Part shown: one piece after another, positions 1 to 64,000 of the stretch | How the letters are laid out: each line of letters begins with the position of its first letter | Numbering within the stretch: the first letter of the stretch is position 1 | DNA from: Escherichia coli | GTDB lineage: Bacteria > Pseudomonadota > Gammaproteobacteria > Enterobacterales > Enterobacteriaceae | Assembly: GCF_030384885.1 (NCBI RefSeq) | Contig: NZ_CP128613.1 | DNA: 64,000 nt | Reading direction: 5' to 3' (one strand) | Made by a program: the position numbers and the translations under genes | Notes under the pieces: model-generated | What the model saw: only the letters and a program-made list of their open reading frames with translations | Databases searched by the model: none | Told to the model about the DNA's origin: nothing

Positions 1-112
1 GTGCGCCAGATAAGACACAACAGCGTCGCATCAGGCATCTCGCACAACCGCCGGATGCGGCGTGAATGCCTTATCCGGCGGCCCACAAGTCGGCATCAGG
101 CATTGATGCCCC
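1..112. repeat. REP/BIME-like cluster of palindromic units
   Basis: Direct read: units such as gccggatgcggcgtgaatgccttatccggc match the enterobacterial REP consensus; the 110-aa ORF called across it is an artefact. Confidence 0.7.
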
Positions 113-1069
113 TCAATACCCCATGTTTTTCTTCTTCTCTAACTCTTCTTTTGCAGTATCAGGCAGGTAAAGGGTGGACTTGGTCAGGGTCAGCTTTTCA
201 GGCAGGGTGCCGTCTTTTTTATATTTCTCCAGCGCATCAAAAGCGGGGCCTGCCATGTTCGGCGTCAGTTCAACGCTGGCGTTCGCTTCGCCATCAATCA
301 TCGCTTTGTAGATGTCCGGCACGCCGTCGATAGAGCCTGTCAGGATATCTTTGCCCGGTTTCAGGCCCGCTTCTTTAATTGCCTGAATTGCACCAATCAC
401 CATGTCATCGTTATGGGCGTAAACCATGCAGATGTTTTTGCCGTTGTTTTCCGCTTTGATAAAGCTCTCCATCACTTCTTTGCCTTTGCTGCGGGTGAAG
501 TCACCTGACTGCGAGCGGATAATTTTGATATTTGGCGCATTCTTAATGGCTTCGGCAAAGCCTTTCTTACGGTCAATGGCGACGCTGGCCCCAACGGTGC
601 CCTGCAGCTCCACCACGTTGCATGGTTTGCCATTCACTTCTTTTACCAGCCAGTCACCGATCAATTTGCCTTCGAGGATGTTGTCGGCAGTGACGGTGGT
701 CATATAGAGAGATTTGTCTTTCACATCGATGGAACGGTCAAGCAAGAAGACCGGGATTTCGGCATCTTTCGCCTCTTTTAATACCGGTTCCCAACCAGTC
801 GCCACCACCGGAGCGATAAAGATCGCATCCACCCCTTGTGCAACGAAGGAACGTACCGCTTTAATCTGGTTTTCCTGCTTTTGCTGACCATCGGCAATTT
901 TCAACGTGATACCGCGTTTTTCGGCTTCACTTTTCGCCACGTTGGTTTCTGCGGCGCGCCAGCCGGATTCCGATCCGACCTGCGAAAATCCTACGGTTAA
1001 TGGAGCGGCCAACGCCATAGACGACATGGCTGCCGAGACTGCAGAGACTACAAGTATGCGTTTCCACAT
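113..1069 (-). CDS. ytfQ: Periplasmic sugar-binding protein of ABC transporter (galactofuranose-binding YtfQ)
   Basis: 318-aa ORF with N-terminal signal peptide; matches E. coli YtfQ from memory; position next to ppa as in K-12. Confidence 0.93.
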   Translation of the reverse strand: MWKRILVVSAVSAAMSSMALAAPLTVGFSQVGSESGWRAAETNVAKSEAEKRGITLKIADGQQKQENQIKAVRSFVAQGVDAIFIAPVVATGWEPVLKEAKDAEIPVFLLDRSIDVKDKSLYMTTVTADNILEGKLIGDWLVKEVNGKPCNVVELQGTVGASVAIDRKKGFAEAIKNAPNIKIIRSQSGDFTRSKGKEVMESFIKAENNGKNICMVYAHNDDMVIGAIQAIKEAGLKPGKDILTGSIDGVPDIYKAMIDGEANASVELTPNMAGPAFDALEKYKKDGTLPEKLTLTKSTLYLPDTAKEELEKKKNMGY

Positions 1070-1331
1070 AGGGTTGTCCTCGTCGGGGTAATTATTATTG
1101 GTGAAAAGATGTTCGCGAAAAAACTATAGACAATTCGTTATGTAACGGATTGCGTTACATCACACTTCAAAAAAGTAAATAAAACGTTAATCACAAGTTT
1201 GTAATCGCTTTCATCTCACTATGAAAAATGCGGCTACGGTTATGGATTTTCCTGCTCTTTAAACCACCTTAAAACTGGCTAAAAAGGAAAATGAAGAAGA
1301 AAACAAGCGAAGACATTCGGCGCGAGTTGGC

Positions 1332-1337
1332 TATAAT
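1332..1337 (+). promoter_or_regulatory. Candidate -10 hexamer (tataat) of ppa promoter
   Basis: Perfect TATAAT about 40 nt upstream of the ppa ATG; -35 not canonical; inference only. Confidence 0.35.
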
Positions 1338-1378
1338 ACTCGGCACTTGTTTGCCACATATTTTTAAAGGAAACAGAC

Positions 1379-1909
1379 ATGAGCTTACTCAACGTCCCTG
1401 CGGGTAAAGATCTGCCGGAAGACATCTACGTTGTTATTGAAATCCCGGCTAACGCAGATCCGATCAAATACGAAATCGACAAAGAGAGCGGCGCACTGTT
1501 CGTTGACCGCTTCATGTCCACTGCGATGTTCTATCCGTGCAACTACGGTTACATCAACCACACCCTGTCTCTGGACGGTGACCCGGTTGACGTACTGGTC
1601 CCGACTCCGTACCCGCTGCAGCCAGGTTCCGTGATTCGCTGCCGTCCGGTTGGCGTTCTGAAAATGACCGACGAAGCCGGTGAAGATGCGAAACTGATTG
1701 CTGTTCCGCACACCAAGCTGAGCAAAGAATACGATCACATCAAAGACGTTAACGATCTGCCTGAACTGCTGAAAGCACAGATCGCTCACTTCTTCGAGCA
1801 CTACAAAGACCTCGAAAAAGGCAAGTGGGTGAAAGTTGAAGGCTGGGAAAACGCAGAAGCCGCTAAAGCTGAAATCGTTGCCTCCTTCGAGCGCGCAAAG
1901 AATAAATAA
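1379..1909 (+). CDS. ppa: Inorganic pyrophosphatase
   Basis: 176-aa ORF whose translation matches E. coli Ppa from memory. Confidence 0.97.
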
Positions 1910-1925
1910 GTTCTTCTAGTGCCAT

Positions 1926-1965
1926 AACCCTGAACGCCGGGCTTCGGTTAGTAAGGGTTTTTTAT
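1926..1965 (+). terminator. Putative intrinsic terminator after ppa
   Basis: GC-rich imperfect hairpin (aaccc...gggtt) followed by a T-run; stem not perfect. Confidence 0.45.
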
Positions 1966-2251
1966 GCCCGCGATAAATAAACTCTCTATTCCCCTATCAT
2001 TATTCTCAGCGCTTGCAAGGCTTGAACGGTAAGAACAAGCTAAACTCGACCACCATTTTGCTGTTCATAGCCGCTTGCTGGAAATTAGCCGACCTCACTC
2101 ATTCTCACCGTTCAAAGCGTGCCCCCGTTTTACCCCTGCGTAATTGTGAACGCCAGCAGAGTTTTTTATGCGTTTACGGATATGGAAAGCGGCTCGGAGA
2201 GAAAAGCTAAAGATGGGGAAGTTACAAAAAAAATCGCGAGATACATCGCAT

Positions 2252-2286
2252 AAAACAACGCCACCCGAAGGTGGCGTGCTTTTATT
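2252..2286. terminator. Bidirectional intrinsic terminator between ppa and ytfP
   Basis: Hairpin acgccacc-cgaa-ggtggcgt flanked by an A-run upstream and a T-run downstream, directly after the ytfP stop. Confidence 0.7.
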
Positions 2287-2287
2287 A

Positions 2288-2629
2288 TTACTTATCCCTG
2301 TCTAACCAGTCGCCGCTTTCAATTAGCTTTAATCCATCGACGGGTCGTTGATAAACGTACATCCATGCACTCCCGTACGGCGTCTGAATCAACTGGCGCG
2401 CGTATTCACCGCCCCTGGTGCGCAAGGCATCAAGTTCGGCCAGCGTGGCGTTGTCAATACGATAAACTTCACCGTGTACTGTTCCGTTCCCCGGAACTGC
2501 GCCTGGATAGTGGCCCAGGCTATACAACTGGTAGTTATCGATACTGAAATCGCCCAGTAACTGGGCATTGGTCATCCAGTGACTGTTGCCTTGTTTGTGG
2601 CGTAAACTGCCGTAGACAAATATTCGCAT
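2288..2629 (-). CDS. ytfP: Gamma-glutamylcyclotransferase family protein YtfP
   Basis: 113-aa ORF; matches E. coli YtfP from memory; immediately upstream of tamB. Confidence 0.9.
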   Translation of the reverse strand: MRIFVYGSLRHKQGNSHWMTNAQLLGDFSIDNYQLYSLGHYPGAVPGNGTVHGEVYRIDNATLAELDALRTRGGEYARQLIQTPYGSAWMYVYQRPVDGLKLIESGDWLDRDK

Positions 2630-2631
2630 TG

Positions 2632-8183
<5,552 letters not shown>

Positions 8184-8346
8184 TTAAACGGCTTAACAAA
8201 AATCCAGTAATATGGATTAAAAAGCAGACTAAACCCCAAATATTTCTTATGTTTTACTTTAGACCTATTCACGGTGGTTATTGTGTGCAAATACGTCTCT
8301 TGTTACAACCTTAACCCCAATGACCGATTTTCGGGAGAGCGACACC

Positions 8347-8985
8347 ATGAGTTTATTTGATAAAAAGCATCTGGTTTCCCCCGCCGATGCCCTGCCTGGA
8401 CGTAACACCCCGATGCCCGTAGCCACGCTGCATGCGGTCAATGGTCACTCAATGACCAATGTACCTGACGGAATGGAGATTGCCATTTTTGCGATGGGTT
8501 GTTTCTGGGGTGTGGAGCGTCTGTTCTGGCAGTTACCCGGCGTTTACAGCACCGCCGCAGGTTACACCGGCGGATATACGCCAAACCCCACTTATCGGGA
8601 AGTGTGCTCCGGTGATACTGGTCATGCCGAAGCGGTACGCATTGTTTACGATCCTTCAGTCATCAGCTATGAGCAGTTGCTACAGGTATTTTGGGAGAAT
8701 CACGATCCCGCCCAGGGAATGCGTCAGGGCAATGACCACGGCACGCAGTATCGTTCAGCGATTTATCCGCTGACCCCAGAACAGGATGCCGCCGCTCGTG
8801 CCAGTCTGGAGCGTTTTCAGGCGGCGATGCTTGCCGCCGATGACGATCGTCACATCACCACGGAAATCGCTAACGCCTCACCATTTTATTATGCCGAAGA
8901 TGACCACCAGCAATATCTGCATAAAAACCCATATGGTTACTGTGGAATTGGCGGAATTGGCGTCTGTCTGCCGCCGGAAGCATAG
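8347..8985 (+). CDS. msrA: Peptide methionine sulfoxide reductase MsrA
   Basis: ORF contains the GCFWG active-site motif; start set at MSLFDKK (ATG at 8347) rather than the upstream extension in the ORF track. Confidence 0.93.
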
Positions 8986-9031
8986 CGTTACGGTTACAAA
9001 CTCAGATTGTTGATAAAGTGAGCTTTGTTTA

Positions 9032-9131
9032 TGCCGGATGCGGCGTAAACGCCTTGCCAGGCCTACAAAACCCTCAAAATTCAATGTATTGCAGAGACCT
9101 CGTAGGCCTGAACAGCATAGCGCATCAGGCA
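9032..9131. repeat. REP/BIME-like palindromic units
   Basis: atgccggatgcggcgtaaacgccttgccaggcctac plus a second unit ...cgcatcaggcag in the msrA-ytfL intergenic region. Confidence 0.65.
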
Positions 9132-9307
9132 GTTTTGCATTTATCAGTCGTCTGAATTTTAACCCTCTGGCGACTTTACAGTACCTTACGCTATACTAGC
9201 CACTGAAAATGCCGGTTCACTTTCTTCGAATCGGCTTTCAATGTGTATTTCACACAAATTAATCAACTTCCCCTTCCGAGGATCTGGCCTGAAAGGTCGG
9301 ATAAGAT

Positions 9308-10651
9308 ATGTTAAACAGTATTTTTGTCATACTCTGCTTGATCGCTGTAAGTGCGTTCTTCTCGATGTCCGAGATCTCACTTGCCGCTTCACGCAAAATC
9401 AAACTAAAACTGCTGGCTGATGAAGGCAATATAAATGCCCAACGCGTTCTGAATATGCAAGAAAATCCTGGCATGTTCTTTACCGTGGTACAAATCGGTC
9501 TTAACGCAGTGGCGATTCTCGGCGGTATTGTCGGTGATGCGGCGTTTTCTCCAGCTTTTCACAGCCTGTTCTCCCGCTATATGTCGGCGGAACTCTCTGA
9601 GCAACTGAGCTTTATTCTCTCTTTCTCGTTAGTAACTGGCATGTTTATCCTGTTTGCGGATTTAACTCCGAAACGCATCGGTATGATTGCGCCAGAAGCG
9701 GTGGCTTTGCGTATCATCAACCCGATGCGCTTCTGCCTGTACGTTTGCACCCCGTTGGTGTGGTTCTTCAACGGCCTGGCGAATATGATCTTCCGTATCT
9801 TTAAACTGCCAATGGTACGTAAAGATGACATCACTTCTGATGACATCTATGCAGTTGTGGAAGCAGGTGCACTGGCGGGCGTGTTACGTAAACAGGAACA
9901 CGAGCTGATAGAAAACGTCTTTGAGCTGGAATCCCGTACCGTTCCGTCGTCAATGACACCGCGTGAAAACGTGATTTGGTTTGATCTCCACGAAGATGAG
10001 CAAAGTCTGAAGAATAAGGTGGCGGAACATCCGCACTCGAAATTTCTCGTCTGTAATGAAGATATTGACCACATCATCGGCTATGTCGATTCTAAAGACC
10101 TGCTGAACCGCGTGCTGGCTAACCAAAGCCTGGCACTGAACAGCGGCGTACAAATTCGCAACACACTGATTGTGCCGGATACATTAACCCTTTCAGAGGC
10201 ATTGGAAAGTTTTAAAACTGCGGGTGAAGACTTCGCGGTGATCATGAACGAGTACGCGCTGGTCGTTGGGATCATCACCCTCAACGACGTAATGACCACA
10301 CTAATGGGCGATCTGGTCGGTCAGGGACTGGAAGAGCAGATTGTCGCCCGTGATGAGAACTCATGGTTGATTGATGGCGGCACCCCGATTGACGACGTAA
10401 TGCGTGTGCTGGATATTGATGAGTTCCCGCAGTCAGGCAACTACGAAACCATCGGCGGCTTTATGATGTTTATGCTGCGTAAAATCCCGAAACGCACCGA
10501 CTCGGTGAAATTCGCCGGCTACAAATTTGAAGTGGTGGATATCGATAACTACCGCATCGACCAGTTGCTGGTAACGCGGATCGACAGCAAGGCCACCGCC
10601 CTTTCGCCCAAACTGCCTGACGTTAAAGATAAAGAAGAAAACGTCGCGTAA
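9308..10651 (+). CDS. ytfL: Inner-membrane CNNM/CBS-domain protein YtfL (CorC/HlyC family)
   Basis: 447-aa ORF with N-terminal TM helices followed by a soluble region; matches YtfL from memory; synteny. Confidence 0.92.
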   Translation: MLNSIFVILCLIAVSAFFSMSEISLAASRKIKLKLLADEGNINAQRVLNMQENPGMFFTVVQIGLNAVAILGGIVGDAAFSPAFHSLFSRYMSAELSEQLSFILSFSLVTGMFILFADLTPKRIGMIAPEAVALRIINPMRFCLYVCTPLVWFFNGLANMIFRIFKLPMVRKDDITSDDIYAVVEAGALAGVLRKQEHELIENVFELESRTVPSSMTPRENVIWFDLHEDEQSLKNKVAEHPHSKFLVCNEDIDHIIGYVDSKDLLNRVLANQSLALNSGVQIRNTLIVPDTLTLSEALESFKTAGEDFAVIMNEYALVVGIITLNDVMTTLMGDLVGQGLEEQIVARDENSWLIDGGTPIDDVMRVLDIDEFPQSGNYETIGGFMMFMLRKIPKRTDSVKFAGYKFEVVDIDNYRIDQLLVTRIDSKATALSPKLPDVKDKEENVA

Positions 10652-10659
10652 CCCCAAGA

Positions 10660-10697
10660 AACATCAACGGCTCCTGAATCAGGAGCCGTCTTATTTA
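10660..10697. terminator. Bidirectional intrinsic terminator between ytfL and ytfK
   Basis: Perfect palindrome ggctcctga-a-tcaggagcc followed by a T-rich run on both strands. Confidence 0.7.
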
Positions 10698-10713
10698 CTG
10701 CATAGCACTTTGG

Positions 10714-10920
10714 TTAAGCCATCTCTGTTTGCAGACGCATAACCTGACGGTTAACTTCGGACATCACTGACAAATGCAGCTTATCCTTCACTTTTGGGAT
10801 AAGAATCTTACCCTTATCAAATTCAAAAGCGCCAACGTCCTTGATGTATAACCGTCCACGGAACAGGATCTTTACGTACTTCGCCACCTGCAGTGGGTTG
10901 TACCGTTGGAAAATTTTCAT
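10714..10920 (-). CDS. ytfK: Small DUF1107 protein YtfK
   Basis: ORF contains [22 protein letters not shown]...; conventional 68-aa start chosen over the longer ORF-track version. Confidence 0.88.
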
Positions 10921-11245
10921 TGTTATCTCCTGCTGAGTATTACGCCTTTGCGGTGCCACAATCGGCCCAACTATTATGAGGCGCAAATTTTAATGCTTAG
11001 TGACTATAGACTATCCGGGTAATGTTTCCACCGCGTATAACTTTTTTTACCTAAAGGTTACAATTATTCAGAATTATCTTTTTACCGAAGCGCGGTCTTC
11101 AGTATAAGCATTCATTTTTCATATGATTTGTGCGCTTGACCGCAAACTGGCATCACACTTGCGGGAAATTCGATAAATAGCACATATGATTAAAAGTCAG
11201 ACCCCAAGTGGTCGGATCACCTGCATATCATAAGAAGGATACACC

Positions 11246-11800
11246 ATGACCCTACGCAAGATTCTGGCACTCACCTGCCTGCTGTTGCCGATGATGGCTT
11301 CCGCACATCAGTTTGAAACCGGTCAACGAGTGCCACCGATAGGCATTACCGATCGGGGCGAGTTAGTGCTTGATAAAGATCAGTTTAGCTACAAAACCTG
11401 GAACAGCGCGCAGTTAGTGGGAAAAGTGCGAGTACTGCAACATATTGCTGGTCGCACCTCTGCAAAAGAGAAAAACGCGACGCTGATTGAAGCGATTAAA
11501 TCAGCAAAGTTACCGCACGATCGTTACCAGACCACCACCATTGTGAACACCGACGACGCGATTCCGGGTTCTGGCATGTTTGTGCGCAGCAGTCTGGAGA
11601 GTAATAAAAAACTTTATCCCTGGTCGCAGTTTATTGTCGATAGCAATGGCATCGCGCGCGGTGCCTGGCAGCTGGATGAAGAAAGTTCCGCTGTAGCGGT
11701 GCTGGATAAAGACGGTCGAGTGCAATGGGCCAAAGACGGTGCGCTCACTCAGGAAGAGGTGCAGCAAGTGATGAACCTGCTGCAAAAGTTGCTCAAATAA
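11246..11800 (+). CDS. ytfJ: Periplasmic protein YtfJ
   Basis: 184-aa ORF with signal peptide (…MMASAHQ); synteny. Confidence 0.9.
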   Translation: MTLRKILALTCLLLPMMASAHQFETGQRVPPIGITDRGELVLDKDQFSYKTWNSAQLVGKVRVLQHIAGRTSAKEKNATLIEAIKSAKLPHDRYQTTTIVNTDDAIPGSGMFVRSSLESNKKLYPWSQFIVDSNGIARGAWQLDEESSAVAVLDKDGRVQWAKDGALTQEEVQQVMNLLQKLLK

Positions 11801-11830
11801 TGTTAATAACATAAATTCTGGAAAAATAAA

Positions 11831-11862
11831 TTTCCCCTATCGATATATATGGGATAGGGGAA
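11831..11862. terminator. Bidirectional intrinsic terminator between ytfJ and ytfI
   Basis: Hairpin tcccctatc-gatatatat-gggatagggga with A/T runs on both sides. Confidence 0.65.
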
Positions 11863-11900
11863 TTAAGTCTCTGAGTTTTTACGCCGAACTCATACTAGTA

Positions 11901-12824
11901 TCAATAACCCTTATTCGCGTTTAACGGTTTTACCTCTTTTTTAAACGCTTCAATGGTAGATTTATATTTCTTGTGAATCTTTTCTTCGGTATAATTACCG
12001 TTTGCGGCCAGATTTGCACTTACAATCGCTTCCACTTGCTCGGTTATTTCCACTTGTTGGTAACCTGCATCAACCAGAAAATTATAAATAAGAGAGTAAT
12101 CTTCACCCTGCAAAAAAATATAAGAGCCAGTTCGAAGTTCCTCATCCCCTCCATAGATTTTAAGAGCAAAGCCCAAAGATTCTATGACCATGGCATAATT
12201 TCTATTATTTATTTCCTCGCAAAAATACCATCCTTCACATTCTTTAATGCTACCTTCTGGCCCTTCAAGTTCAAATTTACCCCGTTTTAATTTGCTTACT
12301 ACATTCTCCAAATAAGCAGAATTGTAAGATAAGTTACCCGCCGCCTTCCGAAAATAACCGTTAATCCTTTCAGGTATGTCAGACTGTTTTTTCTGCAAAA
12401 TATCATAGGTATACAATCTTCTATTTTGTGCTAGTGGAAATTCACGGTTTTTAAAGTCTATAAATGAGTTATACTCATTTATTGTTATAGGGATTTCTTC
12501 GTATTCAAATCCAGTGCCTCGCAATGTCATTGTATATTCGGCACCGTTATCTTTAAGGCGGAAGCTGATAAGAAAATTATCCATGGAGTGAACGGTTTCA
12601 TCTTTTAATGAAAGCACCTGATAACTATTTTTATCGATCTGTGTTGCTCTAAGAAAGAACTCCCTTAAAATTAACAAACTATCATAATTCGAAATCCAAT
12701 CCCTTTTCTTAAATGCATGCTGAATATTATTAAAGAAATTATTTGAATGTATTTTTGTATGCGATGACTTTACAAATAACTCCACTGCACCAAAAAAATT
12801 ATTGTGTCTGATCTTGGGTAACAT
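11901..12824 (-). CDS. ytfI: Uncharacterized protein YtfI, AT-rich
   Basis: 307-aa ORF, markedly AT-rich versus flanks; no motif I recognise; position between ytfJ and cysQ as in K-12. Confidence 0.8.
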   Translation of the reverse strand: MLPKIRHNNFFGAVELFVKSSHTKIHSNNFFNNIQHAFKKRDWISNYDSLLILREFFLRATQIDKNSYQVLSLKDETVHSMDNFLISFRLKDNGAEYTMTLRGTGFEYEEIPITINEYNSFIDFKNREFPLAQNRRLYTYDILQKKQSDIPERINGYFRKAAGNLSYNSAYLENVVSKLKRGKFELEGPEGSIKECEGWYFCEEINNRNYAMVIESLGFALKIYGGDEELRTGSYIFLQGEDYSLIYNFLVDAGYQQVEITEQVEAIVSANLAANGNYTEEKIHKKYKSTIEAFKKEVKPLNANKGY

Positions 12825-13036
12825 ATGACAACCTTATTATATTTGGTTATTCTATGTCGCCATTAAATATCTTATTAAAGAAGTAAACTATCAAAAAAAG
12901 CTCATTATTAAAACATAACTTATTAACGTTAGAATATTTACACTTTAAATACAATCCCTTTATATCTATAACTTTTTAGGTTGGAAACAAATCAGGATGG
13001 CAGAATCAGGAAATACACTGTTTCTGCCATATATAT

Positions 13037-13777
13037 TTAATAAATAGAGACTCTGAACCCAGGATTCAGGAACGACTCGCGCGGGGTATAATCCAGCGGT
13101 TTACCCTGCCAGTCGTGAACGTGTGCTCCGGCCGCTGCCGCAACTGCGTGACCGGCAGCGGTATCCCAAATATTAGTTGGCCCGAAACGCGGATAGAGTT
13201 GAGCCTGCCCTTCCGCCACCAGGCAGAATTTCAGCGAAGAGCCGATAGACGTGGTTTGATGTTCGCCAAGCTGTTGCAGATACTCTTTCAGCTCCGCATC
13301 CGCATGGGAACGGCTGATCACCACCAGCGGCGGGCGCGCATCGCGGACCTGAATCTGCTTGCGTACACCGCACTCTTCTTTCCAGGCTTTGCCGTCTGCC
13401 GCGCTGTACATTACGTTCATTACCGGCGCATACACCACACCTAAAATCGGTTTGCCGTGGTCGATGAGCGCAATATTAACGGTGAATTCACCATTACGTT
13501 TAATAAACTCTTTAGTACCATCCAGCGGGTCTACCAGCCAGTAACGCTGCCAGTGTTGACGGACTTCCCAACCGGGAGGATCTTCTTCAGAAAGGACCGG
13601 AATATCCGGTGTCAGCGTACGTAAACCGTCCATGATAACGGTGTGTGCGGCAATATCCGCTGCCGTTACCGGAGAATTGTCCGCTTTGCTGACGACGTCC
13701 ATCGGTTTCGTCCCGTCGTAGACCTGCATAATGGCATCGCCTGCATTCCGTGCAAGCTGGCATACTTGATCTAACAT
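13037..13777 (-). CDS. cysQ: 3'(2'),5'-bisphosphate nucleotidase CysQ
   Basis: 246-aa ORF with inositol-monophosphatase-family motifs (DPLDGT, WDTAAG). Confidence 0.95.
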
Positions 13778-13966
13778 TTCTCCACCTCGTCTCTGTGAGC
13801 GGTGTTAACTTGTTGTTTTACTTATACCCTATCGTTAAAGAATGCGCCAACTGTGATAGTGTCATCATTTTCAAAGCGTTAAATTGTGGCATTCTTCACT
13901 GTTCTAAAAGTAAGAGGTTTATTCTCCCTTTTCTTTCGAATTCCCGATGATAAAAGGATGTCCCTG

Positions 13967-15910
13967 ATGATTAAGTTTAGCGCAACGCTCCTGGCCACGC
14001 TGATTGCCGCGAGTGTGAATGCAGCGACGGTCGATCTGCGTATCATGGAAACCACTGATTTGCATAGCAACATGATGGATTTCGATTATTACAAAGACAC
14101 CGCCACGGAAAAATTCGGACTGGTACGTACGGCAAGCCTGATTAACGATGCCCGCAATGAAGTGAAAAACAGCGTACTGGTCGATAATGGCGATTTGATT
14201 CAGGGGAGTCCGCTGGCCGATTACATGTCGGCGAAAGGATTAAAAGCCGGAGATATTCACCCTGTCTATAAGGCATTGAATACGCTGGACTATACCGTCG
14301 GCACACTCGGTAACCACGAGTTTAACTACGGTCTGGATTACCTGAAAAATGCACTGGCAGGAGCGAAATTCCCTTATGTAAACGCCAACGTCATTGACGC
14401 TAAAACCAAACAGCCCATGTTTACACCGTATTTGATTAAAGACACCGAAGTGATCGATAAAGACGGAAAAAAACAGACGCTGAAGATTGGCTATATTGGC
14501 GTCGTACCGCCGCAGATTATGGGATGGGATAAAGCTAATTTATCTGGCAAAGTCACCGTTAACGATATAACGGAAACTGTGCGCAAGTACGTACCTGAAA
14601 TGCGCGAGAAAGGTGCCGATCTCGTTGTCGTTTTGGCGCATTCTGGTCTCTCTGCCGATCCGTATAAAGTGATGGCAGAAAACTCAGTTTATTATCTCAG
14701 TGAAATTCCGGGCGTTGACGCCATTATGTTTGGCCATGCTCACGCCGTCTTCCCGAGTAAAGATTTTGCGAATATCAAAGGGGCTGATATCGCCAAAGGC
14801 ACGCTGAACGGCGTTCCGGCGGTAATGCCGGGCATGTGGGGCGATCATCTCGGCGTGGTCGATCTGCAACTCAATAATGACAGCGGAAAATGGCAGGTGA
14901 CGCAGGCGAAAGCGGAAGCACGGCCGATTTACGATATCGCCAATAAAAAATCCCTCGCGGCGGAAGACAGCAAGCTGGTAGAAACACTTAAAGCCGATCA
15001 CGACGCCACACGCCAGTTTGTCAGCAAACCAATCGGTAAATCTGCCGACAATATGTATAGCTATTTGGCGCTGGTGCAGGACGATCCGACCGTGCAGGTG
15101 GTGAATAATGCACAAAAAGCGTATGTCGAACATTACATTCAGGGCGATCCGAATCTGGCAAAACTGCCGGTGCTTTCAGCTGCCGCACCGTTTAAAGTCG
15201 GTGGTCGCAAAAATGATCCGGCAAGCTATGTGGAGGTGGAAAAAGGTCAGCTGACTTTCCGTAATGCTGCAGATCTTTATCTCTATCCCAATACGCTGAT
15301 TGTGGTGAAAGCCAGCGGTAAAGAAGTGAAAGAGTGGCTGGAGTGCTCCGCCGGACAGTTTAAGCAGATTGATCCTAACAGCACGAAACCGCAGTCACTC
15401 ATTAACTGGGATGGTTTTCGCACCTATAACTTTGACGTCATTGATGGTGTGAATTATCAGATTGATGTTACTCAGCCCGCCCGCTATGACGGCGAGTGCC
15501 AGGTGGTTAATGCCAATGCGGAAAGGATTAAGAACCTGACCTTTAACGGCAAGCCGATTGATCCGAACGCGATGTTCCTCGTTGCCACCAATAACTATCG
15601 CGCTTACGGCGGCAAATTTGCAGGTACGGGCGATAGCCATATCGCTTTTGCTTCACCGGATGAGAACCGCTCGGTGCTGGCAGCGTGGATTGCAGATGAG
15701 TCGAAGCGTGCGGGGGAAATTCACCCGGCGGCAGATAACAACTGGCGTTTAGCACCGATTCCCGGCGATAAGAAACTGGATATCCGTTTCGAAACCTCTC
15801 CGTCAGATAAAGCCGCAGCGTTTATTAAAGAGAAAGGGCAGTATCCGATGAATAAAGTCGCGACCGATGATATCGGCTTTGCGATTTATCAGGTGGATTT
15901 GAGTAAGTAA
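13967..15910 (+). CDS. cpdB: 2',3'-cyclic-nucleotide 2'-phosphodiesterase/3'-nucleotidase CpdB
   Basis: Start set at [19 protein letters not shown] (signal peptide) giving 647 aa; metallophosphatase motifs (GNHEF, GHAH). Confidence 0.95.
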
Positions 15911-15937
15911 AACACTTTTCCCGTCTATAAATATGAA

Positions 15938-16034
15938 CCGCATCCGGCATTTATTGGCGGATGCGGTGCTGCTGCATCTTATCCGCCCTACAGGTCATGA
16001 ACCGTAGGCCGAATAAGCGCAGCGCATCCGGCTG
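15938..16034. repeat. REP/BIME-like palindromic units
   Basis: ccgcatccggcatttattggcggatgcgg ... gcgcatccggc units between cpdB and ytfH. Confidence 0.65.
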
Positions 16035-16415
16035 TTATGCCGCACGTTCATCCCGCACTGCCAACACCTCAGGCAAATTCAACTCAATCCAGTCCGCCAG
16101 TGCAGCAACCTTTTCGCTCACCTGCTCGCCCAGCGGCGTGAGGCTGTATTCCACATGCGGCGGCACCACCGGATAAGAGATACGGTTAAGAAACCCATCC
16201 TGCTCTAACGCCTGTAACGACTGCGCAAGCATCTTTTCACTCACCCCACCCATCTTGCGGCGCAGGTCGCTAAAACGGTGCGTACCTTCGCGAAGCGCGA
16301 CCAGAATCAATACCCCCCAACGGCTGGTGACGTGTTTCAACACCTCGCGCGACGGGCACTGTTCGGCGAAGAGGTTACCCTCTTTCAGTTGTTGCGACAG
16401 GCTAGCCTGGCTCAT
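16035..16415 (-). CDS. ytfH: HxlR-family transcriptional regulator YtfH
   Basis: 126-aa ORF with winged-helix HxlR-type features; divergent from qorB. Confidence 0.9.
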   Translation of the reverse strand: MSQASLSQQLKEGNLFAEQCPSREVLKHVTSRWGVLILVALREGTHRFSDLRRKMGGVSEKMLAQSLQALEQDGFLNRISYPVVPPHVEYSLTPLGEQVSEKVAALADWIELNLPEVLAVRDERAA

Positions 16416-16502
16416 TCATACTTACCTTTTTGTACGTACTTACTAAAAGTAAGTTTAGGTGGTAGCGTATTTAAACACAAGACAAACCGATGGAGGCTTC
16501 CC

Positions 16503-17363
16503 ATGATCGCAATTACCGGCGCAACCGGCCAACTTGGTCACCATGTTATTAACTCCTTACTGAAAACCGTTCCTGCCAGCCAAATAGTGGCTATCGCACG
16601 TAACCCGGCAAAAGCACAGGCATTGAGCGCGCAAGGCATTACTGTACGTCAGGCTGACTACGGCGATGAAGCCGCACTGACATCTGCGCTTCAGGGAGTG
16701 GAAAAACTACTGCTGATCTCTTCCAGCGAAGTGGGTCAACGTGCCACGCAGCATCGAAATGTTATTAATGCCGCTAAGGCGGCGGGCGTGAAATTTATCG
16801 CTTATACCAGCCTGCTACATGCTGATACCTCCCCGCTCGGCCTCGCCGATGAGCACATCGAGACGGAGAAAATGCTGGCTGATTCTGGCATTGCTTACAC
16901 CTTGCTGCGCAACGGCTGGTACACCGAAAACTATCTCGCCAGCGCCCCAGCAGCACTGGAGCACGGCGTATTTATCGGTGCCGCGGGCGATGGCAAAATT
17001 GCCTCAGCTACGCGAGCTGATTATGCGGTAGCTGCGGCGCGCGTAATTAGCGAAGCAGGTCACGAAGGCAAGGTTTATGAACTGGCAGGTGATAGCGCCT
17101 GGACACTGACACAATTAGCGGCGGAACTCACCAAACAGAGCGGCAAACAGGTTACCTATCAAAACCTGAGCGAAGCTGATTTCGCCGCGGCGCTGAAAAG
17201 CGTCGGTCTGCCTGACGGGCTGGCGGATATGCTGGCAGATTCTGACGTTGGCGCATCGAAAGGCGGTCTGTTTGATGACAGCAAAACGCTGAGCAAATTG
17301 ATTGGCTGCCCAACGACAACATTAGCCGAGAGCGTAAGCCATCTTTTTAATGTTAATAACTAG
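16503..17363 (+). CDS. qorB: NAD(P)H:quinone oxidoreductase QorB (YtfG), NmrA-like
   Basis: Start set at MIAITGATGQLG (Rossmann GxxGxxG), 286 aa; the ORF-track 361-aa version is an upstream over-extension. Confidence 0.93.
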   Translation: MIAITGATGQLGHHVINSLLKTVPASQIVAIARNPAKAQALSAQGITVRQADYGDEAALTSALQGVEKLLLISSSEVGQRATQHRNVINAAKAAGVKFIAYTSLLHADTSPLGLADEHIETEKMLADSGIAYTLLRNGWYTENYLASAPAALEHGVFIGAAGDGKIASATRADYAVAAARVISEAGHEGKVYELAGDSAWTLTQLAAELTKQSGKQVTYQNLSEADFAAALKSVGLPDGLADMLADSDVGASKGGLFDDSKTLSKLIGCPTTTLAESVSHLFNVNN

Positions 17364-17471
17364 TTAATTAAAGTGGCATCCTCCCGTATCCTCTCTGATA
17401 ATGACGGGATGCGGGGAACGACTACGGTTGTTCCCAGAATATTTCTTCTGACAGATCAATGGATGCCAGAA

Positions 17472-18437
17472 ATGATTAGCGGCGTGCTGTACGCCCTGTT
17501 AGCAGGGTTGATGTGGGGGCTTATATTTGTCGGGCCGTTGATCGTGCCGGAATACCCGGCGATGTTGCAGTCGATGGGGCGTTATCTGGCGTTAGGGTTA
17601 ATTGCGCTGCCCATTGCCTGGCTGGGACGCGTGCGTCTGCGTCAGTTGGCGCGTCGCGACTGGCTTACCGCCTTGATGCTCACCATGATGGGCAACCTCA
17701 TCTATTACTTCTGCCTTGCCAGTGCCATTCAACGTACTGGCGCGCCTGTTTCCACGATGATTATCGGCACCCTGCCGGTGGTGATTCCTGTCTTCGCCAA
17801 TCTGCTTTATAGCCAGCGTGACGGTAAACTCGCGTGGGGGAAACTCGCCCCGGCGCTGGTTTGTATTGGCATCGGCCTGGCATGTGTAAATATTGCTGAG
17901 TTAGACCACGGACTCCCCGATTTTGACTGGGCACGTTATGCCTCAGGCATCGTACTGGCGCTAGTCTCCGTGGTCTGCTGGGCGTGGTATGCCTTGCGCA
18001 ACGCCCGTTGGCTGCGGGAAAACCCAGACAAACATCCGATGATGTGGGCGACGGCGCAGGCGCTGGTCACGCTGCCGGTTTCGCTCATCGGTTATCTTGT
18101 CGCCTGTTACTGGCTGAATACGCAAACGCCGGACTTCTCCCTACCTTTTGGCCCCCGTCCGCTGGTGTTTATTAGTCTGATGATTGCGATAGCCGTGCTT
18201 TGCTCATGGGTTGGCGCACTCTGCTGGAACGTCGCCAGCCAGCGATTACCGACGGTTATCCTCGGACCGTTGATTGTTTTCGAAACGCTGGCAGGTTTGC
18301 TGTACACCTTTTTACTCCGCCAGCAAATGCCGCCGCTAATGACGCTGAGCGGTATCGCGCTGTTAGTGATTGGCGTGGTCATTGCGGTCAGAGCCAAACC
18401 GGAAAAGCCTTTAACTGAACCTGTCTCAGAAAGTTGA
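17472..18437 (+). CDS. ytfF: Inner-membrane transporter YtfF (DMT/EamA superfamily)
   Basis: Start set at MISGVLYALLAG, 321 aa; about 10 predicted TM helices. Confidence 0.88.
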   Translation: MISGVLYALLAGLMWGLIFVGPLIVPEYPAMLQSMGRYLALGLIALPIAWLGRVRLRQLARRDWLTALMLTMMGNLIYYFCLASAIQRTGAPVSTMIIGTLPVVIPVFANLLYSQRDGKLAWGKLAPALVCIGIGLACVNIAELDHGLPDFDWARYASGIVLALVSVVCWAWYALRNARWLRENPDKHPMMWATAQALVTLPVSLIGYLVACYWLNTQTPDFSLPFGPRPLVFISLMIAIAVLCSWVGALCWNVASQRLPTVILGPLIVFETLAGLLYTFLLRQQMPPLMTLSGIALLVIGVVIAVRAKPEKPLTEPVSES

Positions 18438-18495
18438 CACGCTGGCAGTGAGTTAAATAAGCCTCTGCTACGTAAGGGTTATAGCATTTGCCTTA

Positions 18496-18518
18496 AAGAT
18501 GCATTTAAAATACATCTT
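18496..18518 (+). promoter_or_regulatory. NsrR operator upstream of ytfE
   Basis: Direct read aagatgcatttaaaatacatctt, an 11-1-11 perfect inverted repeat matching the NsrR box; about 27 nt before the ytfE ATG. Confidence 0.85.
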
Positions 18519-18544
18519 ATATTATTAAGAATGAGGTATCAGCT

Positions 18545-19207
18545 ATGGCTTATCGCGACCAACCTTTAGGTGAACTGGCGCTCTCTATTCCTCGCGCTTC
18601 GGCTCTGTTTCGTAAATATGATATGGATTACTGCTGCGGCGGTAAGCAAACGCTGGCGCGTGCGGCGGCACGTAAAGAACTGGATGTTGACGTCATTGAA
18701 GCCGAACTGGCAAAGCTTGCTGAACAACCGATTGAGAAAGACTGGCGTAGCGCCCCACTGGCGGAAATCATCGACCATATCATCGTGCGCTACCACGATC
18801 GTCACCGTGAACAACTGCCGGAACTGATTCTGCAAGCGACTAAAGTCGAACGCGTTCACGCCGACAAACCGAGCGTGCCAAAAGGGCTGACAAAATACCT
18901 GACTATGCTGCATGAAGAGCTTTCCAGCCACATGATGAAAGAAGAGCAGATCCTCTTCCCGATGATCAAACAAGGCATGGGTAGCCAGGCGATGGGGCCA
19001 ATTAGCGTAATGGAAAGCGAGCACGATGAAGCGGGCGAACTGCTGGAAGTGATTAAACACACCACCAATAACGTCACACCGCCGCCGGAAGCCTGCACCA
19101 CCTGGAAAGCGATGTATAACGGTATTAATGAATTGATTGATGACCTGATGGATCACATCAGCCTGGAAAACAATGTACTGTTCCCGCGCGCGCTGGCGGG
19201 TGAGTGA
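18545..19207 (+). CDS. ytfE: Iron-sulfur cluster repair di-iron protein YtfE (RIC)
   Basis: 220-aa ORF matching E. coli YtfE from memory; preceded by an NsrR box. Confidence 0.95.
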
Positions 19208-19214
19208 TCTAAAA

Positions 19215-19245
19215 GCTGGATGGCATTGCGCCATCCAGCATGATA
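19215..19245. terminator. Bidirectional intrinsic terminator between ytfE and cycA
   Basis: Hairpin gctggatggc-attgc-gccatccagc between convergent stop codons. Confidence 0.7.
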
Positions 19246-19251
19246 AAGCCG

Positions 19252-20664
19252 TTACTTCCGCAGTTCAGCAGTCCGCTTCTTACCAATAAACAACCAGCCC
19301 AACCCCAGCGCGATAAACCACAGCGGGGTAACCAGCAGCGCCTGGCGAGTGTCATCTTCCAGTGTCAGCAACACGACCACGAACACAAAGAACGCCATAC
19401 ATACCCAGCACATCAGCTTGCCGAGCGGCATCTTGTAGATCGACTTCTCATGCAGATGAGGTCGCTGTTTGCGATACACCAGGTATGAGCAAAGGATAAT
19501 CGTCCAGACGAACATAAACAGAATCGCGGAAACAGTCGTGATCATCGTGAACGCGCCAATTACACTTGGATTCACATACAACATCACCACGCCGCCGAGC
19601 AGACAGATACAAGAGAAGGTCAGCCCTTTCGCGGGCACGGCGCGCTTAGAAAGTTTAGCGAACGCTTTCGGCGCAACACCTTCCTGGGCCAGACCAAACA
19701 GCATACGGCTGGTAGAGAAGACGCCGCTGTTAGCGGAAGACGCCGCAGAGGTCAGCACCACAAAGTTGATTACGCTGGCAGCCGCAGGCAAACCCACCAA
19801 TACAAAAAGTTCAACGAACGGGCTTTTCTCCGGGACTACCGAACTCCACGGCGTCACGGACATAATCACAATCAGCGCGAAGACGTAGAACATAATGATA
19901 CGGATCGGAATGGAGTTAATCGCACGTGGCAGTGATTTCTCCGGATCTTTCGTTTCCGCAGCGGTTGTACCGACCAGCTCAATCCCCACGAAAGCGAAAA
20001 CCGCTATCTGGAATCCGGCAAAGAAGCCACTTAAACCTTTCGGGAACCAGCCGCCGTCATTCCACAAATGCGCAAACGACGCTTCCACACCGGTCGGTGA
20101 CTGGAAGTGCATCGCCACCATGACCAGGCCGACGACAATCAGTGACACGATGGCGACAATTTTGATCATCGCAAACCAGAACTCCATCTCACCGAACATT
20201 TTCACGGTAGCGAGGTTAAGCGTCAGCAGCAGCACTATCACCGCCAGCGAGGCGACCCAGTCGGAGAGATCGGGGAACCAGAACTGAGCATAGGCAGTGA
20301 TGGCCACCACGTCCGCCATACCGGTAACCACCCAGCAGAACCAGTAGGTCCAGCCAGTGAAATATCCCGCCCATGGCCCCAGTAAATCGGAAGCGAAGTC
20401 ACTAAAAGATTTGTATTCCAGATTCGAAAGCAGCAATTCCCCCATTGCCCGCATCACGAAAAAGAGTATAAAACCGATGATCATATAAACGAAGATGATC
20501 GACGGTCCGGCAAGGCTGATTGTTTTACCGGACCCCATAAACAACCCCGTACCAATGGCCCCACCAATGGCAATAAGCTGAATATGTCGGTTTGTGAGAT
20601 TGCGCCGTAGCGACTGTTCAGCCGGAGCCTGATCATCGGCAACGACTTTTACCTGATCTACCAT
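19252..20664 (-). CDS. cycA: D-serine/D-alanine/glycine:H+ symporter CycA (APC family)
   Basis: 470-aa polytopic membrane ORF; matches CycA from memory; synteny. Confidence 0.95.
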   Translation of the reverse strand: MVDQVKVVADDQAPAEQSLRRNLTNRHIQLIAIGGAIGTGLFMGSGKTISLAGPSIIFVYMIIGFILFFVMRAMGELLLSNLEYKSFSDFASDLLGPWAGYFTGWTYWFCWVVTGMADVVAITAYAQFWFPDLSDWVASLAVIVLLLTLNLATVKMFGEMEFWFAMIKIVAIVSLIVVGLVMVAMHFQSPTGVEASFAHLWNDGGWFPKGLSGFFAGFQIAVFAFVGIELVGTTAAETKDPEKSLPRAINSIPIRIIMFYVFALIVIMSVTPWSSVVPEKSPFVELFVLVGLPAAASVINFVVLTSAASSANSGVFSTSRMLFGLAQEGVAPKAFAKLSKRAVPAKGLTFSCICLLGGVVMLYVNPSVIGAFTMITTVSAILFMFVWTIILCSYLVYRKQRPHLHEKSIYKMPLGKLMCWVCMAFFVFVVVLLTLEDDTRQALLVTPLWFIALGLGWLFIGKKRTAELRK

Positions 20665-20972
20665 GTTTTTTTCTTCCTGTACCTGTCTGTGTTGTTCAGG
20701 CTCTGCGGCCTTTAGTCAGTCTATGATACGACGAATCTGTATCGGGACTCATCGATATTAGGTAACAATACGCGGGATGAATACTAAGATTTAGATCTAA
20801 TGTTAATTTTATGTTTAAAGTGAGTGTCATATCACGGTGATAACGCGAAACAGCTCACAAAAATACACGCTTACGTGGTCTTTGCAACACAAAATAGCGC
20901 CATTTGGCAAACTGAAGGGTTTATTGCTGAATGCCTGCTCCCCTCTGGCTCGAGGGGAACAGAATGCGCTGC

Positions 20973-21593
20973 TTAGAGGATTTCCAGCAGTTCGACTTCA
21001 AACACCAGGGTGCTGAACGGAGGGATGGACGCGCCAGCGCCACGCTCGCCATATGCCAGTTCCTGCGGGATAGTCAGTTCCCATTTAGAACCTACCGGCA
21101 TCAGAGTCAGTGCTTCAATCCAGCCAGGGATCACGCCGTTAACCGGGAATTCAGCCGGTTCGCCACGAGCAACGGAGCTGTCAAACACAGTGCCGTCGAT
21201 CAGTTTTCCGGTGTAATGAACACGAACGCGGTCGGTACGTGCCGGAATTGCGCCTTCCCCCTGGTTGATCACGCGGAATTGCAGGCCAGATTCGGTGCTA
21301 TTCACGCCCTCTTTTTTGGCGTTTTCTTCAAGATATTTCACACCTTCGGCAGCCATCGCCTGGAAACGTTGGCGACGTACGGCATCAGCGCGTTCGTGGA
21401 TTTCACGCAGCGCGCGGTGCACCACATCAACCGGAACAGCCGGATGTTTGCCTTCCAGCGCATCGGCAATGCCTGCAACCAGTGCTTCTGGCAGCAGCCC
21501 TTCCAGGCCAGATTCACTCAGTTGTTGCCCTACCTGCAAACCAATGCCGTAGCTTGCTTGCGCTTCGATGGTGTCAAAAGTTGGGGTGGTCAT
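20973..21593 (-). CDS. fklB: FKBP-type peptidyl-prolyl cis-trans isomerase FklB
   Basis: Start set at [12 protein letters not shown], 206 aa; FKBP domain in the C-terminal half. Confidence 0.93.
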
Positions 21594-21810
21594 CGTATTT
21601 CCTTTCTTAGGGTATAAAGTAGCGGGCAGCATATCAGCCACACTTCTTTGGGTAAAACTTTGTCGCGGGAATGATGACAAATCCCGGGGAAAAAGAAACA
21701 ATAGCAATATCCCGTATGAATATAATAAAGGCGGGTTTACCACGGACATCATAGCGTTAGCTTATTCATAGGCTATGATTGAGGAACAAGACGCGGAGCA
21801 GGAGGAAACC

Positions 21811-22449
21811 ATGCCCGGGCGCTTTGAACTAAAACCAACCCTGGAGAAAGTCTGGCACGCGCCGGACAATTTTCGCTTCATGGACCCGCTACCGCCGATG
21901 CATCGTCGGGGGATCATTATTGCCGCTATTGTATTGGTGGTCGGATTTCTACTCCCGTCTGATGATACGCCAAACGCGCCGGTGGTGACGCGTGAAGCAC
22001 AGTTAGATATTCAGTCGCAATCACAACCGCCGACAGAAGAACAGCTGCGGGCGCAATTAGTCACACCACAAAATGATCCTGATCAGGTGGCTCCGGTCGC
22101 TCCAGAACCGATACAGGAAGGCCAACCGGAAGAGCAGCCGCAAACCTCGCAAGTGCAACCTTTCCAGCCAGATAGCGGAATTGACAATCAATGGCGCTCT
22201 TACCGTGTCGAACCCGGTAAAACGATGGCGCAGCTGTTCCGCGACCACGGACTGCCCGCTACCGATGTCTATGCAATGGCGCAGGTAGAAGGCGCGGGTA
22301 AGCCGCTGAGTAATTTGCAAAACGGGCAGATGGTGAAAATCCGCCAGAATGCCAGCGGCGTGGTGACGGGCTTAACCATTGATACGGGGAATAATCAACA
22401 GGTCCTGTTTACCCGCCAGCCGGATGGGAGTTTTATTCGTGCGCGGTAG
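21811..22449 (+). CDS. ytfB: Cell-division protein YtfB (OapA-domain)
   Basis: Start set at [13 protein letters not shown] (212 aa); TM segment then Pro/Gln-rich linker; 3' end overlaps the convergent TetR gene. Confidence 0.88.
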
Positions 22450-23080
22450 ATGAAGGGTCAACCAAAAGCCAGCTAAGGATTGTCTCTTTGATGACCTTAC
22501 GCCTGGCTTCCAGTGCCTGCGGTGAAACCATACTGATGTGATAAACCAGGCCAAGCGTATGCTGGTTGATCAAATAATATCCTCCAAGAGCAGCAATATT
22601 AATATTCACCTGCAACGGGTCGATATCTGGCTTAAAAATATTGCGCCGTTTGCCTTCAGCTAATAATGACTCCATTAACTGTAAGTGTGCGTGGTTAATT
22701 TCTAAAAGGCGCTGTGATTTTGCATAATGCACCCCTTTACTCTGGTTTTCACTATGCACAATTTTTAAAAACCAGGGGTTAGCAATGTAATAATCCCAGG
22801 TGAAATCGATAATTTTCTCAATGGCTTTTTGTGGCGGAAGACCTGAGAAATCAAGGGATTTTTCTTTTTGCCGAATATCATTCCAGGTATATTCCAGCAC
22901 TTCGATAAATAAATTTTCTTTATTACCAAAGTGATGATAAACCGTCTGTTTACTGCACTCCGCGGCCTTGACGATATTATCGACTCTGGCCCCTTCGTAA
23001 CCATATTCGGCAAATTCATTAACCGCACATAACAACAGCTTTTCCTTCAGGCTTTGTACGTTGCTGGTATCAAGATACAT
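22433..23080 (-). CDS. TetR/AcrR-family transcriptional regulator
   Basis: N-terminal HTH ([28 protein letters not shown]) typical of TetR; ATG at 23080 preferred over the GTG at 23140 used by the ORF track; divergent from the downstream operon. Confidence 0.8.
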
Positions 23081-23202
23081 TCCGCTTCCCCACGTCTTCT
23101 TCGTGATGACTATCTTAACCCGATTTGTTAGAAGCTCCACTAAAATGGCTAAAAACTCGCAATTTCATCGGGTTATCAAATGCTCTGTGATCATTATCGC
23201 AT

Positions 23203-23224
23203 ATCAACCAACTAGATGGTTGAT
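23203..23224. promoter_or_regulatory. Candidate TetR operator (inverted repeat) in divergent promoter region
   Basis: atcaacca-actaga-tggttgat, 8-bp perfect arms, between the TetR gene and the SDR gene; inference. Confidence 0.35.
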
Positions 23225-23291
23225 CTTTCTTGCCACACATTGCAAGCTAATCGTCACTTAAGGAAATAATATTCAAAAAGAGGGTTATTGT

Positions 23292-24083
23292 ATGAAGTCA
23301 ACACGTCCTGTTGCTGTCATCACTGGAGCCGCACGTGGTATTGGAAAGGGCTGTGCACTGGAACTTGCGCGTGGCGGATTTAATCTGCTGATTAATGATC
23401 GTCCGGATGCCGACAGCGTAGAAAAATTACATGCCACACAACAAGAATGTCTGGCGGAAGGCGTGGAAGTGATTTGCTTCCCTGCTGATGTTGGCGATCT
23501 CTCCCTTCATGAAGAGATGCTCGACGCGGCGCAAAACCAGTGGGGACGTCTGGACTGTCTACTCAACAACGCAGGCATTTCAGTGAAAAAACGCGGTGAC
23601 CTCCTCGACCTCGAACCAGACAGCTTCGACCAAAACATTGCCATTAACACCCGTGCGCCGTTCTTCCTTGCTCAGGCATTCAGTAAGCGATTACTGGCAC
23701 AGCCGAAACCGGAAGCAGAACTGCCGCACCGCTCGATTATTTTTGTCAGTTCCATAAACGCCATCATGCTGGCGATGAATCGCGGCGAATATACCATTGC
23801 CAAAACTGCCGTCTCCGCCGCAGCTCGTCTGTTTGCCGCTCGCCTTTGCAATGAACAAATTGGCGTTTATGAAGTGCGCCCTGGCCTAATCAAAACCGAT
23901 ATGACCATTCCGGCAACGGCTTATTACGACGAACTGATTGCTAAGGGGTTAGTGCCGTGGGGACGTTGGGGTTATCCGGCTGATATTGCCTCAACGGTCC
24001 GCGCGATGGCGGAAGGCAAACTGATTTACACCTGTGGTCAGGCGGTCGCCATCGACGGCGGCTTAAGTATGCCGCGCTTCTGA
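23292..24083 (+). CDS. Short-chain dehydrogenase/reductase (SDR)
   Basis: TGAARGIG cofactor motif, NNAG, and Ser...Y-x3-K catalytic motif (YTIAK) read directly. Confidence 0.85.
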   Translation: MKSTRPVAVITGAARGIGKGCALELARGGFNLLINDRPDADSVEKLHATQQECLAEGVEVICFPADVGDLSLHEEMLDAAQNQWGRLDCLLNNAGISVKKRGDLLDLEPDSFDQNIAINTRAPFFLAQAFSKRLLAQPKPEAELPHRSIIFVSSINAIMLAMNRGEYTIAKTAVSAAARLFAARLCNEQIGVYEVRPGLIKTDMTIPATAYYDELIAKGLVPWGRWGYPADIASTVRAMAEGKLIYTCGQAVAIDGGLSMPRF

Positions 24084-24092
24084 GGCTGAATC

Positions 24093-24935
24093 ATGAGAGA
24101 TCTGTTACAACGCCCGGATTTATTCAGTATCAATACTGCGACACTGGGCTATAAAACGCCGCTACCTGCCATTATTGATGCCTGCGCCGCACGCGGTATT
24201 GGCGCGATTGCCCCCTGGCGCAGGGAGTTACAGGGTGAAGATCTCCAGCAAATCGCCCGCCAGCTTGCTGCCAGTAACATGAGCGTTTCCGGTTTGTGTC
24301 GTAGCACCTATTACACCGCGCCGACGCTGACGGAACGCAAACTGGCGATTGATGATAACCGCCGGGCGCTGGACGACGCCGCTGTACTGAACGCCGCCTG
24401 TTATATGCAGGTGGTTGGCGGTCTGCCAATGGGAACAAAAGATCTGTACGAAGCGCGGGAACAAGTGAAACAAGGGATTCGCCAGTTGCTGCCACATTCG
24501 AAAGATGTCGGCGTGCCAATTGCGCTGGAGCCGCTGCACCCGATGACAGCTGCCGATCGCTCTTGCCTGTGCACGTTACGTCAGGCGCTGGACTGGTGTG
24601 ATGAACTCGATCCCGATGGGGAGTTTGGCCTCGGCGTGGCGGTGGATGTTTATCACGTCTGGTGGGACCCGGATCTCGCCAGTCAGATCCTGCGTGCCGG
24701 AAAACGCATCCTCGCGTTTCATGTTTCCGACTGGCTGGTGCCAACCACCGATTTAGTCAATGACCGGGGAATGCCGGGAGATGGCGTAATCAATATTCCG
24801 TCTATTCGTCGCCAGGTAGAAAATGCCGGATTTAACGGTGCTGTGGAACTGGAAATTTTCTCACCGTACTGGTGGCAGCAAGATATTAACAGCACGTTGG
24901 ATATTAGCGTCGATCGCATCGCGCATTATTGCTAA
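24093..24935 (+). CDS. Sugar-phosphate isomerase/epimerase-like (xylose-isomerase-type TIM barrel) protein
   Basis: 280-aa ORF; family assignment by overall resemblance only (…AFHVSDW…), no database check. Confidence 0.55.
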   Translation: MRDLLQRPDLFSINTATLGYKTPLPAIIDACAARGIGAIAPWRRELQGEDLQQIARQLAASNMSVSGLCRSTYYTAPTLTERKLAIDDNRRALDDAAVLNAACYMQVVGGLPMGTKDLYEAREQVKQGIRQLLPHSKDVGVPIALEPLHPMTAADRSCLCTLRQALDWCDELDPDGEFGLGVAVDVYHVWWDPDLASQILRAGKRILAFHVSDWLVPTTDLVNDRGMPGDGVINIPSIRRQVENAGFNGAVELEIFSPYWWQQDINSTLDISVDRIAHYC

Positions 24936-24938
24936 GGA

Positions 24939-25721
24939 ATGATCATGAGTGACCAACCCGTTCTGTTCAGCAGAGCGGCGGCTTCCTGCCGCCTGACATT
25001 GAACCGTGAAGATAAATGTCATGCTATTAATGAAGAAATGATCGAATCTCTCGACCATTATTTAAATGAAATTGAAAACGACACCACATTACGATTAGTC
25101 GAATTAACGGCAACCGGCGATAAATTCTTTTGTGCAGGCGGCGATATTAAATCGTGGTCAGCCTATTCGCCATTAGATATGGGCAGAAAATGGATTAAAC
25201 GCGGCAATGACGTTTTTAATCGCCTGCGCAATTTACCTCAATTAACGGTTGCGAATCTCAACGGTCATACCATCGGCGGTGGTATTGAACTTGCCTTGTG
25301 CTGCGATATTCGTATTGCTCGCCCCGGCGCGAAATTCTCTAATCCGGAAGTAATGCTCGGCATGGTGCCTGGCTGGATGGGCATTGAACGCGTGCTTAAT
25401 CAGGTCGGTCCGGTGGTCGGTCGCCAGATGCTGATGCTGGGTAAACGCCTGACGGCGCAGGAAGCTCAGGCAGCGAATTTAATTGATGAAGTGGTAGAAA
25501 AAGAACAGGTGGAAAGCTGGATGGCGAATCAGTTAGCGCAGCTGGAAAAATGCGGTCCGGTGGCGCTCGCACATATCAAGCAACTGATTCTGGCTCTAGA
25601 AAATAAACATGCTGATTACCCGCACCAGTTACTGGCTGGATTAATGTCCGCCACTCAGGATTGCCAGCAGGCGACGCGCGCATTTGCCGAAAAAAGTAGC
25701 GTGAGCTTCCAAAATCAATAA
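24939..25721 (+). CDS. Enoyl-CoA hydratase/isomerase (crotonase family)
   Basis: Crotonase signatures FFCAGGDIKSW and GHTIGGGIELALCCDIRIA. Confidence 0.85.
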   Translation: MIMSDQPVLFSRAAASCRLTLNREDKCHAINEEMIESLDHYLNEIENDTTLRLVELTATGDKFFCAGGDIKSWSAYSPLDMGRKWIKRGNDVFNRLRNLPQLTVANLNGHTIGGGIELALCCDIRIARPGAKFSNPEVMLGMVPGWMGIERVLNQVGPVVGRQMLMLGKRLTAQEAQAANLIDEVVEKEQVESWMANQLAQLEKCGPVALAHIKQLILALENKHADYPHQLLAGLMSATQDCQQATRAFAEKSSVSFQNQ

Positions 25722-25730
25722 GGAAATTGT

Positions 25731-27272
25731 ATGCGTAAGATAACAACCGCCGAGACACTGGCGGCGCAAATTCAGGACGGTGCAACCATTGCCATTAGCG
25801 GTAATGGCGGCGGCATGGTGGAAGCGGACCATATTCTGGCTGCTATTGAAGCGCGTTTCCTGCAAACCGGACACCCGCGCGATCTGACATTAATCCACTC
25901 GCTGGGCATTGGCGATCGCGACTGCAAAGGCACTAACCGCTTCGCTCATGCAGATATGCTCAAACGCATCATTGCCGGACATTTTACCTGGTCGCCCAAG
26001 ATGCAGGATCTGGTGAAAAACAATGCTATTGAAGCCTACTGCTTCCCTGGTGGCGTAATTCAGGCACTGCTGCGGGAGATCGGTGCCGGACGTCCAGGGC
26101 TTTTTACCCACGTTGGACTGGGATCGTTTGTTGATCCGCGCAACGGCGGCGGTAAGTCGAACGCCAGCACCACTGAGGATCTGGTAGAACTGATTGAAAT
26201 CGACGGTGAAACCAAACTTCGTTATCGCCCTTTCAAAGTGGATTACGCGATTTTGCGTGGCACTTATGCCGATCCTCGAGGCAACGTCAGCCTTGAAGAA
26301 GAGGCGATTGATATGGATAGCTATTCCATGGCGCTGGCAGCACACAACAGCGGTGGCAAAGTGTTCGTACAGGTGCGCGATGTGCTGGAAGCTGGTGCCA
26401 TTGAACCACGCCGGGTCAAATTACCGGGCATTCTGGTTGATGGCATCGTTGAACACCGCGAACAACCGCAAACATATCTTGGCGGTTACGACCTGACCAT
26501 CAGCGGTCAGCACCGCCGTTTAAGTTCTAACGACGCTATTGAACTGGTTACTCATCCGGTGCGCCGCCTGATTGCCCGTCGGGCAGCACGCGAACTGGTG
26601 GCTGGCGCTTCAACCAACTTTGGCTTTGGCATTCCCGGCGGCATTCCTGGGGTTGCACTGCGCGAAGGCGTGCCTTATCAAAGTTTATGGCTGAGCGTCG
26701 AGCAAGGCGTGCATAACGGTATGATGCTGGATGATGCTCTGTTCGGCTGCGCCCGTAACGCCGATGCCATTATTCCATCACTCGATCAATTCGAATTCTA
26801 CAGTGGCGGAGGGATCGATATCACCTTCCTCGGCATGGGAGAGATGGATCAGCATGGTAACGTCAACGTCTCCCATCTCAATGGCAATCTCATTGGCCCC
26901 GGCGGATTTCTCGAAATTGCGCAAAACGCCCGTAAAGTGGTGTTCTGTGGCACGTTCGACGCCAAAGGTAGCAAGATTGATGTAACACCAGATGGCTTGC
27001 ATATCGCCCAGTCAGGTCAAATCCCTAAACTGGTTACCCAAGTGGAAAAAATCACTTTTAGCGCCGCCTACGCACAGCAAAGCGGTCAGGAAGTGTTGTA
27101 TATCACTGAACGTGCAGTATTCCAATTAACAGCAGAAGGCGTTGAATTAATTGAAATCGCACCAGGTGTGGAGATTGAGCGCGACATTCTGCCATATATG
27201 GCTTTCCGTCCAATTATCAATCAGCCACGCCTGATGGAAAGTAGCCTGTTTACGCCGATGGAGGATGCATGA
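25731..27272 (+). CDS. Family-I CoA-transferase (YdiF/acetate CoA-transferase-like, fused A/B subunits)
   Basis: 513-aa ORF; long stretches resemble E. coli YdiF as I recall it (…VGLGSFVDPRNGGGK…); 3' end overlaps the next gene (ATGA). Confidence 0.8.
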   Translation: MRKITTAETLAAQIQDGATIAISGNGGGMVEADHILAAIEARFLQTGHPRDLTLIHSLGIGDRDCKGTNRFAHADMLKRIIAGHFTWSPKMQDLVKNNAIEAYCFPGGVIQALLREIGAGRPGLFTHVGLGSFVDPRNGGGKSNASTTEDLVELIEIDGETKLRYRPFKVDYAILRGTYADPRGNVSLEEEAIDMDSYSMALAAHNSGGKVFVQVRDVLEAGAIEPRRVKLPGILVDGIVEHREQPQTYLGGYDLTISGQHRRLSSNDAIELVTHPVRRLIARRAARELVAGASTNFGFGIPGGIPGVALREGVPYQSLWLSVEQGVHNGMMLDDALFGCARNADAIIPSLDQFEFYSGGGIDITFLGMGEMDQHGNVNVSHLNGNLIGPGGFLEIAQNARKVVFCGTFDAKGSKIDVTPDGLHIAQSGQIPKLVTQVEKITFSAAYAQQSGQEVLYITERAVFQLTAEGVELIEIAPGVEIERDILPYMAFRPIINQPRLMESSLFTPMEDA

Positions 27273-29350
27273 GTCAGCTTGATGACACCCTCCTTGATGC
27301 GCTGACGCATGTCACTTTCCCGAAGGGTTTTGCACAGGCAGAACCCGCATGGGTTGTCACGGTAGACGGTGTTGATTACCCACTCTGGCAAACAGATGCC
27401 CTGGTAGTCGGCAGTGGTGCAGCCGGGCTGCGTGCAGCTGTGGAACTTAAACGCCGCCAGCAAAATGTGTTGATCGCCACTGCCGGGTTATATATGGGGA
27501 CGTCGGCATGTTCTGGTTCCGATAAACAGACACTGTTTACCGCCGCTACCGCGGGCAATGGCGACAACTTCACCAAACTGGCAGAGGCACTGGCGAGCGG
27601 TGGAGCGATGGATCACGACACCGCTTATGTCGAAGCGGTAGGTTCTCTGCACACTCTTGGCGGGTTGCAATATCTTGGTCTGGAATTACCGGAAGATCGC
27701 TATGGCGCGATTCTTCGTTATCAAACCGACCATGACGAAGCCGGGCGTGCAACCTCGTGTGGGCCGCGTACCTCAAGGTTAATGGTGAAAGTGCTGTTGG
27801 AAGAAGTGCAGCGCCTCGCCATTCCAGTGTTGACCAGTGCAACAGTGATTAAACTGCTGCATCAGCGTGACGAAAACGGCGAAGACTGCGTGGCGGGGGC
27901 AATCCTCGCGACCGGTCATCGCGCCCATAACCCATGGGGGCTGGCAATTGTGACTGCGCCCAATGTGGTGCTGGCAACAGGAGGGCCTGGCGAGCTTTAT
28001 CGAGACAGTGTGTACCCACATAAATGCTTCGGCTCGCTGGGGCTGGCGCTGGAAGAAGGTCTGACGCTAACCAATCTGACCGAAAGCCAGTTTGGTATTG
28101 GCACGCCACGCAACACCTTTCCGTGGAATTTGTCCGGCACCTATGTACAGGTGATCCCATATATCTATTCCGTAGATGCTGAGGGCAACGAGTATAACTT
28201 CCTCACGGATTACTATCGAACTACCCAGGAACTGGCTTCAAACATCTTCCGTAAAGGCTATCAGTGGCCGTTTCACGCCACACGAGTGATGGATTTTGGC
28301 TCCAGCTTGTTAGATATGGCAGTAGCGCAAGAGCAGCAATCAGGGCGTCAGGTATTTATGGATTTCAATCGCAATCCTGAACCTGTGCCGGGTGACATGC
28401 CGTTCTCATTAGATCGACTGGACGACGACGTTCGCGCGTATCTGGAAAATAACGACGCTCTGGCACCATCGCCCATCGAACGACTGCAACGAATGAATCC
28501 GCTGTCTATCTCGCTGTATAAGATGCACGGTTACGATCTCACCACGCAGCCATTGCAGTTTGCCATGAATAATCAGCATATGAATGGCGGCATTGAAGTG
28601 GATATCTGGGGGCAAACCTCCCTGCCCGGCTGTTTCGCCGTGGGGGAAGTTGCTGGCACACACGGCGTTACCCGACCTGGCGGTGCGGCGCTGAATGCCG
28701 GACAGGTATTTGCCGTGCGACTGGCACGTTTTATTGGTTGCACACAAAAGCGGTCCGTTGAGGATGATATCGCGCAGCTGGTAGCCTCACCTCTGCATAC
28801 AATCAGAGAAGTTATCGCTCAGGCACTGGCAAACGAGAACGGAATGACGCTGGCAACGGTGAAAGAAAAAATCCAGGCGCGAATGTCTGATTACGCGGGA
28901 TTTATTTGCCATGCTGATAAAGTTCGTCACGCCGCCCGTGACGCCATGCTGTTAAATGAATTTGCGCAGCAACATGGTCTAACTATCAACCACGCCGGTG
29001 AAATTGCCGAGCTATTTATGTGGCGGCATATGGCATTAACATCCGCTGCGGTGTTAAGCCAGCTATCACATTATATTGATGCTGGCGGTGGTAGTCGTGG
29101 AGCACGGATGATTATTGATCCACAAGGAGAATATCTTCCACAAACTCGTCGCGGCGCAATCGAAGATTGGCGTTTTCGCTCTGAACAAGCTGAAGATAAA
29201 AATCACAGACTAACTCTCTCCTTTTCACAAGGTTTATTTATTAATGAAATTAAGTTCTTGAGAAACTTACCGCATATTAAAGGTATTTACTTTGAGAAGA
29301 ATTGGCCTGATTTTCTTAACGGAACAATTTATCAGACACGGCATGAATAA
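27269..29350 (+). CDS. FAD-dependent oxidoreductase (fumarate reductase/succinate dehydrogenase/L-aspartate oxidase-like flavoprotein)
   Basis: Dinucleotide-binding motif VVGSGAAGLRAA, HMNGG and GEVAGTHGVTRPGGAALN motifs of the FAD_binding_2 family; 693 aa with an AT-rich C-terminal tail. Confidence 0.75.
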   Translation: MSQLDDTLLDALTHVTFPKGFAQAEPAWVVTVDGVDYPLWQTDALVVGSGAAGLRAAVELKRRQQNVLIATAGLYMGTSACSGSDKQTLFTAATAGNGDNFTKLAEALASGGAMDHDTAYVEAVGSLHTLGGLQYLGLELPEDRYGAILRYQTDHDEAGRATSCGPRTSRLMVKVLLEEVQRLAIPVLTSATVIKLLHQRDENGEDCVAGAILATGHRAHNPWGLAIVTAPNVVLATGGPGELYRDSVYPHKCFGSLGLALEEGLTLTNLTESQFGIGTPRNTFPWNLSGTYVQVIPYIYSVDAEGNEYNFLTDYYRTTQELASNIFRKGYQWPFHATRVMDFGSSLLDMAVAQEQQSGRQVFMDFNRNPEPVPGDMPFSLDRLDDDVRAYLENNDALAPSPIERLQRMNPLSISLYKMHGYDLTTQPLQFAMNNQHMNGGIEVDIWGQTSLPGCFAVGEVAGTHGVTRPGGAALNAGQVFAVRLARFIGCTQKRSVEDDIAQLVASPLHTIREVIAQALANENGMTLATVKEKIQARMSDYAGFICHADKVRHAARDAMLLNEFAQQHGLTINHAGEIAELFMWRHMALTSAAVLSQLSHYIDAGGGSRGARMIIDPQGEYLPQTRRGAIEDWRFRSEQAEDKNHRLTLSFSQGLFINEIKFLRNLPHIKGIYFEKNWPDFLNGTIYQTRHE

Positions 29351-29370
29351 TATTGCAAAGGTTAATCACT

Positions 29371-29847
29371 ATGCGAAATATAATCAGATCTATTAATTCA
29401 TTGCTTTCCACGTTGAACATTACCATTTTGGCAATTATTGTGATGTGCGTTACATGGCAAGTAGTAGCACGATTTATCTTTAAAAGCCCCAGCATTTTTA
29501 CAGATGAACTTAGTCGTTTACTATTTATTTGTCTTGGACTTTTTGGTGGTGCTTATACTGCCGGACAAAACCGACATCTGGCCATTGATCTTCTGCCAAT
29601 GATGCTAAAAGGAAAATCCCGACGTTATTTATTCTTATGTATTCAGGCCATTGTTATTCTTTTTGCCTCTATCATTATGGTTTATGGTGGCGGGTTATTA
29701 ACACTGGACACATTTGATTCAGGGCAAACTTCTCCGGCTTTAGGCTGGCAGATGGGATATATTTACATGAGCATTCCAATAAGTGGCATCCTTATTATTA
29801 TATACACCATAGATACAGTTTTAACCGAACTTAAACAACCACTCTAA
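29371..29847 (+). CDS. TRAP transporter small permease (DctQ-like)
   Basis: About 158 aa with 4 predicted TM helices; ATG at 29371 with upstream aaagg preferred over the TTG at 29353; directly upstream of DctM. Confidence 0.75.
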   Translation: MRNIIRSINSLLSTLNITILAIIVMCVTWQVVARFIFKSPSIFTDELSRLLFICLGLFGGAYTAGQNRHLAIDLLPMMLKGKSRRYLFLCIQAIVILFASIIMVYGGGLLTLDTFDSGQTSPALGWQMGYIYMSIPISGILIIIYTIDTVLTELKQPL

Positions 29848-29869
29848 AATAAGTAGGGATGGAGAAAAC

Positions 29870-31171
29870 ATGGATTACTGGTTACCGATCATTGTGTTAT
29901 TTGGTTCTTTCTTTTTTATGTTGGCATTAGGTGTTCCTATTGTCTATGCTATTGGTTTATCAACACTGGCATCAATTACTACACAACTCGATTTCAACTC
30001 AGCATTGAGTGTGGTTTCACAAAAGTTAGCCTCCGGGTTAGATAGTTTTACGTTGTTGGCAATCCCATTTTTTATCTTGTCTGGCAACATTATGAATCAT
30101 GGAGGAATAGCGCGACGATTAATCAACTTTGCCCGTATTCTCGGCGGTCGTCTGCCAGGCTCACTTGCTCACTGTAATATTCTTGCCAATATGCTGTTCG
30201 GGGCAATTTCTGGTTCAGCTGTTGCTTCGGCGGCTGCGATGGGCGGCGTCATGCATCCACAGCAGGTTAAAGAGGGTTACGACCCGGCATTCAGTACCGC
30301 TGTTAACGTTGCCTCTGCACCGACAGGTTTACTTATTCCACCCAGTAATACGTTAATTGTCTTTTCACTGGTCAGTGGTGGTACTTCTATTGCCGCACTG
30401 TTCCTGGCAGGATATGTCCCGGGAATTTTATTGGGCCTGGCGCTGATGACTGTGGCTGGTATTATCGCGGTACGCCGGGGTTATCCAAAACCAGAACGTC
30501 CGACTTTGCGCCAGGCTGGAGTGGCAATATGGATGGCGATCCCCAGTATTTTCCTGATTGTATTAATTATGGGTGGTGTACTAAGCGGTATTTTTACCCC
30601 GACAGAAGCATCTGCAATTGCGGTAATTTATACCCTTTTCCTTGCACTGGTTCTTTATCGTGAAATATCAGTTAAAGATTTACCTAAGATATTTCTGGAG
30701 TCCGTCATTACCACTGCAATTGTCTTGTTGTTAATTGGTTCTTCAATGGGAATGTCATGGGCAATGTCAAACGCTGACGTTCCCTTCCTGATTCTCGATT
30801 TGCTTAACACTATTTCTGATAATCCAATAATAATCCTGCTTATTATCAATATTATTCTGTTGATTATCGGCACATTTATGGATATGACACCGGCAGTACT
30901 GATTTTTACGCCGATATTTTTACCCGTTGTCACCGAACTGGGCATGGACCCGATTCACTTTGGTATTGTCATGGTACTGAACATGTGTATCGGTATTTGT
31001 ACTCCGCCTGTAGGCAGTGTGTTATTTGTCGGTTGTAGTGTATCTAAATTACCGATTAATAAAATTATCAAACCTATGCTGCCCTTCTATGCCGTGATGG
31101 TATTGGTGCTGGCTATGGTGACCTATATTCCGCAAATCAGTATGGCATTGCCAAGAGCACTGGGCTACTGA
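29870..31171 (+). CDS. TRAP transporter large permease (DctM-like)
   Basis: 433-aa polytopic membrane protein; size and hydrophobicity pattern typical of DctM. Confidence 0.85.
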   Translation: MDYWLPIIVLFGSFFFMLALGVPIVYAIGLSTLASITTQLDFNSALSVVSQKLASGLDSFTLLAIPFFILSGNIMNHGGIARRLINFARILGGRLPGSLAHCNILANMLFGAISGSAVASAAAMGGVMHPQQVKEGYDPAFSTAVNVASAPTGLLIPPSNTLIVFSLVSGGTSIAALFLAGYVPGILLGLALMTVAGIIAVRRGYPKPERPTLRQAGVAIWMAIPSIFLIVLIMGGVLSGIFTPTEASAIAVIYTLFLALVLYREISVKDLPKIFLESVITTAIVLLLIGSSMGMSWAMSNADVPFLILDLLNTISDNPIIILLIINIILLIIGTFMDMTPAVLIFTPIFLPVVTELGMDPIHFGIVMVLNMCIGICTPPVGSVLFVGCSVSKLPINKIIKPMLPFYAVMVLVLAMVTYIPQISMALPRALGY

Positions 31172-31223
31172 TGCGCATTCACTGGCGGCTCCTGCCGCCA
31201 TATTTATTAGAAAAGGAACATCT

Positions 31224-32195
31224 ATGAAAATAAAAGTATCCGCTGGCATTATCGGTGCTGTTCTTATGTTATCTGCAGGCCAGTCCTGGGCAGTAACATT
31301 AAAACTTAGCCATAATCAGGATAAATCTCATCCTGTTCATAAAGCGATGGAGTTCTTTGCGAAAAAGAGCAAAGAGTACTCTAACGGTGATATTACTATT
31401 CGTATTTATCCAAATGGAACATTGGGTACTCAACGAGAAACAATGGAGCTGATTCGTTCTGGTGCTATTCCGCTGGTAAAAACCAATGCGGCGGAGATGG
31501 AAGCCTTCGAGAGTTCGTATAAAATATTTAGCCTGCCTTATTTGTTCCGCGATCGTGATCATTATTATCAGGTCATGCAAGGCGATATCGGAAGGAAAAT
31601 CCTCGACTCAACGAAAAACAAAGGTTATTTCGGTCTGACTTTCTATGATGGAGGCGCCCGCAGCTTCTACGGCAATAAACCGGTGCTGAAACCAGACGAT
31701 CTCAAAGGAATGAAAGTTCGTGTCCAGCCAAGCCCAGGGGCAGTTGAGATGATCAAAGTCATGGGAGGTAACCCAACACCGCTGGATTATGGAGAGTTGT
31801 ACACAGCATTGCAGCAAGGTGTGGTTGATATGGCGGAAAACAGTGTGATGGCGCTGACCACCATGCGCCACGGTGAAGTAGCAAAATCCTTCAGCCTTGA
31901 CGAACACACTATGGTTCCTGATGTGGTTCTAATGAGCAATGCTTCGTTTGATAAGCTTAGCCCGGAAAATCAGGCAGCTATATTAAAAGCAGCTAAAGAA
32001 TCAATGAGCTACATGAAAGACTTGTGGAGCGAGGAAGAGAAAAAAGAATTCGCTAAACTGGATCAAATGGGCGTGAAAGTCTACAAGGTTGATAAAGCAC
32101 CGTTTATCGAGAAAGTGCAGCCGATGTACGCAGCCTTTGCTAAGGAAAACCCTGCTCTCGCCCCAATGCTAACTGATATTCAGGCGACTAAGTAA
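31224..32195 (+). CDS. TRAP transporter substrate-binding protein (DctP-like), periplasmic
   Basis: 323 aa, signal peptide MKIKVSAGIIGAVLMLSAGQSWA; DctP-size soluble protein adjacent to DctQM. Confidence 0.8.
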   Translation: MKIKVSAGIIGAVLMLSAGQSWAVTLKLSHNQDKSHPVHKAMEFFAKKSKEYSNGDITIRIYPNGTLGTQRETMELIRSGAIPLVKTNAAEMEAFESSYKIFSLPYLFRDRDHYYQVMQGDIGRKILDSTKNKGYFGLTFYDGGARSFYGNKPVLKPDDLKGMKVRVQPSPGAVEMIKVMGGNPTPLDYGELYTALQQGVVDMAENSVMALTTMRHGEVAKSFSLDEHTMVPDVVLMSNASFDKLSPENQAAILKAAKESMSYMKDLWSEEEKKEFAKLDQMGVKVYKVDKAPFIEKVQPMYAAFAKENPALAPMLTDIQATK

Positions 32196-32252
32196 TTATC
32201 TTAATAGGGCTGCTTATTGTGGCCCTTAGCAATATCTACAAGCGCTCGCTAT

Positions 32253-32288
32253 AAAAGCAAAACGCCGACCAATGGTCGGCGTTTTTAC
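32253..32288. terminator. Bidirectional intrinsic terminator between TRAP operon and rplI
   Basis: aaaagcaaa-acgccgacc-aatg-gtcggcgt-ttttacg: hairpin flanked by A-run and T-run. Confidence 0.75.
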
Positions 32289-32306
32289 GTCTCGTTGAAT
32301 AACGAA

Positions 32307-32768
<462 letters not shown>

Positions 32769-32797
32769 TCAAAGTCGTATTAATGGACCGTGACCGA

Positions 32798-33344
<547 letters not shown>

Positions 33345-33350
33345 CAGAAA

Positions 33351-33764
<414 letters not shown>

Positions 33765-34073
33765 TTATTCAGCCTCCTGTCTGGGTCAGCCGAATCCCGG
33801 GGAGGCAAGGAACGTGTTAAAGGTCGGCTGAAAAATGACGCGTTATAGTACTGACATACCCCGCTAAACTCAAGGCCAGCCGACAAATAAATCTCATCTT
33901 TCACCAAATCGTACTAACACGCTGATTTGAAGTTCATCACACTTCATCATGGTGTTTTTTTGAACAACTGCATCAGAAATGGTCACCATCCACTTCTTTA
34001 TCATTGATTAAAATTAAATCAGAAGATCACCACAAGAGGAGAGCACACAAAGTCAGCCGTCGAGGAGGTATCT

Positions 34074-34349
34074 ATGTTCAGCCGTGTTTTAGCCCTTCTG
34101 GCTGTGCTTTTGCTAAGTGCAAATACATGGGCAGCCATTGAAATTAATAACCACCAGGCCAGAAATATGGACGATGTGCAAAGCTTAGGCGTGATTTATA
34201 TCAATCATAATTTCGCCACTGAAAGTGAAGCACGTCAGGCATTAAATGAAGAGACAGATGCGCAGGGCGCAACGTACTACCATGTGATTCTGATGCGGGA
34301 ACCGGGGAGTAACGGCAATATGCACGCCAGCGCGGATATTTATCGCTAG
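34074..34349 (+). CDS. yjfY: DUF1471 (YhcN/BhsA family) periplasmic protein YjfY
   Basis: 91 aa, signal peptide, C-terminal ...ADIYR motif shared with bsmA and yjfN. Confidence 0.88.
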   Translation: MFSRVLALLAVLLLSANTWAAIEINNHQARNMDDVQSLGVIYINHNFATESEARQALNEETDAQGATYYHVILMREPGSNGNMHASADIYR

Positions 34350-34388
34350 CACCAGGTATAACCAACGAAACATTGCCATAGTTTGCTT

Positions 34389-34415
34389 TGCCCCCTTTTC
34401 AGGGGGCTTTTTTTG
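34389..34415 (+). terminator. Intrinsic terminator after yjfY
   Basis: gcccccttttcagggggc hairpin followed by ttttttt. Confidence 0.85.
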
Positions 34416-34477
34416 AAAAACGGCTGCGGACTTAGACCAGTTATCTCCCGAAGAAGGAAATCTCCGCAGCGCGTGTT

Positions 34478-35164
34478 TTACTTCTGCCCGTAATAGGCGT
34501 TGGGACCGTGCTTACGCATGAAGTGTTTATTCATGAGATAGCTGTCGATGTGATTCAGTTGCGGGTTAATGCCGCGGGCAATCCACGCCATTTTCGCCAC
34601 TTCTTCCATCACCACCGCGTTATGCACCGCATCGTGAGCATCTTTCCCCCAGGCGAATGGCCCGTGCTGATACACCACAATTCCCGGCGTATGCAGCGGC
34701 TCGGCGTCACCCAGCGTTTCGATAATCACTTTGCCAGTGTTTAGCTCGTATTCCCCCTGCACTTCTTCTTCGCTTAACCCGCGCGTACACGGGATATCGC
34801 CAAAGAAGTAGTCAGCGTGCGTGGTGCCTAATGCCGGGATCGCCAGCCCCGCCTGCGCCCATGCGGTGGCATGCGTGGAATGGGTATGGACAATGCCGCC
34901 AAGCGACGGATAACGACGGTAGAGTTCAAGATGCGTCGCAGTGTCGGAAGACGGACGATACTCCCCTTCCACCACCTTGCCACTCATATCAACCACCACC
35001 ATATCGTTCGCTTTCATGCTTTCGTAGGCAATGCCGCTGGGCTTGATCACCACCAGCCCGCGTTCGCGGTCAATGGCGCTGACGTTACCCCAGGTAAAGG
35101 TCACCAGCCCGTAGCGCGGCAGATCCATATTGGCTTCAAATACCTGCTGTTTTAGCTTTTGCAT
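34478..35164 (-). CDS. ulaF: L-ribulose-5-phosphate 4-epimerase UlaF
   Basis: 228-aa class II aldolase/epimerase fold; last gene of ulaABCDEF. Confidence 0.95.
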
Positions 35165-36018
35165 TATGCCGCCTCCACCATGCCGGCTTTAGCCATGCGC
35201 GCTTTCACCCAATCACGCGCTTTCGCCACTTCTGCCGCCGGGTCTTCCGCCGTTTCGCTCCACATCTCAATCAGGTACGGCCCGCAATAACCACTCTGTT
35301 TGAGCGTTTCGAAGCAACGTTCGAAATCCACTACACCTTCGCCAAACGGCACGTTTTTGAAGACGCCTGGTTTAGTGTCTTTCACATGCACCGCAACGAT
35401 GTGCCCGATTCCGGCCTGCAACTCCATCTGCACGTCGTTGTCCCACGCCGACAAGTTGCCGATATCCGGGTAGAGCTGGAACCACGGGTTGTTAAGATAG
35501 TGCGCGTAACCCAGCGCCTTGCTGATGGAGTTCATCAACGGGTAATCCATGATCTCCATTGCCAGCGTCACCTGCGCGCGGCTCGCCATCTCAACGCTCT
35601 CTTTCAGGCCGTCACGGAAACGACGACGCGTTTCGTTATTGGCTTCCTGATAGTAAACGTCGTAGCCCGCCAGTTGGATCACGCGAATACCGACATCCTG
35701 GGCGAACTGGATAGCTTTGCGCATAATCTCCAGCCCCTGCGCCCGCACTGCGTCATCTTCGCTGCCCAGCGGGAAACGGCGATGAGCAGAAAGGCACATG
35801 GACGGCACGCGCACGCCGGTTTCAACAATCGCGTTCACCAGCGCCAGACGCTGCTCGCGGCTCCAGTCAAGGCGCGAGAGGCGATCGTCCGTTTCATCTA
35901 CCGACATCTCGACAAAATCGAAGCCTAACGTTTTTGCCAGTTGCAGCCGTTCCAGCCAGCACTCCCCGGTGGGGAGCGCTTTTTCGTAGATGCCAAGCGG
36001 GATTTGTTTGGACAACAT
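35164..36018 (-). CDS. ulaE: L-ribulose-5-phosphate 3-epimerase UlaE
   Basis: 284-aa TIM-barrel; synteny in ula operon. Confidence 0.95.
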
Positions 36019-36027
36019 ATCCGCTCC

Positions 36028-36678
36028 TTAGCCCCACAGCTCGGCGATGGAACGTTTGAACTGACGCGCGGCTTCAACCGGAGAAGCGGCATCACGGATA
36101 CTACGCCCCGCGATAAACACATGAATCGGAATGCCTTTGAACAGCGGCAGGTCTTCCAGCGCCAGGCCACCGGTGACGGTGACTTTGAAGCCCATATCGG
36201 AAAGACGTTTGATCGCGGTGATATCCGCTTCGCCCCACGCCACGCCTGCGGCCTGCGCGTCACGGCTGCGGTGATAAACCACCTGCTGGATACCTGCGTC
36301 GCGCCACTGCTGCGCCTGTTCCCAGGTCCAGTAACCGGTCAGTTCGATCTGCACGTCGCCATTAAACTCTTTTGCCACGTCCAGCGCGCCTTTGGCGGTG
36401 TTGATATCTGCACAACAAATCACGGTCACCCAGTCAGCGTTGGCTTCAAAGCACATACGAGAAAGGATTTTGCCCGCATCGGCGATTTTGGCGTCTGCCA
36501 GCACGATTTTGTGCGGATAAAGCGCTTTCAGATCGCGAACCGCACGCACACCTTCGCCCACGCACAGAATGGTGCCCACTTCGATAATGTCGACTTCTTC
36601 GGCAATCAGGCGAGTAGTTTCGTAGGCGCTAGCCATAGTCTGGTTGTCCAGCGCGACTTGCAACATCGGTAATGACAT
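36028..36678 (-). CDS. ulaD: 3-keto-L-gulonate-6-phosphate decarboxylase UlaD
   Basis: Start set at [11 protein letters not shown] (216 aa); the ORF-track 267-aa version over-extends into ulaC. Confidence 0.95.
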
Positions 36679-36691
36679 TTTCAATTCCTTC

Positions 36692-37156
36692 TTAAGCAGC
36701 CGCGTTGGTGCGGTCAATGAGATCCAGGACTTCCTGCTCAGTACGGCAGGCGCGTAAACGGTCGAAATTCTCTTCATCTTCAAACAGGTTGACGATCTGC
36801 ATGATGCCCACTTCCTGATGCGTGTTGGCATCGACCGCCGCCATCGTGATGAGGATATCCACCGGGTCGTTATCTTCGTGGTTGAACTCCAGCGGCTTTT
36901 TCAGCGTCACCAGTGCAAAACCGGTTTTCTTAACGCCCTCTTCCGGGCGACCATGCGGCATTGCCAGGCCCGGTGCGAGCACAAAGTACGGGCCGTGTTG
37001 TTCAACCGCATCCAGAATCGCCTGGTAGTAACGCGGCTCTACCACATCTGCCGCCACCAGCAGGTCAACGCCGATTTTCACTGCGTCCTGCCATGTCTCA
37101 ACTTCAGCCTGCAGACGGATAGATTTATTCTCCGCCAGCGAATCACGTAATTTCAT
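36692..37156 (-). CDS. ulaC: Ascorbate-specific PTS EIIA component UlaC
   Basis: 154-aa ORF; synteny. Confidence 0.95.
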
Positions 37157-37165
37157 AGCGCGCCC

Positions 37166-37471
37166 TTACTTCACGTCCTGCGGGAAATGTTCTTTGATCA
37201 CTTCCAGCAGTTTCGGGCCAAAATCGGCAGGAGAGAGCATGTTGCGCACGCCAACCACGTATTTATTGCCGGTCACGGTTATTTCGCCCGCGATGTGCGT
37301 AGAAGCGATGATGATATCCGCGCCGCTCAACTCGCTTTTGTATTCACCAACCGCGCAGCTGTTTACCGTGTGGTCGATGTTCGACTGGGTTAAAAACTGG
37401 TCCACTTTCATTTTCATGATCATGGAACTGCCTTGTCCGTTACCACACACAGCCAGAATACGTACGGTCAT
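37166..37471 (-). CDS. ulaB: Ascorbate-specific PTS EIIB component UlaB
   Basis: Start set at [16 protein letters not shown] (101 aa), with the Cys phosphorylation site. Confidence 0.95.
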
Positions 37472-37486
37472 AATCAAAACTCCTTA

Positions 37487-39238
<1,752 letters not shown>

Positions 39239-40303
39239 ATGAGTAAAGTGAAAAGTATCACCCGTGAATCCTGGATCCTGAGCACTTTCCCGGAGTGGGG
39301 TAGCTGGTTGAATGAAGAAATTGAACAAGAACAGGTAGCTCCTGGCACATTCGCGATGTGGTGGCTAGGCTGCACCGGGATCTGGCTGAAATCTGAAGGA
39401 GGCACCAACGTTTGCGTCGATTTCTGGTGTGGTACTGGCAAACAAAGTCACGGTAACCCACTAATGAAACAGGGTCACCAGATGCAGCGCATGGCTGGCG
39501 TGAAAAAACTGCAACCGAACCTGCGTACCACCCCATTTGTTCTTGATCCGTTTGCGATTCGCCAGATCGACGCGGTACTGGCAACTCACGATCACAACGA
39601 TCATATCGACGTCAACGTCGCTGCTGCCGTGATGCAGAACTGCGCTGATGACGTGCCATTTATCGGGCCGAAAACCTGCGTGGATTTGTGGATTGGCTGG
39701 GGTGTGCCGAAAGAACGTTGCATCGTGGTCAAACCGGGCGATGTCGTTAAAGTGAAAGACATTGAAATTCATGCCCTTGACGCGTTTGACCGTACTGCAC
39801 TGATCACTTTGCCTGCCGATCAAAAAGCGGCTGGCGTACTGCCAGACGGCATGGACGATCGCGCGGTAAACTACCTGTTCAAAACGCCGGGCGGTACCCT
39901 GTATCACAGTGGCGATTCCCACTACTCTAACTACTATGCGAAGCACGGTAACGAGCATCAGATCGACGTGGCATTAGGTTCATACGGTGAAAACCCACGT
40001 GGTATCACCGACAAAATGACCAGTGCTGATATCCTGCGTATGGCAGAAGCGCTGAATACAAAAGTGGTTATCCCGTTCCACCACGACATCTGGTCAAACT
40101 TCCAGGCCGATCCGCAAGAGATCCGCGTACTGTGGGAGATGAAAAAAGATCGCCTGAAGTATGGCTTCAAGCCGTTTATCTGGCAGGTCGGTGGCAAATT
40201 TACCTGGCCGCTGGATAAAGACAATTTCGAGTACCACTATCCACGTGGTTTTGACGATTGCTTCACCATTGAACCGGATCTGCCGTTCAAGTCGTTCCTG
40301 TAA
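39239..40303 (+). CDS. ulaG: L-ascorbate-6-phosphate lactonase UlaG (metallo-beta-lactamase fold)
   Basis: 354 aa from [12 protein letters not shown]; HDHNDH metal-binding motif. Confidence 0.95.
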
Positions 40304-40410
40304 TCTGTCGTTTATACCGGATGGCGTGGAGAAGTTCGCGCTATCCGGCGTAGTATTTCCTGGCTATTTCAAATATCATCTAAAAAAATCAAATTTTATC
40401 GGAATAGCTC

Positions 40411-41166
40411 ATGACTGAAGCACAAAGACATCAAATTCTCCTGGAAATGCTCGCACAATTGGGCTTTGTGACCGTTGAGAAAGTCGTTGAGCGTCTGGGA
40501 ATTTCGCCTGCTACCGCTCGACGCGATATCAATAAACTTGACGAAAGCGGCAAACTGAAAAAAGTGCGCAATGGCGCAGAAGCCATTACCCAGCAGCGCC
40601 CACGCTGGACGCCGATGAATCTGCATCAGGCGCAGAACCATGATGAAAAAGTACGTATCGCTAAAGCAGCCTCGCAGCTGGTTAATCCGGGCGAAAGCGT
40701 CGTCATCAACTGCGGTTCCACCGCGTTTCTGCTTGGGCGGGAAATGTGTGGCAAGCCAGTGCAAATCATTACTAATTATCTACCGCTGGCGAATTACCTG
40801 ATCGATCAGGAGCATGACAGCGTGATTATCATGGGCGGCCAATACAACAAAAGCCAGTCCATCACCTTAAGTCCACAGGGCAGCGAAAACAGTCTCTATG
40901 CCGGGCACTGGATGTTTACCAGCGGCAAAGGACTGACCGCAGAAGGGTTGTATAAAACCGATATGCTGACGGCAATGGCAGAGCAGAAGATGTTGAGCGT
41001 GGTAGGGAAACTGGTGGTACTGGTTGATAGCAGTAAGATCGGCGAACGTGCGGGGATGCTCTTTAGTCGTGCAGATCAAATCGATATGCTGATCACCGGC
41101 AAAAATGCTAACCCGGAAATCCTGCAACAACTGGAAGCGCAAGGGGTCAGCATTCTGCGTGTTTAA
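40411..41166 (+). CDS. ulaR: DeoR-family repressor of the ula regulon UlaR
   Basis: 251-aa ORF with N-terminal HTH and C-terminal DeoR sugar-phosphate-binding domain. Confidence 0.95.
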
Positions 41167-41912
41167 AGATGCTGCTGGAAAAATGTCACGGCAGCATCTA
41201 ATGCCTCAGGCGTAATGCGGTGACGCACGCCTGGCTGCCATGAACAGGTTAGCAGTTTATCCCGTCCCGTCTCGATTAAGGCCTGCTGCAAACGTAGTGA
41301 TTCGTCGGCAGGCACGACGTCATCGTCAAGGCCATGCCACAGCAGTAGAGGTCTGTCACCAAGTTGTTCCAGATGGTTTGTCGCTTCCCACTCTGCCAGC
41401 GGCGCGACAATGTTATTGAATTCATTCTGCTGTGCTGCCGTTTCAGGTATCAGCGGTGGAAACAGTGAACGGGCGAGCGATGTAAAATAGCCCGATCCCA
41501 TCATGCTGGCGGTACATTTCACCGTGGGGTGGCGAGCGGTAATTCCCAGTGCCGTCATCGCGCCCATCGACGCGCCACCGACTGCCAGACGGTCAGCAAG
41601 CAGCCAGTTTTCTTCGGCTATTGCCGCACGTAAGGTAGTGAATTCCTGCATACTTTGTAGCAAAATTTGCCAAAATTGATATAACCGCCGCGCTGCGTCG
41701 CCCCTAAAACGGCTACCGTGATCGGGCGCATCCGGCATGATCACCCGCAAACCAGCCTGCGCCAGCGCAACGGCAAAATAGCTATACACCAGACTGGACG
41801 AAGTAAAGCCGTGATAAAAAATCACGCACGGTAACGGGGTATCTTTTTGCCCGACAGGATAAGCATGAAGAACGGGAATATCTGCCAGCACGCGCGAGTC
41901 TATTTCAATCAT
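41163..41912 (-). CDS. yjfP: Esterase YjfP (alpha/beta hydrolase)
   Basis: 249-aa ORF with nucleophile elbow GASMG. Confidence 0.92.
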
Positions 41913-42093
41913 CTGTCTCTCCTTTTTGTCTGGTATGACATGAAGAAATCCTTAGCACAAGTTTCTGCTGGCGGTATTAGTTCATAATGTTGAGATGTGG
42001 GTTACGCTTTCGTCACGTTTTCATTCGAAAATCGCGTACCAGGTAACAATTCGGGAACATTCCCCCAAAGTTAAATTAATAAGGCACTACACT

Positions 42094-42423
42094 ATGGTTA
42101 GCAGGAAACGTAATAGCGTTATTTACCGGTTTGCCAGTTTATTATTGGTGTTGATGTTAAGTGCCTGTAGCGCACTGCAAGGTACGCCACAGCCAGCACC
42201 GCCAGTAACGGACCATCCGCAAGAGATTCGCCGCGACCAGACGCAAGGGTTACAGCGAATAGGTAGCGTAAGCACGATGGTTCGGGGTTCTCCGGATGAC
42301 GCATTAGCAGAAATCAGAGCGAAAGCTGTCGCTGCAAAAGCTGATTATTACGTTGTCGTCATGGTGGACGAAACCATCGTGACAGGACAGTGGTATTCAC
42401 AAGCTATTTTATACCGTAAATAA
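42094..42423 (+). CDS. bsmA: Biofilm/stress lipoprotein BsmA (YjfO)
   Basis: Start set at MVSRKRNSVIYRF (109 aa); lipobox LSAC; C-terminal AILYRK motif. Confidence 0.88.
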   Translation: MVSRKRNSVIYRFASLLLVLMLSACSALQGTPQPAPPVTDHPQEIRRDQTQGLQRIGSVSTMVRGSPDDALAEIRAKAVAAKADYYVVVMVDETIVTGQWYSQAILYRK

Positions 42424-42571
42424 ATCAGACAACTTATACAGCCAGCTTTACATTGCTTTGCGTCCCTATGCGTTTACCTGTGCACAATAAATTACCAGCT
42501 GGAAGCTCGGGCGTTTATTACCGCGATGGAATGCCCTGCAACATGTGGGGAAACGAAAAATGGAGCTGATG

Positions 42572-42847
42572 ATGAAACAATTACTTGCCTCACCCTCACT
42601 GCAATTAGTGACTTATCCTGCGAGCACCACGGCACAGTCTGCAGAATTCGCCAGTGCTGACTGCGTGACGGGCCTGAATGAAATAGGTCAGATCTCGGTT
42701 AGCAATATTTCAGGGGATCCGCAGGACGTGGAACGTATCGTGGCGTTAAAGGCCGATGAACAAGGTGCGTCATGGTACCGCATTATTACCATGTATGAAG
42801 ACCAGCAGCCTGATAACTGGCGTGTACAGGCGATACTGTATGCGTGA
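42572..42847 (+). CDS. yjfN: DUF1471 periplasmic protein YjfN
   Basis: Start set at MKQLLASPSLQL (91 aa); C-terminal ...AILYA motif. Confidence 0.85.
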   Translation: MKQLLASPSLQLVTYPASTTAQSAEFASADCVTGLNEIGQISVSNISGDPQDVERIVALKADEQGASWYRIITMYEDQQPDNWRVQAILYA

Positions 42848-42849
42848 GT

Positions 42850-42905
42850 GTCATCCGCAGCAAATGAACAATGCCGGATGCGACACCTGTGCCTTATCCG
42901 GCCAA
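42850..42905. repeat. REP-like palindromic unit
   Basis: atgccggatgcgacacctgtgccttatccggcc after yjfN. Confidence 0.6.
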
Positions 42906-42996
42906 CAGTTCCTGAAATTTCATTGTGTTAGTTGATAACACGTAATGCTGCTGTTGCCATTATAAGACGCGCTAGCATCACATCTGGCTGACTCGT

Positions 42997-44622
42997 TTAT
43001 AAACATACTCCCCCCGTCGCCCGCAGCAATAAATCATTCTGGATCTGCTCTGACAACCGCACGCCGCCGCGCGTATCAAACATCATCTGACACCACGCCT
43101 GCGCCATTGGCGGAGAGGCATATTTCAACATTTGCGCGCCGCAACCCAGCAGGAATAGCTGACGAGTAATCTCTCGCCCCATTTCTTCAGCTGGCTTACG
43201 CAGTTGCTGCTGCAAACGACGAACCGCGCGATCAAAATAGCGATCCTGCCCTTTCACTTCCATAAACGCTTCCGACAGTAAGTCGTATACACCCGCCTGC
43301 TTATTAAGAACGCGCAATACATCCAGGCACATAATATTGCCAGAACCTTCCCAGATGCTGTTCACCGGCATTTCCCTGTAAAGCCGCGGCAGCTCGCTCT
43401 CCTCGCAATAACCAATACCGCCCAGCACCTCCATCGCTTCGGCCACAAACGGCATACCACGTTTGCAGATAACCAATTTCGCCGCAGGCGTAAATAAACG
43501 CGCCCACAGGGCTTCTTTGGCATCGGCACGCCGGTCCCACGCTCGCGCAAGACGAAACAGCAACGCCGTTTGACCTTCAAGCTGAAGTGCCATGCGACTT
43601 AAGACATGACGCATAAGGGGTTGTTGGATCAATGGATTACCAAAAACATGGCGTTGATGGGCATGATAAATCGCCAGCGAAAATGCACGGCGCATCATGG
43701 CATGGCTACCCAGGGCGCAATCAAAACGCGTCATCCCACCCATTTTCAGGATCAGACGAACTCCTTCCCCTTCCTGCCCCAACAACCAGCCAATGGCATC
43801 CTGAAACTCCACTTCGCCGCTGGCGTTAGAGCGATTACCCAGCTTATCTTTCAGCCGCTCGAGGCGAATCGCGTTGCGTTGCCCGTCAGGCAAAAAGCGC
43901 GGCACAAAAAAGCAGGACAAACCGCCAGTGGTCTGCGCCAGTACCAGATGCGCATCGCTTTGTGGCACCGAGAAAAACCATTTATGCCCCACCAGCCGAT
44001 AAGAGCCATCGTCCAGACGCTCTGCGCGGGTAGTGTTGCTCATCACATCGGAACCGCCCTGCTTTTCCGTCATGCCCATGCCAATCAACAAACCGCGTTT
44101 TTGCCCACCTGGCAATAAGTGGGAATCGTAGCGATCGCTCAACAGCGGCGTGGTCCAGTCCTGAAACGGCGCGGGTAACATCTGTAACAGCAATGGCGTG
44201 GCGGCAAAGGTCATGGTTATCGGACATAACGACCCTGCCTCAACCTGTGCGTGCAACATAAAACGCGCCGCTCGCGCCACAAATGCGCCGGAGCGAGCGT
44301 CTTCTTCCCAGGCCAGATTGTGTACCCGATTGGTACATAACGCCTGCATCAGCAGGTGCCAGGCGGGGTGAAAACGCACATCGTCCAGACGGCGTCCTTG
44401 CGCATCGTAGCGCAATAATTCGGGCGGATTCACATTCGCCAGTCGCCCCAGTTCAAGGGATTCAGCCGTTCCTAACTGCTGACCAATACTGGCGAGAAAA
44501 TCGCTATCCCAGCCAGCACCTTCACGCGTTACCGCTTCGCAGAGCGCGCCATCAGACAGGTATAAGTTGCTGTTATTTAATGGTATAGGTTGATTAAAAA
44601 CGGTGTGAGTTTGCCAGTGCAC
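42997..44622 (-). CDS. aidB: Acyl-CoA dehydrogenase-family protein AidB
   Basis: 541 aa if started at the GTG corresponding to the K-12 MVHWQTH start; an in-frame ATG/TTG lies 5-6 codons upstream (44637/44640). Confidence 0.92.
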   Translation of the reverse strand: MHWQTHTVFNQPIPLNNSNLYLSDGALCEAVTREGAGWDSDFLASIGQQLGTAESLELGRLANVNPPELLRYDAQGRRLDDVRFHPAWHLLMQALCTNRVHNLAWEEDARSGAFVARAARFMLHAQVEAGSLCPITMTFAATPLLLQMLPAPFQDWTTPLLSDRYDSHLLPGGQKRGLLIGMGMTEKQGGSDVMSNTTRAERLDDGSYRLVGHKWFFSVPQSDAHLVLAQTTGGLSCFFVPRFLPDGQRNAIRLERLKDKLGNRSNASGEVEFQDAIGWLLGQEGEGVRLILKMGGMTRFDCALGSHAMMRRAFSLAIYHAHQRHVFGNPLIQQPLMRHVLSRMALQLEGQTALLFRLARAWDRRADAKEALWARLFTPAAKLVICKRGMPFVAEAMEVLGGIGYCEESELPRLYREMPVNSIWEGSGNIMCLDVLRVLNKQAGVYDLLSEAFMEVKGQDRYFDRAVRRLQQQLRKPAEEMGREITRQLFLLGCGAQMLKYASPPMAQAWCQMMFDTRGGVRLSEQIQNDLLLRATGGVCL

Positions 44623-44705
44623 TGTGTCTCCCTCCATCAATGGCAGTCACCATTAGTATGGTCACTGCCACGGATTCCTGACAGAAAGAGATTGCTAAAA
44701 CATTC

Positions 44706-45869
44706 TTAGCCAGCAATATAATGCGGAACGAAACGTGAGGTGTCTTTGGTGATCAGCGTGTTATCTTCACGGATCCCCATTCCGCACGCTTCATCATCGA
44801 CAATCCAGCTACCAATGAGTGTGTAGCTATCGCCAAACCGTGGTAGAGGTTGAAATGCCTGGTAGATCATCGGTTCATCGGCGTAATCACCCTCAGCGTG
44901 GTCAACGACGTTATTCTGACCATCGAAAATGGTGACGTTACCGCCCTCGCGTGAGTAGATCGGTTTACGCACATAGCTTTCGCCAGCGGCAATCTGCGGT
45001 TTTTCGCCATCAAACCAGGATGCAAGTAGGTTAGGATGACCAGGAAAGAAGCGCCAAAGCAGCGGCATTAACCCTTTGTTGCTCAAGATACTTTTCCATA
45101 ACGGCTCCACCCATTGCTCGCGGCGCTTGCGCAGCAGCGGACCGTTATCGTCACGCATCATCCATTCCAGCGGATACAGCTTAAATGCACGCTGGATGAC
45201 ATTATCATCAAGATCGGTCAGTACACCGCCGACGCCCAAACCGAGATCTTCAATGTAGATAAACCGTGACTCCTGCCCAGCCTGCTGAGCGCAGTCCTGC
45301 AAGTACAGCACAGTACTCCTGTCTTCGTCGGTATCCTGACAACAGCAGAAATAAAACGGTTCCCGACTGTAAAGCTCGCTAAAACGCGAAATCAGGCGTT
45401 CCTGAATGGCATTGTACTGATCGGCATCACGCGGAATAATGCCGCTACGCCGCGCATCTTCCAGCCACAGCCACTGGAAATAAGCCGATTCATACAACGA
45501 GGTTGGCGTATCGGCGTTGTACTCCAGCAGCTTCACCGGCGCATTGCCACACCAGGCAAAATCCATCCGACCATACAGCGAAGGATCGCGTGCGCGCCAG
45601 CTTTCAGCGATCACATCCCAGTACAGCGGTGGGATCGCCAGTTGCGTCAGGATCTCTTCGTCTTGAACCGCACGATCCACCACCTCAAGGCACATCTGAT
45701 GCAGTTCCGCAGTTGGTTTTTCGATCTGCTCTTCTATCTGACGCAGAGTAAAGCGGTAAGCCCGACTCTCATCCCAATAGATTTCATTGTCGATGATATG
45801 AAAGTCGAAACCGTTGTCGGCGGCGATCTGGTCCAGATCCCGTCGTACAGGAACGTTGTGTCTCAGCAT
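44706..45869 (-). CDS. yjfC: Glutathionylspermidine synthase-like ATP-grasp protein YjfC
   Basis: 387-aa ORF; last gene of the yjf cluster. Confidence 0.9.
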   Translation of the reverse strand: MLRHNVPVRRDLDQIAADNGFDFHIIDNEIYWDESRAYRFTLRQIEEQIEKPTAELHQMCLEVVDRAVQDEEILTQLAIPPLYWDVIAESWRARDPSLYGRMDFAWCGNAPVKLLEYNADTPTSLYESAYFQWLWLEDARRSGIIPRDADQYNAIQERLISRFSELYSREPFYFCCCQDTDEDRSTVLYLQDCAQQAGQESRFIYIEDLGLGVGGVLTDLDDNVIQRAFKLYPLEWMMRDDNGPLLRKRREQWVEPLWKSILSNKGLMPLLWRFFPGHPNLLASWFDGEKPQIAAGESYVRKPIYSREGGNVTIFDGQNNVVDHAEGDYADEPMIYQAFQPLPRFGDSYTLIGSWIVDDEACGMGIREDNTLITKDTSRFVPHYIAG

Positions 45870-45871
45870 GA

Positions 45872-46510
45872 TTAGCCTCCCCAGTGCCCACGGGCGCTGG
45901 AAGAACGACCATAGCCGCCGCGAGAAACAGTTGACGCTTTTCTGGTGGTAAAGCCGCCCGAGGAGTAAGACTCTTTTTTGCCAGAACCGGAGCGCCAGGA
46001 GTAATCACCGGAAGTATTGCGCCAGACGGGGCGGGAAGCAAATGAGGATCCACCGCTGTTATAAACGAACGGCTCATCGCGATCTTTACGAATAACCCGG
46101 CTTAATAAAAATCCAGAAATGACCGGGATCCAACTCTGTTCAACATTGTCGTAGTAGCAATTTTCGTACTTAGACTGACAATTCTGCTGAGTCATATTCT
46201 TCGGAACATCGGCATAAAATGCCGCTTTGGCATTGTTCCAGCCATGAGCACAGATATCTGAATTATTACCGTCATCAATACAATCCTGCACTGTCGAGTA
46301 AAACGTTCCGTCACCGTCGTTATCGACATCACCACTATCGCCACAACCTTTCAATACAAAAAAAGCTGCACCGCCCATTAGCGCCAACGTTAAGTATTTT
46401 TGTGCGTAGCGATTGCGTCGCGGCTCAAAAGGATTATTAGGTCTTCCAATGCGACTGATCGCTCCGTGACCAATTTTACTGTTATTTCTTGATTTGCGTT
46501 TTCTGGCCAT
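45872..46510 (-). CDS. yjfM: DUF1190 protein YjfM
   Basis: 212-aa ORF with basic N-terminus and one TM segment; synteny. Confidence 0.85.
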   Translation of the reverse strand: MARKRKSRNNSKIGHGAISRIGRPNNPFEPRRNRYAQKYLTLALMGGAAFFVLKGCGDSGDVDNDGDGTFYSTVQDCIDDGNNSDICAHGWNNAKAAFYADVPKNMTQQNCQSKYENCYYDNVEQSWIPVISGFLLSRVIRKDRDEPFVYNSGGSSFASRPVWRNTSGDYSWRSGSGKKESYSSGGFTTRKASTVSRGGYGRSSSARGHWGG

Positions 46511-46519
46511 GATCGTCCA

Positions 46520-46918
46520 TTACCATGTCATACAAGCTGCGTTAAAAATACCGCCAGCCAGCGCGGCGGTTCCCATAAACATTCCTGCTGCGGTATTGTG
46601 ATTAATAATTTTTTCGCTTAATGCTGGCATATAAAGTCTGACGCCAGCAAAAACGAGTAACTGAATCACCAGTGCGATCCCGCCCCAGGCAAAATAATCC
46701 GGAATACTCACCGCATTGATTGCCGCACTAGATAATGGGATCACGTAACCCAACAATGTACCACTGAACGCCAGTGCCGCCGCGGTATTATTGTTTTTAA
46801 TTAACTGCCATTCGTTGTGTGGTGTAATTTTGGAGTAGATAAACAGAAAAATAATCACCATAGCCACGCCAATAAAAAAATAGGCGCTAAAGGCAAGAAG
46901 TGAATCCAGTATATGCAT
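46520..46918 (-). CDS. yjfL: DUF350 small membrane protein YjfL
   Basis: 132 aa, 4 predicted TM helices; synteny. Confidence 0.85.
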   Translation of the reverse strand: MHILDSLLAFSAYFFIGVAMVIIFLFIYSKITPHNEWQLIKNNNTAAALAFSGTLLGYVIPLSSAAINAVSIPDYFAWGGIALVIQLLVFAGVRLYMPALSEKIINHNTAAGMFMGTAALAGGIFNAACMTW

Positions 46919-46935
46919 CGTAAACGTCCTTGTAA

Positions 46936-47595
46936 TTAACCAATAATATGAAGTGATGTCAGTGGGATATCAACACCCAGTGCGCGCGAAAATAACCACT
47001 CCGGCTCGCCGAGATCGTTAAAAGATTCCTCACCATTTAACAGCAAATATTCACAGGTATCTTCGGTCACCTGCCGTTCATAGCCCATGGTAAAATTATG
47101 CACTTCCCATTTGGCGTGGTTTTGATTTTCAACTTTTTCCAGCATATAGACGGGTTCGATATTTCCCGGTTCTTCACTGTTAAAAAATCGCTGCCAGCGT
47201 TTTTCCTGCCAGTTTAATGTCATTGCCCCCATCGCTTTGGCGTTGATCGCTTCGCGCCAGTGGCTCTCTTTGCTGATACCGTAGCTCTCTTCATAGACAA
47301 AGAGCTTTATATCATCAATGTCATCAATATCTTCGCCGCCGGTGGTATTGATTTGCAGAAATTCATCGCCCGAAGTGTAGTAGCGGAAAATCTGACTACC
47401 GCCGCCCAGATCGATGTGGCTGACAGCGGCTACCGTAAATTCTTCACCCGGCAGCGCAATCAGCAATTCATCTTCCAGCAAACGAAACGCTAACGTGTCG
47501 AGCGTAAAGCCGCTATTGAGATGAAGTCCCAGTGGGCCACGTGCGATTGCAGGTTTATCATCCTTACCAAACAGACGCTTGAAAAAACTTGTCAT
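46936..47595 (-). CDS. yjfK: DUF2491 protein YjfK
   Basis: 219-aa ORF; its ATG overlaps the stop of the upstream RCK-domain ORF (ATGA). Confidence 0.88.
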   Translation of the reverse strand: MTSFFKRLFGKDDKPAIARGPLGLHLNSGFTLDTLAFRLLEDELLIALPGEEFTVAAVSHIDLGGGSQIFRYYTSGDEFLQINTTGGEDIDDIDDIKLFVYEESYGISKESHWREAINAKAMGAMTLNWQEKRWQRFFNSEEPGNIEPVYMLEKVENQNHAKWEVHNFTMGYERQVTEDTCEYLLLNGEESFNDLGEPEWLFSRALGVDIPLTSLHIIG

Positions 47596-48347
47596 ATGCT
47601 TCCCTCAATGTCCTGCCATGCCACTTCTTCAGCCAAAATACGGTTATTGCCAATAAGATGCAGCCACATACCGCCTTTAACTTCCGTTGCAATGACTGGA
47701 TTCAGTTCCATTCCCCTACCATTTTTACAACTGCTTATTCCCAGGACGGTGGCATCATGATGAAGTTTCATATAATGCATCAATGCGCCATAACGCATTG
47801 AGGTAACCCGTTCAGGAATCGGTAAAACAAACCCCGTATCCCCCAGCATTGGATTCATAATCGATGCCACTGATTGAGATGAACCGGGATCTTGTATTGA
47901 ACGGGAAAGTTGTTCTGCTGAAATATTTCGCACTATTTCAATACGTTGACAATGAACCTCTAATAAACGAGCGTAGCGTTCATCTTCCAGATAAGCGACG
48001 ATATGGCATCTTTCAGGAATAAAATCCGCCAGGGATAGTGCGGTCGTGAACGTCTGCTCATCTGTTTGCGAAAAGATGATGACACTTTGGCAATTTGCCA
48101 GTCCCATGCGGGTATGTTCATGCGGATCATTAAAATTACTAATACGAATGAAATCGACCCAATTATTTCCAGGCATCGGATGTTGAATATCATCCCGCTC
48201 ACACAAAAGTACCCGGCCAAATGCTCTTCGGGAATCAAACAACAATAATGAAATCATCTTTTCAGTCTGATGCCCGCGCCATCCAATGACCAGCATATGG
48301 TTGCGCAAATTGCTGTAGTCGCCCATTCCCGTCATTCCTTTCGCCAA
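47592..48347 (-). CDS. RCK/TrkA-like cytoplasmic domain protein (C-terminal half of a Kch/MthK-like K+ channel)
   Basis: Rossmann-like start …HMLVIGWRGHQTEKMISLL… and later segments resemble TrkA-N/TrkA-C by eye; ORF track starts at TTG 48347, but in-frame ATGs at 48335 and 48326 follow an AAAGGA Shine-Dalgarno-like sequence; same frame as the pore ORF. Confidence 0.6.
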   Translation of the reverse strand: MAKGMTGMGDYSNLRNHMLVIGWRGHQTEKMISLLLFDSRRAFGRVLLCERDDIQHPMPGNNWVDFIRISNFNDPHEHTRMGLANCQSVIIFSQTDEQTFTTALSLADFIPERCHIVAYLEDERYARLLEVHCQRIEIVRNISAEQLSRSIQDPGSSQSVASIMNPMLGDTGFVLPIPERVTSMRYGALMHYMKLHHDATVLGISSCKNGRGMELNPVIATEVKGGMWLHLIGNNRILAEEVAWQDIEGSI

Positions 48348-48353
48348 TATGTC

Positions 48354-48662
48354 TTACACTAATGCAATGACTTTTCCCATTAAAGCGCCAAATAAACCAA
48401 CACTCACAGGAATCTGCCAGAGCGCTGTGAACAGACGTCCCCCCACCGTTTGGGGTGTGATATCACCAAACCCCAGCGTTGATCCCACAACCGAGCAGTA
48501 ATAAATAAAATTACTAAGTTGTCCTACCAACGCCTCTTCATGCAACGCAGTTAACACCAGATAACAAAACAGATACTGTCCTGTAAATAATCCAGTCAAT
48601 GCCGGCCAGGTAAGCCTGGAAAGGTGACGTCGGCAGGTTTTAATGATCCATGAGAAGAACAT
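48354..48662 (-). CDS. Two-TM potassium-channel pore domain protein (selectivity filter TLGFGD)
   Basis: 102 aa: hydrophobic M1, pore helix + GSTLGFGDITP (T-x-G-[YF]-G-D K+ filter), hydrophobic M2; ATG overlaps yjfJ stop (TAATG); ends at a TAA in frame with the RCK ORF. Confidence 0.65.
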   Translation of the reverse strand: MFFSWIIKTCRRHLSRLTWPALTGLFTGQYLFCYLVLTALHEEALVGQLSNFIYYCSVVGSTLGFGDITPQTVGGRLFTALWQIPVSVGLFGALMGKVIALV

Positions 48663-49360
48663 TACTCGCCCTGTTGGCGTTGCAGTCTTGCTAATACATC
48701 CTGGGCGCTACTTTTGTTGCTACCGCCAATTCCGGCTTCCGCCAGTTTTTCATCAAGATCGCGACCATCTGCCACTTTTTCCAGCTGTACGGCAGCATCC
48801 AGGCGAGCTTGACGTTCGGCCTGACGCGTTTGCAGACGCTTTAAGGATTCTGCCGCTGTCGAAACGCTGGAAGATGCGCCAACAGTAGAGGTCGTTACGG
48901 CCTGTTGTGCACGCTGCATGGCTTCAGTAGCTTTAACGACTTCCATTTGTTGCTCAAACTGAGCGATACGCTGCGCTGTCGCTGTAACTGCTTTTTCCAC
49001 GCCATCACGAGAGACTTCCAGATTCGACAACACTTGCTCTTCAGCGGTAATAAGATTCTCAAGGCGCGCGATTTCTTCAGCAACTTCGTTAATCAACGAC
49101 GGATTAACGTTCTTGCTTAACGCTTCCAGCGCACGAGCTTCCAGACTGGCTTTGCGCTCACGTAAATCTTTCAGCTTATCGTGACTTAATTTCACCCGCG
49201 CCAGCAGATCAACGCGAGATTTTCCGGCTTTATCGAGTTCAGCTTTAGCGTCACGAATATGCTGTTCCAGCATGCGCACACCCTGGGTTTCTTCAATGGA
49301 TTCTTCCGCCTGAGAGATAAACGATTTCCCCAGCGTAAATAAACTTTTTAAAATTCCCAT
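48662..49360 (-). CDS. yjfJ: PspA/IM30-family protein YjfJ
   Basis: 232-aa coiled-coil-rich ORF; synteny after yjfI. Confidence 0.9.
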   Translation of the reverse strand: MGILKSLFTLGKSFISQAEESIEETQGVRMLEQHIRDAKAELDKAGKSRVDLLARVKLSHDKLKDLRERKASLEARALEALSKNVNPSLINEVAEEIARLENLITAEEQVLSNLEVSRDGVEKAVTATAQRIAQFEQQMEVVKATEAMQRAQQAVTTSTVGASSSVSTAAESLKRLQTRQAERQARLDAAVQLEKVADGRDLDEKLAEAGIGGSNKSSAQDVLARLQRQQGE

Positions 49361-49378
49361 AAATACCTGTCCTTGTAA

Positions 49379-49780
49379 TTAGTGTGAATATTCTTCTGTA
49401 ATTTCAGCAAGATCCAAAGCGTTATCTACCAGCGTGGTTATTTCCAGCAGGATATCTTCAAGAGAAGATTTAAGCGATAACGCCCCGAAAACAATGTAAT
49501 ACTCTTCCTGTTGCACGCTGGAGATCCCTACCGATGACAACGGCATCATCTTCTGATTTCTTAATAAGAAGGTATTAAATTCATCTGGATTGCAGATACT
49601 ACTTACCGGACAAATAAAGGTTTCGATAATCATTTGGCGGGAAGTAAAAAGAATATTGATTTGCAAATCGCCATAATCATTCATTTTAATAATTAATGCG
49701 TTTTCATTATTTGTTATATCAATATTTTGTTCAGGTATAGTTTGCAGCGCCGTCGCCAGCGCCAACGGATTCCATGTCAT
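49379..49780 (-). CDS. yjfI: DUF2170 protein YjfI
   Basis: 133-aa ORF; first gene of the yjf cluster. Confidence 0.88.
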   Translation of the reverse strand: MTWNPLALATALQTIPEQNIDITNNENALIIKMNDYGDLQINILFTSRQMIIETFICPVSSICNPDEFNTFLLRNQKMMPLSSVGISSVQQEEYYIVFGALSLKSSLEDILLEITTLVDNALDLAEITEEYSH

Positions 49781-49856
49781 ATATTATTCCATAGTGATTA
49801 AGTTGAAATATTAATAATATAAATATTTGTAGCACGTAATTATCTTACCAGCTCCA

Positions 49857-49892
49857 GACAAAAAAAAACCATCCAAATATGGATGGTTTTTC
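49857..49892. terminator. Intrinsic terminator downstream of rlmB (rnr-rlmB operon)
   Basis: aaaaaaaa-accatcc-aaatat-ggatggt-ttttc: hairpin with A-run and T-run on either side. Confidence 0.8.
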
Positions 49893-49906
49893 ATAATTCA
49901 GAGAAA

Positions 49907-50638
49907 TTAGCTACGCTGGCGTACCGCTTCAAATAAGCAAATGCCGGTCGCTACCGAAACGTTCAGGGAAGAAACGCTTCCTGCCATGGGGATGCTGATC
50001 AACTCATCGCAATGTTCACGAGTCAGGCGACGCATGCCTTCACCTTCTGCGCCCATAACCAGTGCCAGCCGTCCGGTCATTTTGCTCTGATAGAGCGTAT
50101 GATCCGCCTCTCCTGCCGTACCGACGATCCAAATATTCTCTTCCTGCAACATACGCATAGTGCGCGCCAGGTTAGTCACCCGAATCAGCGGAACGCTTTC
50201 TGCCGCGCCGCAGGCCACTTTTTTCGCCGTGGCGTTGAGCTGTGCGGAGCGATCTTTCGGCACAATCACCGCATGAACGCCTGCGGCGTCCGCGCTGCGC
50301 AGGCACGCGCCGAGGTTGTGCGGATCGGTCACACCGTCGAGGATCAGCAGGAACGGTTGTTCGAGCGAAGCGATCAGATCCGGCAGATCGTTTTCCTGAT
50401 ACTGACGTCCTGGCTTCACACGGGCGATAATGCCCTGATGCACGGCACCGTCGCTTTTCTCGTCGAGATATTGGCGGTTTGCCAGCTGGATAACCACGCC
50501 CTGGGACTCAAGGGCGTGAATCAGCGGCAACAGACGTTTATCTTCACGGCCTTTTAAAATAAAGACTTCCTGAAAACGTTCAGGGGCGCGCTCCAGCAGG
50601 GCCTGCACTGCGTGGATGCCGTAAATCATTTCGCTCAT
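49907..50638 (-). CDS. rlmB: 23S rRNA (guanosine2251-2'-O)-methyltransferase RlmB
   Basis: 243-aa SpoU-family ORF; follows rnr. Confidence 0.95.
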
Positions 50639-50661
50639 TAATGTACTCGTTGTTTACGTTT

Positions 50662-50762
50662 TGCCTGATGCGCTACGCTTATCAGGCCTACATGATCCCT
50701 GCAATGTATTGAATTTGCGTGATTATGTAGGCCGGATAAGGCGTTCACGCCGCATCCGGCAT
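50662..50762. repeat. REP/BIME-like palindromic units
   Basis: gcctgatgcgctacgcttatcaggcctac ... ggccggataaggcgttcacgccgcatccggc between rnr and rlmB. Confidence 0.7.
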
Positions 50763-50818
50763 GAACAAAGCGCATTTTGTCAGCAATCTGACCCTCTTCT
50801 GTTTGAAGAGGGTAATGA

Positions 50819-53260
50819 TCACTCTGCCACTTTTTTCTTCGCCGCACGCTTCGCTTTGGTCGCTGCGGCTATTTTCTGCGTTTTCGCCGATGGCTTTTTC
50901 GATTTTCTCGCGTCTTTCTTCGCCGCTTTCGGCTTCGTTTTTTTCTCGCCACGGAAGGCGCTGTCTGGCTCAAAGTTTACCTTTTTACCGACCTGGCGAC
51001 GCTTGCCGCCTTTTTTGCCTGCATCGCCTTTTTTCGCTTTCTCGCGCGCGGTTTTACCGACGTTGCGCGGTGCGCGTTCGCTGGAGATCAGGCTAAAGTC
51101 GATTTTGCGCTCGTCCATATTAACCGCTTCGACGCGAACTTCCACGCGATCGCCCAGGCGATAAGTCTGGCCGCTGGATTCACCCATCAGGCGTTGTCCC
51201 ACCTGGTCAAAGCGATAGTAGTCATTGTCCAGCGAAGAGACGTGGACCAGACCATCGATGAACAAGTCATCCAGGCGAACAAAGAAGCCAAAACCAGTGA
51301 CGCTGGAAATTACGCCTTTAAAGATGTTACCTACCTGGTCGAGCATGAAGTCACACTTCAGCCAGTCAGCCACATCACGCGTTGCTTCGTCGGCACGACG
51401 TTCCGCCATCGAACAGTGCTGACCCAGTTGCAGCATCTCTTCCATCGAATAATGGTAGCCGCCGGTTTCAGTGGTATTCCCCTGATGCCCCTGCTCTTTC
51501 GCCAGCAGATACTTAATGGCGCGGTGGAGCGTCAGATCAGGATAACGACGAATCGGCGAAGTAAAGTGCGCATAGGACTGCAATGCCAGACCGAAGTGAC
51601 CGCGGTTTTCCGGATCGTAAATCGCTTGTTTCATCGAGCGCAACAGCATGGTTTGCAGCATTTCTGCGTCAGGACGGTCAGCAACCGATTCCAGCAGTTC
51701 CGCGTAGTCACGCGGTTCCGGCTTGTTACCGCCAGGCAATTCCAGCCCCAGTTCCGCCAGCACTGAACGGAAAGAGGTTATCGCTTCGGTGCTCGGCTTG
51801 TCGTGAATACGGAACAGTGCCGGTTCTTTGGCCTTCTCAACGAAACGCGCCGCCGAGATATTCGCCAGAATCATGCACTCTTCAATTAACTTGTGTGCGT
51901 CGTTACGCTGGGTCTGTTCGATACGCTCAATACGGCGTTCAGCGTTGAAAATGAACTTCGCTTCTTCGCTCTCAAACGAGATCCCGCCGCGTTCTTCACG
52001 GGCTTTATCCAGCACTTTATAGAGGTTATGCAGCTCTTCGAGATGCTTAACCAGCGGGGAGTACTGCTCGCGCAGATCCTGATCGCCCTGCAGAATATGC
52101 CAGACTTTGGTGTAGGTCAGACGCGCGTGAGAGCTCATCACCGCTTCATAGAATTTGTAGCCAGTCAGGCGGCCTTTCGACGAAACCGTCATCTCGCACA
52201 CCATACACAGGCGGTCTACCTGCGGGTTGAGCGAACACAGGCCGTTAGAGAGCACTTCCGGCAGCATCGGGATAACCTGCGAAGGGAAGTACACCGACGT
52301 ACCACGGTTACGCGCTTCTCTATCCAGCGGTGTTGGCGGACGCACATAGTAACTGACGTCGGCAATTGCGACCCACAAACGCCAGCCGCCGCCGCGTTTT
52401 TTCTCGCAGTAAACTGCATCGTCAAAGTCACGGGCGTCTTCGCCATCAATGGTGACCAGCGGTAAATCGCGCAGATCGACACGGCCAGCTTTCGCCTCTT
52501 CCGGTACTTCTTCTTTCAGCCCGGCAACCTGTTGCTCAACAGCCTGCGGCCAGATGTACGGAATTTCATGGGTACGCAGGGCGATATCAACCGCCATGCC
52601 GGTGCCCATATTATCGCCCAGCACTTCGACGATTTTACCCACCGCTTTGGTACGGCGAGTCGGGCGTTGGGTCAGTTCAACCACCACCACAAAGCCCATC
52701 CGCGCGCCCATGATCTGATCGGGCGGGATTAAAATATCGAAGCTCAGACGGCTGTCGTCAGGAACCACAAAGCCGACACCCGCTTCAGTAAAGTAGCGAC
52801 CAACAATCTGGCTGGTTTTTGGCACCAGTACGCGGACAATACGCGCTTCACGGCGGCCTTTACGGTCAGCGCCCAGCGGCTGTGCCAGCACCTGATCGCC
52901 ATGAATGCAGGTTTTCATCTGCTCGCTGGAGAGATACAAATCATCTTTACGCCCTTCAACCCGCAGAAAGCCGTAGCCATCACGGTGGCCAATAACGGTA
53001 CCTTTCACCAGGTCGAGGCGTTCCGGCAGCGCATAGCACTGACGGCGAGTAAAGACCAGTTGACCATCGCGCTCCATCGCGCGCAGGCGGCGACGCAGGC
53101 CTTCAAGCTGCTCTTCGCCTTCAATGTGCAGTTCTACCGCCAACTCATCACGGCTGGCCGGTTTTTCACGTTTGGTTAAATGTTCGAGGATAAATTCCCG
53201 ACTAGGGATGGGATTCGCGTATTTTTCAGCTTCGCGTTCCTGGAAAGGATCTTGTGACAT
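50819..53260 (-). CDS. rnr: Ribonuclease R
   Basis: Start set at [13 protein letters not shown] (813 aa); RNB and S1 regions with lysine-rich C-terminal tail. Confidence 0.95.
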
Positions 53261-53298
53261 CTCGGTTCCTCCGTTGTCATCTCTGATGAAGATTTTCG

Positions 53299-53724
53299 TC
53301 ACTCCACCAGCAATAATTTATAAAGCGGTTGATTCTCTTCAACCAAATCGGCAAGCGTGTAGTTATCCAGTTCCGTAAGAAAACTTTGCACGGCCTTAGA
53401 AAGTGCCTGTTTCAACCGACAGGCAGGTGTAATGTGGCAAAACTCACTGCTGCAATTCACCAGCGATAAAGGTTCCAGCTCGCGCACCACATCACCAATA
53501 CGTATCGCACTCGCCGGTTTCCCCAGGCGAATGCCGCCATTTTTTCCACGAACAGCAGTCACGTAGCCGGCACGACTAAGTTGATTGATTATTTTGACCA
53601 TATGATTACGGGAGACGCCGTAGACGTCAGTCACTTCAGAAATACTGGTCATCCGCCCTTCTGGCAATGACGCCATGTAGATCAGCGCACGTAATCCGTA
53701 ATCAGTGAAACTCGTTAACTGCAC
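53299..53724 (-). CDS. nsrR: Nitric-oxide-sensing repressor NsrR (Rrf2 family)
   Basis: 141-aa ORF with Rrf2 HTH and three Cys ligands. Confidence 0.95.
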
Positions 53725-53928
53725 ATCAACCTCAAAAGGGAAATCGGGAAAAAATACATTTATATTGATGATAAACCAGCCACAAGCTGTGTCGCTAATT
53801 TATTTCAGTTTGGGGAAGGAAAAAAGCGAGGATTTAACACTGTGTCGGAAAGCGTAATGGCTTAACCGACACAGCAATGTATCACACTGTTAGCCCGGCA
53901 GGCAAAATATCTGCCAGGCGTACCAGAA

Positions 53929-55230
<1,302 letters not shown>

Positions 55231-55330
55231 TCAAAATCACCGTTTGCTTAAAAATGGATTCTACCATCGCTTTTTCAGAGTTACAGCACTTTTTGCACTC
55301 AAAAATGACCTCGATCAGTCTGTTTTTTGT

Positions 55331-55528
55331 TCAGCCAATCGTTTTCCTCAACATGTAGTAGACCACAACGCCCGCAACCACAAGTCCACCGCCAAAACGA
55401 CGTAAAATATTATCGGGCAAATTGGTCATCGCAGCGATCATCTTCTTCCATGCCTTCGGGTAAAGCATCGGCCCTAAACCTTCCAGCACCAAAACCAGGG
55501 CAAGCGCCAGCCAGATTGTCGAATTCAT
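55331..55528 (-). CDS. yjeT: DUF2065 small membrane protein YjeT
   Basis: 65-aa hydrophobic ORF between hflC and purA. Confidence 0.8.
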   Translation of the reverse strand: MNSTIWLALALVLVLEGLGPMLYPKAWKKMIAAMTNLPDNILRRFGGGLVVAGVVVYYMLRKTIG

Positions 55529-55609
55529 TCATTATCCTTATAGAAAAAGAAAACCACCGACATCCCTGAGGATGCGGTGGCTTTATTGACCTGTACCGCA
55601 GTCGTTATA

Positions 55610-56614
55610 TTAACGCGTTGCGGAAGTCGGCGTCTTCATGTAGCGGAAGAAATCGCTGTCCGGGCTCATGACCATCACGTCCTGATTGCCAGAGAAGCTG
55701 TTCTCATAAGCACGCAGGCTACGGATGAATGCGTAGAAGTCCGGATCTTTACTGAATGCATCAGCAAACAGTTTGGCTGCTTCTGCATCGCCTTCACCAC
55801 GCATGATGCGGCCCTGACGCTCCGCTTCTGCCAGCGTTCTGGTCACTTCATAGTCGGCAGTCGCGCGCAGTTTTTCCGCTTCTTCCTGACCTTGTGAACG
55901 GTGACGACGTGCTACCGCTTCACGCTCGGCGCGCATGCGGTTGTAGATCGCTTCAGACACTTCGGTCGGCAGGTTGATCTGCTTGATACGCACATCGACA
56001 ACTTCAATACCCAGCGCCGCCATACTGTTCGGGTTGATGACCGGTACTTTACCCTTCGTCTCAGCCGTTACGCGCTCTGCCGCTTCGGCAATGGCGTTAT
56101 CTGCAGCCGGAGTAGTAACTTCATCTTCTGTACCCGCAGAACCGGAGTTTAGCGCGTCACGTACTTCCAGGGTCAGACGACCACGAGAATCGGTGACGAT
56201 GTCTTTCACATCCAGACGACCAATTTCAGAACGCAGACGGTCAGAGAACTTACGTTTCAACAGCACTTCCGCTTGCGAAATGTCGCCACCGCCCGTTGCC
56301 AGGTAGTAACGACTGAAATCACTGATGCGCCATTTGATGTAAGAGTCGACGATCAGGTCTTTCTTCTCTTTAGTCACAAAGCGGTCGGCCTGGTTGTCCA
56401 TGGTCTGAATACGTGCATCAAGCATTTTCACCGTTTCAATGAACGGTATCTTGAAATGCAGACCCGGCTCATAAACCAGAGGTTTGTTGTCATCGTCACG
56501 CAGTACCTTACCAAAACGCAGCGTAATACCGCGCTCACCTTCTTTGACGACAAAGACAGACATGTAAAGCACTACCAGCACGATGATGATAATCGCGATA
56601 ACTGACTTACGCAT
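55610..56614 (-). CDS. hflC: Modulator of FtsH protease HflC
   Basis: 334-aa SPFH/band-7 protein; follows hflK. Confidence 0.95.
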   Translation of the reverse strand: MRKSVIAIIIIVLVVLYMSVFVVKEGERGITLRFGKVLRDDDNKPLVYEPGLHFKIPFIETVKMLDARIQTMDNQADRFVTKEKKDLIVDSYIKWRISDFSRYYLATGGGDISQAEVLLKRKFSDRLRSEIGRLDVKDIVTDSRGRLTLEVRDALNSGSAGTEDEVTTPAADNAIAEAAERVTAETKGKVPVINPNSMAALGIEVVDVRIKQINLPTEVSEAIYNRMRAEREAVARRHRSQGQEEAEKLRATADYEVTRTLAEAERQGRIMRGEGDAEAAKLFADAFSKDPDFYAFIRSLRAYENSFSGNQDVMVMSPDSDFFRYMKTPTSATR

Positions 56615-56616
56615 CG

Positions 56617-57876
56617 TTATTCCCCCTGACGCTGGTAGTCGTTACGCTGCGCGTTAGCGCGGCGTTGGTCCATAATATCGCCCTGACTGGTGGACGACGT
56701 GTTGCTTGCTCCACTGGTTGTGGAGGAAGAGGCTGGCGGCAGACGCAGCAGATTGCTGGCACCGTTATCGCTCTTCGCCGCAGGGGCGTTACCACCTTTC
56801 AGCATCTGGTCTAACGGCAGAACCATCAGGTTGCCACCTTTATCGTTAACCAGCACTTTGCGGGTGTTGCCCAACACTTTTTCCATCGTCTCGATATACA
56901 GACGCTCGCGGGTAATTTCCGGCGCAGCTTTATATTCCGGCAGAAGTTTAGCAAAGCGTGCCACTTCACCCTGGGCTTCCAGGATAGTCTGAGCCTTGTA
57001 CGCACGCGCCTCTTCGAGGATACGTTGCGCCTGACCGTTCGCACGCGGCTGAACTTCGTTGGTATACGCTTCTGCTTCACGAATGTATTGCTGTTCGTTT
57101 TCACGCGCGGCAATCGCATCGTCAAACGCCGCTTTTACTTCTTCCGGCGGACGAGCTGCCTGGAAGTTGACGTCCAGCAGAGTGATACCCATGTCATACG
57201 GACGAATCGTCTCTTCCAGTTCGCGCTGAGTATCGCTACGAATCACGGTACGACCTTCCGTCAGAATGCGGTCCATGGTGTATTTACCGATAACCCCACG
57301 CAGGGCGCTGTCGGTAGCCTGACGCAGGCTGTCATCCGGGCTGGTCACGCTATATAGATATTTTTCCGGATTGGTGACGCGGTACTGTACGTTCATCTCA
57401 ACGCGCACCACGTTTTCGTCCGACGTCAGCATCACACCGGAAGCAGCCAGTTCACGCACGGCTTCCACATTCACCGGTTTGACTTCGTCGATAAACGTCG
57501 GTTTCCAGTTCAGACCCGGCTCAACCAGATGGCTGAATTTACCAAAGCGTGTTACCACGCCGCGTTCGGCTTCTTTAATGGTGTAGAAACCACTGGCCGC
57601 CCAAATAATGACAATCGCTGCCGCTGCGATGGTAACGACACGACCGCCAAGCTGCGGGCGCGGGCCTTGCGATGAATTACCACCGCCAGATCCGGTGCCT
57701 TTACCGCCGCCCAGACCACCGAGCTTTTTGCTCAGTTTGCGGAAGATATCATCTAAATCAGGTGGCCCTTGATCGCGACCGCCTTTGTTTCCATTTCCCT
57801 CAGAGTTGCCGCCAGGTTTGCTGCTTCCCCACGGGTCGCGGTCTTGTCCGTTATTACCGGGCTGATTCCACGCCAT
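56617..57876 (-). CDS. hflK: Modulator of FtsH protease HflK
   Basis: 419-aa SPFH protein with Gly-rich N-terminus. Confidence 0.95.
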   Translation of the reverse strand: MAWNQPGNNGQDRDPWGSSKPGGNSEGNGNKGGRDQGPPDLDDIFRKLSKKLGGLGGGKGTGSGGGNSSQGPRPQLGGRVVTIAAAAIVIIWAASGFYTIKEAERGVVTRFGKFSHLVEPGLNWKPTFIDEVKPVNVEAVRELAASGVMLTSDENVVRVEMNVQYRVTNPEKYLYSVTSPDDSLRQATDSALRGVIGKYTMDRILTEGRTVIRSDTQRELEETIRPYDMGITLLDVNFQAARPPEEVKAAFDDAIAARENEQQYIREAEAYTNEVQPRANGQAQRILEEARAYKAQTILEAQGEVARFAKLLPEYKAAPEITRERLYIETMEKVLGNTRKVLVNDKGGNLMVLPLDQMLKGGNAPAAKSDNGASNLLRLPPASSSTTSGASNTSSTSQGDIMDQRRANAQRNDYQRQGE

Positions 57877-57961
57877 GTTTGTGCTCCATATTTGTTATGC
57901 GGTGATCCCTGTTGTCTTTCGACGCCAGAGGATATGACTCCACGCTTCAGACGCTACGCCG

Positions 57962-59242
57962 TTAGATCAGGTAATCGATCAACGCCGGTTCTTGTTTACA
58001 GAGGCGACGCCAGTCAACGATCGGCATACGAACTTGCAGACTTACGCTGCCGTCCTCCTCCATCCACTCTTTTTCTATTGCCTGAAGCTGATAAAAACGA
58101 CTTCTCAGACGCCCTTCCTGCGGTGGCAGACGCAATGTATGCTGCGCCACCTCGCCGGAAAGCCGCTCCGTCAAAGCCTGAAAAAGCTGTGGTATCCCCG
58201 CTCCGGTCTGTGCGGAAAGCCAGACACGGATCGGTTTGTTCTCTTCGTCCCGATCAATACGCGGTTCGAAATCTTCCAGCATATCGATCTTGTTCATCAC
58301 CAGCAGGGTTGGGATCTCGTGAGCATCGATCTCTTCAAGAACCGTATTCACCGCTTCGATGTTTTCTTGTACTCGCACATCTGCCGCGTCAATGACGTGC
58401 AGCAGCAATGTGGCTTGCCGCGTCTCTTGTAACGTGGCTTTAAATGCCGCCACCAGATCGTGCGGCAGGTGGCGAATAAACCCTACGGTATCTGCCAACA
58501 CGGTTTCACCGACATCCGCGACGTCAATACGCCGCAACGTCGGGTCGAGGGTGGCAAACAACTGGTCTGCCGCATAGACCCGCGCTTCGGTGATGCGATT
58601 GAAAAGGGTAGATTTACCGGCGTTGGTATATCCCACCAGCGAAACAGTAGGAACGTCGGCTTTGATACGCGATTGCCGCCCCTGCTCACGCTGTTTTTCA
58701 ACTCTTTCCAGGCGCGACTGTATCTGCACGATGCGATTACGCAACAAACGACGGTCGGTTTCGAGCTGGGTTTCACCCGGACCACGCAAACCGATCCCGC
58801 CTTTCTGTCTTTCAAGGTGGGTCCAGCCACGCACCAGGCGCGTAGCCAGATGGCGCAACTGCGCCAGCTCAACCTGCAACTTACCCTCATGGGTACGCGC
58901 ACGCTGGGCGAAAATATCTAAAATAAGGCCGGTGCGGTCGATAACACGACACTCGCACAAACGCTCCAGGTTACGCTCTTGCGCCGGGCTCAGGGCATGG
59001 TCAAAAAGAACGACCGAAGCACCCGTCGCTTTGACAGCTTCCGCAATTTCAACTGCTTTACCTTCACCTACAAAATACTTTGGGTGCGGCGCTTTACGGC
59101 TACCGGTAATCACCTGCAATGCTTCGACACCGGCGGAAGAGACCAGAGATTCAAACTCCTGGAGGTCTTCCATATCTTTGTCTTGCGTAAAATAGATGTG
59201 TACCAGTACCGCCTGCTCACCAGCATCATAACGGTCAAACAA
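57962..59242 (-). CDS. hflX: GTPase HflX
   Basis: 426-aa ORF with G1 motif GYTNAGKST. Confidence 0.95.
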
Positions 59243-59318
59243 GCGTATAACCCTCTAAATAGATCAGCGGGGAACGCAGGATCGCTGGCTCCCCGTGTAA
59301 AAAAAACAGCATGAAACC

Positions 59319-59639
<321 letters not shown>

Positions 59640-59712
59640 TTATATGCTTATTTGTACTTTGAACCTTTCGATTCTGAAAAAATTGCGCACGATACGTCTC
59701 AATTGTACACAT

Positions 59713-60663
59713 TCAGCCTGCGATAGCACCAACAACCTGTAATACTTCATCACGCGCCTGTTCTGGTTTTTCACTGTCAAGCCAGTGAACCCCTTCCCAA
59801 CCACGCAGCCAGGTTATCTGCCGCTTCGCCAACTGTCTCGTGGCGCAAACACCTCGATAAACCATTTCATCGTATGAGATTTCGCCTTCAAGGTAAGACC
59901 ACATCTGGCGATAACCCACGCAACGAATGGAAGGCAAGTCCGTATGCAAATCTCCTCGGGCAAAAAGCGCCCGGACTTCTGCTTCAAAACCTGAAGCCAA
60001 CATCTGATGAAAACGCTGCTCAATTCGTTGATGGAGCAGTTCACGGCTCGCCGGGGCGATGGCGAACTGATGCACCTGATACGGTAGAGCGTCTCCTGAC
60101 GTTTGCGTCAGTTCCGTTAAAGTTTTACCCGAAATGAAAAAAACTTCCAGTGCCCGGGAAAGCCTTTGTGGATCATTTGGATGAATCCTTGCTGCCGCAA
60201 CCGGATCGATCTCCTGAAGTTGACGATGCAATGACTCCCAACCTTGCTCTGCCGCCTGTTGCTCAATTCTGGCCCGCACTTCGGGGTCTGCCGACGGTAG
60301 CGGCGACAACCCTTCCAGCAATGCCTTGAAATACAACATCGTACCGCCCACTAATAGTGGGATCCGCCCCGCCGCGGTGATATCAGCCATTTCCGCCAGC
60401 GCATCGCGGCGAAAATCAGCGGCCGAATAAGCCTGCGACGGATCGCGAATATCCAGCAATCGGTGCGGCGCGGCGAGTAACTCTTCAGCGTTCGGCTTCG
60501 CCGTCCCGATATCCATCCCTTTGTAAATAAGGGCAGAATCAACGCTTATCAACTCTACTGGTAAAATTTTACGCAGCTCAATGGCTAACGCCGTTTTACC
60601 GGAGGCCGTCGGCCCCATCAAAAAAATCGCCTTAGGCAGGCTCGCCTTACTGATATCACTCAT
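59713..60663 (-). CDS. miaA: tRNA dimethylallyltransferase MiaA
   Basis: 316 aa with P-loop GPTASGKT; overlaps the mutL 3' end. Confidence 0.95.
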
Positions 60664-62503
60664 CTTTCAGGGCTTTTATCGCCGGATGTAAATCAACAGA
60701 TTGTAACAGACCACCCGGCGGCGTTTTCACAAGTTGCGGACATAACCGTTCCACGTCCGCCAGCAGGGTGATGGCCTGTGCCATTGACCACTGCGCATGT
60801 TCGCTCATCAGATTTCGTGCAATCCACTGCGCAATATTGCCAGGTTCGAATACGGACTGCTTCGCCAGGTAGCCTATCAGTTCAGGAATCAAGATTTGTA
60901 AATTTTGTTGGCGTAAGGGTAAAGGCACGGCCCTGATGGTCACATACTGTGCATCGGACTGGAAATCAATACCCAATTCCGCCAGGGCAGACTGCGCTTT
61001 TTCTAATGCCGATTTTTCTTCGCCAGAAACTTTTAGCCGCAACGGAATAAGCAACGGCTGAGCGCAAACTGGCGTTTCACCCGGCGTCAACTGCGCCTGA
61101 CGCAGCCAACGTTCTGCCACTGGCAGGGCTAAAAGTGAAATGTTGCCGTCGCGCTCCAGCAACGCACAGTCGGAATGGACGATAGTCAGTACTCGACCAA
61201 AACTCTGACTGTTCGCCGCAAGCGCTGGCTCCTGCGGTTCAGGTGCTTTTGGTTTTTGCATCGGCGCAGGCGTTTGCAAAAGCTGGCGATACACTTCACC
61301 TTGCTGTTTCTGGTAGCCTGGCTGCGCATTCGGCCAGGAAGCTGCTGGACGACCACCAGAGGCGGGCGCAGGAGAGTAGCGGGGGGCTACCGGTTCACGA
61401 ACTGCCGGTTCAGCAAAATGATTACGCCCGGCGGCCACGCGGTTCTCCGGAATGGTGCGCGGTGCAGGTTGAGGTTCATCGTCCAGTGGCAGCGGCGTTT
61501 CCAGCTGTTGTTGTAGCACACTCAGCACGCCCTGATAGATAAAGTCGTGCACCAGACGCGACTGATGGAAACGCACTTCGTGTTTGGCGGGGTGCACGTT
61601 GACGTCCACTTGATGTGGGTCGATCTCCAGATACAACACAAATGCCGGTTGCTGATCGGCCCCCAGTTTGTCTTCACAGGCCTGACGGATCGCATGATTG
61701 ATCAGGCGATCGCGCATCATGCGACCATTCACGTAGCAATACTGAATTTCTGCCAGTGCGGGCGTGGTGTGATTCGGATCTGCCACCCAGCCGCGCAGCG
61801 TGAGATCGCCGTGTTGCCATTCAATCGCCAGCGCTTGTTCGAGAAAAGCGGTGCCGCAAATCGCGCCTAAGCGCCGTTCTTTTTGCCCGCCTTCCGGCAC
61901 TGCGCGGTACTGGCGAACTATTTTGCCGTTATGCGACAGATTGATAGTGACGTCGAAACGCGCCAGCGCAATGCGGCGGATGATTTCATCAATATGGTTA
62001 AATTCGGTTTTCTCGGTACGCAGGAATTTGCGCCGCGCCGGGGTATTGTAGAACAGATCCAGCACTTCCAGCGTCGTTCCCACCGGATGCGCCGCCGGTT
62101 TAACCGTCACGTCCATATCGCGCCCTTCGGCATACGCTTGCCATGCCTCCTGCTGCTCTGCGGTGCGCGAAGTGAGCGTCAGACGGGAAACTGAACTGAT
62201 ACTCGCCAGCGCCTCACCGCGGAACCCCAGGCTGATAATAGCTTCGAGATCGTCCAGAGAGGCGATTTTACTGGTAGCATGACGCGCCAGCGCCAGCGCC
62301 AGTTCATCTTTTTTGATACCGCAGCCGTTATCACGAATGCGGATAAGTTTCGCCCCACCGCGTTCGATATCAATATCAATACGCGTCGCACCCGCATCGA
62401 GGCTGTTTTCCACCAGTTCTTTGACTACCGACGCAGGTCGCTCGACCACCTCACCTGCGGCAATCTGGTTCGCCAGTTGTGGCGGTAAGACCTGAATTGG
62501 CAT
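60656..62503 (-). CDS. mutL: DNA mismatch repair protein MutL
   Basis: Start set at [23 protein letters not shown] (615 aa); GHKL ATPase motifs. Confidence 0.95.
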
Positions 62504-62512
62504 CAATCATCC

Positions 62513-63850
62513 TTAGTTTGGCAGCGTGCGATCTGGCGTCGTCACCGTGCTGGCCGTTTGTGCCGTTGCCCCCTGCGGCGCAGATTGCATCGGATGCGCA
62601 AGGAAATAATTGCGCAGGCCTTTGTAAATGGCTTCTGCCAGCTGTTGTTGGTAATCGTCGCTCGCCAGCAAACGTTCTTCGCTGTTGTTACTGATAAAAC
62701 CGGTTTCGACCAGTACTGATGGGATATCCGGCGAACGCAGAACGCCAAGGCTGGCGTGTTCTGGTCGACGTTTATGAATTTCGCCGATGCGTTGCAACTG
62801 ACTGATCATACTGGTCGCCACATCATACCCTACCCGCTGGGAATGACCGAACTGTAAATCCAGCACCGCCTGGCTTAAATACGGGTCAGACTGACTGTTC
62901 GCCAGCACATCGCCCGCTCCGCCCAGCAGCTCCGACTGTTTCTCGTGCTGCTCCAGCCAGCTGGCCATTTCGCTGTTGGCGCGACGGTTAGAGAGCACCC
63001 ATACGGAAGCGCCAGTCGCACTGCGGTTCGGTGCGGCATCAGCGTGAATCGACACGAGGAAATTAGCGTTTTGCTTACGTGCCACATCGCTGCGCCCCAT
63101 CACCGAGATAAAGTAATCCCCGTCACGGGTTAAAACGCCCTTAAACATTGGATCGTCATTGAGCAAAGTACGCAATTTACGTGCGATGGCGATGGTGACA
63201 TTTTTCTCCCGCGTACCACCGGGGCCGATAGCGCCAGGATCCTGACCGCCGTGTCCGGCATCAATAGCGATGATAATTTTATCGCCTGTGTTAGCCGTCG
63301 CGCGCGCTGCCGGACGCGTTACCGTATTACTGCTGATAATACCCGTAGTGCGGTTACTTTCGGTTTTAAACGGATTGCGCGCTGGTTCGCTGACGCGCGG
63401 TGCGACAACCGCAGGCGTTTCAACGCGTTTCGCAACCACAGGCGGCGGAGGAGGCGGTGGTGGAACATCGGCGTTAATCGTAAAGACGACAGTGTAATTG
63501 CTACCATTCTGCCGCTTCACCGCTTCGGTTTTACCGTTTTCGGTGAGATCGACCACTAGCCGTAGCGTTTGTGCATCTTTAGGCGTTCCAGAGCGAATCG
63601 CCTTCACCAGATTATTACCGCTGAACAACAACGGTAGCCCCTGAATCACGCCCGTTTGTTTGATATCGAGCGCCACGGTGCGTTTGTTTTGATGGCTAAA
63701 CGCGTAATCAGGATCGCCAGTAAAACTCAATGTTATTCGCGCCTGTTGATTACCGTTAGAAACCTGAATATCAGAGAGCGTAGCGGCGCCAGCCTGCGCG
63801 CACAGCAGCAGCAGCGTCGCTACCAACCAATTTCTGATGCGATACATCAT
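62513..63850 (-). CDS. amiB: N-acetylmuramoyl-L-alanine amidase AmiB
   Basis: Start set at [22 protein letters not shown] (445 aa); eight-proline linker; amidase_3 domain. Confidence 0.93.
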
Positions 63851-63867
63851 CCCGCCACCTTTCAAAG

Positions 63868-64000
<133 letters not shown>

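Follow-up and report, generated by a model that had tools for sequence, protein, structure and literature searches.

In a 64,000-nucleotide stretch of the chromosome of Escherichia coli 2013C-4282 (hereafter the window), an open reading frame at positions 27269–29350 (+) encodes a 693-residue flavoprotein whose C-terminal end reads ...YFEKNWPDFLNGTIYQTRHE and which is annotated in NZ_CP027579.1 as an FAD-dependent oxidoreductase. Composition changes abruptly within this gene, its 3' end being markedly AT-rich. A preliminary description made by eye had proposed that the change marks a recombination junction or a C-terminal extension of different origin. Does the break record the arrival of foreign DNA, and if not, what is its source?

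The ytfB–rplI operon and its flavoprotein

Judging from gene content, the flavoprotein gene is the final enzyme gene of an accessory, predicted TetR-controlled and CoA-dependent catabolic operon located between ytfB and rplI. A divergent gene for a TetR/AcrR-family regulator (22433–23080, −), recognized by annotation and GC content, is AT-rich in every genus examined (GC 0.39–0.43), and its position and annotation suggest that the ytfA pseudogene of K-12 is apparently a remnant of it. The other enzyme genes, assigned from Pfam and NCBIfam and all on the plus strand, encode an SDR (23292–24083), a xylose-isomerase-like TIM barrel protein (24093–24935), an enoyl-CoA hydratase (24939–25721) and a fused family-I CoA-transferase (25731–27272). 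These four genes have a normal GC content of 0.48–0.55, and their order and site are conserved in six genera.

Downstream, after a spacer of 20 nt, lie dctQ (29371–29847, +; TRAP small permease, from Pfam and annotation), dctM (29870–31171, +; TRAP large permease, Pfam) and dctP (31224–32195, +; TRAP solute-binding protein, Pfam). Pfam scores were 280 bits for PF03480, 108 bits for PF04290 and 399 bits for PF06808, while the NCBIfam models TIGR00786 and NF037995 were exceeded at their cut-offs (DctM 460 bits, DctP 252 bits); a family-7 solute-binding protein with small 4-TM and large 12-TM permeases, the three components of a TRAP transporter, is thus predicted. In this completeness and in the strength of its matches the system resembles DctPQM-type TRAP transporters such as YiaMNO. 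It scores only 292 bits against the YiaN cut-off of 800, however, so it is not YiaMNO, and it differs from DctPQM-type systems in being interchangeable at its locus with a 425-residue MFS transporter. Outside Escherichia, the nearest relative of dctP is found in Klebsiella huaxiensis (81%), followed by relatives of about 60% in Vibrio, Photobacterium and Psychromonas. Direct donation of the TRAP genes by Vibrionaceae was rejected: even the nearest DctP relatives there reach only about 60% identity, and the one locus inspected (L011), a hexuronate/glucuronide-type cluster, contains no flavoprotein gene.

The stretch between ytfB, the regulator and enzyme genes on one side and rplI on the other has variable content: TRAP genes, MFS genes (with EamA/yjfZ) or a deletion. 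Enzyme genes followed by TRAP genes were found in about 1448 of 5426 E. coli genomes and in K. huaxiensis; the MFS form occurs in about 1673 of the 5426, as well as in E. albertii, E. marmotae, Salmonella, K. oxytoca and Citrobacter. Among complete E. coli genomes, approximately 27% carry the TRAP form, 31% the MFS form and the others neither; in K-12 the operon has been deleted. The earlier suggestion of a mosaic operon built from enzyme and transporter blocks is therefore supported: one set of five enzyme genes at a single site is followed by either transporter in different lineages, E. coli itself included. Neither the flavoprotein nor the TIM-barrel protein nor any transporter component matched an NCBIfam equivalog, and literature searches covering ytfA/yjfZ and this enzyme combination turned up no mention of the operon. 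An MFS-versus-TRAP avoidance described for the E. coli pangenome involves lgoT, mdtM and nhaK (PMC10769857) and probably concerns a different locus.

The flavoprotein matches PF00890 (FAD_binding_2) over residues 43–475 with 92.7 bits against a cut-off of 20.4, and its N-terminal GxGxxG motif is present as VVGSGAAG, with G48 and G50 invariant in the homologue alignment. The AlphaFold2 model has an overall pLDDT of 92.7 (86–96 in the tail), with disorder confined to the last ~3 residues. Foldseek matched this model to FrdA (5vpn_A; E 3.5e-30, TMq 0.64–0.66), the full chain superposed on FrdA/SdhA with a TMq of ~0.65 over ~670–700 columns, and profile alignment placed the C-terminal helical domain against FrdA 341–563. 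Domain match, motif and predicted multi-domain fold (FAD-binding, capping, helical and C-terminal domains) together place the protein in the SdhA/FrdA/NadB superfamily. Although it shares these features with FrdA, SdhA and NadB, its sequence identity to them is only 15–19%. It also differs from E. coli FrdA/SdhA in being ~100 residues longer, with a family-specific tail motif (FEKNWPxFLxGxIY), and in having CoA-transferase, hydratase, SDR and TIM-barrel genes as neighbors. Identity with the respiratory FrdABCD/SdhCDAB complexes was rejected: open reading frames, Pfam and annotation revealed no Fe–S (FrdB/SdhB) or membrane-anchor gene in the operon, and no NCBIfam equivalog cut-off was reached (best 130 bits against 718 needed), with scores for the FrdA, SdhA, NadB and TfrA models all far below threshold. 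The protein is regarded as a soluble, SdhA/FrdA-like flavoprotein of an uncharacterized family.

From Pfam and the identity profile, codons 1–466 (27269–28668, +) encode the FAD-binding and capping domains; from identity and informative sites, codons 467 to ~680 (28669–29310, +) encode the C-terminal helical domain together with the larger part of the tail. The AT-rich tail itself, delimited by GC content, codon usage, alignment and the model, comprises codons 591–693 (29041–29350, +) and contains GGGSRGAR, WRFRSE, a predicted beta-hairpin (646–663) and a helix (675–683) bearing FEKNWPDFL. On neither strand does the tail contain another open reading frame of at least 60 residues.

The composition break and the conservation of the tail

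GC content in 200-nt windows falls from 0.48–0.60 to 0.30–0.375 at 29100–29400; values of 0.32 or below occur in just 1.2% of such windows over the whole 64 kb. The maximum-likelihood change point in third-codon-position GC (GC3) lies at 29065, codon 599 (2-log-likelihood support 29029–29077), where GC3 drops from 0.543 to 0.242 (log-likelihood ratio 15.4; highest value in 1000 permutations, 10.3; p ≤ 0.001). When all codon positions are used, the change point shifts to 29193, with GC falling from 0.534 to 0.304. Low GC continues into the TRAP genes (dctQ 0.37, dctM 0.44, dctP 0.445, against 0.48–0.55 for the five enzyme genes). Sliding-window and codon-usage analyses thus confirmed both the AT-rich end of the gene and its continuation downstream; the estimated extent of 60–80 codons was too short, the synonymous shift spanning ~95 codons.

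Seventeen flanking core genes supplied the codon usage from which expected composition was derived. For codons 634–693, amino acids alone predict a GC of 0.463, against 0.569 for the gene body, and GC3 is 0.283 where 0.589 is expected (z = −5.1); GC at codon positions 1 and 2 is 0.37 in the last 60 codons and 0.54 across the remaining gene. About half of the drop here reflects an amino-acid composition rich in K, N, I, F and Y, and the remainder is synonymous. In codons 591–633, by contrast, which encode a G/R/A-rich peptide, amino acids predict a GC of 0.611, yet GC3 is 0.256 instead of 0.613 (z = −5.0); this part of the drop is entirely synonymous.

The tail is not unique to the window. It is present in homologues of 689–698 residues from Salmonella, Klebsiella, Citrobacter, Entomohabitans, E. 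albertii and E. marmotae, and its DNA is similarly AT-rich at the E. albertii, E. marmotae, K. oxytoca, K. huaxiensis, Salmonella, Citrobacter tructae and Entomohabitans loci examined. Among 42 sequences, relatives with as little as 33% identity align through residue ~688, with R610, G611 and F675 invariant and P668, E676 and W679 invariant or nearly so. Alignment and model together indicate that the tail is an old, integral, folded and conserved portion of the flavoprotein. The proposal of a C-terminal extension of different origin consequently fails: the tail recurs in five other genera and in relatives down to 33% identity, with a confidently predicted fold, and homologue alignment had been named in advance as the check that could overturn that proposal.

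The break recurs as well. In the MFS-linked allele of E. albertii, GC3 falls from 0.54 to 0.27 at codon 589, and the MFS-linked allele of E. marmotae breaks at codon 578. In K. oxytoca, Salmonella and Entomohabitans the break lies ~40–50 codons before the stop, a distance that increases to 79 codons in K. huaxiensis; in C. tructae the last 60 codons have a GC of 0.41 against 0.53, but the single best change point is at codon 358. The low-GC3 zone of Escherichia begins ~45 codons earlier than that of other genera. Since MFS-linked alleles also carry the break, acquisition of the TRAP genes is not its cause, and comparison across lineages suggests that a low-GC tail has long characterized the gene in its enterobacterial version, whichever transporter comes next. 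Three distant homologues sharing the tail motifs show no GC3 break (L010, p = 0.53; L017, p = 0.47; L018, p = 0.22); the corresponding genome GC contents are 0.64, 0.65 and 0.34.

Recombination junctions and a chimeric haplotype

Junctions do exist in the gene, at other positions. Positions 28669–30019 of the window strain form a rare, apparently imported haplotype found in four genomes, the same four sharing both of its sub-blocks. Upstream, over 27449–28668, 90-nt windows show 90–100% identity to the common TRAP-type allele of E. coli, with only one difference over 28200–28668. The left junction, J1 (28660–28669, codon ~465–467), was located by difference map and informative sites at a conserved GEVAGTHGVTRPGGAALNAGQVFAVRLAR patch. 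Beyond it, 28669–29310 is only 44–84% identical to the common TRAP-type allele; it is MFS-lineage-like at 129 of 158 informative sites in comparison with E. coli ET729 and reaches 0.90–0.94 identity to E. albertii and E. marmotae. For the 28669–29300 block, the closest alleles are those of the E. coli ET729 group (only ~85%) and of E. albertii and E. marmotae (70–94%). The right junction of this segment, J2 (29290–29311), placed by codon-level alignment and maximum chi-square (93–156), falls within the codons for FEKNWPDFL. To its 3' side, the last ~13 codons (…NGTIYQxxxE), the spacer and the start of dctQ are of TRAP-lineage type; dctQ of the rare haplotype is ~80–85% identical to the common E. 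coli allele and 84% to all other E. coli. The haplotype ends at J3 (~29980–30019, dctM codon ~40–50; difference map). The window allele thus reads as a second-order chimera in which an MFS-type C-terminal domain has been combined with TRAP genes.

Divergence changes accordingly along the gene. Between the window and locus L003, a comparison within E. coli, synonymous divergence (dS) is 0.16 in codons 1–470 and 1.3 to saturated in codons 491–693; between K. huaxiensis and K. oxytoca it is 0.74 in the body and saturated beyond, with a break near J1 (codon ~480). Identity profiles show sharp edges in the window and in this Klebsiella pair. Relaxed constraint was rejected as an explanation for the loss of identity past codon 467, as dS rises ~ten-fold together with dN. 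Both J1 and J2 coincide with conserved islands: cross-genus conservation is 93% in segment 471–490 and 80% in segment 674–688, against 53% and 46% in the adjoining variable stretches.

The GC3 break at 29029–29077 lies inside a block of uniform ancestry, with junctions ~400 nt upstream and ~230 nt downstream, and is therefore not itself a junction. The recombination junction suspected earlier is consequently real for the gene (28660–28669 and 29290–29311) and misplaced for the break, and its supposed cause, a join to the TRAP block, does not hold, since MFS-linked alleles with no history of TRAP genes carry the same break. An old Escherichia-specific junction may lie near codon 590, where inter-genus synonymous divergence is saturated.

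Origin of the AT-rich tail

We consider it likely that the AT-rich tail is integral to the flavoprotein and that the break falls within a recombination-shuffled cassette. This cassette would consist of the C-terminal domain from codon ~467 together with the transporter genes, and would have been exchanged repeatedly by homologous recombination, with crossovers probably resolving in the conserved islands at codons ~459–490 and at FEKNWPxFL (~674–688). Such exchanges could generate the different forms of the locus (with TRAP, with MFS or deleted) and, in the window strain, an MFS-lineage-like C-terminal domain joined to TRAP-lineage sequence at 29290–29311. The lasting synonymous AT bias would then probably derive from an AT-richer pool of often-exchanged accessory DNA (the TetR gene, the tail and the transporter genes) and not from one recent event. 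Between genera, synonymous sites have reached saturation, so that any donor composition inherited passively should by now have ameliorated; the persistence of low GC3 despite this saturation points to repeated re-import or a local force.

Overall, the mechanism is ordinary. Alternative content between conserved flanks, sharp identity edges, the ~ten-fold jump in dS and crossovers in conserved patches are shared with homologous-recombination module replacement in other accessory loci of Enterobacteriaceae. The present locus differs in that the left cassette boundary lies within an enzyme gene, a third of the flavoprotein traveling with the transporter genes, and in that the window allele is a second-order chimera.

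A local force could take the form of a DNA or mRNA signal maintaining AT-richness, such as a candidate H-NS nucleation site that would silence the operon, unstructured mRNA allowing translational coupling to the downstream transporter gene, or an internal promoter. A maintained force would fit the retention of low GC3 in all enterobacterial lineages, where synonymous divergence is saturated; AT-richness is also seen on the TetR/promoter side of the operon, and the spacer before dctQ is short. Against these points, five promoter-like sites were found where 3.4 are expected, with none in 29000–29350, and neither promoters nor terminators in the tail exceeded shuffled sequences; and 22000–33000 contains no Rfam match. 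A zone of ~300 nt, moreover, far exceeds the needs of translational coupling, and L018 and L010 also have TRAP genes downstream yet lack the break. We give this explanation a small chance of being correct.

Somewhat further from the evidence, and in our view improbable, the C-terminal domain and the transporter might form a co-adapted exchangeable unit, with the TRAP/MFS/absent polymorphism at ytfB–rplI kept in E. coli by balancing or niche-specific selection and a local force (e.g., H-NS-dependent control) holding the boundary AT-rich although synonymous turnover is saturated. The C-terminal domain might, for example, dock on or signal to the transporter.

That the break (about 29030–29200) is the join of a low-GC TRAP block, carrying a homologous 3' end or a foreign extension, to the enzyme block is largely refuted, and we judge it very improbable. 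Low GC does run unbroken from codon ~599 through dctQ, the drop starts earlier in Escherichia than elsewhere, the nearest distant TRAP relatives belong to lower-GC Vibrionaceae, and the TRAP-linked tails of L003 and K. huaxiensis share the signature GxWFEKNWPxFLxGxIYQP. However, the MFS-linked alleles of E. albertii and E. marmotae break at codons 578–589, informative sites in the window keep their MFS-lineage-like character through the break as far as 29290, conservation of the tail extends over the whole family, and the Vibrio TRAP relatives reside in hexuronate-type clusters unlinked to the flavoprotein. Protein demand for a K/N/I/F/Y-rich tail, with no cause at the nucleic-acid level, can be dismissed as a sole explanation and is exceedingly improbable, because synonymous sites are far too AT-rich even where the peptide is rich in G, R and A, and because L010, L017 and L018 have the tail motifs without the break; the reduced GC predicted from amino acids and seen at positions 1 and 2 leaves it as a partial contributor.

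A within-gene GC break is often taken as a scar of horizontal transfer; here, that reading is open to direct test and gives the wrong coordinates, the junctions lying on either side in conserved motifs, and the break predates the transporter swap. The ytfB–rplI locus is also a clear natural case, inside one species, of a single set of catabolic enzymes paired with either of two unrelated uptake systems (TRAP or MFS). It is therefore a convenient system for investigating why bacteria swap transporters, and it is also useful for finding the substrate of this uncharacterized SdhA/FrdA-like flavoprotein family.

Operon organization and alternative transporters

The window matches the chromosome of E. 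coli 2013C-4282 (NZ_CP027579.1) at 100% identity. The gene for the 693-aa FAD protein (hereafter the flavoprotein; 27269-29350) belongs to an accessory operon flanked by the core genes ytfB and rplI. Divergent from a TetR-family regulator gene on the minus strand (22433-23080), the operon encodes an SDR (23292-24083), a xylose-isomerase-like TIM barrel (24093-24935), an enoyl-CoA hydratase (24939-25721), a fused CoA-transferase (25731-27272) and the flavoprotein, followed by dctQ (29371-29847), dctM (29870-31171) and dctP (31224-32195). The flavoprotein gene start overlaps the CoA-transferase gene end by 4 nt (27269-27272), and CoA-transferase–flavoprotein fusions of 1043-1078 aa (proteins P0013 and P0030) are encoded in some E. 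coli records. A literature search on this locus found no publication.

The view of the operon as a mosaic of enzyme and transporter blocks, proposed in the preliminary description, was borne out: the same enzyme genes occupy the same site with TRAP or MFS genes downstream depending on lineage, also within E. coli. K. oxytoca, Salmonella, Citrobacter tructae and Entomohabitans likewise have the five enzyme genes and the TetR gene, but with an MFS transporter gene and a reverse-strand EamA gene downstream; the K. huaxiensis locus combines enzymes, TRAP and EamA, and those of E. albertii and E. marmotae have the MFS form. Among 5426 complete E. coli genomes, approximately 1448 carry the TRAP form and approximately 1673 the MFS form. 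In K-12, a deletion leaves just the ytfA pseudogene, apparently a TetR gene remnant, and yjfZ, which some MFS-type strains also keep. The site (22433-32195; compared loci L014, L015 and L016) displays a three-state polymorphism in E. coli, namely TRAP, MFS and K-12-type deletion. An IS256-family transposase splits the MFS gene in E. coli S43 (L015, 5265-7870), and strain Z0117EC0005 (L003, 13675-14226) has a YagU-family gene between yjfY and ulaF that is absent from the window.

Composition and conservation of the flavoprotein tail

The GC drop previously noted at the 3' end of the flavoprotein gene is real. In 200-nt windows, GC falls from ~0.5-0.6 to 0.30-0.375 across 29100-29400, and per-gene GC is 0.48-0.55 in the enzyme genes vs 0.37 in dctQ, 0.44 in dctM and 0.445 in dctP. 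A likelihood test placed the change point in third-codon-position GC (GC3) at 29065 (codon 599; support 29029-29077), where GC3 decreases from 0.543 to 0.242 (permutation p≤0.001); with all codon positions, the break lies at 29193. With 17 flanking core genes as the codon-usage reference, codons 591-633 show a wholly synonymous drop (GC3 0.256 vs 0.613 expected, z=-5.0). In codons 634-693, about half reflects amino-acid composition (expected GC 0.463 vs 0.569 for the body) and the other half is synonymous (GC3 0.283 vs 0.589 expected, z=-5.1). Only three other stretches of the 64-kb window have GC ≤0.32: 11801-13050, a hypothetical-protein gene (11901-12824, minus strand) between ytfJ and cysQ; 38951-39250, the ulaA-ulaG divergent intergenic region; and 49551-49900, the yjfI/rlmB boundary.

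A foreign C-terminal extension, one explanation offered for this drop, is contradicted by the conservation and confident predicted fold of the tail (codons 591-693). Full-length homologues, 689-698 aa long and 76-91% identical at 99-100% coverage, are present in E. albertii, E. marmotae, Salmonella, K. oxytoca/grimontii, C. tructae and Entomohabitans, and every one contains GGGSRGAR...WRFRxE..DK...FEKNWPxFLxGxIY. An exhaustive HMMER search returned 417 representatives at E≤1e-30, including many relatives of ~640-700 aa with 35-55% identity, alignable up to query residue ~688. Across 42 aligned sequences, with identities as low as 33%, no variation occurs at R610, G611 or F675 and almost none at S609, P668, E676 or W679. 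The AlphaFold2 model (pLDDT 92.7, pTM 0.93; tail pLDDT 86-96) places a β-hairpin (residues 646-663) and a helix (675-683) in the tail. The entire chain superposes on FrdA/SdhA, with profile matches reaching through the FrdA C-terminal helical domain; unlike these proteins, the flavoprotein has no FrdB-like partner gene at the operon. Since it also reaches no NCBIfam equivalog cut-off, it represents an apparently soluble branch of the SdhA/FrdA superfamily without equivalog assignment.

Recombination junctions and the origin of the AT-rich tail

Compared with L003, the common TRAP-type allele, the window shows 1 difference across 28200-28668 and dense differences from 28669 to 30019. As dS rises from 0.16 in codons 1-470 to between 1.3 and saturation in codons 491-693, relaxed constraint is excluded as the cause of divergence past codon ~470, and a separate history is demonstrated. 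Comparing K. huaxiensis with K. oxytoca reveals a break at a similar position: ~650 nt upstream of the stop codon, identity falls from 86-90% to 50-68%, and dS, 0.74 in the body, is saturated beyond this point. From 28669 to ~29290, MFS-linked alleles are closer to the window (up to 0.90-0.94 for E. albertii/E. marmotae) than L003 is (0.44-0.84). This affinity flips at ~29250-29300, and codon-level alignment places the MFS-to-TRAP-type switch within FEKNWPDFL, with the gene's final ~13 codons, the spacer of 20 nt and the beginning of dctQ all of TRAP type. Informative-site analysis bounds the MFS-like block at 28669 on the left and at 29290-29323 on the right, this right edge varying with the MFS-type parent allele, between TRAP-like flanks (129/158 informative sites vs the MFS-type allele ET729; chi-square 93-156). 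Both sub-blocks of 28669-30019 are common at ≥95% to the same 4 genomes only, so this segment is a single rare haplotype, whose donor is apparently not among the sampled genomes. The junctions coincide with conserved islands at codons 471-490 (93% identity) and 674-688 (80%), beside variable stretches of 53% and 46% identity. The mechanism is probably cassette exchange by homologous recombination within the accessory operon, of an ordinary kind that is unusually well resolved here.

Other patches diverge from other E. coli alleles (74-93% identity) at 24400-24850, 27158-27450, 27658-27950 and 31600-32200, taking in the flavoprotein gene 5' end and the dctP 3' half; the entire island is a patchwork, and the neighbouring genes rplI-rpsF show ~100% identity. 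Against BEC1-S17-ESBL-07 (L004), 21567-23350 shows 69-89% identity over the ytfB 3' end, the TetR gene and the operon promoter region, which makes this stretch on the regulator side another deeply diverged allele block.

The preliminary description is thus confirmed in its observation and partly supported in its interpretation: junctions do exist inside the gene (28669 and the FEKNWPDFL codons, ~29290-29323), but not at the composition break (29029-29077), which falls within the uniformly MFS-like segment. The same break occurs in MFS-linked alleles of E. albertii (codon 589) and E. marmotae (codon 578). In most other genera it lies nearer the stop (40-79 codons before, each p≤0.03); in C. tructae the last 60 codons are AT-rich (GC 0.41 vs 0.53), yet the single best change point is at codon 358. 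The distant homologues L010, L017 and L018 lack the break. Because the break lies within MFS-like sequence, recurs in MFS-linked alleles and is absent from distant homologues, the AT-rich tail is characteristic of the locus in its enterobacterial lineage, independent of TRAP and not dictated by the protein.

The low GC3 of the tail persists despite saturated synonymous sites between genera. In our preferred reading, the tail, like the transporters and the TetR gene (GC 0.39-0.43), would form part of an AT-richer, often exchanged accessory pool, from which recombination would repeatedly re-seed it. Escherichia may also have an old junction of its own near codon 590, masked by the saturated synonymous sites. 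The tail may instead be kept AT-rich by a locally maintained signal, for example H-NS binding or accessibility of the mRNA, but there is no promoter excess and no Rfam match.

Distant loci and inferred role

At L010 (GC 0.64), the same enzymes are joined to dctQM in a different neighbourhood, and L018 (GC-0.34 contig, 86-6886) has the order SDR-FAD-TIM-DctP-DctQ-DctM. L017 (GC-0.65 contig, 717-3735) carries FAD-PfkB kinase genes with a LacI regulator. Recurrence of the SDR/FAD/TIM trio, and of its linkage to TRAP, far outside Enterobacteriaceae hints at a sugar-acid-like substrate. A MaoC-type dehydratase gene lies alongside the operon in both Entomohabitans (L008) and L010, and may therefore be an ancestral pathway component since lost in Escherichia; in Entomohabitans, an RVT_1 reverse-transcriptase gene adjoins rpsF (MaoC/RVT_1 genes: L008, 10657-11136 and 13914-15596; L010, 18694-18972). 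The combination of CoA-transferase, hydratase, SDR, TIM-barrel isomerase/dehydratase-like enzyme, FrdA-like flavoprotein, carboxylate-type transporter and TetR control suggests, from gene content, that the operon may serve to break down an imported organic acid in a CoA-dependent manner, or to use it reductively.

Follow-up and report, generated by a model that had tools for sequence, protein, structure and literature searches.

A stretch of E. coli DNA of 64,000 nucleotides (the window) encodes, between ytfB and rplI, what appears to be a TRAP transporter additional to YiaMNO, the 2,3-diketo-L-gulonate TRAP of K-12. This raises the question of whether these three genes, here called dctQMP, form a real and distinct transport system, and if so which compound they import and for what pathway. 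RefSeq already annotates the genes, in generic terms.

The transporter genes and their distinction from YiaMNO

A DctP-type TRAP system (TC 2.A.56) has a small 4-TM subunit of the DctQ family, a large 12-TM subunit of the DctM family and a secreted family-7 substrate-binding protein (SBP) encoded with the membrane subunits. All three are found here, in consecutive plus-strand open reading frames spanning 29371-32195 and with end-to-end Pfam matches (Table 1). The small subunit was identified by PF04290 and its hydrophobic segments, and the large subunit by PF06808 and TIGR00786 (460 bits in an NCBIfam profile search, cut-off 268). In the profile search DctP scores 252 bits on NF037995 (cut-off 50), and also passes the TIGR00787 cut-off. 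A crude hydropathy scan marks DctQ and DctM as multi-pass membrane proteins and detects no such segment in DctP, whose N-terminus, MKIKVSAGIIGAVLMLSAGQSWA followed by VTL, reads as a Sec signal peptide of typical form whose A-x-A-like cleavage site falls between SWA and V, giving a mature protein of residues 24-323. The gene order and signal peptide described in the earlier note are therefore both correct, and its caveat that TRAP family signatures might be missing does not survive these strong matches. We regard the fold of DctP as settled by sequence alone, and dctQMP as a real, intact transporter of the TRAP type, which by family would be an acid importer. The RefSeq start of dctQ is at 29371; a TTG further upstream, at 29353, is also possible.

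Relative to the typical E. coli allele, dN/dS is 0.05 for dctQ, 0.03 for dctM and 0.05 for dctP, and values of 0.03-0.05 are also obtained against Klebsiella, a comparison in which dS is saturated. The genes are thus under purifying selection.

The likeness to YiaMNO lies in the transporter class, the three genes and their Q-M-P order. The two systems differ in locus, regulator and neighbouring enzymes, and BLASTP identity is only 28% to K-12 YiaO, 36% to YiaN and 28% to YiaM, far from the near-identity that the earlier note had named as evidence against its view of a separate system. No equivalog-level match to YiaM, YiaN or YiaO was found, the scores being far under the cut-offs (39 against 260 bits on NF007374 for YiaM; 292 against 800 on NF011634 for YiaN). 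In K-12, yiaMNO is found at 3.744 Mb, in the plaR-yiaK...lyxK locus, and dctQMP is located outside any yiaK-lyxK-sgbHUE cluster. An additional system, as proposed, is what is seen. It can also be called uncharacterised, in that our literature search found no paper on dctQMP or on the operon described below. One survey mentions ytfA, merely as a variable TetR gene.

The host operon and its distribution

The TRAP genes do not stand alone. An operon-like unit of nine genes has them at its 3' end, after a divergent TetR regulator and five enzyme genes. The intergenic gaps from the SDR gene through dctM are 9, 9, 9, -4, 20 and 22 bp, the 20 bp being the distance from the flavoprotein stop codon to dctQ. 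A site scan gave no convincing internal promoter or terminator between the SDR gene and dctM; the promoter scan returned 14 sites, no excess over the 14.9 in shuffled sequence, and we therefore claim no internal promoter. Neither a riboswitch nor any other RNA family was found by Rfam in 22300-32450. The inverted repeat about 70 bp 5' of the SDR start codon is a putative operator for the TetR regulator, the stem-loop between dctM and dctP may be a partial attenuator or mRNA stabiliser, and the hairpin following dctP is likely to be a bidirectional terminator.

Table 1. Features of the unit, with positions in the window
Feature	Position	Strand	Evidence
TetR/AcrR-family regulator, divergent from operon; intact counterpart of the ytfA pseudogene of K-12	22433..23080	-	RefSeq CDS
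Inverted repeat ATCAACCA-N6-TGGTTGAT, regulator/operon intergenic region; candidate TetR operator	23203..23224	.	Hairpin scan, sequence reading
SDR oxidoreductase (NCBIfam PRK12745 family)	23292..24083	+	adh_short_C2 4.5e-42; NF009386 421 bits, cut-off 250
Xylose-isomerase-like TIM-barrel protein ("sugar phosphate isomerase/epimerase")	24093..24935	+	Pfam AP_endonuc_2 2.4e-37
Enoyl-CoA hydratase/isomerase (crotonase)	24945..25721	+	Pfam ECH_1 5e-45
Fused family-I CoA-transferase, YdiF-like	25731..27272	+	Pfam CoA_trans; PDB 2AHU (E. coli YdiF) E 6e-116
693-aa FAD_binding_2 flavoprotein, NadB/FrdA/SdhA superfamily, altered active site	27269..29350	+	Pfam FAD_binding_2
dctQ, TRAP small membrane subunit	29371..29847	+	Pfam DctQ (PF04290) E 3.2e-31, profile 1-131/132
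dctM, TRAP large membrane subunit	29870..31171	+	Pfam DctM (PF06808) E 3.6e-119, profile 1-413/413
GC-rich stem-loop TGGCGGC-TCCT-GCCGCCA with T-rich tract, dctM/dctP gap; terminator-like	31183..31200	+	Terminator scan
dctP, periplasmic substrate-binding protein with signal peptide	31224..32195	+	Pfam DctP (PF03480) E 2.6e-83, profile 2-285/286
Symmetric hairpin AAAACGCCGACC-AAT-GGTCGGCGTTTT between convergent dctP and rplI	32259..32285	.	12-pair stem, 7 GC pairs, flanking A-run and T-run

Orthologues of the regulator contain Pfam TetR_N and TetR_C_29, and the regulator itself resembles, weakly but over its full length, the acyl-CoA-sensing FadR proteins of Bacillus and Thermus (44 bits; PDB 5gpa, 3whb). 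For the TIM-barrel protein the closest structures are 3QC0, 3JU2 (SMc04130) and 7VPF (E 1e-85 to 2e-60), the PDB molecule names of which carry no specific function. The crotonase has both catalytic-Glu motifs of its family, GGGIELAL and SNPEVMLG. In tblastn, the CoA-transferase orthologues share about 38% identity with YdiF of K-12. The flavoprotein aligns to NadB, FrdA and SdhA with an hhalign probability of 99.9%; of the two His residues that bind dicarboxylate, one is absent from it, Gly276 standing opposite NadB His244. A role for it as a KstD-like ring desaturase was considered and rejected, the sequence grouping with NadB/FrdA/SdhA. It has 323 related loci across Proteobacteria and PVC bacteria; among the 80 of these that were kept, identity is 53-92%, and 53-59% outside the Enterobacterales.

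The enzymes are present in 3152 of 5426 complete E. coli genomes (58%) and dctQMP in 1480 (27%). In 1693 of the 5426 the same operon slot holds an anion-type (ACS-family) MFS transporter, which reaches 314 bits with TIGR00893, the model of the D-galactonate transporter subfamily; E. coli C and B are examples of this MFS haplotype. The TRAP and the MFS are two interchangeable uptake modules on one five-enzyme operon. All of the close orthologues examined (at least 76% identity) are located on this same operon, and the same five enzymes occur in all five close orthologue contexts, these being typical E. coli, K. huaxiensis and the loci L098, L099 and L007. At L007 the genomic context is unrelated, and the TRAP proteins are 70-85% identical, the enzymes just 40-62%. 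In K-12 the ytfA region aligns to the 3' ~400 bp of the regulator gene, after which homology ends. We conclude that K-12 is without dctQMP through loss, because its ytfA pseudogene is, by this alignment, a remnant of the regulator.

The greater AT-richness of the TRAP genes, which the earlier note had remarked on, is real and is also seen at synonymous sites. For dctQ, dctM and dctP respectively, GC is 0.37, 0.44 and 0.45 and GC3 is 0.31, 0.41 and 0.45; the five upstream enzyme genes have GC of 0.49-0.55 and GC3 of 0.49-0.58, and the native genes cycA, ulaA and ulaE have GC3 of 0.65-0.70. The same step occurs in the typical E. coli allele and in Klebsiella huaxiensis, and there is no GC3 step in the high-GC L007. 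The sequence is hypervariable from the 3' end of the flavoprotein gene through dctQ, and some strains have IS1 insertions and deletions in the region. This variability, together with the GC3 that is low relative to the host and the loss of the whole unit in K-12, could suggest a recently acquired and decaying AT-rich cassette with no current function. We consider this extremely improbable: the reading frames are intact and the models cover them at full length, dN/dS remains low even against Klebsiella with dS saturated, and at least 80% of the region is kept in 1445 of the 1480 TRAP genomes.

Relatives of DctP and the ligand class

Ligand assignments of SBP structures were taken from PMC11668362 and PMC7660916. 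The nearest solved SBPs are 4X8R and 4N8Y, both 39% identical to DctP, whose ligands are glucuronate or galacturonate (PMC11668362). The top 14 PDB matches have E-values of 4e-71 to 5e-52, followed by a drop to 1e-43, and include 4X8R, 4N8Y, 4N91 and 4MHF, all documented complexes with glucuronate or galacturonate. The best matches beyond these documented entries likewise belong to the hexuronate-binding set of the EFI depositions. A further relative, 4N15, was the modelling template for the glucuronate-binding STM3169 of Salmonella Typhimurium (PMC7660916).

Solved C4-dicarboxylate DctPs match at only E 1e-28 to 1e-33, some 100-130 bits under the hexuronate set (1e-52 to 1e-71), and the closest sequence relationship of DctP is to the proven hexuronate binders, not to any succinate-, fumarate- or malate-binding DctP. 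With hexuronate binders as its nearest relatives, the system should not be read from its label, DctQMP, as a transporter of C4-dicarboxylates. That the genes encode a DctPQM system for succinate, fumarate or malate is very improbable on the same distances, and on the Gly276 of the flavoprotein where NadB has His244, even though Pfam and NCBIfam use "Dct" names and the neighbouring flavoprotein is a member of the succinate dehydrogenase/fumarate reductase superfamily.

STM3169 contacts its ligand through Asn35, Gln36, Glu74, Arg150, Arg170, Asn210 and Asp237 (PMC7660916). By positional offset, N31, Q32, R146, R166, N206 and D233 of DctP match these contacts, and they are conserved or invariant in our alignment A2. 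R166, within MKVRVQPS, lines up with the Arg that all five solved relatives conserve, and it does not vary across A2; this Arg pairs with the ligand carboxylate (SiaP Arg147, STM3169 Arg170; PMC7660916). In addition, M203, S207, V208, M209, M214 and F140 are specific to the DctP group, and the residues that they replace are conserved in all uronate-linked relatives. With substituted residues flanking Asn206, the ligand may therefore not be a hexuronate. The Glu-to-Gln change at Gln70 was rejected as a specificity switch, since Gln70 is also invariant in glucuronate-cluster relatives.

The next-closest SBPs (53-61% identity) are found in UxaC/UxuA/UxuB/GH2 clusters of Vibrio, Providencia, Aeromonas and Gallibacterium. 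Among non-orthologous systems these come closest (DctM 68%, DctP about 60% and DctQ 50% identical), and they are embedded with UxaC, UxuB-like, UxuA, KdgK, KdgA, GH2/GH31 and a GntR regulator, without any of the five enzymes found here. Conversely, dctQMP shows no genomic association with uxaC, uxuA, uxuB or kdgK, and no UxaC, UxuA or UxuB homologue was found in the unit in the window or at 84 related loci, so that a link to the isomerase pathway of uronate breakdown was rejected. STM3169-STM3171 and the EFI SBPs (4X8R, 4N8Y, 4N15, 4N91, 4MHF, 4OVR) share the DctP-type TRAP architecture, and DctP retains their carboxylate-binding Arg and their Arg, Asn, Asn-Gln and Asp contacts. The differences are that dctP is divergent from dctQM in those systems and Q-M-P are co-linear here, and that dctQMP lacks a uxa/uxu context, being joined instead to an operon of CoA-transferase, hydratase and flavoprotein.

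It could be argued from the glucuronate-cluster relatives, the hexuronate-binding PDB matches and the conserved contact residues that dctQMP is a second, self-sufficient and high-affinity importer of D-glucuronate or D-galacturonate, which like STM3169-3171 feeds the universal UxaC/UxuAB pathway, its enzyme neighbours being accidental; STM3169 itself has no catabolic neighbours (PMC7660916). We regard this as unlikely. The same enzymes accompany the orthologues in all five contexts, also in the one without synteny, in which conservation is higher for the TRAP than for the enzymes, and the 20-bp flavoprotein-dctQ junction, the alternation with an MFS in the identical slot and the group-specific substitutions around Asn206 all argue against it.

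A proposed role for dctQMP

The likeliest role for dctQMP is to import a hexuronate-like hydroxy-carboxylate with high affinity and so to supply a CoA-dependent pathway that has yet to be described. We infer the direction of transport, the class of ligand, the chemistry of the pathway and the regulation by YtfA from the evidence given above. DctP would capture the organic acid in the periplasm via its conserved arginine and hand it to DctQ-DctM, with import driven by an ion gradient. The TRAP would thus feed the SDR, the TIM-barrel enzyme, the enoyl-CoA hydratase, the YdiF-like CoA-transferase and the NadB/FrdA-like flavoprotein, and the divergent TetR regulator (intact YtfA) would control the whole unit. 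The alternate MFS would carry the same compound at lower affinity. The TRAP cassette probably came from lower-GC Gammaproteobacteria, out of their glucuronate-TRAP lineage, and the lower-GC hosts of the Vibrio, Providencia, Aeromonas and Gallibacterium relatives are compatible with an AT-rich cassette. That dctQMP is a functional importer dedicated to its operon, for a hexuronate-like hydroxy-carboxylate, under YtfA control and recruited from this lineage, is probably the best joint explanation.

The substrate would be ring-forming. It might be glucuronate or galacturonate; more probable is an analogue with fewer hydroxyl groups, or a carbocyclic acid of similar shape. The enzyme set of the operon matches no known hexuronate pathway, which counts against a hexuronate ligand, and the TetR regulator and the CoA chemistry would suit an acid more hydrophobic than a sugar acid. 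The pathway could begin with CoA activation and continue with beta-oxidation-like or reductive steps. It is possible, although we hold this tentatively, that the TRAP or its MFS alternate is the entry to an undescribed catabolic or reductive pathway, in which a hydroxy-carboxylate of hexuronate shape is CoA-activated by the YdiF-like transferase and then processed by the crotonase, SDR, TIM-barrel enzyme and flavoprotein; the deletion in K-12 would then explain why a pathway present in 58% of E. coli has been overlooked. Speculative examples of its substrate would be deoxy uronates, unsaturated uronates and cyclitol carboxylates, quinate and shikimate among the last. No YdiB or AroD homologue was found near any of the 84 related loci, and quinate/shikimate is retained solely as a speculative ligand class.

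The cai/fix carnitine operon and the K-12 ydiF-ydiO-ydiQRST cluster provide a comparison in operon logic, not in transporter. They likewise bring together a transporter with a crotonase, a CoA-transferase and a flavin oxidoreductase, the substrate being the CoA ester of a hydroxy acid, and the CoA-transferase here is a homologue of YdiF. The differences are that the redox enzyme here is NadB/FrdA-like and not an acyl-CoA dehydrogenase, and that the SDR and the TIM-barrel sugar-type enzyme are extra. A betaproteobacterial version (L026) has an acyl-CoA dehydrogenase and ETF alpha/beta added. The flavoprotein family, which has no characterised member, is 53-60% identical across Proteobacteria, Planctomycetota, Lentisphaerota and Verrucomicrobiota.

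The picture of E. coli as having a single TRAP has been shaped by K-12, and dctQMP is a second TRAP in about a quarter of complete genomes. The natural alternation of TRAP and MFS on one operon would offer a ready comparison of high- and low-affinity uptake of the same substrate. The identity of the ligand would assign a nutrient or an electron acceptor to a widespread, strain-variable trait of gut E. coli, and would give a function to the ancestor of the ytfA pseudogene and a first handle on a multi-phylum flavoprotein family.

The dctQMP transporter genes and their operon

The genes dctQ, dctM and dctP, which the earlier note had placed one after another, are consecutive RefSeq coding sequences that together span exactly the coordinates it gave. 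All three have strong, full-length Pfam matches, so TRAP signatures are present, and the profile search also gave scores above the cut-offs for the TIGR and NF models of TRAP subfamilies. DctQ and DctM are multi-pass hydrophobic proteins; DctP, as had been noted, starts with a classical signal peptide (read from the sequence). A plausible Shine-Dalgarno sequence stands before each gene. The system had been proposed to be distinct from K-12 yiaMNO, and this holds: identity is 28% to YiaO, 36% to YiaN and 28% to YiaM, and the equivalog models return 39 bits for YiaM (cut-off 260) and 292 bits for YiaN (cut-off 800). These genes are therefore far from near-identical to yiaMNO. Their described AT-richness is borne out by GC3 values of 0.31 (dctQ), 0.41 (dctM) and 0.45 (dctP), those of the five upstream enzyme genes being 0.49-0.58 and those of native genes 0.65-0.70, a range that also covers the membrane-protein genes cycA and ulaA. 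The AT-richness is thus more than an amino-acid effect of membrane proteins.

The dN/dS values against the typical E. coli allele are 0.05 (dctQ), 0.03 (dctM) and 0.05 (dctP), and against Klebsiella huaxiensis 0.01-0.03 for dctM and dctP, dS for dctQ being too saturated to estimate. We take these low values as evidence of function; pseudogenisation of dctQMP is poorly supported.

The TRAP genes end a nine-gene unit inserted between ytfB and rplI, in which the gaps along the operon are 9, 9, 9, -4, 20, 22 and 52 bp. The divergent regulator weakly resembles acyl-CoA-sensing FadR-type TetRs. Possible roles of the stem-loop between dctM and dctP are to tune how much binding protein is made relative to the membrane subunits, or to stabilise dctP mRNA. 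An Rfam scan found no families in the unit region.

Features of the unit in the window and of related loci
Feature	Locus	Coordinates	Strand	Remarks
Flanking core genes	window	17500-22400, 32300-40000		ytfF, cycA, ula
TetR/AcrR regulator	window	22433-23080	-	divergent
8-N6-8 palindrome	window	23203-23224		candidate operator, in spacer between regulator and operon
SDR	window	23292-24083	+	
Xylose-isomerase-like TIM-barrel protein	window	24093-24935	+	
Enoyl-CoA hydratase (crotonase)	window	24945-25721	+	
CoA-transferase	window	25731-27272	+	fused, family I
Flavoprotein	window	27269-29350	+	693 aa, FAD_binding_2
Putative recombination junction	window	28750-29750		flavoprotein 3' end and dctQ
TRAP small permease dctQ	window	29371-29847	+	Pfam DctQ 3e-31
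TRAP large permease dctM	window	29870-31171	+	Pfam DctM 4e-119
Stem-loop	window	31183-31200		GC-rich with T-rich tail, dctM-dctP interval
TRAP substrate-binding protein dctP	window	31224-32195	+	Pfam DctP 3e-83
Symmetric hairpin	window	32259-32285		between dctP and convergent rplI
ytfA remnant	L004 (K-12)	3695-4096		
IS1-bounded deletion	L101 (E. coli LR-24)	7673-9350		
MFS gene in five-enzyme operon	L093	11143-12420		
MFS gene in five-enzyme operon	L094	11143-12420		
MFS gene in five-enzyme operon	L010	12166-13443		
MFS gene in five-enzyme operon	L014	12190-13470		
EamA/DMT-family transporter gene	L005 (K. huaxiensis)	11030-11956		dctP-rplI interval
EamA/DMT-family transporter gene	L098 (enterobacterial)	10463-11383		dctP-rplI interval
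EamA/DMT-family transporter gene	L099 (enterobacterial)	11015-11950		dctP-rplI interval
First-tier TRAP cluster	L007	10001-20972		63.5%-GC contig
Flavoprotein cluster with distant TRAP	L026 (betaproteobacterial)	1-12109		

Transporter exchange and loss of the unit

Among 5426 complete E. coli genomes, the five enzyme genes are found in 3152 (58%), this TRAP in 1480 (27%; near full length in 1445), an MFS transporter in the TRAP's slot in 1693, and yjfZ in 2539. TRAP and MFS together make 3173, close to the number of enzyme-carrying genomes, and the operon therefore almost always terminates in one of two transporters. The MFS slot is exactly the interval from the flavoprotein gene to rplI, and the MFS version of the five-enzyme operon is also present in E. 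whittamii and Entomohabitans. The MFS protein falls in the anion:cation symporter (ACS) group (TIGR00893, 314 bits), which takes in galactonate, hexuronate and glucarate carriers. As TRAP and MFS are both carriers of anions, the substrate would be an organic anion.

Between TRAP and MFS haplotypes the flavoprotein gene is 93-100% identical up to about 280 bp before its stop codon, after which the sequences diverge. The window segment covering the 3' end of this gene and dctQ has 61-85% identity to the common TRAP allele, compared with 93-99% elsewhere, and in the same comparison of the window strain with the typical E. coli allele, dS is about 1.0 for dctQ and 0.2-0.4 for adjoining genes. This segment is probably where recombination exchanged one transporter for the other. 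The window is 100% identical to E. coli strain 2013C-4282 (NZ_CP027579.1), whose flanking core genes are only about 95% identical to typical E. coli; a cycA at least 99% identical is found in only 1-2 of 5415 genomes. Judged by these identities the strain is of a divergent lineage, and although filed under E. coli it may belong to a cryptic Escherichia clade.

At the equivalent site in K-12 lie yjfZ and the pseudogene ytfA. The alignment of K-12 to the window spans ytfB and the 3' 400 bp or so of the regulator gene, where homology ends abruptly; ytfA is therefore what remains of the TetR regulator gene of this operon, and yjfZ stands where the eight genes downstream of it would be. On this alignment, the nine-gene unit has been lost in K-12. 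The IS1-bounded deletion in LR-24, after which only part of the regulator gene and the final 350 bp of dctP remain, is a loss event independent of that in K-12. One further strain has an IS1 insertion within dctP.

Relatives and binding site of DctP

Relatives of DctP were sought among 5.8 billion proteins, and the matches form two tiers. Those of the first tier are 76-95% identical and have the five enzymes alongside in every context examined. These contexts lie at ytfB-rplI in typical E. coli, K. huaxiensis, L098 and L099, and among wholly different neighbours in L007. The TRAP proteins of L007 are 70-85% identical to those of the window and the enzymes only 40-62%; this operon version has an extra MaoC dehydratase, and its dctP is transcribed divergently from dctQM, an arrangement shared with the glucuronate clusters. 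The TRAP cassette seems to have moved horizontally from one version of the operon to another, and such travel argues for a dedicated functional link. GC3 is about 0.8 and uniform over the whole L007 cluster; the GC step from enzymes to TRAP is retained in Klebsiella. The EamA/DMT-family gene found at the locus in K. huaxiensis, L098 and L099 is absent from Escherichia.

Second-tier relatives (53-61% identical) come from Vibrio, Providencia, Aeromonas and Gallibacterium. In each of the four contexts inspected the surroundings are a classical glucuronate cluster with UxaC and a GntR regulator, variously accompanied by mannitol-dehydrogenase-type UxuB, UxuA, KdgK/KdgA and GH2/GH31. Against solved structures, the top 14 matches (E 4e-71 to 5e-52) are of the EFI TRAP set of substrate-binding proteins, after which E-values fall to 1e-43. 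SiaP follows at about 1e-36 and the C4-dicarboxylate DctPs at about 1e-28 to 1e-33, and C4-dicarboxylate transport is poorly supported. Two of the solved proteins, 4X8R and 4N8Y, are 39% identical to the window DctP. They are glucuronate and galacturonate complexes (PMC11668362), and glucuronate is also bound by 4N91 and 4MHF (PMC7660916). From this ancestry of the binding protein, a hexuronate-like substrate is the best-supported reading.

The glucuronate contacts of STM3169, the Salmonella Typhimurium binding protein, are Asn35, Gln36, Glu74, Arg150, Arg170, Asn210 and Asp237 (PMC7660916). By positional offset, the window DctP has N31, Q32, R146, R166, N206 and D233, all conserved or invariant in an 18-sequence alignment. 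It has Gln70 where the solved proteins have Glu; this was ruled out as a diagnostic residue, since it is invariant in the glucuronate-cluster relatives too. The operon-linked and glucuronate-cluster groups are separated by 27 columns, including several that flank the ligand Asn206 (G/A203->M, N207->S, 208->V, T/P209->M and S/A214->M), together with Y140->F. N207 and Y140 occur in the solved uronate binders as well, and their residue 203 is likewise small. We infer that the scaffold recognising the carboxylate and ring is retained with a less polar sub-site, which would fit a less hydroxylated analogue of a hexuronate or a similarly shaped carbocyclic acid. The rival proposal, that dctQMP is just a second glucuronate importer, is weakened by these pocket-adjacent substitutions, by the linkage to the operon and by the alternation with MFS.

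The enzymes and a possible pathway

The CoA-transferase is a YdiF homologue (PDB 2AHU, E 6e-116), and the crotonase keeps both catalytic-Glu motifs. The closest solved structures to the TIM-barrel protein are 3QC0, 3JU2 (SMc04130) and 7VPF (E 1e-85 to 2e-60). Their PDB molecule names do not point to a particular function, and none was found in the literature. By hhalign (probability 99.9%) the flavoprotein is a homologue of NadB/FrdA/SdhA. One His-Arg pair for substrate binding, His351 and Arg386 in NadB, is retained as H437 and R469; the other His, NadB His244, is replaced by Gly276. At the catalytic Arg motif the protein has an insertion of 20 residues, in which R328, K329, H336 and R339 are invariant.

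A scan of 100,044 species genomes gave 323 flavoprotein loci, of which 80 were kept. These are 53-92% identical to the window protein, and 53-59% outside Enterobacterales, where they occur in Rhizobiales, Rhodobacterales, Betaproteobacteria, Planctomycetota, Lentisphaerota, Verrucomicrobiota and others. The family extends over several phyla at 53-60% identity; no characterised family member was found. The most frequent neighbours at the 80 loci are Gfo/Idh/MocA oxidoreductases (34), SDR (25), two GMC oxidoreductases (24 and 20), LacI regulators (23), the TIM barrel (21), an ABC ATPase with a MalK-type domain (20; permease and binding-protein components at fewer loci), CoA-transferase (17), crotonase (16), TetR (15), aldehyde dehydrogenase (11) and a KdgK-like kinase (10). 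The counts therefore tie the family to modules for sugar, cyclitol and sugar-acid oxidation, with CoA-thioester chemistry linked to it in a subset. The betaproteobacterial cluster L026 has the CoA-transferase, crotonase, TIM barrel and flavoprotein with a different, distant TRAP, and adds MaoC, acyl-CoA dehydrogenase and ETF alpha/beta, which strengthens the case that the pathway involves CoA-thioester redox chemistry. No homologues of UxaC, UxuA, UxuB, YdiB or AroD were found in 84 loci.

The best-supported reading of these comparisons is that dctQMP would be a functional TRAP importer supplying the operon's substrate. The substrate might be activated with CoA by the CoA-transferase and then pass through beta-oxidation-like or reductive steps, with desaturation or reduction by the flavoprotein, hydration or dehydration by the crotonase, oxidation or reduction by the SDR, and isomerisation or dehydration by the TIM barrel.

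Among the papers open to searching, none was found on the transporter or operon; one survey only lists ytfA as a variable TetR gene. The transporter, for which a generic RefSeq annotation already exists, is a new, uncharacterised orthologue group of a well-known family. The orphan operon and the family of its flavoprotein are of greater interest than the transporter itself, as is the naturally occurring swap between TRAP and MFS.

Follow-up and report, generated by a model that had tools for sequence, protein, structure and literature searches.

The DUF1471 proteins of enteric bacteria, which have been linked to stress and biofilm formation, comprise about twelve paralogous subfamilies, ten of which occur in Escherichia coli, and the adjacent position of yjfN and yjfO (bsmA) has been considered consistent with expansion of the family by gene duplication (Eletsky et al. 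2014, PMC4092069). The YjfY subfamily has been listed as uncharacterised (PMC4092069). YjfN has been described as a 'suicide activator' of DegP, which is activated by the hydrophobic C-terminal residue, and DegP stimulation together with self-degradation is reported for the K-12 protein (Kim et al. 2018 via PMC12096828, bioRxiv 10.1101/2024.12.25.630354). Furthermore, yjfN has been assigned to the CpxR iModulon (PMC7657598) and recovered as a multicopy suppressor of a PPIase-deficient strain (PMC7461557). Equally, a similarity between the DUF1471 fold and the fold of RcsF has already been remarked upon (PMC4092069, PMC12096828). [quoted passage not shown]

The window considered here, that is the whole 64 kb stretch of E. 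coli DNA that was analysed, contains exactly three DUF1471 open reading frames according to a profile scan in six frames, namely bsmA, yjfN and yjfY (Table 1). Very probably, the three are ancient paralogues within the Enterobacterales-restricted DUF1471 family that reside in one conserved interval, originated by local duplication and subsequently diverged in targeting and C-terminus. An earlier note, made from the letters of the window, had delineated the same three genes, and its positions, gene names and quoted peptide strings agree exactly with the open reading frames and RefSeq; the strings are the ends of BsmA (...ADYYVVVMVDETIVTGQWYSQAILYRK), YjfN (...ASWYRIITMYEDQQPDNWRVQAILYA) and YjfY (...ATYYHVILMREPGSNGNMHASADIYR).

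Table 1. Positions of the annotated genes, the spacer and the RNA features in the window
Feature	Position	Strand	Description
bsmA (yjfO)	42094-42423	+	RefSeq 'biofilm peroxide resistance protein BsmA'; 109 aa
yjfN	42572-42847	+	RefSeq 'DUF1471 family protease activator YjfN'; 91 aa
yjfY	34074-34349	+	RefSeq 'DUF1471 family protein YjfY'; 91 aa; divergent from rpsF
bsmA-yjfN intergenic spacer	42424-42571	+	148 bp
yjfP esterase gene	41163-41912	-	conserved member of rpsF-aidB interval
ula regulon	34478-41166	ulaFEDCBA -, ulaG +, ulaR +	RefSeq annotation; variable cassette
RpsF leader	33744-33828	-	Rfam 110.1 bits; upstream of rpsF, rpsF-yjfY divergent region
naRNA4	4-80	-	Rfam 63.6 bits, above gathering score
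STnc450 sRNA	9189-9246	+	Rfam 77.2 bits, above gathering score
ES239 sRNA	13844-13966	-	Rfam 149 bits, above gathering score; between cysQ and cpdB

The annotation was taken from the RefSeq record of NZ_CP027579.1 (E. coli 2013C-4282), to which positions 41900-43000 of the window are 100% identical. This segment is matched in 5424 of 5426 complete E. coli genomes, with an identity of at least 99% in just 11 and of 95-99% in 5409 of the 5424. Compared with K-12, where bsmA, yjfN and yjfY occur in identical order under identical names, the bsmA-yjfN spacer is identical in 141 of 148 bases. The small number of closely matching genomes together with the seven deviating spacer bases indicates that the strain harbours a relatively uncommon allele of the region. 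The proteins differ from their K-12 counterparts by R75K in BsmA and by T19A in the signal peptide of YjfN, and YjfY is 100% identical.

Relatedness of the three proteins

That bsmA, yjfN and yjfY encode paralogues of the DUF1471 (YhcN/BhsA) family, as had been proposed from the letters, is borne out by Pfam, NCBIfam and the annotation of RefSeq and K-12. The full 55-position profile PF07338 (YdgH/BhsA/McbA-like, previously DUF1471) matches BsmA with 56.9 bits (E = 2.1e-15), YjfN with 63.1 bits (E = 2.5e-17) and YjfY with 71.6 bits (E = 5.3e-20), the Pfam gathering score being 27 bits. The NCBIfam equivalog for BsmA (NF011433, cut-off 100 bits) recognizes BsmA with 152.7 bits and, as paralogues should, YjfN (51.9) and YjfY (31.9) stay under the cut-off. 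Equally, an alignment of the three proteins (A1) matches the DUF1471 structures 2jna, 2m2j, 2ma8, 4evu, 2noc and 2ma4 of the PDB by sequence. Family members assigned to PF07338 at E <= 0.001 amount to 487 representatives (50% identity) among 1.84 billion proteins, and restriction of the family to the Enterobacterales is reflected in the BsmA loci, as all 80 inspected (the best 80 of 159) belong to Enterobacteriaceae by title or synteny.

Identities across the three pairs amount to just 22-30%. Composition-corrected BLASTP aligns BsmA with YjfN at 29% identity (E = 1e-8) and with YjfY at 22% identity (E = 1e-3), and returns no alignment between YjfN and YjfY, a pair whose relation is seen instead by Smith-Waterman shuffles and profile comparison. 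Both the low identities and the missing YjfN-YjfY alignment could be read as signs of three unrelated small proteins with a coincidental or convergent C-terminal motif. Such unrelatedness deserves practically no credence, however, because the Pfam gathering score is exceeded by 30-45 bits in all three cases, the Smith-Waterman scores of the mature proteins have z-values of 11.5 (BsmA-YjfN), 6.4 (BsmA-YjfY) and 9.1 (YjfN-YjfY), the comparison of subfamily profiles results in E-values of 5e-12 to 5e-19 and the model of BsmA displays the solved DUF1471 fold, which in combination exclude coincidence. The pairwise alignment that had been suggested as a check is equally clear, with none of 2000 shuffled sequences reaching the observed score in any of the three pairs. 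The AlphaFold model of BsmA (pLDDT 89.2), with the elements E54-64, H67-80, E85-93 and E99-108, corresponds to the mixed alpha+beta fold of the solved domains of SrfN, YahO and YdgH (domains I and III); a Foldseek search of the PDB places 2m2j, 4evu and 2ma8 at the top (target-normalised TM 0.67-0.79, rmsd 2.0-2.2), with the best superpositions on 2m2j and 4evu (TM 0.79).

The shared C-terminal motif had been taken to indicate local paralogy around the ula locus. The motif, consisting of an aromatic pair, a beta-hairpin and A-x-[IL]-Y-[KR], is indeed common to the three proteins, but as proof of a local origin it does not hold. When domains were compared with those of seven other K-12 family genes (rclB, yahO, ybiJ, mcbA, bhsA, ydgH and yhcN), A-x-[IL]-Y-[KR] was found to be nearly invariant throughout the family, and the aromatic pair with a longer hairpin is common to BsmA, YjfN, YjfY and all three domains of YdgH, the gene of which is located far off on the K-12 chromosome. 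As the motif is family-wide and equally present in the distant YdgH, it demonstrates membership and not local duplication; support for a local origin comes from gene position.

A side aspect concerns the beta-hairpin loop itself (positions 42373-42390 in bsmA, 42800-42817 in yjfN and 34305-34322 in yjfY), which in alignment A2 is about three residues longer in BsmA, YjfN, YjfY and the three YdgH domains, and shorter in BhsA, McbA, YbiJ, YahO, YhcN and RclB. Judged from the aligned residues, the length of the hairpin may represent an indel that splits the family in two.

The rpsF-aidB interval and the origin of the cluster

Synteny was surveyed with one genome per species in the best 80 of 159 confirmed BsmA relatives and, in addition, in three more distant contigs (the distant assemblies include GCA_900460525.1 and GCA_015476605.1; the 1.7 kb contig of a further BsmA-like protein, P0077, is too short to show neighbours). 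In 79 of the 80 Enterobacteriaceae species loci (best 80 of 159), a yjfN-like gene comes after bsmA in the same orientation and is intact in 78; the exceptions are a locus with a yjfN-like gene of altered C-terminus (L039) and one Erwinia-titled MAG without yjfN. The commonest gene order among the 80 loci, with arrowheads for orientation, is rpsF< yjfY> ulaFEDCBA< ulaG> ulaR> yjfP< bsmA> yjfN> aidB<.

In the window, bsmA and yjfN are equally adjacent on the same strand, and their similar length might suggest a tandem duplication that occurred recently and specifically in Escherichia. Against such a recent event stand the mere 29% identity of the two proteins, the presence of the tandem from Escherichia to Klebsiella, Kluyvera, Buttiauxella and Kosakonia and its occurrence on a distant contig (L011) with the order yjfP< bsmA-like> yjfN-like>, where the YjfN-like protein is 45% identical. 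The synteny survey refutes a duplication confined to Escherichia, the probability of which is vanishingly small, and shows that bsmA and yjfN stood in tandem before the Enterobacteriaceae radiated.

A local origin of bsmA and yjfN is well supported by their adjacency, by the synteny in 79 of 80 loci, by YjfN being the best in-genome match of BsmA (BLASTP 33.5 bits; 87-88 for subfamily profiles in hhalign) and by the sister position of the two clades in a neighbour-joining tree of 113 family domains. The DUF1471 phylogeny, which had been recommended as a further check, thus unites BsmA and YjfN, but does so with just 37% bootstrap in a tree based on about 63 alignable columns, in which the BsmA clade itself reaches 82%, and it leaves YjfY unplaced, as no grouping with any partner exceeds 13%. 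YjfN, in turn, is closer to YhcN than to BsmA (42 versus 33.5 bits in BLASTP; 102 versus 87 in hhalign). Considering the 37% bootstrap, the proximity of YjfN to YhcN and the unplaced YjfY, position is stronger evidence for local paralogy than the sequence phylogeny.

The designation of yjfY as a third copy nearby, around the ula locus, is confirmed by the conserved interval. Within the rpsF-aidB interval yjfY always adjoins rpsF, and the ula regulon that separates it from bsmA in E. coli is a variable component, present in 46 and absent from 16 of the 62 sampled loci that reach rpsF. In 14 ula-less species, which comprise Kluyvera, Raoultella, Buttiauxella and some Enterobacter and Citrobacter, the arrangement yjfY> yjfP< bsmA> yjfN> is contained in 2.0-3.3 kb, with yjfY about 1 kb from bsmA and yjfP as the sole gene between. 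Loci with and without ula are both found within Citrobacter (including C. amalonaticus strains), Enterobacter and Buttiauxella.

Support for a local origin of yjfY is, though, positional and not phylogenetic, YjfY standing in sequence no nearer to BsmA and YjfN than to YhcN or domain I of YdgH. The gene might have come to lie close to bsmA otherwise than by local duplication, either by chance or because a gene from a different lineage (YhcN- or YdgH-like, for instance) landed independently next to rpsF. In favour of such a separate origin, the best in-genome BLASTP matches of YjfY are YhcN (39 bits) and domain I of YdgH (35 bits), followed by BsmA (24 bits) and no match to YjfN, its tree position has the low bootstrap values mentioned, and bsmA occurs without yjfY on a distant contig where the bsmA-like gene stands alone (L013) and in Siccibacter and Intestinirhabdus. 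On the other hand, if ten genes were placed at random in a 4.64 Mb genome, three of them would come to lie within 8.8 kb with p ~0.0013 only, the two genes are in close vicinity not only in the 14 ula-less species but also in the distant L008 (rpsF< yjfY-like> yjfP< bsmA-like> aidB<), YjfN ties with YhcN as the best match of YjfY in profile comparison (57.5 versus 57.4) and the hairpin longer by three residues is common to YjfY, BsmA and YjfN. With this evidence on both sides, an independent arrival of yjfY is considered unlikely, and a shared local origin of all three genes is preferred.

The rpsF-aidB interval has long been occupied by one to three DUF1471 genes, of which a bsmA-like one is always present, also in the more distant relatives. 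We infer that one ancestral gene would have given rise to all three by duplication on the spot, with targeting and C-terminus diverging thereafter.

One sampled locus (L050, CACSKA010000007.1) derives from an assembly titled 'Chryseobacterium sp. 18061' and displays a typical Enterobacteriaceae rpsF-yjfY-ula-yjfP-bsmA-yjfN-aidB arrangement. BsmA of this locus has the same identity, 63%, as BsmA of 'Citrobacter sp. 18056' (L051), apparently from the same project, and mislabelling or contamination of the assembly is probable.

A scan for promoters and terminators in 41850-43050 identified neither a sigma-70 consensus promoter in this region nor an intrinsic terminator in the bsmA-yjfN spacer. 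Only two terminator-like matches occur in 41850-43050, one within bsmA in the wrong orientation and the other at a REP-like palindrome after yjfN, and the fold of the spacer RNA (z = -0.33) argues for no structured element. The palindrome, GCCGGATGCGACACCTGTGCCTTATCCGGCC at 42873-42903, which we take to be a REP element, is situated between the convergent yjfN and aidB and accounts for the terminator-like match on the minus strand. Rfam reports nothing in or near bsmA, yjfN and yjfY except the RpsF leader.

Elsewhere in the window, a ~9.7 kb accessory cluster is situated between ytfB and rplI (22433-32195), where K-12 has just yjfZ and the ytfA pseudogene. Its products include a TetR/AcrR regulator, a 3-ketoacyl-ACP reductase, a sugar-phosphate isomerase, an enoyl-CoA hydratase, a CoA transferase, an FAD-dependent oxidoreductase and a three-component TRAP transporter. 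Furthermore, a gene for a 'potassium channel family protein' (47592-48662, minus strand) has its place between yjfK and yjfJ, a gap that in K-12 is empty and 50 bp long.

Targeting and C-termini

The three proteins, described as secreted, are predicted from sequence to be exported, with a lipobox in BsmA, a canonical signal peptide in YjfY and, in YjfN, a weak h-region combined with a conserved AQS/AEF cleavage site. BsmA is composed of a signal peptide, the lipobox L-S-A-C25 with Ser at position +2, a Pro-rich linker (TPQPAPPVTDHPQE) and the DUF1471 domain from about residue 53 to 108. By a strict pattern the lipobox is present in 77 of 82 BsmA orthologues, 75 of these 77 having S or T at +2, and its residues L, A and C are invariant even in distant orthologues (alignment A3). 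By the Lol sorting rule, BsmA with Ser at this position is predicted to be sorted to the outer membrane as a lipoprotein. The lipobox and the Pro-rich tether would have been acquired by BsmA, which is reported to affect biofilm and peroxide stress. YjfY possesses a canonical Sec signal peptide (...LLLSANTWA/AIE) and is, from its primary structure, predicted to be a soluble periplasmic member of the family.

YjfN, a predicted periplasmic DUF1471 protein ending in ...AILYA, stands out by its C-terminus. The last two residues are YA in 70 and YV in 8 of 80 orthologues (together 78), whereas the basic family terminus is kept in a distant homologue, in BsmA (...YRK) and in YjfY (...IYR). The hydrophobic C-terminal residue required for engagement of DegP (PMC12096828) is present as Ala in YjfN of the window, and the conserved A/V end fits the published role of this residue. 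In the proposed course of events, YjfN would have remained soluble and exchanged its terminal Lys/Arg for Ala/Val; by the published account, the tail engages DegP and activates proteolysis, with YjfN being consumed. As BsmA and YjfY keep the basic terminus, they probably do not share the DegP-tail mechanism.

The signal peptide of Escherichia YjfN (42572-42640, residues 1-23; MKQLLASPSLQLVTYPASTTAQS) is unusual in having a weak h-region with Pro, Gln and Tyr. The best Kyte-Doolittle mean over 10 residues is 1.45 for E. coli YjfN, about 2.0 for the Citrobacter/Salmonella version (MKQSLALSSLLLSAGLVSTTAQS) and 1.0-1.6 in Klebsiella/Raoultella. A wrongly assigned start codon or a decayed gene was considered as cause and rejected, because a GGAG Shine-Dalgarno sequence lies 6 nt upstream of the ATG at 42572 (the adjoining ATG at 42569 is ACG in K-12), the cleavage region AQS/AEFASADC including the single Cys is conserved almost everywhere among YjfN orthologues and the h-regions of Klebsiella and Raoultella are equally weak, which speaks for a normal trait of this subfamily.

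Comparison with related systems

RcsF, an outer-membrane stress-sensor lipoprotein, combines a lipobox, a Pro-rich linker and a small alpha+beta domain, features which are found also in BsmA. The model of BsmA matches RcsF structures 2l8y and 2y1b with a Foldseek probability of 1.00 and TM values of 0.53-0.66. The NCBIfam profile of RcsF, on the other hand, reveals no significant sequence homology, covering lipobox and linker of BsmA with E = 0.079 and 13.1 bits against a cut-off of 140. Equally, the lipidated Cys25 is the only cysteine of mature BsmA, while RcsF depends on disulfide bonds (PMC4092069). Lacking disulfide cysteines and a significant sequence match, BsmA is not a member of the RcsF family. 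To our knowledge, no link of BsmA to Rcs signalling has been described. A far-reaching and rather improbable idea would be that BsmA nevertheless acts in an RcsF-like manner, the DUF1471 domain on its conserved TPxPxPP tether contacting or threading outer membrane proteins, and that yjfY-bsmA-yjfN constitutes a diversified envelope-surveillance module. If this were true, a lipid-anchored, a DegP-activating and a free periplasmic member of one module would have developed from a single ancestor.

Among the DegP activators and adaptors that act by a C-terminal tail, such as YjfN and, as an adaptor, CpxP, YjfN of the window can be placed by its retained C-terminal Ala. Local arrangements of DUF1471 genes are known from other sites as well. 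ybiJ and mcbA, 4 kb apart in K-12, likewise bear the signature of local duplication and, with ~53-70 bits, are much closer to each other in sequence than bsmA and yjfN (33.5 bits), and Salmonella yhcN is located beside a ycfR-like gene. YdgH unites three DUF1471 copies fused in one polypeptide, unlike the separate bsmA, yjfN and yjfY.

Two modest additions to this knowledge can be made. One is the location of yjfY in the same ancestral interval as bsmA-yjfN, its separation in E. coli being due only to the variable ula regulon; the other is the hydrophobic C-terminus of YjfN as a conserved, subfamily-specific departure from the basic family terminus. Both could aid the study of the specialisation of DUF1471 paralogues and are otherwise of little import. 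With respect to the described DUF1471 family (PMC4092069), all three proteins of the window are members, each consisting of one alpha+beta domain of ~60 aa that is preceded by a predicted export signal. There is no difference in kind, and what is added to the earlier description is the synteny across 80 species and the place of yjfY in an ancestral interval that has been split by ula.

Follow-up and report, generated by a model that had tools for sequence, protein, structure and literature searches.

The channel locus of the window (the whole 64,000-nucleotide stretch of DNA analyzed here) very likely represents one gene encoding an MthK-like ligand-gated K+ channel, an ancestral member of the yjf operon that was lost in E. 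coli sensu stricto and that is interrupted here by a nonsense mutation, Q103*. The locus lies at 47592..48662 on the minus strand and comprises 356 codons plus a TGA stop; it is broken at codon 103 and intact in relatives (WP_000466338.1). The first-pass annotation had described this place as two separate, translationally coupled ORFs. Both ORFs are present on the minus strand, one of 102 aa (48354-48662) that contains GSTLGFGDITP and one of 251 aa (47592-48347) that begins with TTG and contains HMLVIGWRGHQ. They share one reading frame, however, with a single TAA stop and two codons between them, and thus read as one 356-codon gene split by a nonsense mutation rather than as a two-gene module.

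The premature TAA occupies 48354..48356 on the minus strand, where relatives have CAA (Gln). The closest complete genome is that of E. coli 2013C-4282, which differs from the window by 7 SNPs across all 64 kb, and relative to it the stop results from a C-to-T change at 48356 (gene strand). When the window was compared with NZ_CP027579.1, the codon-103 SNP was the sole mismatch over 13.5 kb, and the locus is annotated there as a single CDS of 356 aa, WP_000466338.1, 'potassium channel family protein'. Gln103 (CAA) is almost invariant across enterobacterial orthologues, and no interruption was seen in any of the orthologous loci and complete genomes examined. The exact intact sequence was found on at least 1,000 contigs. 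Logan contigs assembled from three different SRA runs also carry the stop allele; over 2.8-6.0 kb, TAA included, they match the window with 100% identity. Seven contigs carried the exact 102-aa product. Since it recurs in independent sequencing runs, we infer that the stop allele is a real and recent loss-of-function allele and that the gene is a fresh pseudogene in this strain. Judging from its coding sequence, it would yield at most a 102-aa pore-only peptide that an RCK domain could not gate. For annotation purposes, the two ORFs belong together as one disrupted gene.

The part of the gene upstream of the stop (codons 1-102; 48357..48662, minus strand) corresponds to a pore module with two transmembrane segments and one P-loop (2TM/1P), in which an N-terminal helix, TM1, a pore helix, the selectivity filter and TM2 can be recognized from the Ion_trans_2 match, the helices of an AlphaFold2 (AF2) model and an alignment to the MthK pore. 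The filter, read from the sequence, is T62-L-G-F-G-D67 (48462..48479, minus strand), and the T-x-G-[YF]-G-D signature is present between two hydrophobic helices. The AF2 model places helices at residues 19-39 and 85-111 on either side of it. The earlier proposal of a K+ channel pore was borne out by a profile search, in which Pfam Ion_trans_2 (PF07885) matched the 102-aa fragment with E = 5.7e-11, far beyond chance, and the same family was matched by 26 of 26 orthologues. Across 57 family members, residues G64, G66 and D67 do not vary, and the consensus of the family is TVGYGD. The channel is predicted from sequence to conduct K+ selectively as a tetramer.

The remainder of the gene, codons 104-356 (47595..48353, minus strand), corresponds to a linker and an RCK-type domain, which by MthK profile and Foldseek has a Rossmann-like N-lobe starting from H122-MLVIGW, followed by a C-lobe. 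In this strain the RCK-type domain is no longer attached to the pore. The first-pass annotation had likened this part to RCK/TrkA-N, and here the outcome was mixed: Pfam TrkA_N on its own gave a weak, partial match (E = 0.022), reaching E <= 0.001 in 3 of the 26 orthologues and E <= 0.1 in 10, whereas comparison with MthK and a fold search upheld the RCK assignment. A profile built from the 26 orthologues aligned with MthK over residues 5-259 against 3-245, covering the pore and the RCK N-lobe (E = 2.2e-7). The AF2 model, of moderate confidence (pLDDT 74.6, pTM 0.50), shows alternating strands and helices at residues 123-244. When it was used as a Foldseek query, full-length MthK was retrieved at 2e-11 with probability 1.0, followed by Slo1 and isolated MthK RCK domains; the MthK RCK structures 2AEF, 4L76 and 3RBX matched at E of about 1e-9 with target TM-scores of 0.54-0.56. 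Sequence and model together indicate an MthK-like channel with a 2TM pore and one RCK domain on the same polypeptide.

MthK, the Ca2+-gated K+ channel of Methanothermobacter thermautotrophicus (PDB 1LNQ, 6OLY, 8DJB), was the best solved-structure match by both profile and fold. The two proteins have in common a length of ~340-356 aa, an N-terminal helix, a 2TM pore with one P-loop, a short linker and one RCK domain per subunit, as well as a G-W motif after beta-1 (VIGW here, ICGW in MthK) and an E-x-E-R-Y motif. They differ in that identity is only 17-19%, the filter reads TLGFGD here and TVGYGD in MthK, and the genomic context is a PspA-type operon, unlike that of MthK. The nucleotide-binding GxGxxG motif of the KTN subtype was not found in the RCK-type domain. 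The corresponding sequence, V-I-G127-W-R-G130-H-Q, resembles that of the non-nucleotide RCK of MthK (ICGWSES). The MthK-type Ca2+ site (D184, E210, E212) is incomplete, with two of the three residues aligning: E226 and E228 align with MthK E210 and E212, but neither position is conserved across the wider family, and the Ca2+ ligand D184 aligns with Phe198 and is replaced by Phe/Tyr.

The only other Escherichia K+ channel with an RCK domain is Kch (NCBIfam NF007828/PRK10537). It matched the channel weakly over residues 45-256 (E = 1.2e-8), and its score of 34.4 bits did not reach the Kch equivalog cut-off of 425. Kch is encoded at a different chromosomal locus and has six transmembrane segments, compared with two in the channel described here. 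The P-domains of K2P channels (TWIK-2, TREK-1, TASK, TOK1) match the P-loop and inner helix of the channel, but a second P-domain was not found, and each subunit has one Ion_trans_2 domain, unlike K2P subunits. The name 'two pore domain', which several database records carry, was accordingly rejected; it stems from the Pfam family name, and the label borne by many records is wrong for a protein with one P-loop.

Since the break falls exactly between the pore and RCK modules, the allele might encode a functional split channel, in which a 102-aa pore subunit and a free RCK domain initiated at Met113, Met110 or TTG105 come together without a covalent link to form a channel that works or is regulated differently. 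MthK co-expresses a free RCK domain from an internal start, Met107, and pore-only MthK conducts. By analogy with Met107, the sequence AAAGGA (codons 108-109), 9 nt and ATG (Met113) at 48324..48341 on the minus strand is a speculative candidate for an internal start producing free RCK domain. In each of the 11 orthologue DNAs, codon 113 reads ATG or TTG and AAAGG lies upstream; a gene caller also placed the start of the downstream ORF at Met113, and the stop allele persists in several sequencing runs. However, AAAGG is accounted for by the conservation of Lys108-Gly109, and Met113 is found in only 13 of 57 members of the wider family. RCK gating moreover requires a covalent linker through which the inner helix is pulled, Gln103 hardly varies among the orthologues, and all orthologous loci and complete genomes examined are uninterrupted. 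The allele is also rare (7 contigs as against at least 1,000 intact) and, being only 7 SNPs from an intact relative, too young for selection to show. Taken together, these observations make a functional split channel unlikely. A smaller variant of the idea, also argued from MthK, is that Q103* is a naturally 'split' channel in a family that may use an MthK-like internal start near codon 113. The fragments encoded by the stop allele could retain some activity. RCK-only proteins of ~237 aa starting from position 110-113 (P0058, P0120), which at first resembled naturally split channels, proved to be truncated gene calls at contig ends.

We next consider the disrupted channel gene in its operon. 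The first gene of the operon is yjfI (DUF2170, CesT/Tir-like; 49379..49780), followed by yjfJ (PspA/IM30 family; 48662..49360), the channel, yjfK (DUF2491; 46936..47595), yjfL (DUF350 membrane protein; 46520..46918), yjfM (DUF1190; 45872..46510) and, as the last gene, yjfC (ATP-grasp, resembling glutathionylspermidine synthetase; 44706..45869), all on the minus strand. A terminator-like hairpin 3' of rlmB (49863..49892, minus strand), with a 13-bp stem and a T-run, marks the upstream boundary. The TAA stop of yjfJ shares one base with the channel ATG (TAATG at 48660-48664), and the channel TGA overlaps the yjfK ATG (ATGA at 47592-47595), which supports the proposed integration of the channel in the yjfIJ-KLMC operon. 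Pfam labels are collinear in window-identical contigs and in a Salmonella locus (DUF2170, PspA_IM30, Ion_trans_2, DUF2491, DUF350, DUF1190, GSP_synth), and RefSeq annotation gives the same gene set in a near-identical strain.

Operons combining CesT/Tir-PspA with a polyamine-type ATP-grasp ligase have been described as a 'third group' (Ravi et al. 2024, mSystems, PMC11237479), and the PspA/CesT-Tir/ATP-grasp type with a K+ channel was thus already on record in 2024 (PMC11237479). The operon of the window does not differ from it in kind; it is a cryptic clade I instance with a nonsense-mutated channel, whereas K-12 and other E. coli sensu stricto have the channel-less variant. In K-12, yjfIJKL form one co-regulated unit (PMC12492005), and two Salmonella Enteritidis papers refer to a yjfK-yjfL fusion only. 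The earlier statement that such a channel had not been characterized holds for experiments, none having been found for any member of the subfamily, but the protein has an annotation in RefSeq, and the operon with its channel is described by Ravi et al. 2024. With the protein in RefSeq, its likeness to MthK conventional and its place in the operon published, the intact channel is already known.

The gene order was identical in ten loci from Salmonella, Citrobacter, Enterobacter, Atlantibacter, Buttiauxella, 'Serratia' microhaemolytica and another Escherichia lineage, and the position of the channel and its overlapping start and stop codons were common to at least seven genera. Across these loci, channel identity falls from 97 to 61%, in step with yjfJ and yjfK. 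Between Escherichia lineages the dN/dS of the channel is 0.07. Because the channel diverges in step with its neighbors at the same position, we infer that the gene belonged to the enterobacterial operon ancestrally. In E. coli sensu stricto, precisely this ORF has been lost. The suggestion of an ancestral operon member lost in K-12 thus agrees with the conserved order and overlaps across genera and with the shared divergence.

The channel gene was found in 18 of 5,426 complete E. coli genomes, each of which annotates it as 'potassium channel family protein', and its reported absence from K-12 extends to 5,408 of the 5,426. In E. coli sensu stricto, a 50-bp spacer takes the place of the channel, and no channel remnant was detectable in it (score 9, compared with a shuffled mean of 10.3). 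A channel-remnant/YjfK fusion (P0033) was uninformative, every gene being fragmented in that assembly. At cysQ-cpdB, 33 kb away, the 18 carriers and two other genomes are 97.7-100% identical to the window, as against 90-95% for 5,393 genomes. Since the carriers also stand apart at this distant locus, carriage follows a divergent Escherichia lineage, one that includes the window and has kept the gene, rather than individual strains, which speaks against the strain-variable insertion that had been envisaged; for its two literature-placed strains, 2013C-4282 and EC42405, this lineage is cryptic clade I (PMC10100065).

These data also bear on whether a foreign channel gene was recently inserted at the yjfJ-yjfK junction by horizontal transfer, rather than retained from an ancestor. 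The gene is absent in 99.7% of complete E. coli genomes. Salmonella enterica, E. albertii and E. fergusonii were absent from the results of a scan of species representatives with the enterobacterial alignment, so that the distribution among enterobacterial representatives is patchy; distant taxa were sampled by single look-ups. Between the two Escherichia lineages the channel dS of 0.157 is lower than the 0.31-1.6 of its neighbors, a difference compatible with intrageneric exchange; this comparison is confined to Escherichia, dS against Salmonella and Citrobacter being saturated for most operon genes. The channel is also slightly more AT-rich than its two neighbors (44.5% GC, compared with 49.8% for yjfJ and 46.5% for yjfK), as had been noted by eye. 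Base composition was rejected as a signal of foreign origin, however, as the channel falls within the range of the operon genes (yjfL 43.4%, yjfI 37.3%), and the entire operon is AT-rich by comparison with rlmB (56.7%) and aidB (54.6%) outside it. No plasmid or phage copy was found in enterobacteria. Plasmid homologues (Vibrio, Rhizobium) are at most 40% identical and occur in unrelated contexts, for which reason a mobile-element origin was rejected; the only notable 'phage' match was a mislabelled Salmonella chromosome contig. Mobile-element genes and repeats are lacking at the flanks of the channel, the closest match outside Escherichia is only 87% identical, and the same position and codon overlaps recur in at least seven genera with a divergence that tracks the flanking genes. 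Recent horizontal insertion is thus decidedly improbable.

PspA is historically the 'phage shock' protein, and ion channels are effectors in some defense systems. On these grounds, and because carriage of the gene varies within Escherichia, the channel could be seen as an anti-phage or abortive-infection effector that depolarizes the membrane when triggered by the PspA-like sensor. We found no evidence for such a role, which the first-pass annotation had raised. A search of PADLOC-DB 2.0 gave no match for the channel, YjfI, YjfK, YjfL, YjfM or YjfC, and YjfJ matched only in a coiled-coil manner at E of about 2e-3, which amounts to noise, so that none of the seven operon proteins had a meaningful match. 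In many genera the operon is found at one and the same core site, flanked by rlmB and aidB, rather than in a defense island, and its purifying selection and vertical co-divergence are in keeping with a role in housekeeping or stress physiology. A defense effector is thus very unlikely. That the TAA is a sequencing or assembly error, as its being a single base off the nearest genome might suggest, is extremely unlikely given the 100% identical contigs of three SRA runs and the seven contigs with the exact 102-aa product.

Returning to the ancestral channel gene carrying Q103*, a recent C-to-T change converted Gln103 (CAA) to TAA at the junction of the inner helix and the RCK linker. The channel would be translationally coupled to yjfJ and yjfK via the overlapping stop and start codons. 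The intact protein would be tetrameric, with a cytoplasmic RCK ring that opens the pore when an intracellular ligand binds, and K+ flux, acting on membrane potential or turgor, may be tuned jointly with the operon's PspA-like membrane-repair and polyamine-type enzymes. The premature stop perhaps also lowers yjfKLMC expression through lost coupling or polarity. As a tentative and rather doubtful extension, the intact channel might be the ion-flux arm of a membrane-stress module built on YjfJ (PspA/ESCRT-III-like), its RCK ring gated by a product or substrate of YjfC or by contact with YjfJ or YjfK; controlled K+ flux would then be coupled to membrane repair.

On the ancestral reading, yjfIJKLMC of K-12 would be a reduced form of the enterobacterial operon, a unit of which the K+ channel was once part. 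Studies of YjfJ, such as the link to heat adaptation reported in 2025, should allow for this original K+ channel. The intact alleles of clade I, Salmonella and Citrobacter, the E. coli deletion and Q103* form a natural series for the part played by K+ flux in the handling of membrane stress.

We found that the potassium channel locus (window 47592-48662, minus strand) is one gene, broken in the strain from which the window comes. On the minus strand, rnr (50819-53302) and rlmB (49907-50638) are followed by yjfI (49379-49780), yjfJ (48662-49360), an ORF of 102 aa (48354-48662) containing GSTLGFGDITP, an ORF of 251 aa (47592-48347) containing HMLVIGWRGHQ, yjfK (46936-47595) and then yjfL, yjfM, yjfC and aidB, in that order. 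The first ATG of the channel locus overlaps the yjfJ stop codon (TAATG), and its last TGA overlaps the yjfK ATG (ATGA). Both ORFs with their motifs, and the overlapping codons at either end, were thus as the first-pass annotation had described them. Its reading of the ORFs as two separate genes was not borne out, since they share one reading frame and only a TAA (48354-48356) and two codons lie between them.

This TAA is the sole interruption of the reading frame across the whole locus. In the nearest complete genome, that of the stx1-positive cryptic clade I strain E. coli 2013C-4282 (NZ_CP027579.1), the corresponding 1,071 bases make up one CDS (356 aa), WP_000466338.1, annotated as "potassium channel family protein". 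Over 13.5 kb the two sequences differ once, at 48356, where CAA (Gln103) has become TAA. Only seven differences were found over the full 64 kb (6076, 6329, 11611, 16435, 31472, 40225 and 48356), and the source of the window is therefore a very close relative of 2013C-4282. Gln103 is nearly invariant among 26 enterobacterial orthologues, and the gene was uninterrupted in all 10 orthologous loci examined. The exact 102-aa product is present on seven contigs, whereas the exact intact protein is found on at least 1,000, which makes the window's version of this single gene a rare nonsense allele of recent origin. A sequencing error is ruled out by these seven contigs and by contigs of three SRA runs that match the window at 100% identity along 2.8-6.0 kb.

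Pfam recognises Ion_trans_2 in the N-terminal part of the gene product (E = 5.7e-11), and the C-terminal part gives a weak, partial match to TrkA_N (E = 0.022; E ≤ 0.001 in three of 26 orthologues). With a profile of the orthologues, the best solved relative is MthK (E = 2.2e-7), in a single alignment (residues 5-259 against 3-245) that covers the N-terminal helix and the pore and extends into the RCK N-lobe. An AlphaFold2 model (mean pLDDT 74.6) places the filter between two long helices, followed by strands alternating with helices, and Foldseek matched this model to full-length MthK (E = 2e-11, probability 1.0), as well as to Slo1/BK channels and isolated MthK RCK domains. The protein thus combines a pore of two transmembrane helices and one P-loop with one RCK domain; the first-pass annotation had correctly recognised the K+ channel and its RCK domain within the PspA-like operon. 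The name two-pore-domain channel, carried by many records, was rejected on account of the single P-loop, and identity with Kch was rejected at 34 bits against a cut-off of 425. The RCK domain lacks the GxGxxG nucleotide motif. Of the three Ca2+ ligands of MthK, two have aligned counterparts in the channel, E226 and E228, and the third is not matched; both positions are variable in the wider family. That family, mostly of about 350 aa and with the consensus filter TVGYGD, comprises 1,154 cluster representatives at E ≤ 1e-3 and 108 at E ≤ 1e-30.

By analogy with MthK-type channels, the intact protein would form a tetramer whose RCK domains would build a cytoplasmic ring, and ligand binding to this ring would open the inner-helix gate and let K+ pass. 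That the channel is expressed together with a PspA/IM30 protein and polyamine-type enzymes suggests a role in adjusting membrane potential or turgor in membrane stress. In the window's strain, translation stops after the inner helix; at most, a peptide with the pore alone is produced, detached from its sensor, and the coupling of yjfK translation to channel translation is lost. A functional split channel, in which the pore peptide works with a free RCK domain made from an internal start, is very unlikely in our estimation. A weak lead towards it lies at codon 113: all 11 orthologue DNAs have ATG or TTG there, with AAAGG upstream at Shine-Dalgarno-like spacing, an arrangement reminiscent of MthK's internal start. 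Those upstream bases, however, are dictated by conserved Lys-Gly codons, and across the family Met113 is not conserved. A single gene broken by a nonsense mutation remains our reading.

Next to yjfJ and yjfK, the first-pass annotation had left open either an insertion or an ancestral gene lost in K-12. As it had proposed, we searched the yjfJ-yjfK junction in E. coli and other Enterobacteriaceae: the channel is absent from most E. coli and present in several genera. Only 18 of 5,426 complete E. coli genomes carry it, each at ≥ 99.2% identity; in the others the flanks alone match, with yjfJ, a 50-bp spacer and yjfK, and the spacer holds no recognisable channel remnant. At cysQ-cpdB, 33 kb away, the 18 carriers and two genomes that are not among them, E04 and STN0717-20, are 97.7-100% identical to the window, and 5,393 genomes are 90-95% identical. 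Okuno et al. 2023 (PMC10100065) place 2013C-4282 and EC42405 in Escherichia cryptic clade I. Presence or absence of the channel therefore tracks lineage rather than individual strains.

The Salmonella enterica orthologue (83% identical) has the same place and codon overlaps. Nine further loci came from a scan of species-representative genomes; their genes are arranged identically, with rlmB and aidB on either side where these flanks are present. They belong to another Escherichia lineage (97% identity), three Citrobacter (78-82%), "Serratia" microhaemolytica (75%), Enterobacter (69%), two Atlantibacter (62-64%) and Buttiauxella (61%). At every one of these loci the channel loses identity in parallel with YjfJ and YjfK. 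Between the Escherichia lineages the channel is under purifying selection (dN/dS = 0.07), its GC content (44.5%) lies inside the operon range of 37-50%, and no enterobacterial plasmid or phage copy was found in the collections searched. The shared locus across genera and the co-divergence with YjfJ and YjfK argue against insertion, and we read the channel as most likely an ancestral member of the operon that E. coli sensu stricto has lost. The gene was apparently lost from several further lineages too, because E. albertii, E. fergusonii and the Salmonella enterica representative were absent from the scan results.

In E. coli O104:H4 the 50-bp spacer (L002 20238-20287) lies exactly at the channel ORF position and contains a hairpin with an 8-bp stem (GCCAGCCT...AGGCTGGC) after a T-run, and a Shine-Dalgarno site for yjfK. 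In Enterobacter hormaechei CP058160.1 (L034 2521-5614), two DDE_Tnp_1-type IS elements interrupt yjfJ and the channel gene, an independent decay of the same operon.

The channel protein and its operon association are both already on record. Ravi et al. 2024 (PMC11237479) described a class of CesT/Tir-PspA operons, to which the yjf operon with its channel belongs, and proposed that such systems link PspA-based membrane dynamics with polyamines and solute changes. No experimental work on the channel itself was found in the literature; the remaining value lies in correcting the annotation and in a natural allelic series for the PspA-K+ hypothesis. In K-12, yjfIJKL is one co-regulated unit, strongly up-regulated in heat-evolved lines via a promoter mutation placed 80 bp upstream of yjfI (PMC12492005). 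In the window, rlmB is followed closely by a strong terminator-like hairpin (49863-49892, minus strand) with a 13-bp stem and a long T-run, so the yjfI operon probably has its own promoter in the ~80 bp that follow.

Between the same Escherichia lineages, yjfI (49379-49780 against L009 1958-2350) is 80% identical in amino acids with a dS of 1.6, and the neighbouring rlmB is 100% identical with a dS of 0.21. The dS of yjfJ is elevated too (0.74) and that of the channel is the lowest of the operon (0.157), an unevenness that suggests allelic replacement or recombination within the operon. For the YjfI protein (49382-49780), NCBIfam gave a match at E = 9.5e-27, below the family cut-off, to the model of BacA (PA3732 family), a biofilm regulator of Pseudomonas; the 'bac' biofilm cluster of that genus also has a PspA-like protein gene, and the match ties the yjf operon to it.

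Channel homologues of 39-40% identity adjoin lepB, away from any PspA gene, on ~300-kb Vibrio plasmids (L036 5971-7035 and L037 6100-7023), one of them the NDM plasmid pNDM-116-14. Homologues also occur on 51 Rhizobium plasmids and, on a marine contig, beside DUF2170 and DUF2491; distant chromosomal members often stand alone as well.

The window also differs from an ordinary E. coli genome at 22433-32195. Here, between ytfB and rplI, a TetR regulator accompanies an eight-gene cluster for a 3-ketoacyl-ACP reductase, sugar-phosphate isomerase, enoyl-CoA hydratase, CoA-transferase, FAD oxidoreductase and three-gene TRAP transporter. E. coli O104:H4, which is without the cluster, has just TetR fragments flanking an IS609 copy, and yjfZ.

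What the first reader, a model, noticed from the sequence alone, without database searches (positions are those of the whole stretch)
48326..48360. Pore and RCK halves are in the same reading frame, separated by a single TAA
Seen in sequence: the minus-strand frame reads ...GKVIALV-TAA-D-I-L-A-K-G-M-T-G-M-G-D-Y..., so the two ORFs are one continuous frame interrupted by one stop codon. Three explanations are possible: (a) a recent nonsense mutation inactivating a single-chain Kch/MthK-like channel; (b) a sequencing or assembly error; (c) a genuine two-polypeptide arrangement. An AAAGGA Shine-Dalgarno-like sequence precedes in-frame ATGs just after the stop, and in Kch/MthK the soluble RCK domain is known to be co-expressed from an internal start.
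Basis: partly seen in the sequence, partly recalled or inferred. Interest (0 to 1): 0.6.

Follow-up and report, generated by a model that had tools for sequence, protein, structure and literature searches.

The report
Nonsense mutation splitting a potassium channel
One base change (CAA to TAA) has cut an otherwise intact, rarely carried E. coli potassium-channel gene in two; this is an ordinary, recent, strain-level gene inactivation and not a new two-part channel design.

Summary
On the minus strand, a 102-codon pore ORF (48662..48354) and the RCK-like ORF (to 47592) share one frame, interrupted only by TAA at 48356..48354.

The window is E. coli, 7 SNPs in 64 kb from strain 2013C-4282. One of those SNPs (48356) turns Gln103 CAA into TAA.

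All 18 complete E. coli genomes that carry the gene (18 of 5,426) have CAA and annotate a single 356-aa "potassium channel family protein". All 25 full-length homologues from other Enterobacteriaceae are single chains with Gln (23) or Arg (2) there. The two-gene reading is therefore rejected.

The same TAA sits in six read-derived contigs from six separate sequencing runs, on a nearly identical background. A one-off sequencing error is therefore very unlikely.

Profile and fold comparisons confirm an MthK-like 2-TM pore plus RCK protein. It is not Kch.

Codon 113, 30 nt after the stop, is ATG or TTG in all 14 intact loci read and is usually preceded by AAAGGA. It lies two positions from MthK's internal-start Met107. 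A free RCK product is plausible but untested.

The likely outcome is loss of ligand-gated function. Interest is low.

The parts
47592..48662 (-). Interrupted gene for a 356-aa MthK-like potassium channel (2-TM pore plus C-terminal RCK domain). It is the orthologue of WP_000466338.1.
   Evidence: It differs at 1 of 1,071 bases from the intact CDS of strain 2013C-4282. Pfam Ion_trans_2 matches residues 42-102 at E = 3.4e-10. MthK is the best match by profile and by fold.
48354..48356 (-). Premature stop TAA at codon 103. The derived base is window 48356 (A on the + strand, T on the coding strand). The ancestral codon is CAA (Gln).
   Evidence: Searches identify the single base. All 18 complete genomes carry the non-stop base. 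Codon 103 is CAA or CAG in 14 intact loci. Position 103 is Gln in 23 of 25 proteins and Arg in 2.
48354..48662 (-). Pore-only ORF of 102 aa plus stop: M1 helix, pore helix, filter and most of the inner helix.
   Evidence: In the AF2 model the helices are 19-39, 49-63 and 73-112. The exact 102-aa product was called in Logan contigs.
48462..48479 (-). Selectivity filter codons T62-L-G-F-G-D67.
   Evidence: G64, F65, G66 and D67 are invariant in the 25-member alignment. They align to MthK TVGYGD.
48336..48341 (-). AAAGGA, a Shine-Dalgarno-like hexamer that also encodes Lys108-Gly109. It lies 9 nt upstream of ATG113.
   Evidence: A strict SD-like core plus a start-capable codon recurs at this position in 11 of 14 intact loci, and at no other position across the family.
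47592..48326 (-). RCK-domain ORF from ATG113 (244 aa plus stop). It is the candidate free-RCK product. Its TGA overlaps the yjfK ATG (ATGA).
   Evidence: Gene callers chose this start in the Logan contigs. The region folds as a Rossmann-like beta/alpha domain. It matches MthK RCK domain structures.
48662..49360 (-). yjfJ (PspA/IM30 family). Its TAA overlaps the channel ATG (TAATG).
46936..47595 (-). yjfK (DUF2491). Its start overlaps the channel stop.

Best explanation
This is a natively single-chain, MthK-like potassium channel gene (2-TM pore fused to one RCK domain). It sits as an accessory member inside the yjfI-yjfJ(PspA family)-[channel]-yjfK-yjfL-yjfM-yjfC operon of a small minority of E. 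coli. In the lineage sampled by this window it has suffered a recent C>T transition that turns Gln103, at the cytoplasmic end of the inner helix, into a TAA stop.

Shown:
- The mutation is derived.
- It is real, not a one-off error.
- It is confined to a near-clonal background.
- It interrupts an otherwise untouched gene.

Inferred consequences:
- Translation ends after a 102-aa pore module. By analogy with the isolated MthK pore (His11-Arg101), this module could still form a tetramer but would stay almost always closed, because nothing pulls the gate open.
- Ribosomes may restart 30 nt downstream at ATG113 (AAAGGA lies 9 nt upstream). That would make a free 244-aa RCK protein and keep translation flowing into the overlapping yjfK start.
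- The net effect is loss of ligand-gated K+ conductance, that is, an early-stage pseudogene.
For: - The window differs from NZ_CP027579.1 (strain 2013C-4282) at 7 positions in 64,000. Within the gene the only difference is 48356, giving CAA>TAA at codon 103.
- All 18 complete E. coli genomes with the gene carry the non-stop base and annotate a single 1,071-bp CDS.
- 25 full-length homologues of 355-362 aa from Salmonella, Citrobacter, Enterobacter, Atlantibacter, Buttiauxella, Scandinavium and others have Gln (23) or Arg (2) at position 103. Codon 103 is CAA or CAG in 14 intact loci.
- The same TAA in the same context occurs in six Logan contigs from six runs (SRR35948513, SRR34489103, SRR35967224, SRR34938331, SRR30938853, SRR12517544). 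Four are 100% identical to the window, one has 1 mismatch in 9,458 bases, and one has 2 mismatches in 1,270 bases.
- The intact gene is under purifying selection: the window compared with strain RMDEC465 shows 6 synonymous changes and 1 conservative change besides the stop.
- The architecture is MthK-like. The profile search gives MthK E = 3e-7 over residues 5-259. Foldseek's top hit is full-length MthK at E = 5.5e-14, followed by MthK RCK domains, Slo1 and GsuK.
- Q103 aligns to MthK Ile99. The isolated MthK pore His11-Arg101 is a stable tetramer with extremely low open probability (PMC2154359).
- The restart site is plausible. Codon 113 is ATG (9) or TTG (5) in 14 of 14 intact loci, whereas TTG makes up 0.17 of Leu codons in these genes. 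An SD-like core accompanies it in 11 of 14. It lies two profile positions from MthK Met107, which is MthK's documented internal start (PMC9440719).
Against: - No expression data exist for either fragment, so the pore-only and free-RCK products and their fates are inferences by analogy with MthK.
- The six runs are independent sequencing experiments, but they could come from few isolates, or even from repeated sequencing of one strain. I could not see sample metadata.
- The downstream half carries no second lesion. That is expected for a very recent mutation, but it equally fits a split that is still functional.
- AAAGGA is explained by conserved Lys-Gly codons. GGA is also the usual codon at Gly96, so nucleotide-level selection for a ribosome-binding site is not demonstrated.
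Confidence: 0.88

Rival explanations
1. The TAA is a sequencing or assembly error in this window, and the real genome has CAA.
For: It is a single-base difference from a near-identical complete genome, and no complete RefSeq genome has it.
Against: The identical TAA context is present in six contigs assembled from raw reads of six different runs, with accessions spanning several years. All sit on the same haplotype as the window. A transition in non-repetitive sequence is not a typical systematic error.
Confidence: 0.03
2. Two separate genes (pore subunit plus soluble RCK subunit) are the native architecture of this locus, as in the KtrB/KtrA or TrkH/TrkA systems.
For: Split pore/RCK systems do exist in bacteria (established knowledge; KtrA and TrkA are discussed in PMC2920069). 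A start codon with an SD-like motif follows the stop.
Against: All 18 complete E. coli carriers, all 25 full-length homologues and all 14 intact loci read at DNA level have a sense codon and a single ORF. The 244-aa homologue P0043 is a contig-edge artefact, because its gene starts 13 nt from the contig end. The exact intact protein is on at least 1,000 contigs, against 7 for the 102-aa product.
Confidence: 0.01
3. The mutation is real but not inactivating. The pore fragment and a re-initiated free RCK protein assemble non-covalently into a still-regulated channel, so the allele is a viable 'split channel' and not a pseudogene.
For: MthK normally incorporates free RCK subunits made from Met107 (PMC9440719). 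This family keeps a start-capable codon at the equivalent place in 14 of 14 loci. The allele was recovered from several runs. The RCK ORF is undamaged.
Against: In MthK the gate is opened through the covalent linker between the inner helix and the tethered RCK domains, and the untethered pore has very low open probability (PMC2154359). The stop removes exactly that link. The allele is rare and near-clonal, so there is no sign of long-term retention.
Confidence: 0.08

Closest known systems
MthK (Methanothermobacter Ca2+-gated K+ channel; PDB 1LNQ, 6OLY)
   Same: - Same architecture: a 2-TM pore with a TxGxGD filter, a long inner helix and one C-terminal RCK domain.
- It is the best hit by profile (E = 3e-7) and by fold (E = 5.5e-14).
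- There is a start-capable codon two positions from MthK Met107.
- MthK Glu210 and Glu212 ('EAERY') align with the conserved 'EDERY' (E226, E228) of this family.
   Different: - Identity is only about 16-19%.
- The position equivalent to MthK Asp184 is Phe197, so the Ca2+ site is not fully conserved and the ligand is unknown.
- This gene is embedded in a PspA-family/polyamine operon of Enterobacteriaceae.
- In this window it is truncated at the pore/RCK boundary.
E. coli Kch (NCBIfam PRK10537)
   Same: It is a K+ channel with a C-terminal RCK/KTN domain and a proposed internal start (PMC2920069).
   Different: Kch has six TM helices. The NCBIfam score is 34 bits against a cut-off of 425, so this protein is not a Kch orthologue. 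Removing the internal start of Kch did not change its function (Kuo et al. 2003, as cited in PMC2920069).
[quoted passage not shown]
   Same: The gene neighbourhood is the same: DUF2170 (YjfI), PspA/IM30 (YjfJ), the channel, DUF2491, DUF350, DUF1190 and a GSP-synthase-like ligase.
   Different: That paper describes the intact gene class. The window carries a nonsense allele of it.
Isolated MthK pore (His11-Arg101, obtained by trypsin digestion)
   Same: The 102-aa product would end at the position aligned to about MthK residue 98, which is almost the same boundary.
   Different: The MthK fragment was made by proteolysis in vitro. Here the boundary is set by a genomic stop codon. The stability and assembly of the E. 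coli fragment are untested.

Membership tests
Tetrameric K+ channel pore (Pfam Ion_trans_2, PF07885) | Significant match to the pore-domain profile | tested here: met
   Residues 42-102 match at E = 3.4e-10. PF07885 is precomputed on nearly all homologues.
Tetrameric K+ channel pore (Pfam Ion_trans_2, PF07885) | Selectivity-filter signature T-x-G-[YF]-G-D | tested here: met
   The filter is T62-L-G-F-G-D67. G64, F65, G66 and D67 are invariant in 25 sequences.
RCK/KTN domain (Pfam TrkA_N, PF02254) | Significant sequence match to TrkA_N | tested here: inconclusive
   Only a partial, sub-threshold hit: residues 180-235, E = 0.039. It is 'faint' on one homologue and listed as PF02254 on one other.
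RCK/KTN domain (Pfam TrkA_N, PF02254) | Rossmann-like beta/alpha fold that superposes on solved RCK domains | tested here: met
   The AF2 model has mean pLDDT 76 with alternating strands and helices over residues 122-245. Foldseek matches isolated MthK RCK domains (2aef, 4l75, 3rbx) at E of about 1e-10 and TM-score on the target of 0.55-0.57.
RCK/KTN domain (Pfam TrkA_N, PF02254) | GxGxxG dinucleotide-binding motif (KTN subtype) | tested here: not met
   The sequence is G127-W-R-G130-H-Q-T. Like MthK's GWSEST, this is not a canonical nucleotide-binding loop.
MthK-type channel | 2-TM pore fused to a single RCK domain in one chain | tested here: met
   This is met for the intact orthologues. In the window the chain is broken by TAA.
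MthK-type channel | Ca2+-site residues D184, E210 and E212 | tested here: inconclusive
   E210 and E212 align with conserved E226 and E228. D184 aligns with F197. The alignment has low posterior probability in places.
MthK-type channel | Soluble RCK co-expressed from an internal start | not testable with these tools
   Sequence is only compatible with it: codon 113 is ATG or TTG in 14 of 14 loci and an SD-like core is present in 11 of 14. Protein-level evidence is needed.
E. coli Kch (NCBIfam NF007828 / PRK10537 equivalog) | Score above the curated cut-off | tested here: not met
   34.4 bits against a cut-off of 425.
Pseudogene by nonsense mutation | In-frame stop at a codon that is a sense codon in all orthologues, with the rest of the gene colinear | tested here: met
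Pseudogene by nonsense mutation | Loss of function of the product | not testable with these tools
   Inferred only from the behaviour of the isolated MthK pore (PMC2154359).

The most novel reading that the evidence does not exclude
This channel family natively makes free RCK subunits from a conserved internal start at codon 113 (ATG or TTG), as MthK does from Met107. The Q103* allele is then a naturally occurring 'split' channel in which an untethered pore and free RCK subunits still assemble into a partly functional or differently regulated K+ conduit within the YjfJ (PspA-family) envelope-stress operon.
Probability: 0.08. Interest if true: 0.45.

Novelty: already known. Interest (0 to 1): 0.12.

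Why it matters
It matters little. The practical points are these:

- **Annotation:** the two ORFs should be annotated as one interrupted gene (a pseudogene or nonsense allele of WP_000466338.1), not as two genes.
- **Gene turnover:** this adds one more example of decay of a channel gene that 5,408 of 5,426 complete E. coli genomes have already lost.
- **Family-level observation:** a start-capable codon is conserved at the MthK-Met107-equivalent position. This gives a cheap, testable hypothesis about how the gating ring of this uncharacterised enterobacterial channel is assembled. The natural Q103* strain would be a ready-made control for that experiment.

Tried and rejected
- **P0043 as an independent split.** This 244-aa Enterobacter-like protein starts at the Met113 equivalent, but its contig begins 13 nt upstream, so it is an artefact.
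- **L010 (ENA) as a seventh TAA contig.** The contig ends at window 48357, one base before the stop, and sits on a different haplotype, so it does not show the stop.
- **GGA at Gly109 as evidence for a selected ribosome-binding site.** GGA is used in 12 of 14 loci against a 0.27 background. Gly96 is also mostly GGA, so this signal is not convincing.
- **My recollection that the RCK-less MthK pore is constitutively open.** The paper says the opposite: its open probability is extremely low. I changed the predicted phenotype from 'leak' to 'shut'.
- **Kch membership.** Rejected on the NCBIfam score.
- **Programmed read-through or recoding.** The stop is TAA in a TAAG context, and every relative has a plain Gln codon there.
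- **P0009 (103 aa), seen in the cluster listing.** It is a C-terminal partial sequence, not another truncation allele.

Full report
**1. Observation**

The minus strand of the window reads ...GGA AAA GTC ATT GCA TTA GTG TAA GAC ATA TTG GCG AAA GGA ATG ACG GGA ATG GGC GAC TAC....

The ORF list gives a 102-aa ORF at 48662..48354 and, in the same frame, an ORF running to 47592. That second ORF is 251 aa from TTG, 247 aa from ATG110 or 244 aa from ATG113. One search places the features:
- The stop is at 48356..48354, in a TAAG context.
- AAAGGA is at 48341..48336.
- The two in-frame ATGs are at 48335 and 48326.

**2. Where the window comes from and what the neighbours are**

The window is E. coli. 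Over all 64,000 bases it differs from NZ_CP027579.1 (strain 2013C-4282, human stool, USA) at only 7 positions.

On the minus strand the locus reads rnr, rlmB, yjfI (DUF2170), yjfJ (PspA/IM30), the channel, yjfK (DUF2491), yjfL (DUF350), yjfM (DUF1190), yjfC (glutathionylspermidine-synthase-like) and aidB. The channel ATG overlaps the yjfJ stop (TAATG), and its TGA overlaps the yjfK start (ATGA). The same overlaps recur in most other species. The gene is therefore an integral, translationally coupled member of the operon.

**3. The stop is a single derived base change**

Within the 1,071-bp gene, the only difference from strain 2013C-4282 is window 48356, which changes codon 103 from CAA (Gln) to TAA.
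- The gene is present in only 18 of 5,426 complete E. coli genomes.
- Every record lists it as 'potassium channel family protein' under the match, and the two records read in full annotate one uninterrupted CDS.
- A 71-base probe centred on the stop matches all 18 with exactly one mismatch, so none of them has the TAA.
- A more distant carrier, strain RMDEC465, differs from the window by six synonymous changes and one conservative change besides the stop. That is the signature of purifying selection on the intact gene.

**4. Native architecture across the family**

A search of the large protein collection found 25 full-length relatives of 355-362 aa. They come from Salmonella, Citrobacter, Enterobacter, Atlantibacter, Buttiauxella, Scandinavium, Dryocola and a strain labelled 'Serratia' microhaemolytica.
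- In their alignment, position 103 is Gln in 23 and Arg in 2, and never a stop.
- At DNA level, codon 103 is CAA or CAG in 14 intact loci from E. coli and eight or more other species.
- The shorter family members are contig-edge partials or frameshifted copies. None is a split at this site.

The result is clearly negative, so the single chain is the native form.

**5. Real allele or error?**

The exact 102-aa and 244-aa products are on record. Six Logan contigs, assembled from the raw reads of six different runs, contain GTG TAA GAC in the same context. The runs are SRR35948513, SRR34489103, SRR35967224, SRR34938331, SRR30938853 and SRR12517544.
- Four contigs are 100% identical to the window.
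- One has 1 mismatch in 9,458 bases.
- One has 2 mismatches in 1,270 bases.

A seventh contig (ENA, L010) merely ends one base before the stop and is on another haplotype, so I do not count it.

The allele is therefore real, and it marks a near-clonal sublineage closely related to strain 2013C-4282. It is rare among carriers: the intact protein of identical sequence is on at least 1,000 contigs. I could not see sample metadata, so the number of independent isolates is unknown.

**6. What the protein is**

Sequence evidence:
- Pfam finds Ion_trans_2 at residues 42-102 (E = 3.4e-10) and only a sub-threshold TrkA_N fragment (E = 0.039).
- A profile built from the 25 homologues hits MthK best among all solved structures (E = 3e-7). 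The alignment covers residues 5-259 against MthK 3-245, that is, both the pore and the first RCK lobe.

Structure evidence:
- The AlphaFold model has mean pLDDT 76. It shows M1 (19-39), a pore helix, the filter, a long inner helix (73-112) and then an alternating beta/alpha domain.
- Foldseek against the PDB returns full-length MthK first (E = 5.5e-14), then isolated MthK RCK domains, Slo1/BK and GsuK.

The description 'pore plus RCK, MthK-like' is therefore supported. It is not Kch: the NCBIfam PRK10537 score is 34 bits against a cut-off of 425.

In the profile alignment, MthK Glu210 and Glu212 ('EAERY') match the conserved 'EDERY' (E226, E228), while Asp184 matches Phe197. A divalent-cation site is thus possible but not established.

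**7. Consequences of the stop (inferred)**

Q103 aligns with MthK Ile99. The isolated MthK pore, His11-Arg101, is a very stable tetramer with extremely low open probability, because the gate needs the pull of the attached gating ring (PMC2154359). The 102-aa product is therefore most likely an essentially shut, unregulated pore if it is stable at all.

Downstream, ATG113 lies 30 nt after the T of TAA, with AAAGGA 9 nt upstream. This is a favourable geometry for termination and re-initiation. A restart would yield a free 244-aa RCK protein and would also keep ribosomes reaching the ATGA junction with yjfK, limiting polarity. None of this is shown experimentally.

**8. The internal-start idea**

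MthK makes four of its eight RCK subunits from internal Met107 (PMC9440719). For E. coli Kch, removing the putative internal start had no effect (Kuo et al. 2003, cited in PMC2920069).

In the profile alignment, MthK Met107 falls at position 111, between Met110 and Met113 of this protein. At the protein level Met113 is not conserved, being Leu in 7 of 25.

At DNA level the picture is more suggestive:
- The five Leu113 loci I could read all use TTG, whereas TTG accounts for 0.17 of Leu codons in these genes. Codon 113 is therefore start-capable in 14 of 14 intact loci.
- It is the only position in the gene where an SD-like core and a start-capable codon coincide across the family, in 11 of 14 loci.

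Two caveats apply. The five TTG cases represent perhaps two independent lineages. AAAGGA is also simply the codons of conserved Lys108-Gly109, and GGA is equally common at Gly96. I rate a native internal start as suggestive only.

**9. Wider context**

E. coli K-12 lacks the gene, and so do the other 5,408 complete genomes without a match. In K-12, a 50-bp spacer containing a hairpin (GCCAGCCT...AGGCTGGC) separates yjfJ from yjfK.

Frameshifted or fused copies occur in other lineages: P0040, P0045 from Enterobacter hormaechei, and P0047 from Salmonella. The gene is evidently dispensable and decays repeatedly. The TAA allele fits that pattern.

**10. Verdict**

- Interpretation (a), a recent nonsense mutation of a single-chain MthK-like channel, is supported at about 0.88 confidence.
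- Interpretation (b), a sequencing error, and interpretation (c), a native split, are rejected.
- A still-functional split channel is not excluded, at about 0.08.

This is an ordinary strain-level pseudogenisation of an annotated gene family that has already been described, so interest is low.

Noticed in passing
window 47592-48662; L012 (K-12) 4753-4802: The channel gene is absent from 5,408 of 5,426 complete E. coli genomes. In K-12 a 50-bp spacer with a GCCAGCCT...AGGCTGGC hairpin replaces it between yjfJ and yjfK. The start of yjfK is only 87% identical between the window and K-12, against 96% for the end of yjfJ. Carriers therefore hold a distinct haplotype of this region.
   Followed up: partly
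window 48324-48326 (codon 113) and the equivalent codon in L014-L022 and L032-L034: Codon 113 is ATG or TTG in all 14 intact loci read. All five Leu113 cases use TTG, and an SD-like core lies about 9 nt upstream in 11 of 14. The site is two profile positions from MthK's internal-start Met107.
   Followed up: partly
window 47977-47991 (codons E226-Y230): The family-conserved 'EDERY' aligns with MthK 'EAERY', which contains the Ca2+ ligands Glu210 and Glu212. The position equivalent to MthK Asp184 is Phe197. This hints at a divalent-cation or other charged ligand site.
   Followed up: no
L010 (ENA ERZ27234138), which ends at window 48357: This metagenome contig is on a different haplotype (13 mismatches in 797 bases) and stops exactly one base before the polymorphic position. 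Its product therefore mimics the 102-aa protein without showing the stop. This may be chance or a graph break at a variant.
   Followed up: partly
L009 (SRR30938853), window 48716 and 48746: This TAA-bearing contig carries, in its last 36 bases within yjfJ, two alleles shared with strain SCPM-O-B-8794 (L014) and not with the window. This could be a chimeric contig end or a recombinant background.
   Followed up: no
P0040, P0045 and P0047 (homologues from other lineages): There are independent frameshifted or fused copies of the channel gene: one Citrobacter-like, one in Enterobacter hormaechei on a 4.7-Mb contig, and a Salmonella channel-yjfK fusion. This suggests recurrent decay of the gene.
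   Followed up: no
window 6076, 6329, 11611, 16435, 31472, 40225: These are the other six differences from strain 2013C-4282: tamB P112 (synonymous), tamB T28N, ytfJ K122 (synonymous), an intergenic change between ytfH and qorB, TRAP substrate-binding protein P83 (synonymous) and ulaG N329 (synonymous). Of all seven SNPs, six are transitions.
   Followed up: partly
window ~22433-32195: An annotated cluster lies between ytfB and rplI. It comprises a TetR regulator, 3-ketoacyl-ACP reductase, sugar-phosphate isomerase, enoyl-CoA hydratase, CoA transferase, FAD oxidoreductase and a three-component TRAP transporter (annotation of 2013C-4282). I did not check its distribution in other E. coli.
   Followed up: no

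Follow-up and report, generated by a model that had tools for sequence, protein, structure and literature searches.

The amiB locus and its run of proline codons

A 64 kb stretch of Escherichia coli DNA, hereafter termed the window, aligns to positions 2977999-3041998 of E. coli 2013C-4282 (NZ_CP027579.1) across all 64 kb with 7 mismatches and no gaps. The gene annotation around amiB was read from this record and its coordinates were converted to those of the window (Table 1), which revealed the gene row tsaE-amiB-mutL-miaA-hfq-hflXKC, in which tsaE to hfq make up the conserved neighbourhood of amiB.

Table 1. Features of the window, with the evidence on which each assignment is based
Feature	Position	Strand	Basis
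naRNA4	4-80	-	Rfam, above gathering score
STnc450 sRNA	9189-9246	+	Rfam, above gathering score
ES239 sRNA	13844-13966	-	Rfam, above gathering score
Cluster of unnamed genes	22433-32195		located between ytfB and rplI
RpsF leader	33744-33828	-	Rfam, above gathering score
mutL	60656..62503	-	directly downstream of amiB, same orientation; NZ_CP027579.1 annotation
amiB, N-acetylmuramoyl-L-alanine amidase AmiB (445 aa + stop)	62513..63850	-	NCBIfam NF007751; amiB annotation in NZ_CP027579.1
Amidase_3 catalytic domain, residues ~192-418	62597..63277	-	PF01520 residues 194-413, E 2.7e-48; PDB 8c0j_A
Inter-domain linker, residues 128-191, tract at its N-terminal end	63278..63469	-	without secondary structure, pLDDT 34-55
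Eight proline codons in a row, AmiB residues 130-137	63440..63463	-	sequence and translation
AMIN domain (septal peptidoglycan-targeting), residues ~24-127	63470..63781	-	PF11741 residues 27-112; AlphaFold strands E24-E127, pLDDT 85-94

The four RNA features of the window, namely ES239, the RpsF leader, STnc450, and naRNA4, are all expected in E. coli. The cluster of unnamed genes comprises a TetR-family regulator, a 3-ketoacyl-ACP reductase, a sugar-phosphate isomerase, an enoyl-CoA hydratase, a CoA transferase, an FAD oxidoreductase, and a three-gene TRAP transporter, and it has the appearance of an accessory metabolic island that varies between strains.

The assignment of the minus-strand gene to AmiB, which had been made in an earlier sequence-only reading of the window, is borne out by three agreeing sources. 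The NCBIfam equivalog matches residues 1-445 of the 445-aa product with a score of 975.5 bits, for which the curated cut-off is 532, both the N-terminal AMIN domain and the C-terminal Amidase_3 domain that make up the architecture of AmiB were detected with Pfam, and NZ_CP027579.1 carries the amiB annotation at this place. On the plus strand, the letters of the tract are aggcggcggaggaggcggtggtgg, and their reverse complement, CCA CCA CCG CCT CCT CCG CCG CCT, lies in frame with the minus-strand ORF, as its translation confirms. The same reading had located the eight-proline tract exactly and had quoted the correct DNA apart from the "a" at 63440, so that only 23 nt were given, which is a trivial omission. 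At least three consecutive prolines define a polyproline stall motif, and the eight CCN codons of AmiB go well beyond this number. Judged by how often CCN occurs in the six frames, chance alone would yield 1.6e-5 eight-codon runs per window and about 2e-5 across a proteome as large as that of E. coli; within the 64 kb, no frame contains another run that exceeds four proline codons. A plus-strand ORF (63270-63497, poly-Gly) that extends over the tract was dismissed as a mechanical antisense ORF, and no annotation exists at that place.

The polyproline run in the window is the eight-proline run already known from the AmiB of K-12, which Martens et al. [quoted passage not shown] The gene, the residues (130-137), and the peptide are the same, while the two sequences differ by synonymous changes only, GTT CCA ... 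CCT in the window versus GTG CCG ... CCC in K-12. Since ribosome profiling of wild-type E. coli has also shown a sharp footprint peak where amiB encodes the eight prolines (PMC4402525), the earlier description of the tract as a known and minor feature is correct, and a long proline run in AmiB is by itself of low interest. What is added here is small, and consists of a P5-P11 allelic series in E. coli together with the family-wide conservation of a tract of unstable length.

It is established that efficient synthesis through PPP motifs needs EF-P (Ude et al. 2013 and Doerfel et al. 2013, both in Science, refs 22-23 of the ribosome-profiling study PMC4402525). In the literature searched, this study (PMC4402525) was the only one retrieved that bears on the matter, and no direct EF-P test on AmiB was found. 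Ribosomes would be expected to pause in vivo at the tract in the window as well, given that the pause has been published for K-12 amiB with the same peptide, and EF-P would presumably relieve it, as general knowledge of the factor combined with the published pause suggests. AmiB was reportedly used in vitro by Doerfel et al. in 2013.

Position in the linker and conservation across species

An AlphaFold2 model of AmiB was built from a 51-sequence alignment (mean pLDDT 78.7), in which the last AMIN strand occupies residues 118-127, followed by coil over residues 128-191 and by the catalytic domain from residue 192. The coil, with a pLDDT of 34-55, stands between two domains with values above 85, as is characteristic of an unstructured linker. 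In this model, the tract starts three residues past the last AMIN strand and opens a linker of ~64 residues, with a confidence of only ~55 pLDDT across the tract. The match to PDB 8c0j_A extends over residues 190-422 of AmiB (E 5e-143), and this is also the only part covered by solved structures. In Pseudomonas aeruginosa AmiB, an equivalent linker of ~40 residues was found to be flexible and not buildable in the cryo-EM map (PMC10214136). The model layout, the coverage of the solved structures, and the P. aeruginosa linker together place the proline tract as the opening element of the linker between the domains, and this position fits the enrichment of E. coli polyproline motifs just after domain ends and in linkers that was reported by Qi et al. 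(2018, PMC5811046).

The linker is also the part of the protein in which length changes accumulate. In an alignment of 78 species, the gapped columns in residues 1-123 and 190-420 numbered zero, and the indels of amiB were confined to the tract, the rest of the linker, and the C-terminal tail, which indicates that the linker tolerates changes in length. Its total length ranges from 54 to 72 residues across species, and a compensation of tract length by the linker remainder was not found (rho +0.22, p 0.056), implying that the exact spacing is not tightly constrained. Per 100 residues, 51 distinct gap patterns were counted in the rest of the linker versus 82 in the tract, and linker tolerance may, to judge from the aligned sequences, be as important for the tract indels as repeat-driven mutability. 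Large in-frame deletions within the linker occur too, as revealed by a set of E. coli / Shigella AmiB proteins of 412-420 aa (P0007-P0017), in which P8 is kept while 25-31 residues are missing further down, with the junctions …VVAPR|ATANTGDK or …SEPAR|AT…. Another repeat-type indel was observed in Escherichia whittamii, whose linker contains a 10-residue tandem duplication, VVAKRVE(A/T)PP, right after the tract.

For the comparison between species, one genome per species (GTDB) was used, and the 80 closest AmiB loci, all from Enterobacteriaceae, were selected. The tract occupies the same site, FTINAD-x-Pn-VVAKR, in each of the 80 species representatives. The longest run comprises 3 prolines in one species, 4 in two, 5 in 12, 6 in 15, 7 in 14, 8 in 30, 9 in five, and 10 in one, so that at least five uninterrupted prolines are present in 77 of the 80 species, with a mode of 8 and a range of 3-10. 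Variation is seen within single genera, as exemplified by Citrobacter (5-8), Raoultella (7-10), Klebsiella (5-8), and Escherichia (5-8). On a tree built from the two folded AmiB domains, the 78 tips require a minimum of 39 length changes, compared with 43 when the tips are shuffled, which means that tract length is almost devoid of phylogenetic signal at such a depth. Two assemblies labelled Chryseobacterium sp. 18061 and Collinsella (a MAG) carry an Enterobacteriaceae-type amiB that is 80% and 97% identical to the query, respectively, which points to contamination or mislabelling.

The tract codons across species consist of 273 CCG, 133 CCA, 123 CCT, and 13 CCC. Such mixed third positions indicate that proline identity has been kept by selection on the amino acid, and that a single codon has not recently expanded to form the tract. 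Relative to the other proline codons of amiB, CCC is depleted in the tract (2.4% vs 9.6%) and CCA is enriched (24.5% vs 11.6%), with P-values that are indicative only, because the species are non-independent samples. This usage matches the genome-wide proline-pair bias, which has been ascribed to CCC/U-C being avoided as prone to frameshifts (PMC8129111). In the AmiB/AmiC family at large, represented by 50%-identity clusters, the longest linker proline run is 0-2 in 110 of 123 representatives and reaches at least four in only three, and the long run is accordingly a trait of Enterobacteriaceae AmiB, which the amidase in general does not need, given that its distant relatives mostly lack it. 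The retention of polyproline in 80/80 Enterobacteriaceae species despite its translational cost argues for a structural role in the AmiB linker.

Length alleles of the tract in E. coli

With a query of 140 nt that has the tract at its centre, 5,425 of 5,426 complete E. coli genomes were matched. One genome was without a match, and two matches fell on records classed as plasmids. Allele counts were derived from the identity bands of allele-specific queries, and the P8 total was obtained by subtraction, amounting to about 4,500 genomes, or about 83%; the six-codon alleles account for about 850 genomes, or about 16% (Table 2). In the 17 representative loci that were fetched, the length differences are all located inside the tract.

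Table 2. Alleles of the amiB proline tract, written on the coding strand
Allele	Type	Codons or derivation	Genomes
P8	window	GTT CCA CCA CCG CCT CCT CCG CCG CCT	1/5,426 (2013C-4282)
P8	K-12	GTG CCG CCA CCG CCT CCT CCG CCG CCC
P8	O157	GCG CCG CCA CCG CCT CCT CCG CCG CCT
P8	R32_14_1F	GCG CCG CCA CCG CCT CCA CCG CCG CCA
P11	EC42405	R32 type with an exact 9-nt tandem duplication of CCGCCACCG	1
P7	O145	O157 type less one copy of CGC-CGC	30
P7	AR_0369	K-12 type less one copy of GCC-GCC	10
P7	18SZHZ655Rt	third codon lost	at least 1
P6		CCG CCA CCG CCT CCG CCA	128 at >=99% to the CS6L allele
PPSPPP		P6 allele in which a CCG has become TCG	692 at >=99% to the Nissle allele
P5	E2348/69	AR_0369 type less CCTCCT	19

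The sequence-only reading had regarded the repetitive DNA as a potential site of slipped-strand length variation, which could be checked by comparing amiB alleles of E. coli. The length was indeed found not to be invariant, since tracts of 5, 6, 7, 8, and 11 codons are present. P7 was found in at least 41 genomes, where it goes back to three independent deletions. The PPSPPP allele was identified in Nissle 1917 and A32, and the ST131 strain EC958 is 99.2% identical to it. Alleles of nine or ten prolines were not detected in E. coli with the P11 query, for which the five records at 90-95% identity all span 138 nt (P8), while very divergent backgrounds may escape this query. Comparison at the codon level revealed at least six independent indel events and one interrupting substitution.

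Each indel breakpoint coincides with a direct repeat of 2-9 nt, from which slippage or microhomology-mediated events would be the probable source of the tract indels. The suggestion of slipped-strand mutation thus holds on the evolutionary scale, at which breakpoints fall at short CCN/GCC direct repeats, but it does not extend to a hypermutable or phase-variable site, because the repeat is imperfect, the changes are in frame, and the alleles are clonal. The in-frame codon indels in the tract are genuine alleles rather than assembly errors, which is relevant to allele-based typing schemes.

The window carries a rare linker haplotype, in which GTT-CCA marks the beginning of the tract: over the 140 nt at 63382-63521, only 2013C-4282 is at least 99% identical among the 5,426 genomes, and the next best match listed reaches 97.8%.

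A probable polyproline spacer and the competing explanations

The tract is in all likelihood a selected polyproline spacer that opens the flexible, indel-tolerant linker of the periplasmic cell-separation amidase AmiB, with EF-P-relieved pausing as its side effect or cost and with the occasional in-frame gain or loss of codons being tolerated. It would most probably act as a short, stiff, and extended segment that holds the AMIN and catalytic domains apart, and the polyproline-II conformation that such a role presupposes is expected from the general behaviour of oligoprolines (PMC12856214); at 3.1 Å per residue, P8 would span about 2.5 nm. Ribosomes pause on the tract because Pro-Pro peptide bonds form slowly. 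The mixed CCN codons provide the direct repeats of 2-9 nt through which replication slippage or microhomology-mediated events could add or remove whole codons, and the resulting length alleles survive and are inherited clonally because the linker tolerates the change. Selection keeps the residues proline while the length varies, from P5 to P11 in E. coli and between longest runs of 3 and 10 in Enterobacteriaceae.

The pause itself might be assumed to be the selected trait, in which case the tract would serve as a programmed translational throttle, whose EF-P-dependent delay sets the dosage of AmiB, allows time for Sec targeting or the handling of the AMIN domain, or, by way of polarity, alters the expression of mutL-miaA-hfq downstream, with tract length tuning its strength. 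This explanation could account for the strong footprint peak that exists even in the wild type (PMC4402525), for the conservation in all 80 Enterobacteriaceae species, and for mutL, miaA, and hfq following amiB directly in the same orientation; in addition, Qi et al. (PMC5811046) interpreted the enrichment of polyproline after domains as folding pauses, and the tract begins 3 residues past AMIN. However, three prolines already produce a strong stall, whereas most species have 5-9, and a length that drifts freely between close species without phylogenetic signal (at least 39 changes vs 43 after shuffling) is unexpected for a tuned regulator. AmiB, moreover, folds in the periplasm after Sec-dependent export, which leaves little for a co-translational folding pause in the cytoplasm to work on. 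Regulatory data on the tract were not found in the literature searched, and a regulatory role of the pause is not favoured given the free length drift and the periplasmic folding; we consider the throttle unlikely. The motifs of CadC and EnvZ (PMC6023141) resemble the AmiB tract in their consecutive prolines, ribosome stalls, and EF-P dependence, but a functional or regulatory consequence was tested for them, whereas none is documented for AmiB, whose freely drifting tract length speaks against a finely tuned motif. A polyproline-II helix might, on the other hand, be an active ligand rather than a passive spacer, to which a partner at the division site would bind as SH3 or WW domains do. Helices of this kind are common recognition elements (review, PMC12856214), and both the uninterrupted proline identity and the FTINAD-x-Pn-VVAKR flanks are strongly conserved in the 80 species. 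Such docking is nevertheless highly improbable, as no partner is known, lengths of 5-11 and natural interruptions by S, T, L, A, and Q are tolerated, and EnvC exerts its activating effect on the catalytic domain, while in P. aeruginosa it is the AMIN domain and not the linker that was proposed to contact EnvC (PMC10214136).

The polymorphism of 5-11 codons in E. coli, in which the same first CCG codon was lost recurrently on two haplotypes (as one copy of CGC-CGC or of GCC-GCC in two of the P7 alleles), could also recall a phase-variable contingency locus, where a CCN repeat slips often and generates AmiB variants within a population. The contingency loci of Haemophilus and Neisseria share the repeat-associated gain and loss of units with the AmiB tract, but they rely on long perfect repeats and frequent shifts of frame or promoter spacing, in place of an imperfect repeat with rare in-frame changes and clone-stable alleles. 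The longest perfect period-3 stretch in the window's tract is 8 nt, Tandem Repeats Finder reported no tandem repeat over 63300-63600 at its lowest score (30), and identical proline codons follow one another in runs of 1-4 at most across 78 species. All changes are of -9, -6, -3, or +9 nt and leave every allele in frame, so that an on/off switch is not possible. The alleles are, furthermore, stable within clones: one P7 allele is common to 30 genomes, of which the 21 named ones all belong to serogroup O145; P5 is common to 19 genomes, including five E2348/69 / O127:H6 assemblies; several Nissle 1917 assemblies have one allele; and the sampled K-12 derivatives MG1655, C600, ER1709, and KMS2005 all carry the 138-nt P8 form. 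The three defining features of a phase-variable locus, namely a long perfect repeat, expression switching, and length differences among very close relatives, are thus absent, and the contingency explanation is almost certainly wrong.

For the preferred spacer, the (Glu-Pro)n(Lys-Pro)n segment of TonB offers a comparison among proline-rich periplasmic spacers. AmiB would resemble TonB in having a stiff and extended proline-rich segment between modules of a periplasmic protein, and the translation of proline pairs is a known EF-P issue. The TonB segment consists of alternating X-Pro over about 30 residues and spans the periplasm, whereas that of AmiB is short and made of proline alone, and the disordered linker that it opens is otherwise rich in Ser/Thr/Ala/Arg.

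The native P5-P11 series and its interrupted forms, embedded in a near-identical protein, could be used to scale stall strength or EF-P dependence against run length. It seems very unlikely that the natural alleles (P5, P6, PPSPPP, P7, P8, and P11) are non-neutral, in the sense that length or interruption sets the rate of AmiB synthesis through EF-P-dependent pausing or how far the catalytic domain can extend from septal peptidoglycan. If they were, PPSPPP in Nissle 1917, EC958, and A32, P7 in O145:H28, and P5 in EPEC E2348/69 would be expected to play a part in how these lineages differ in the separation of their cells, in the turnover of their envelope, or in their dependence on EF-P.
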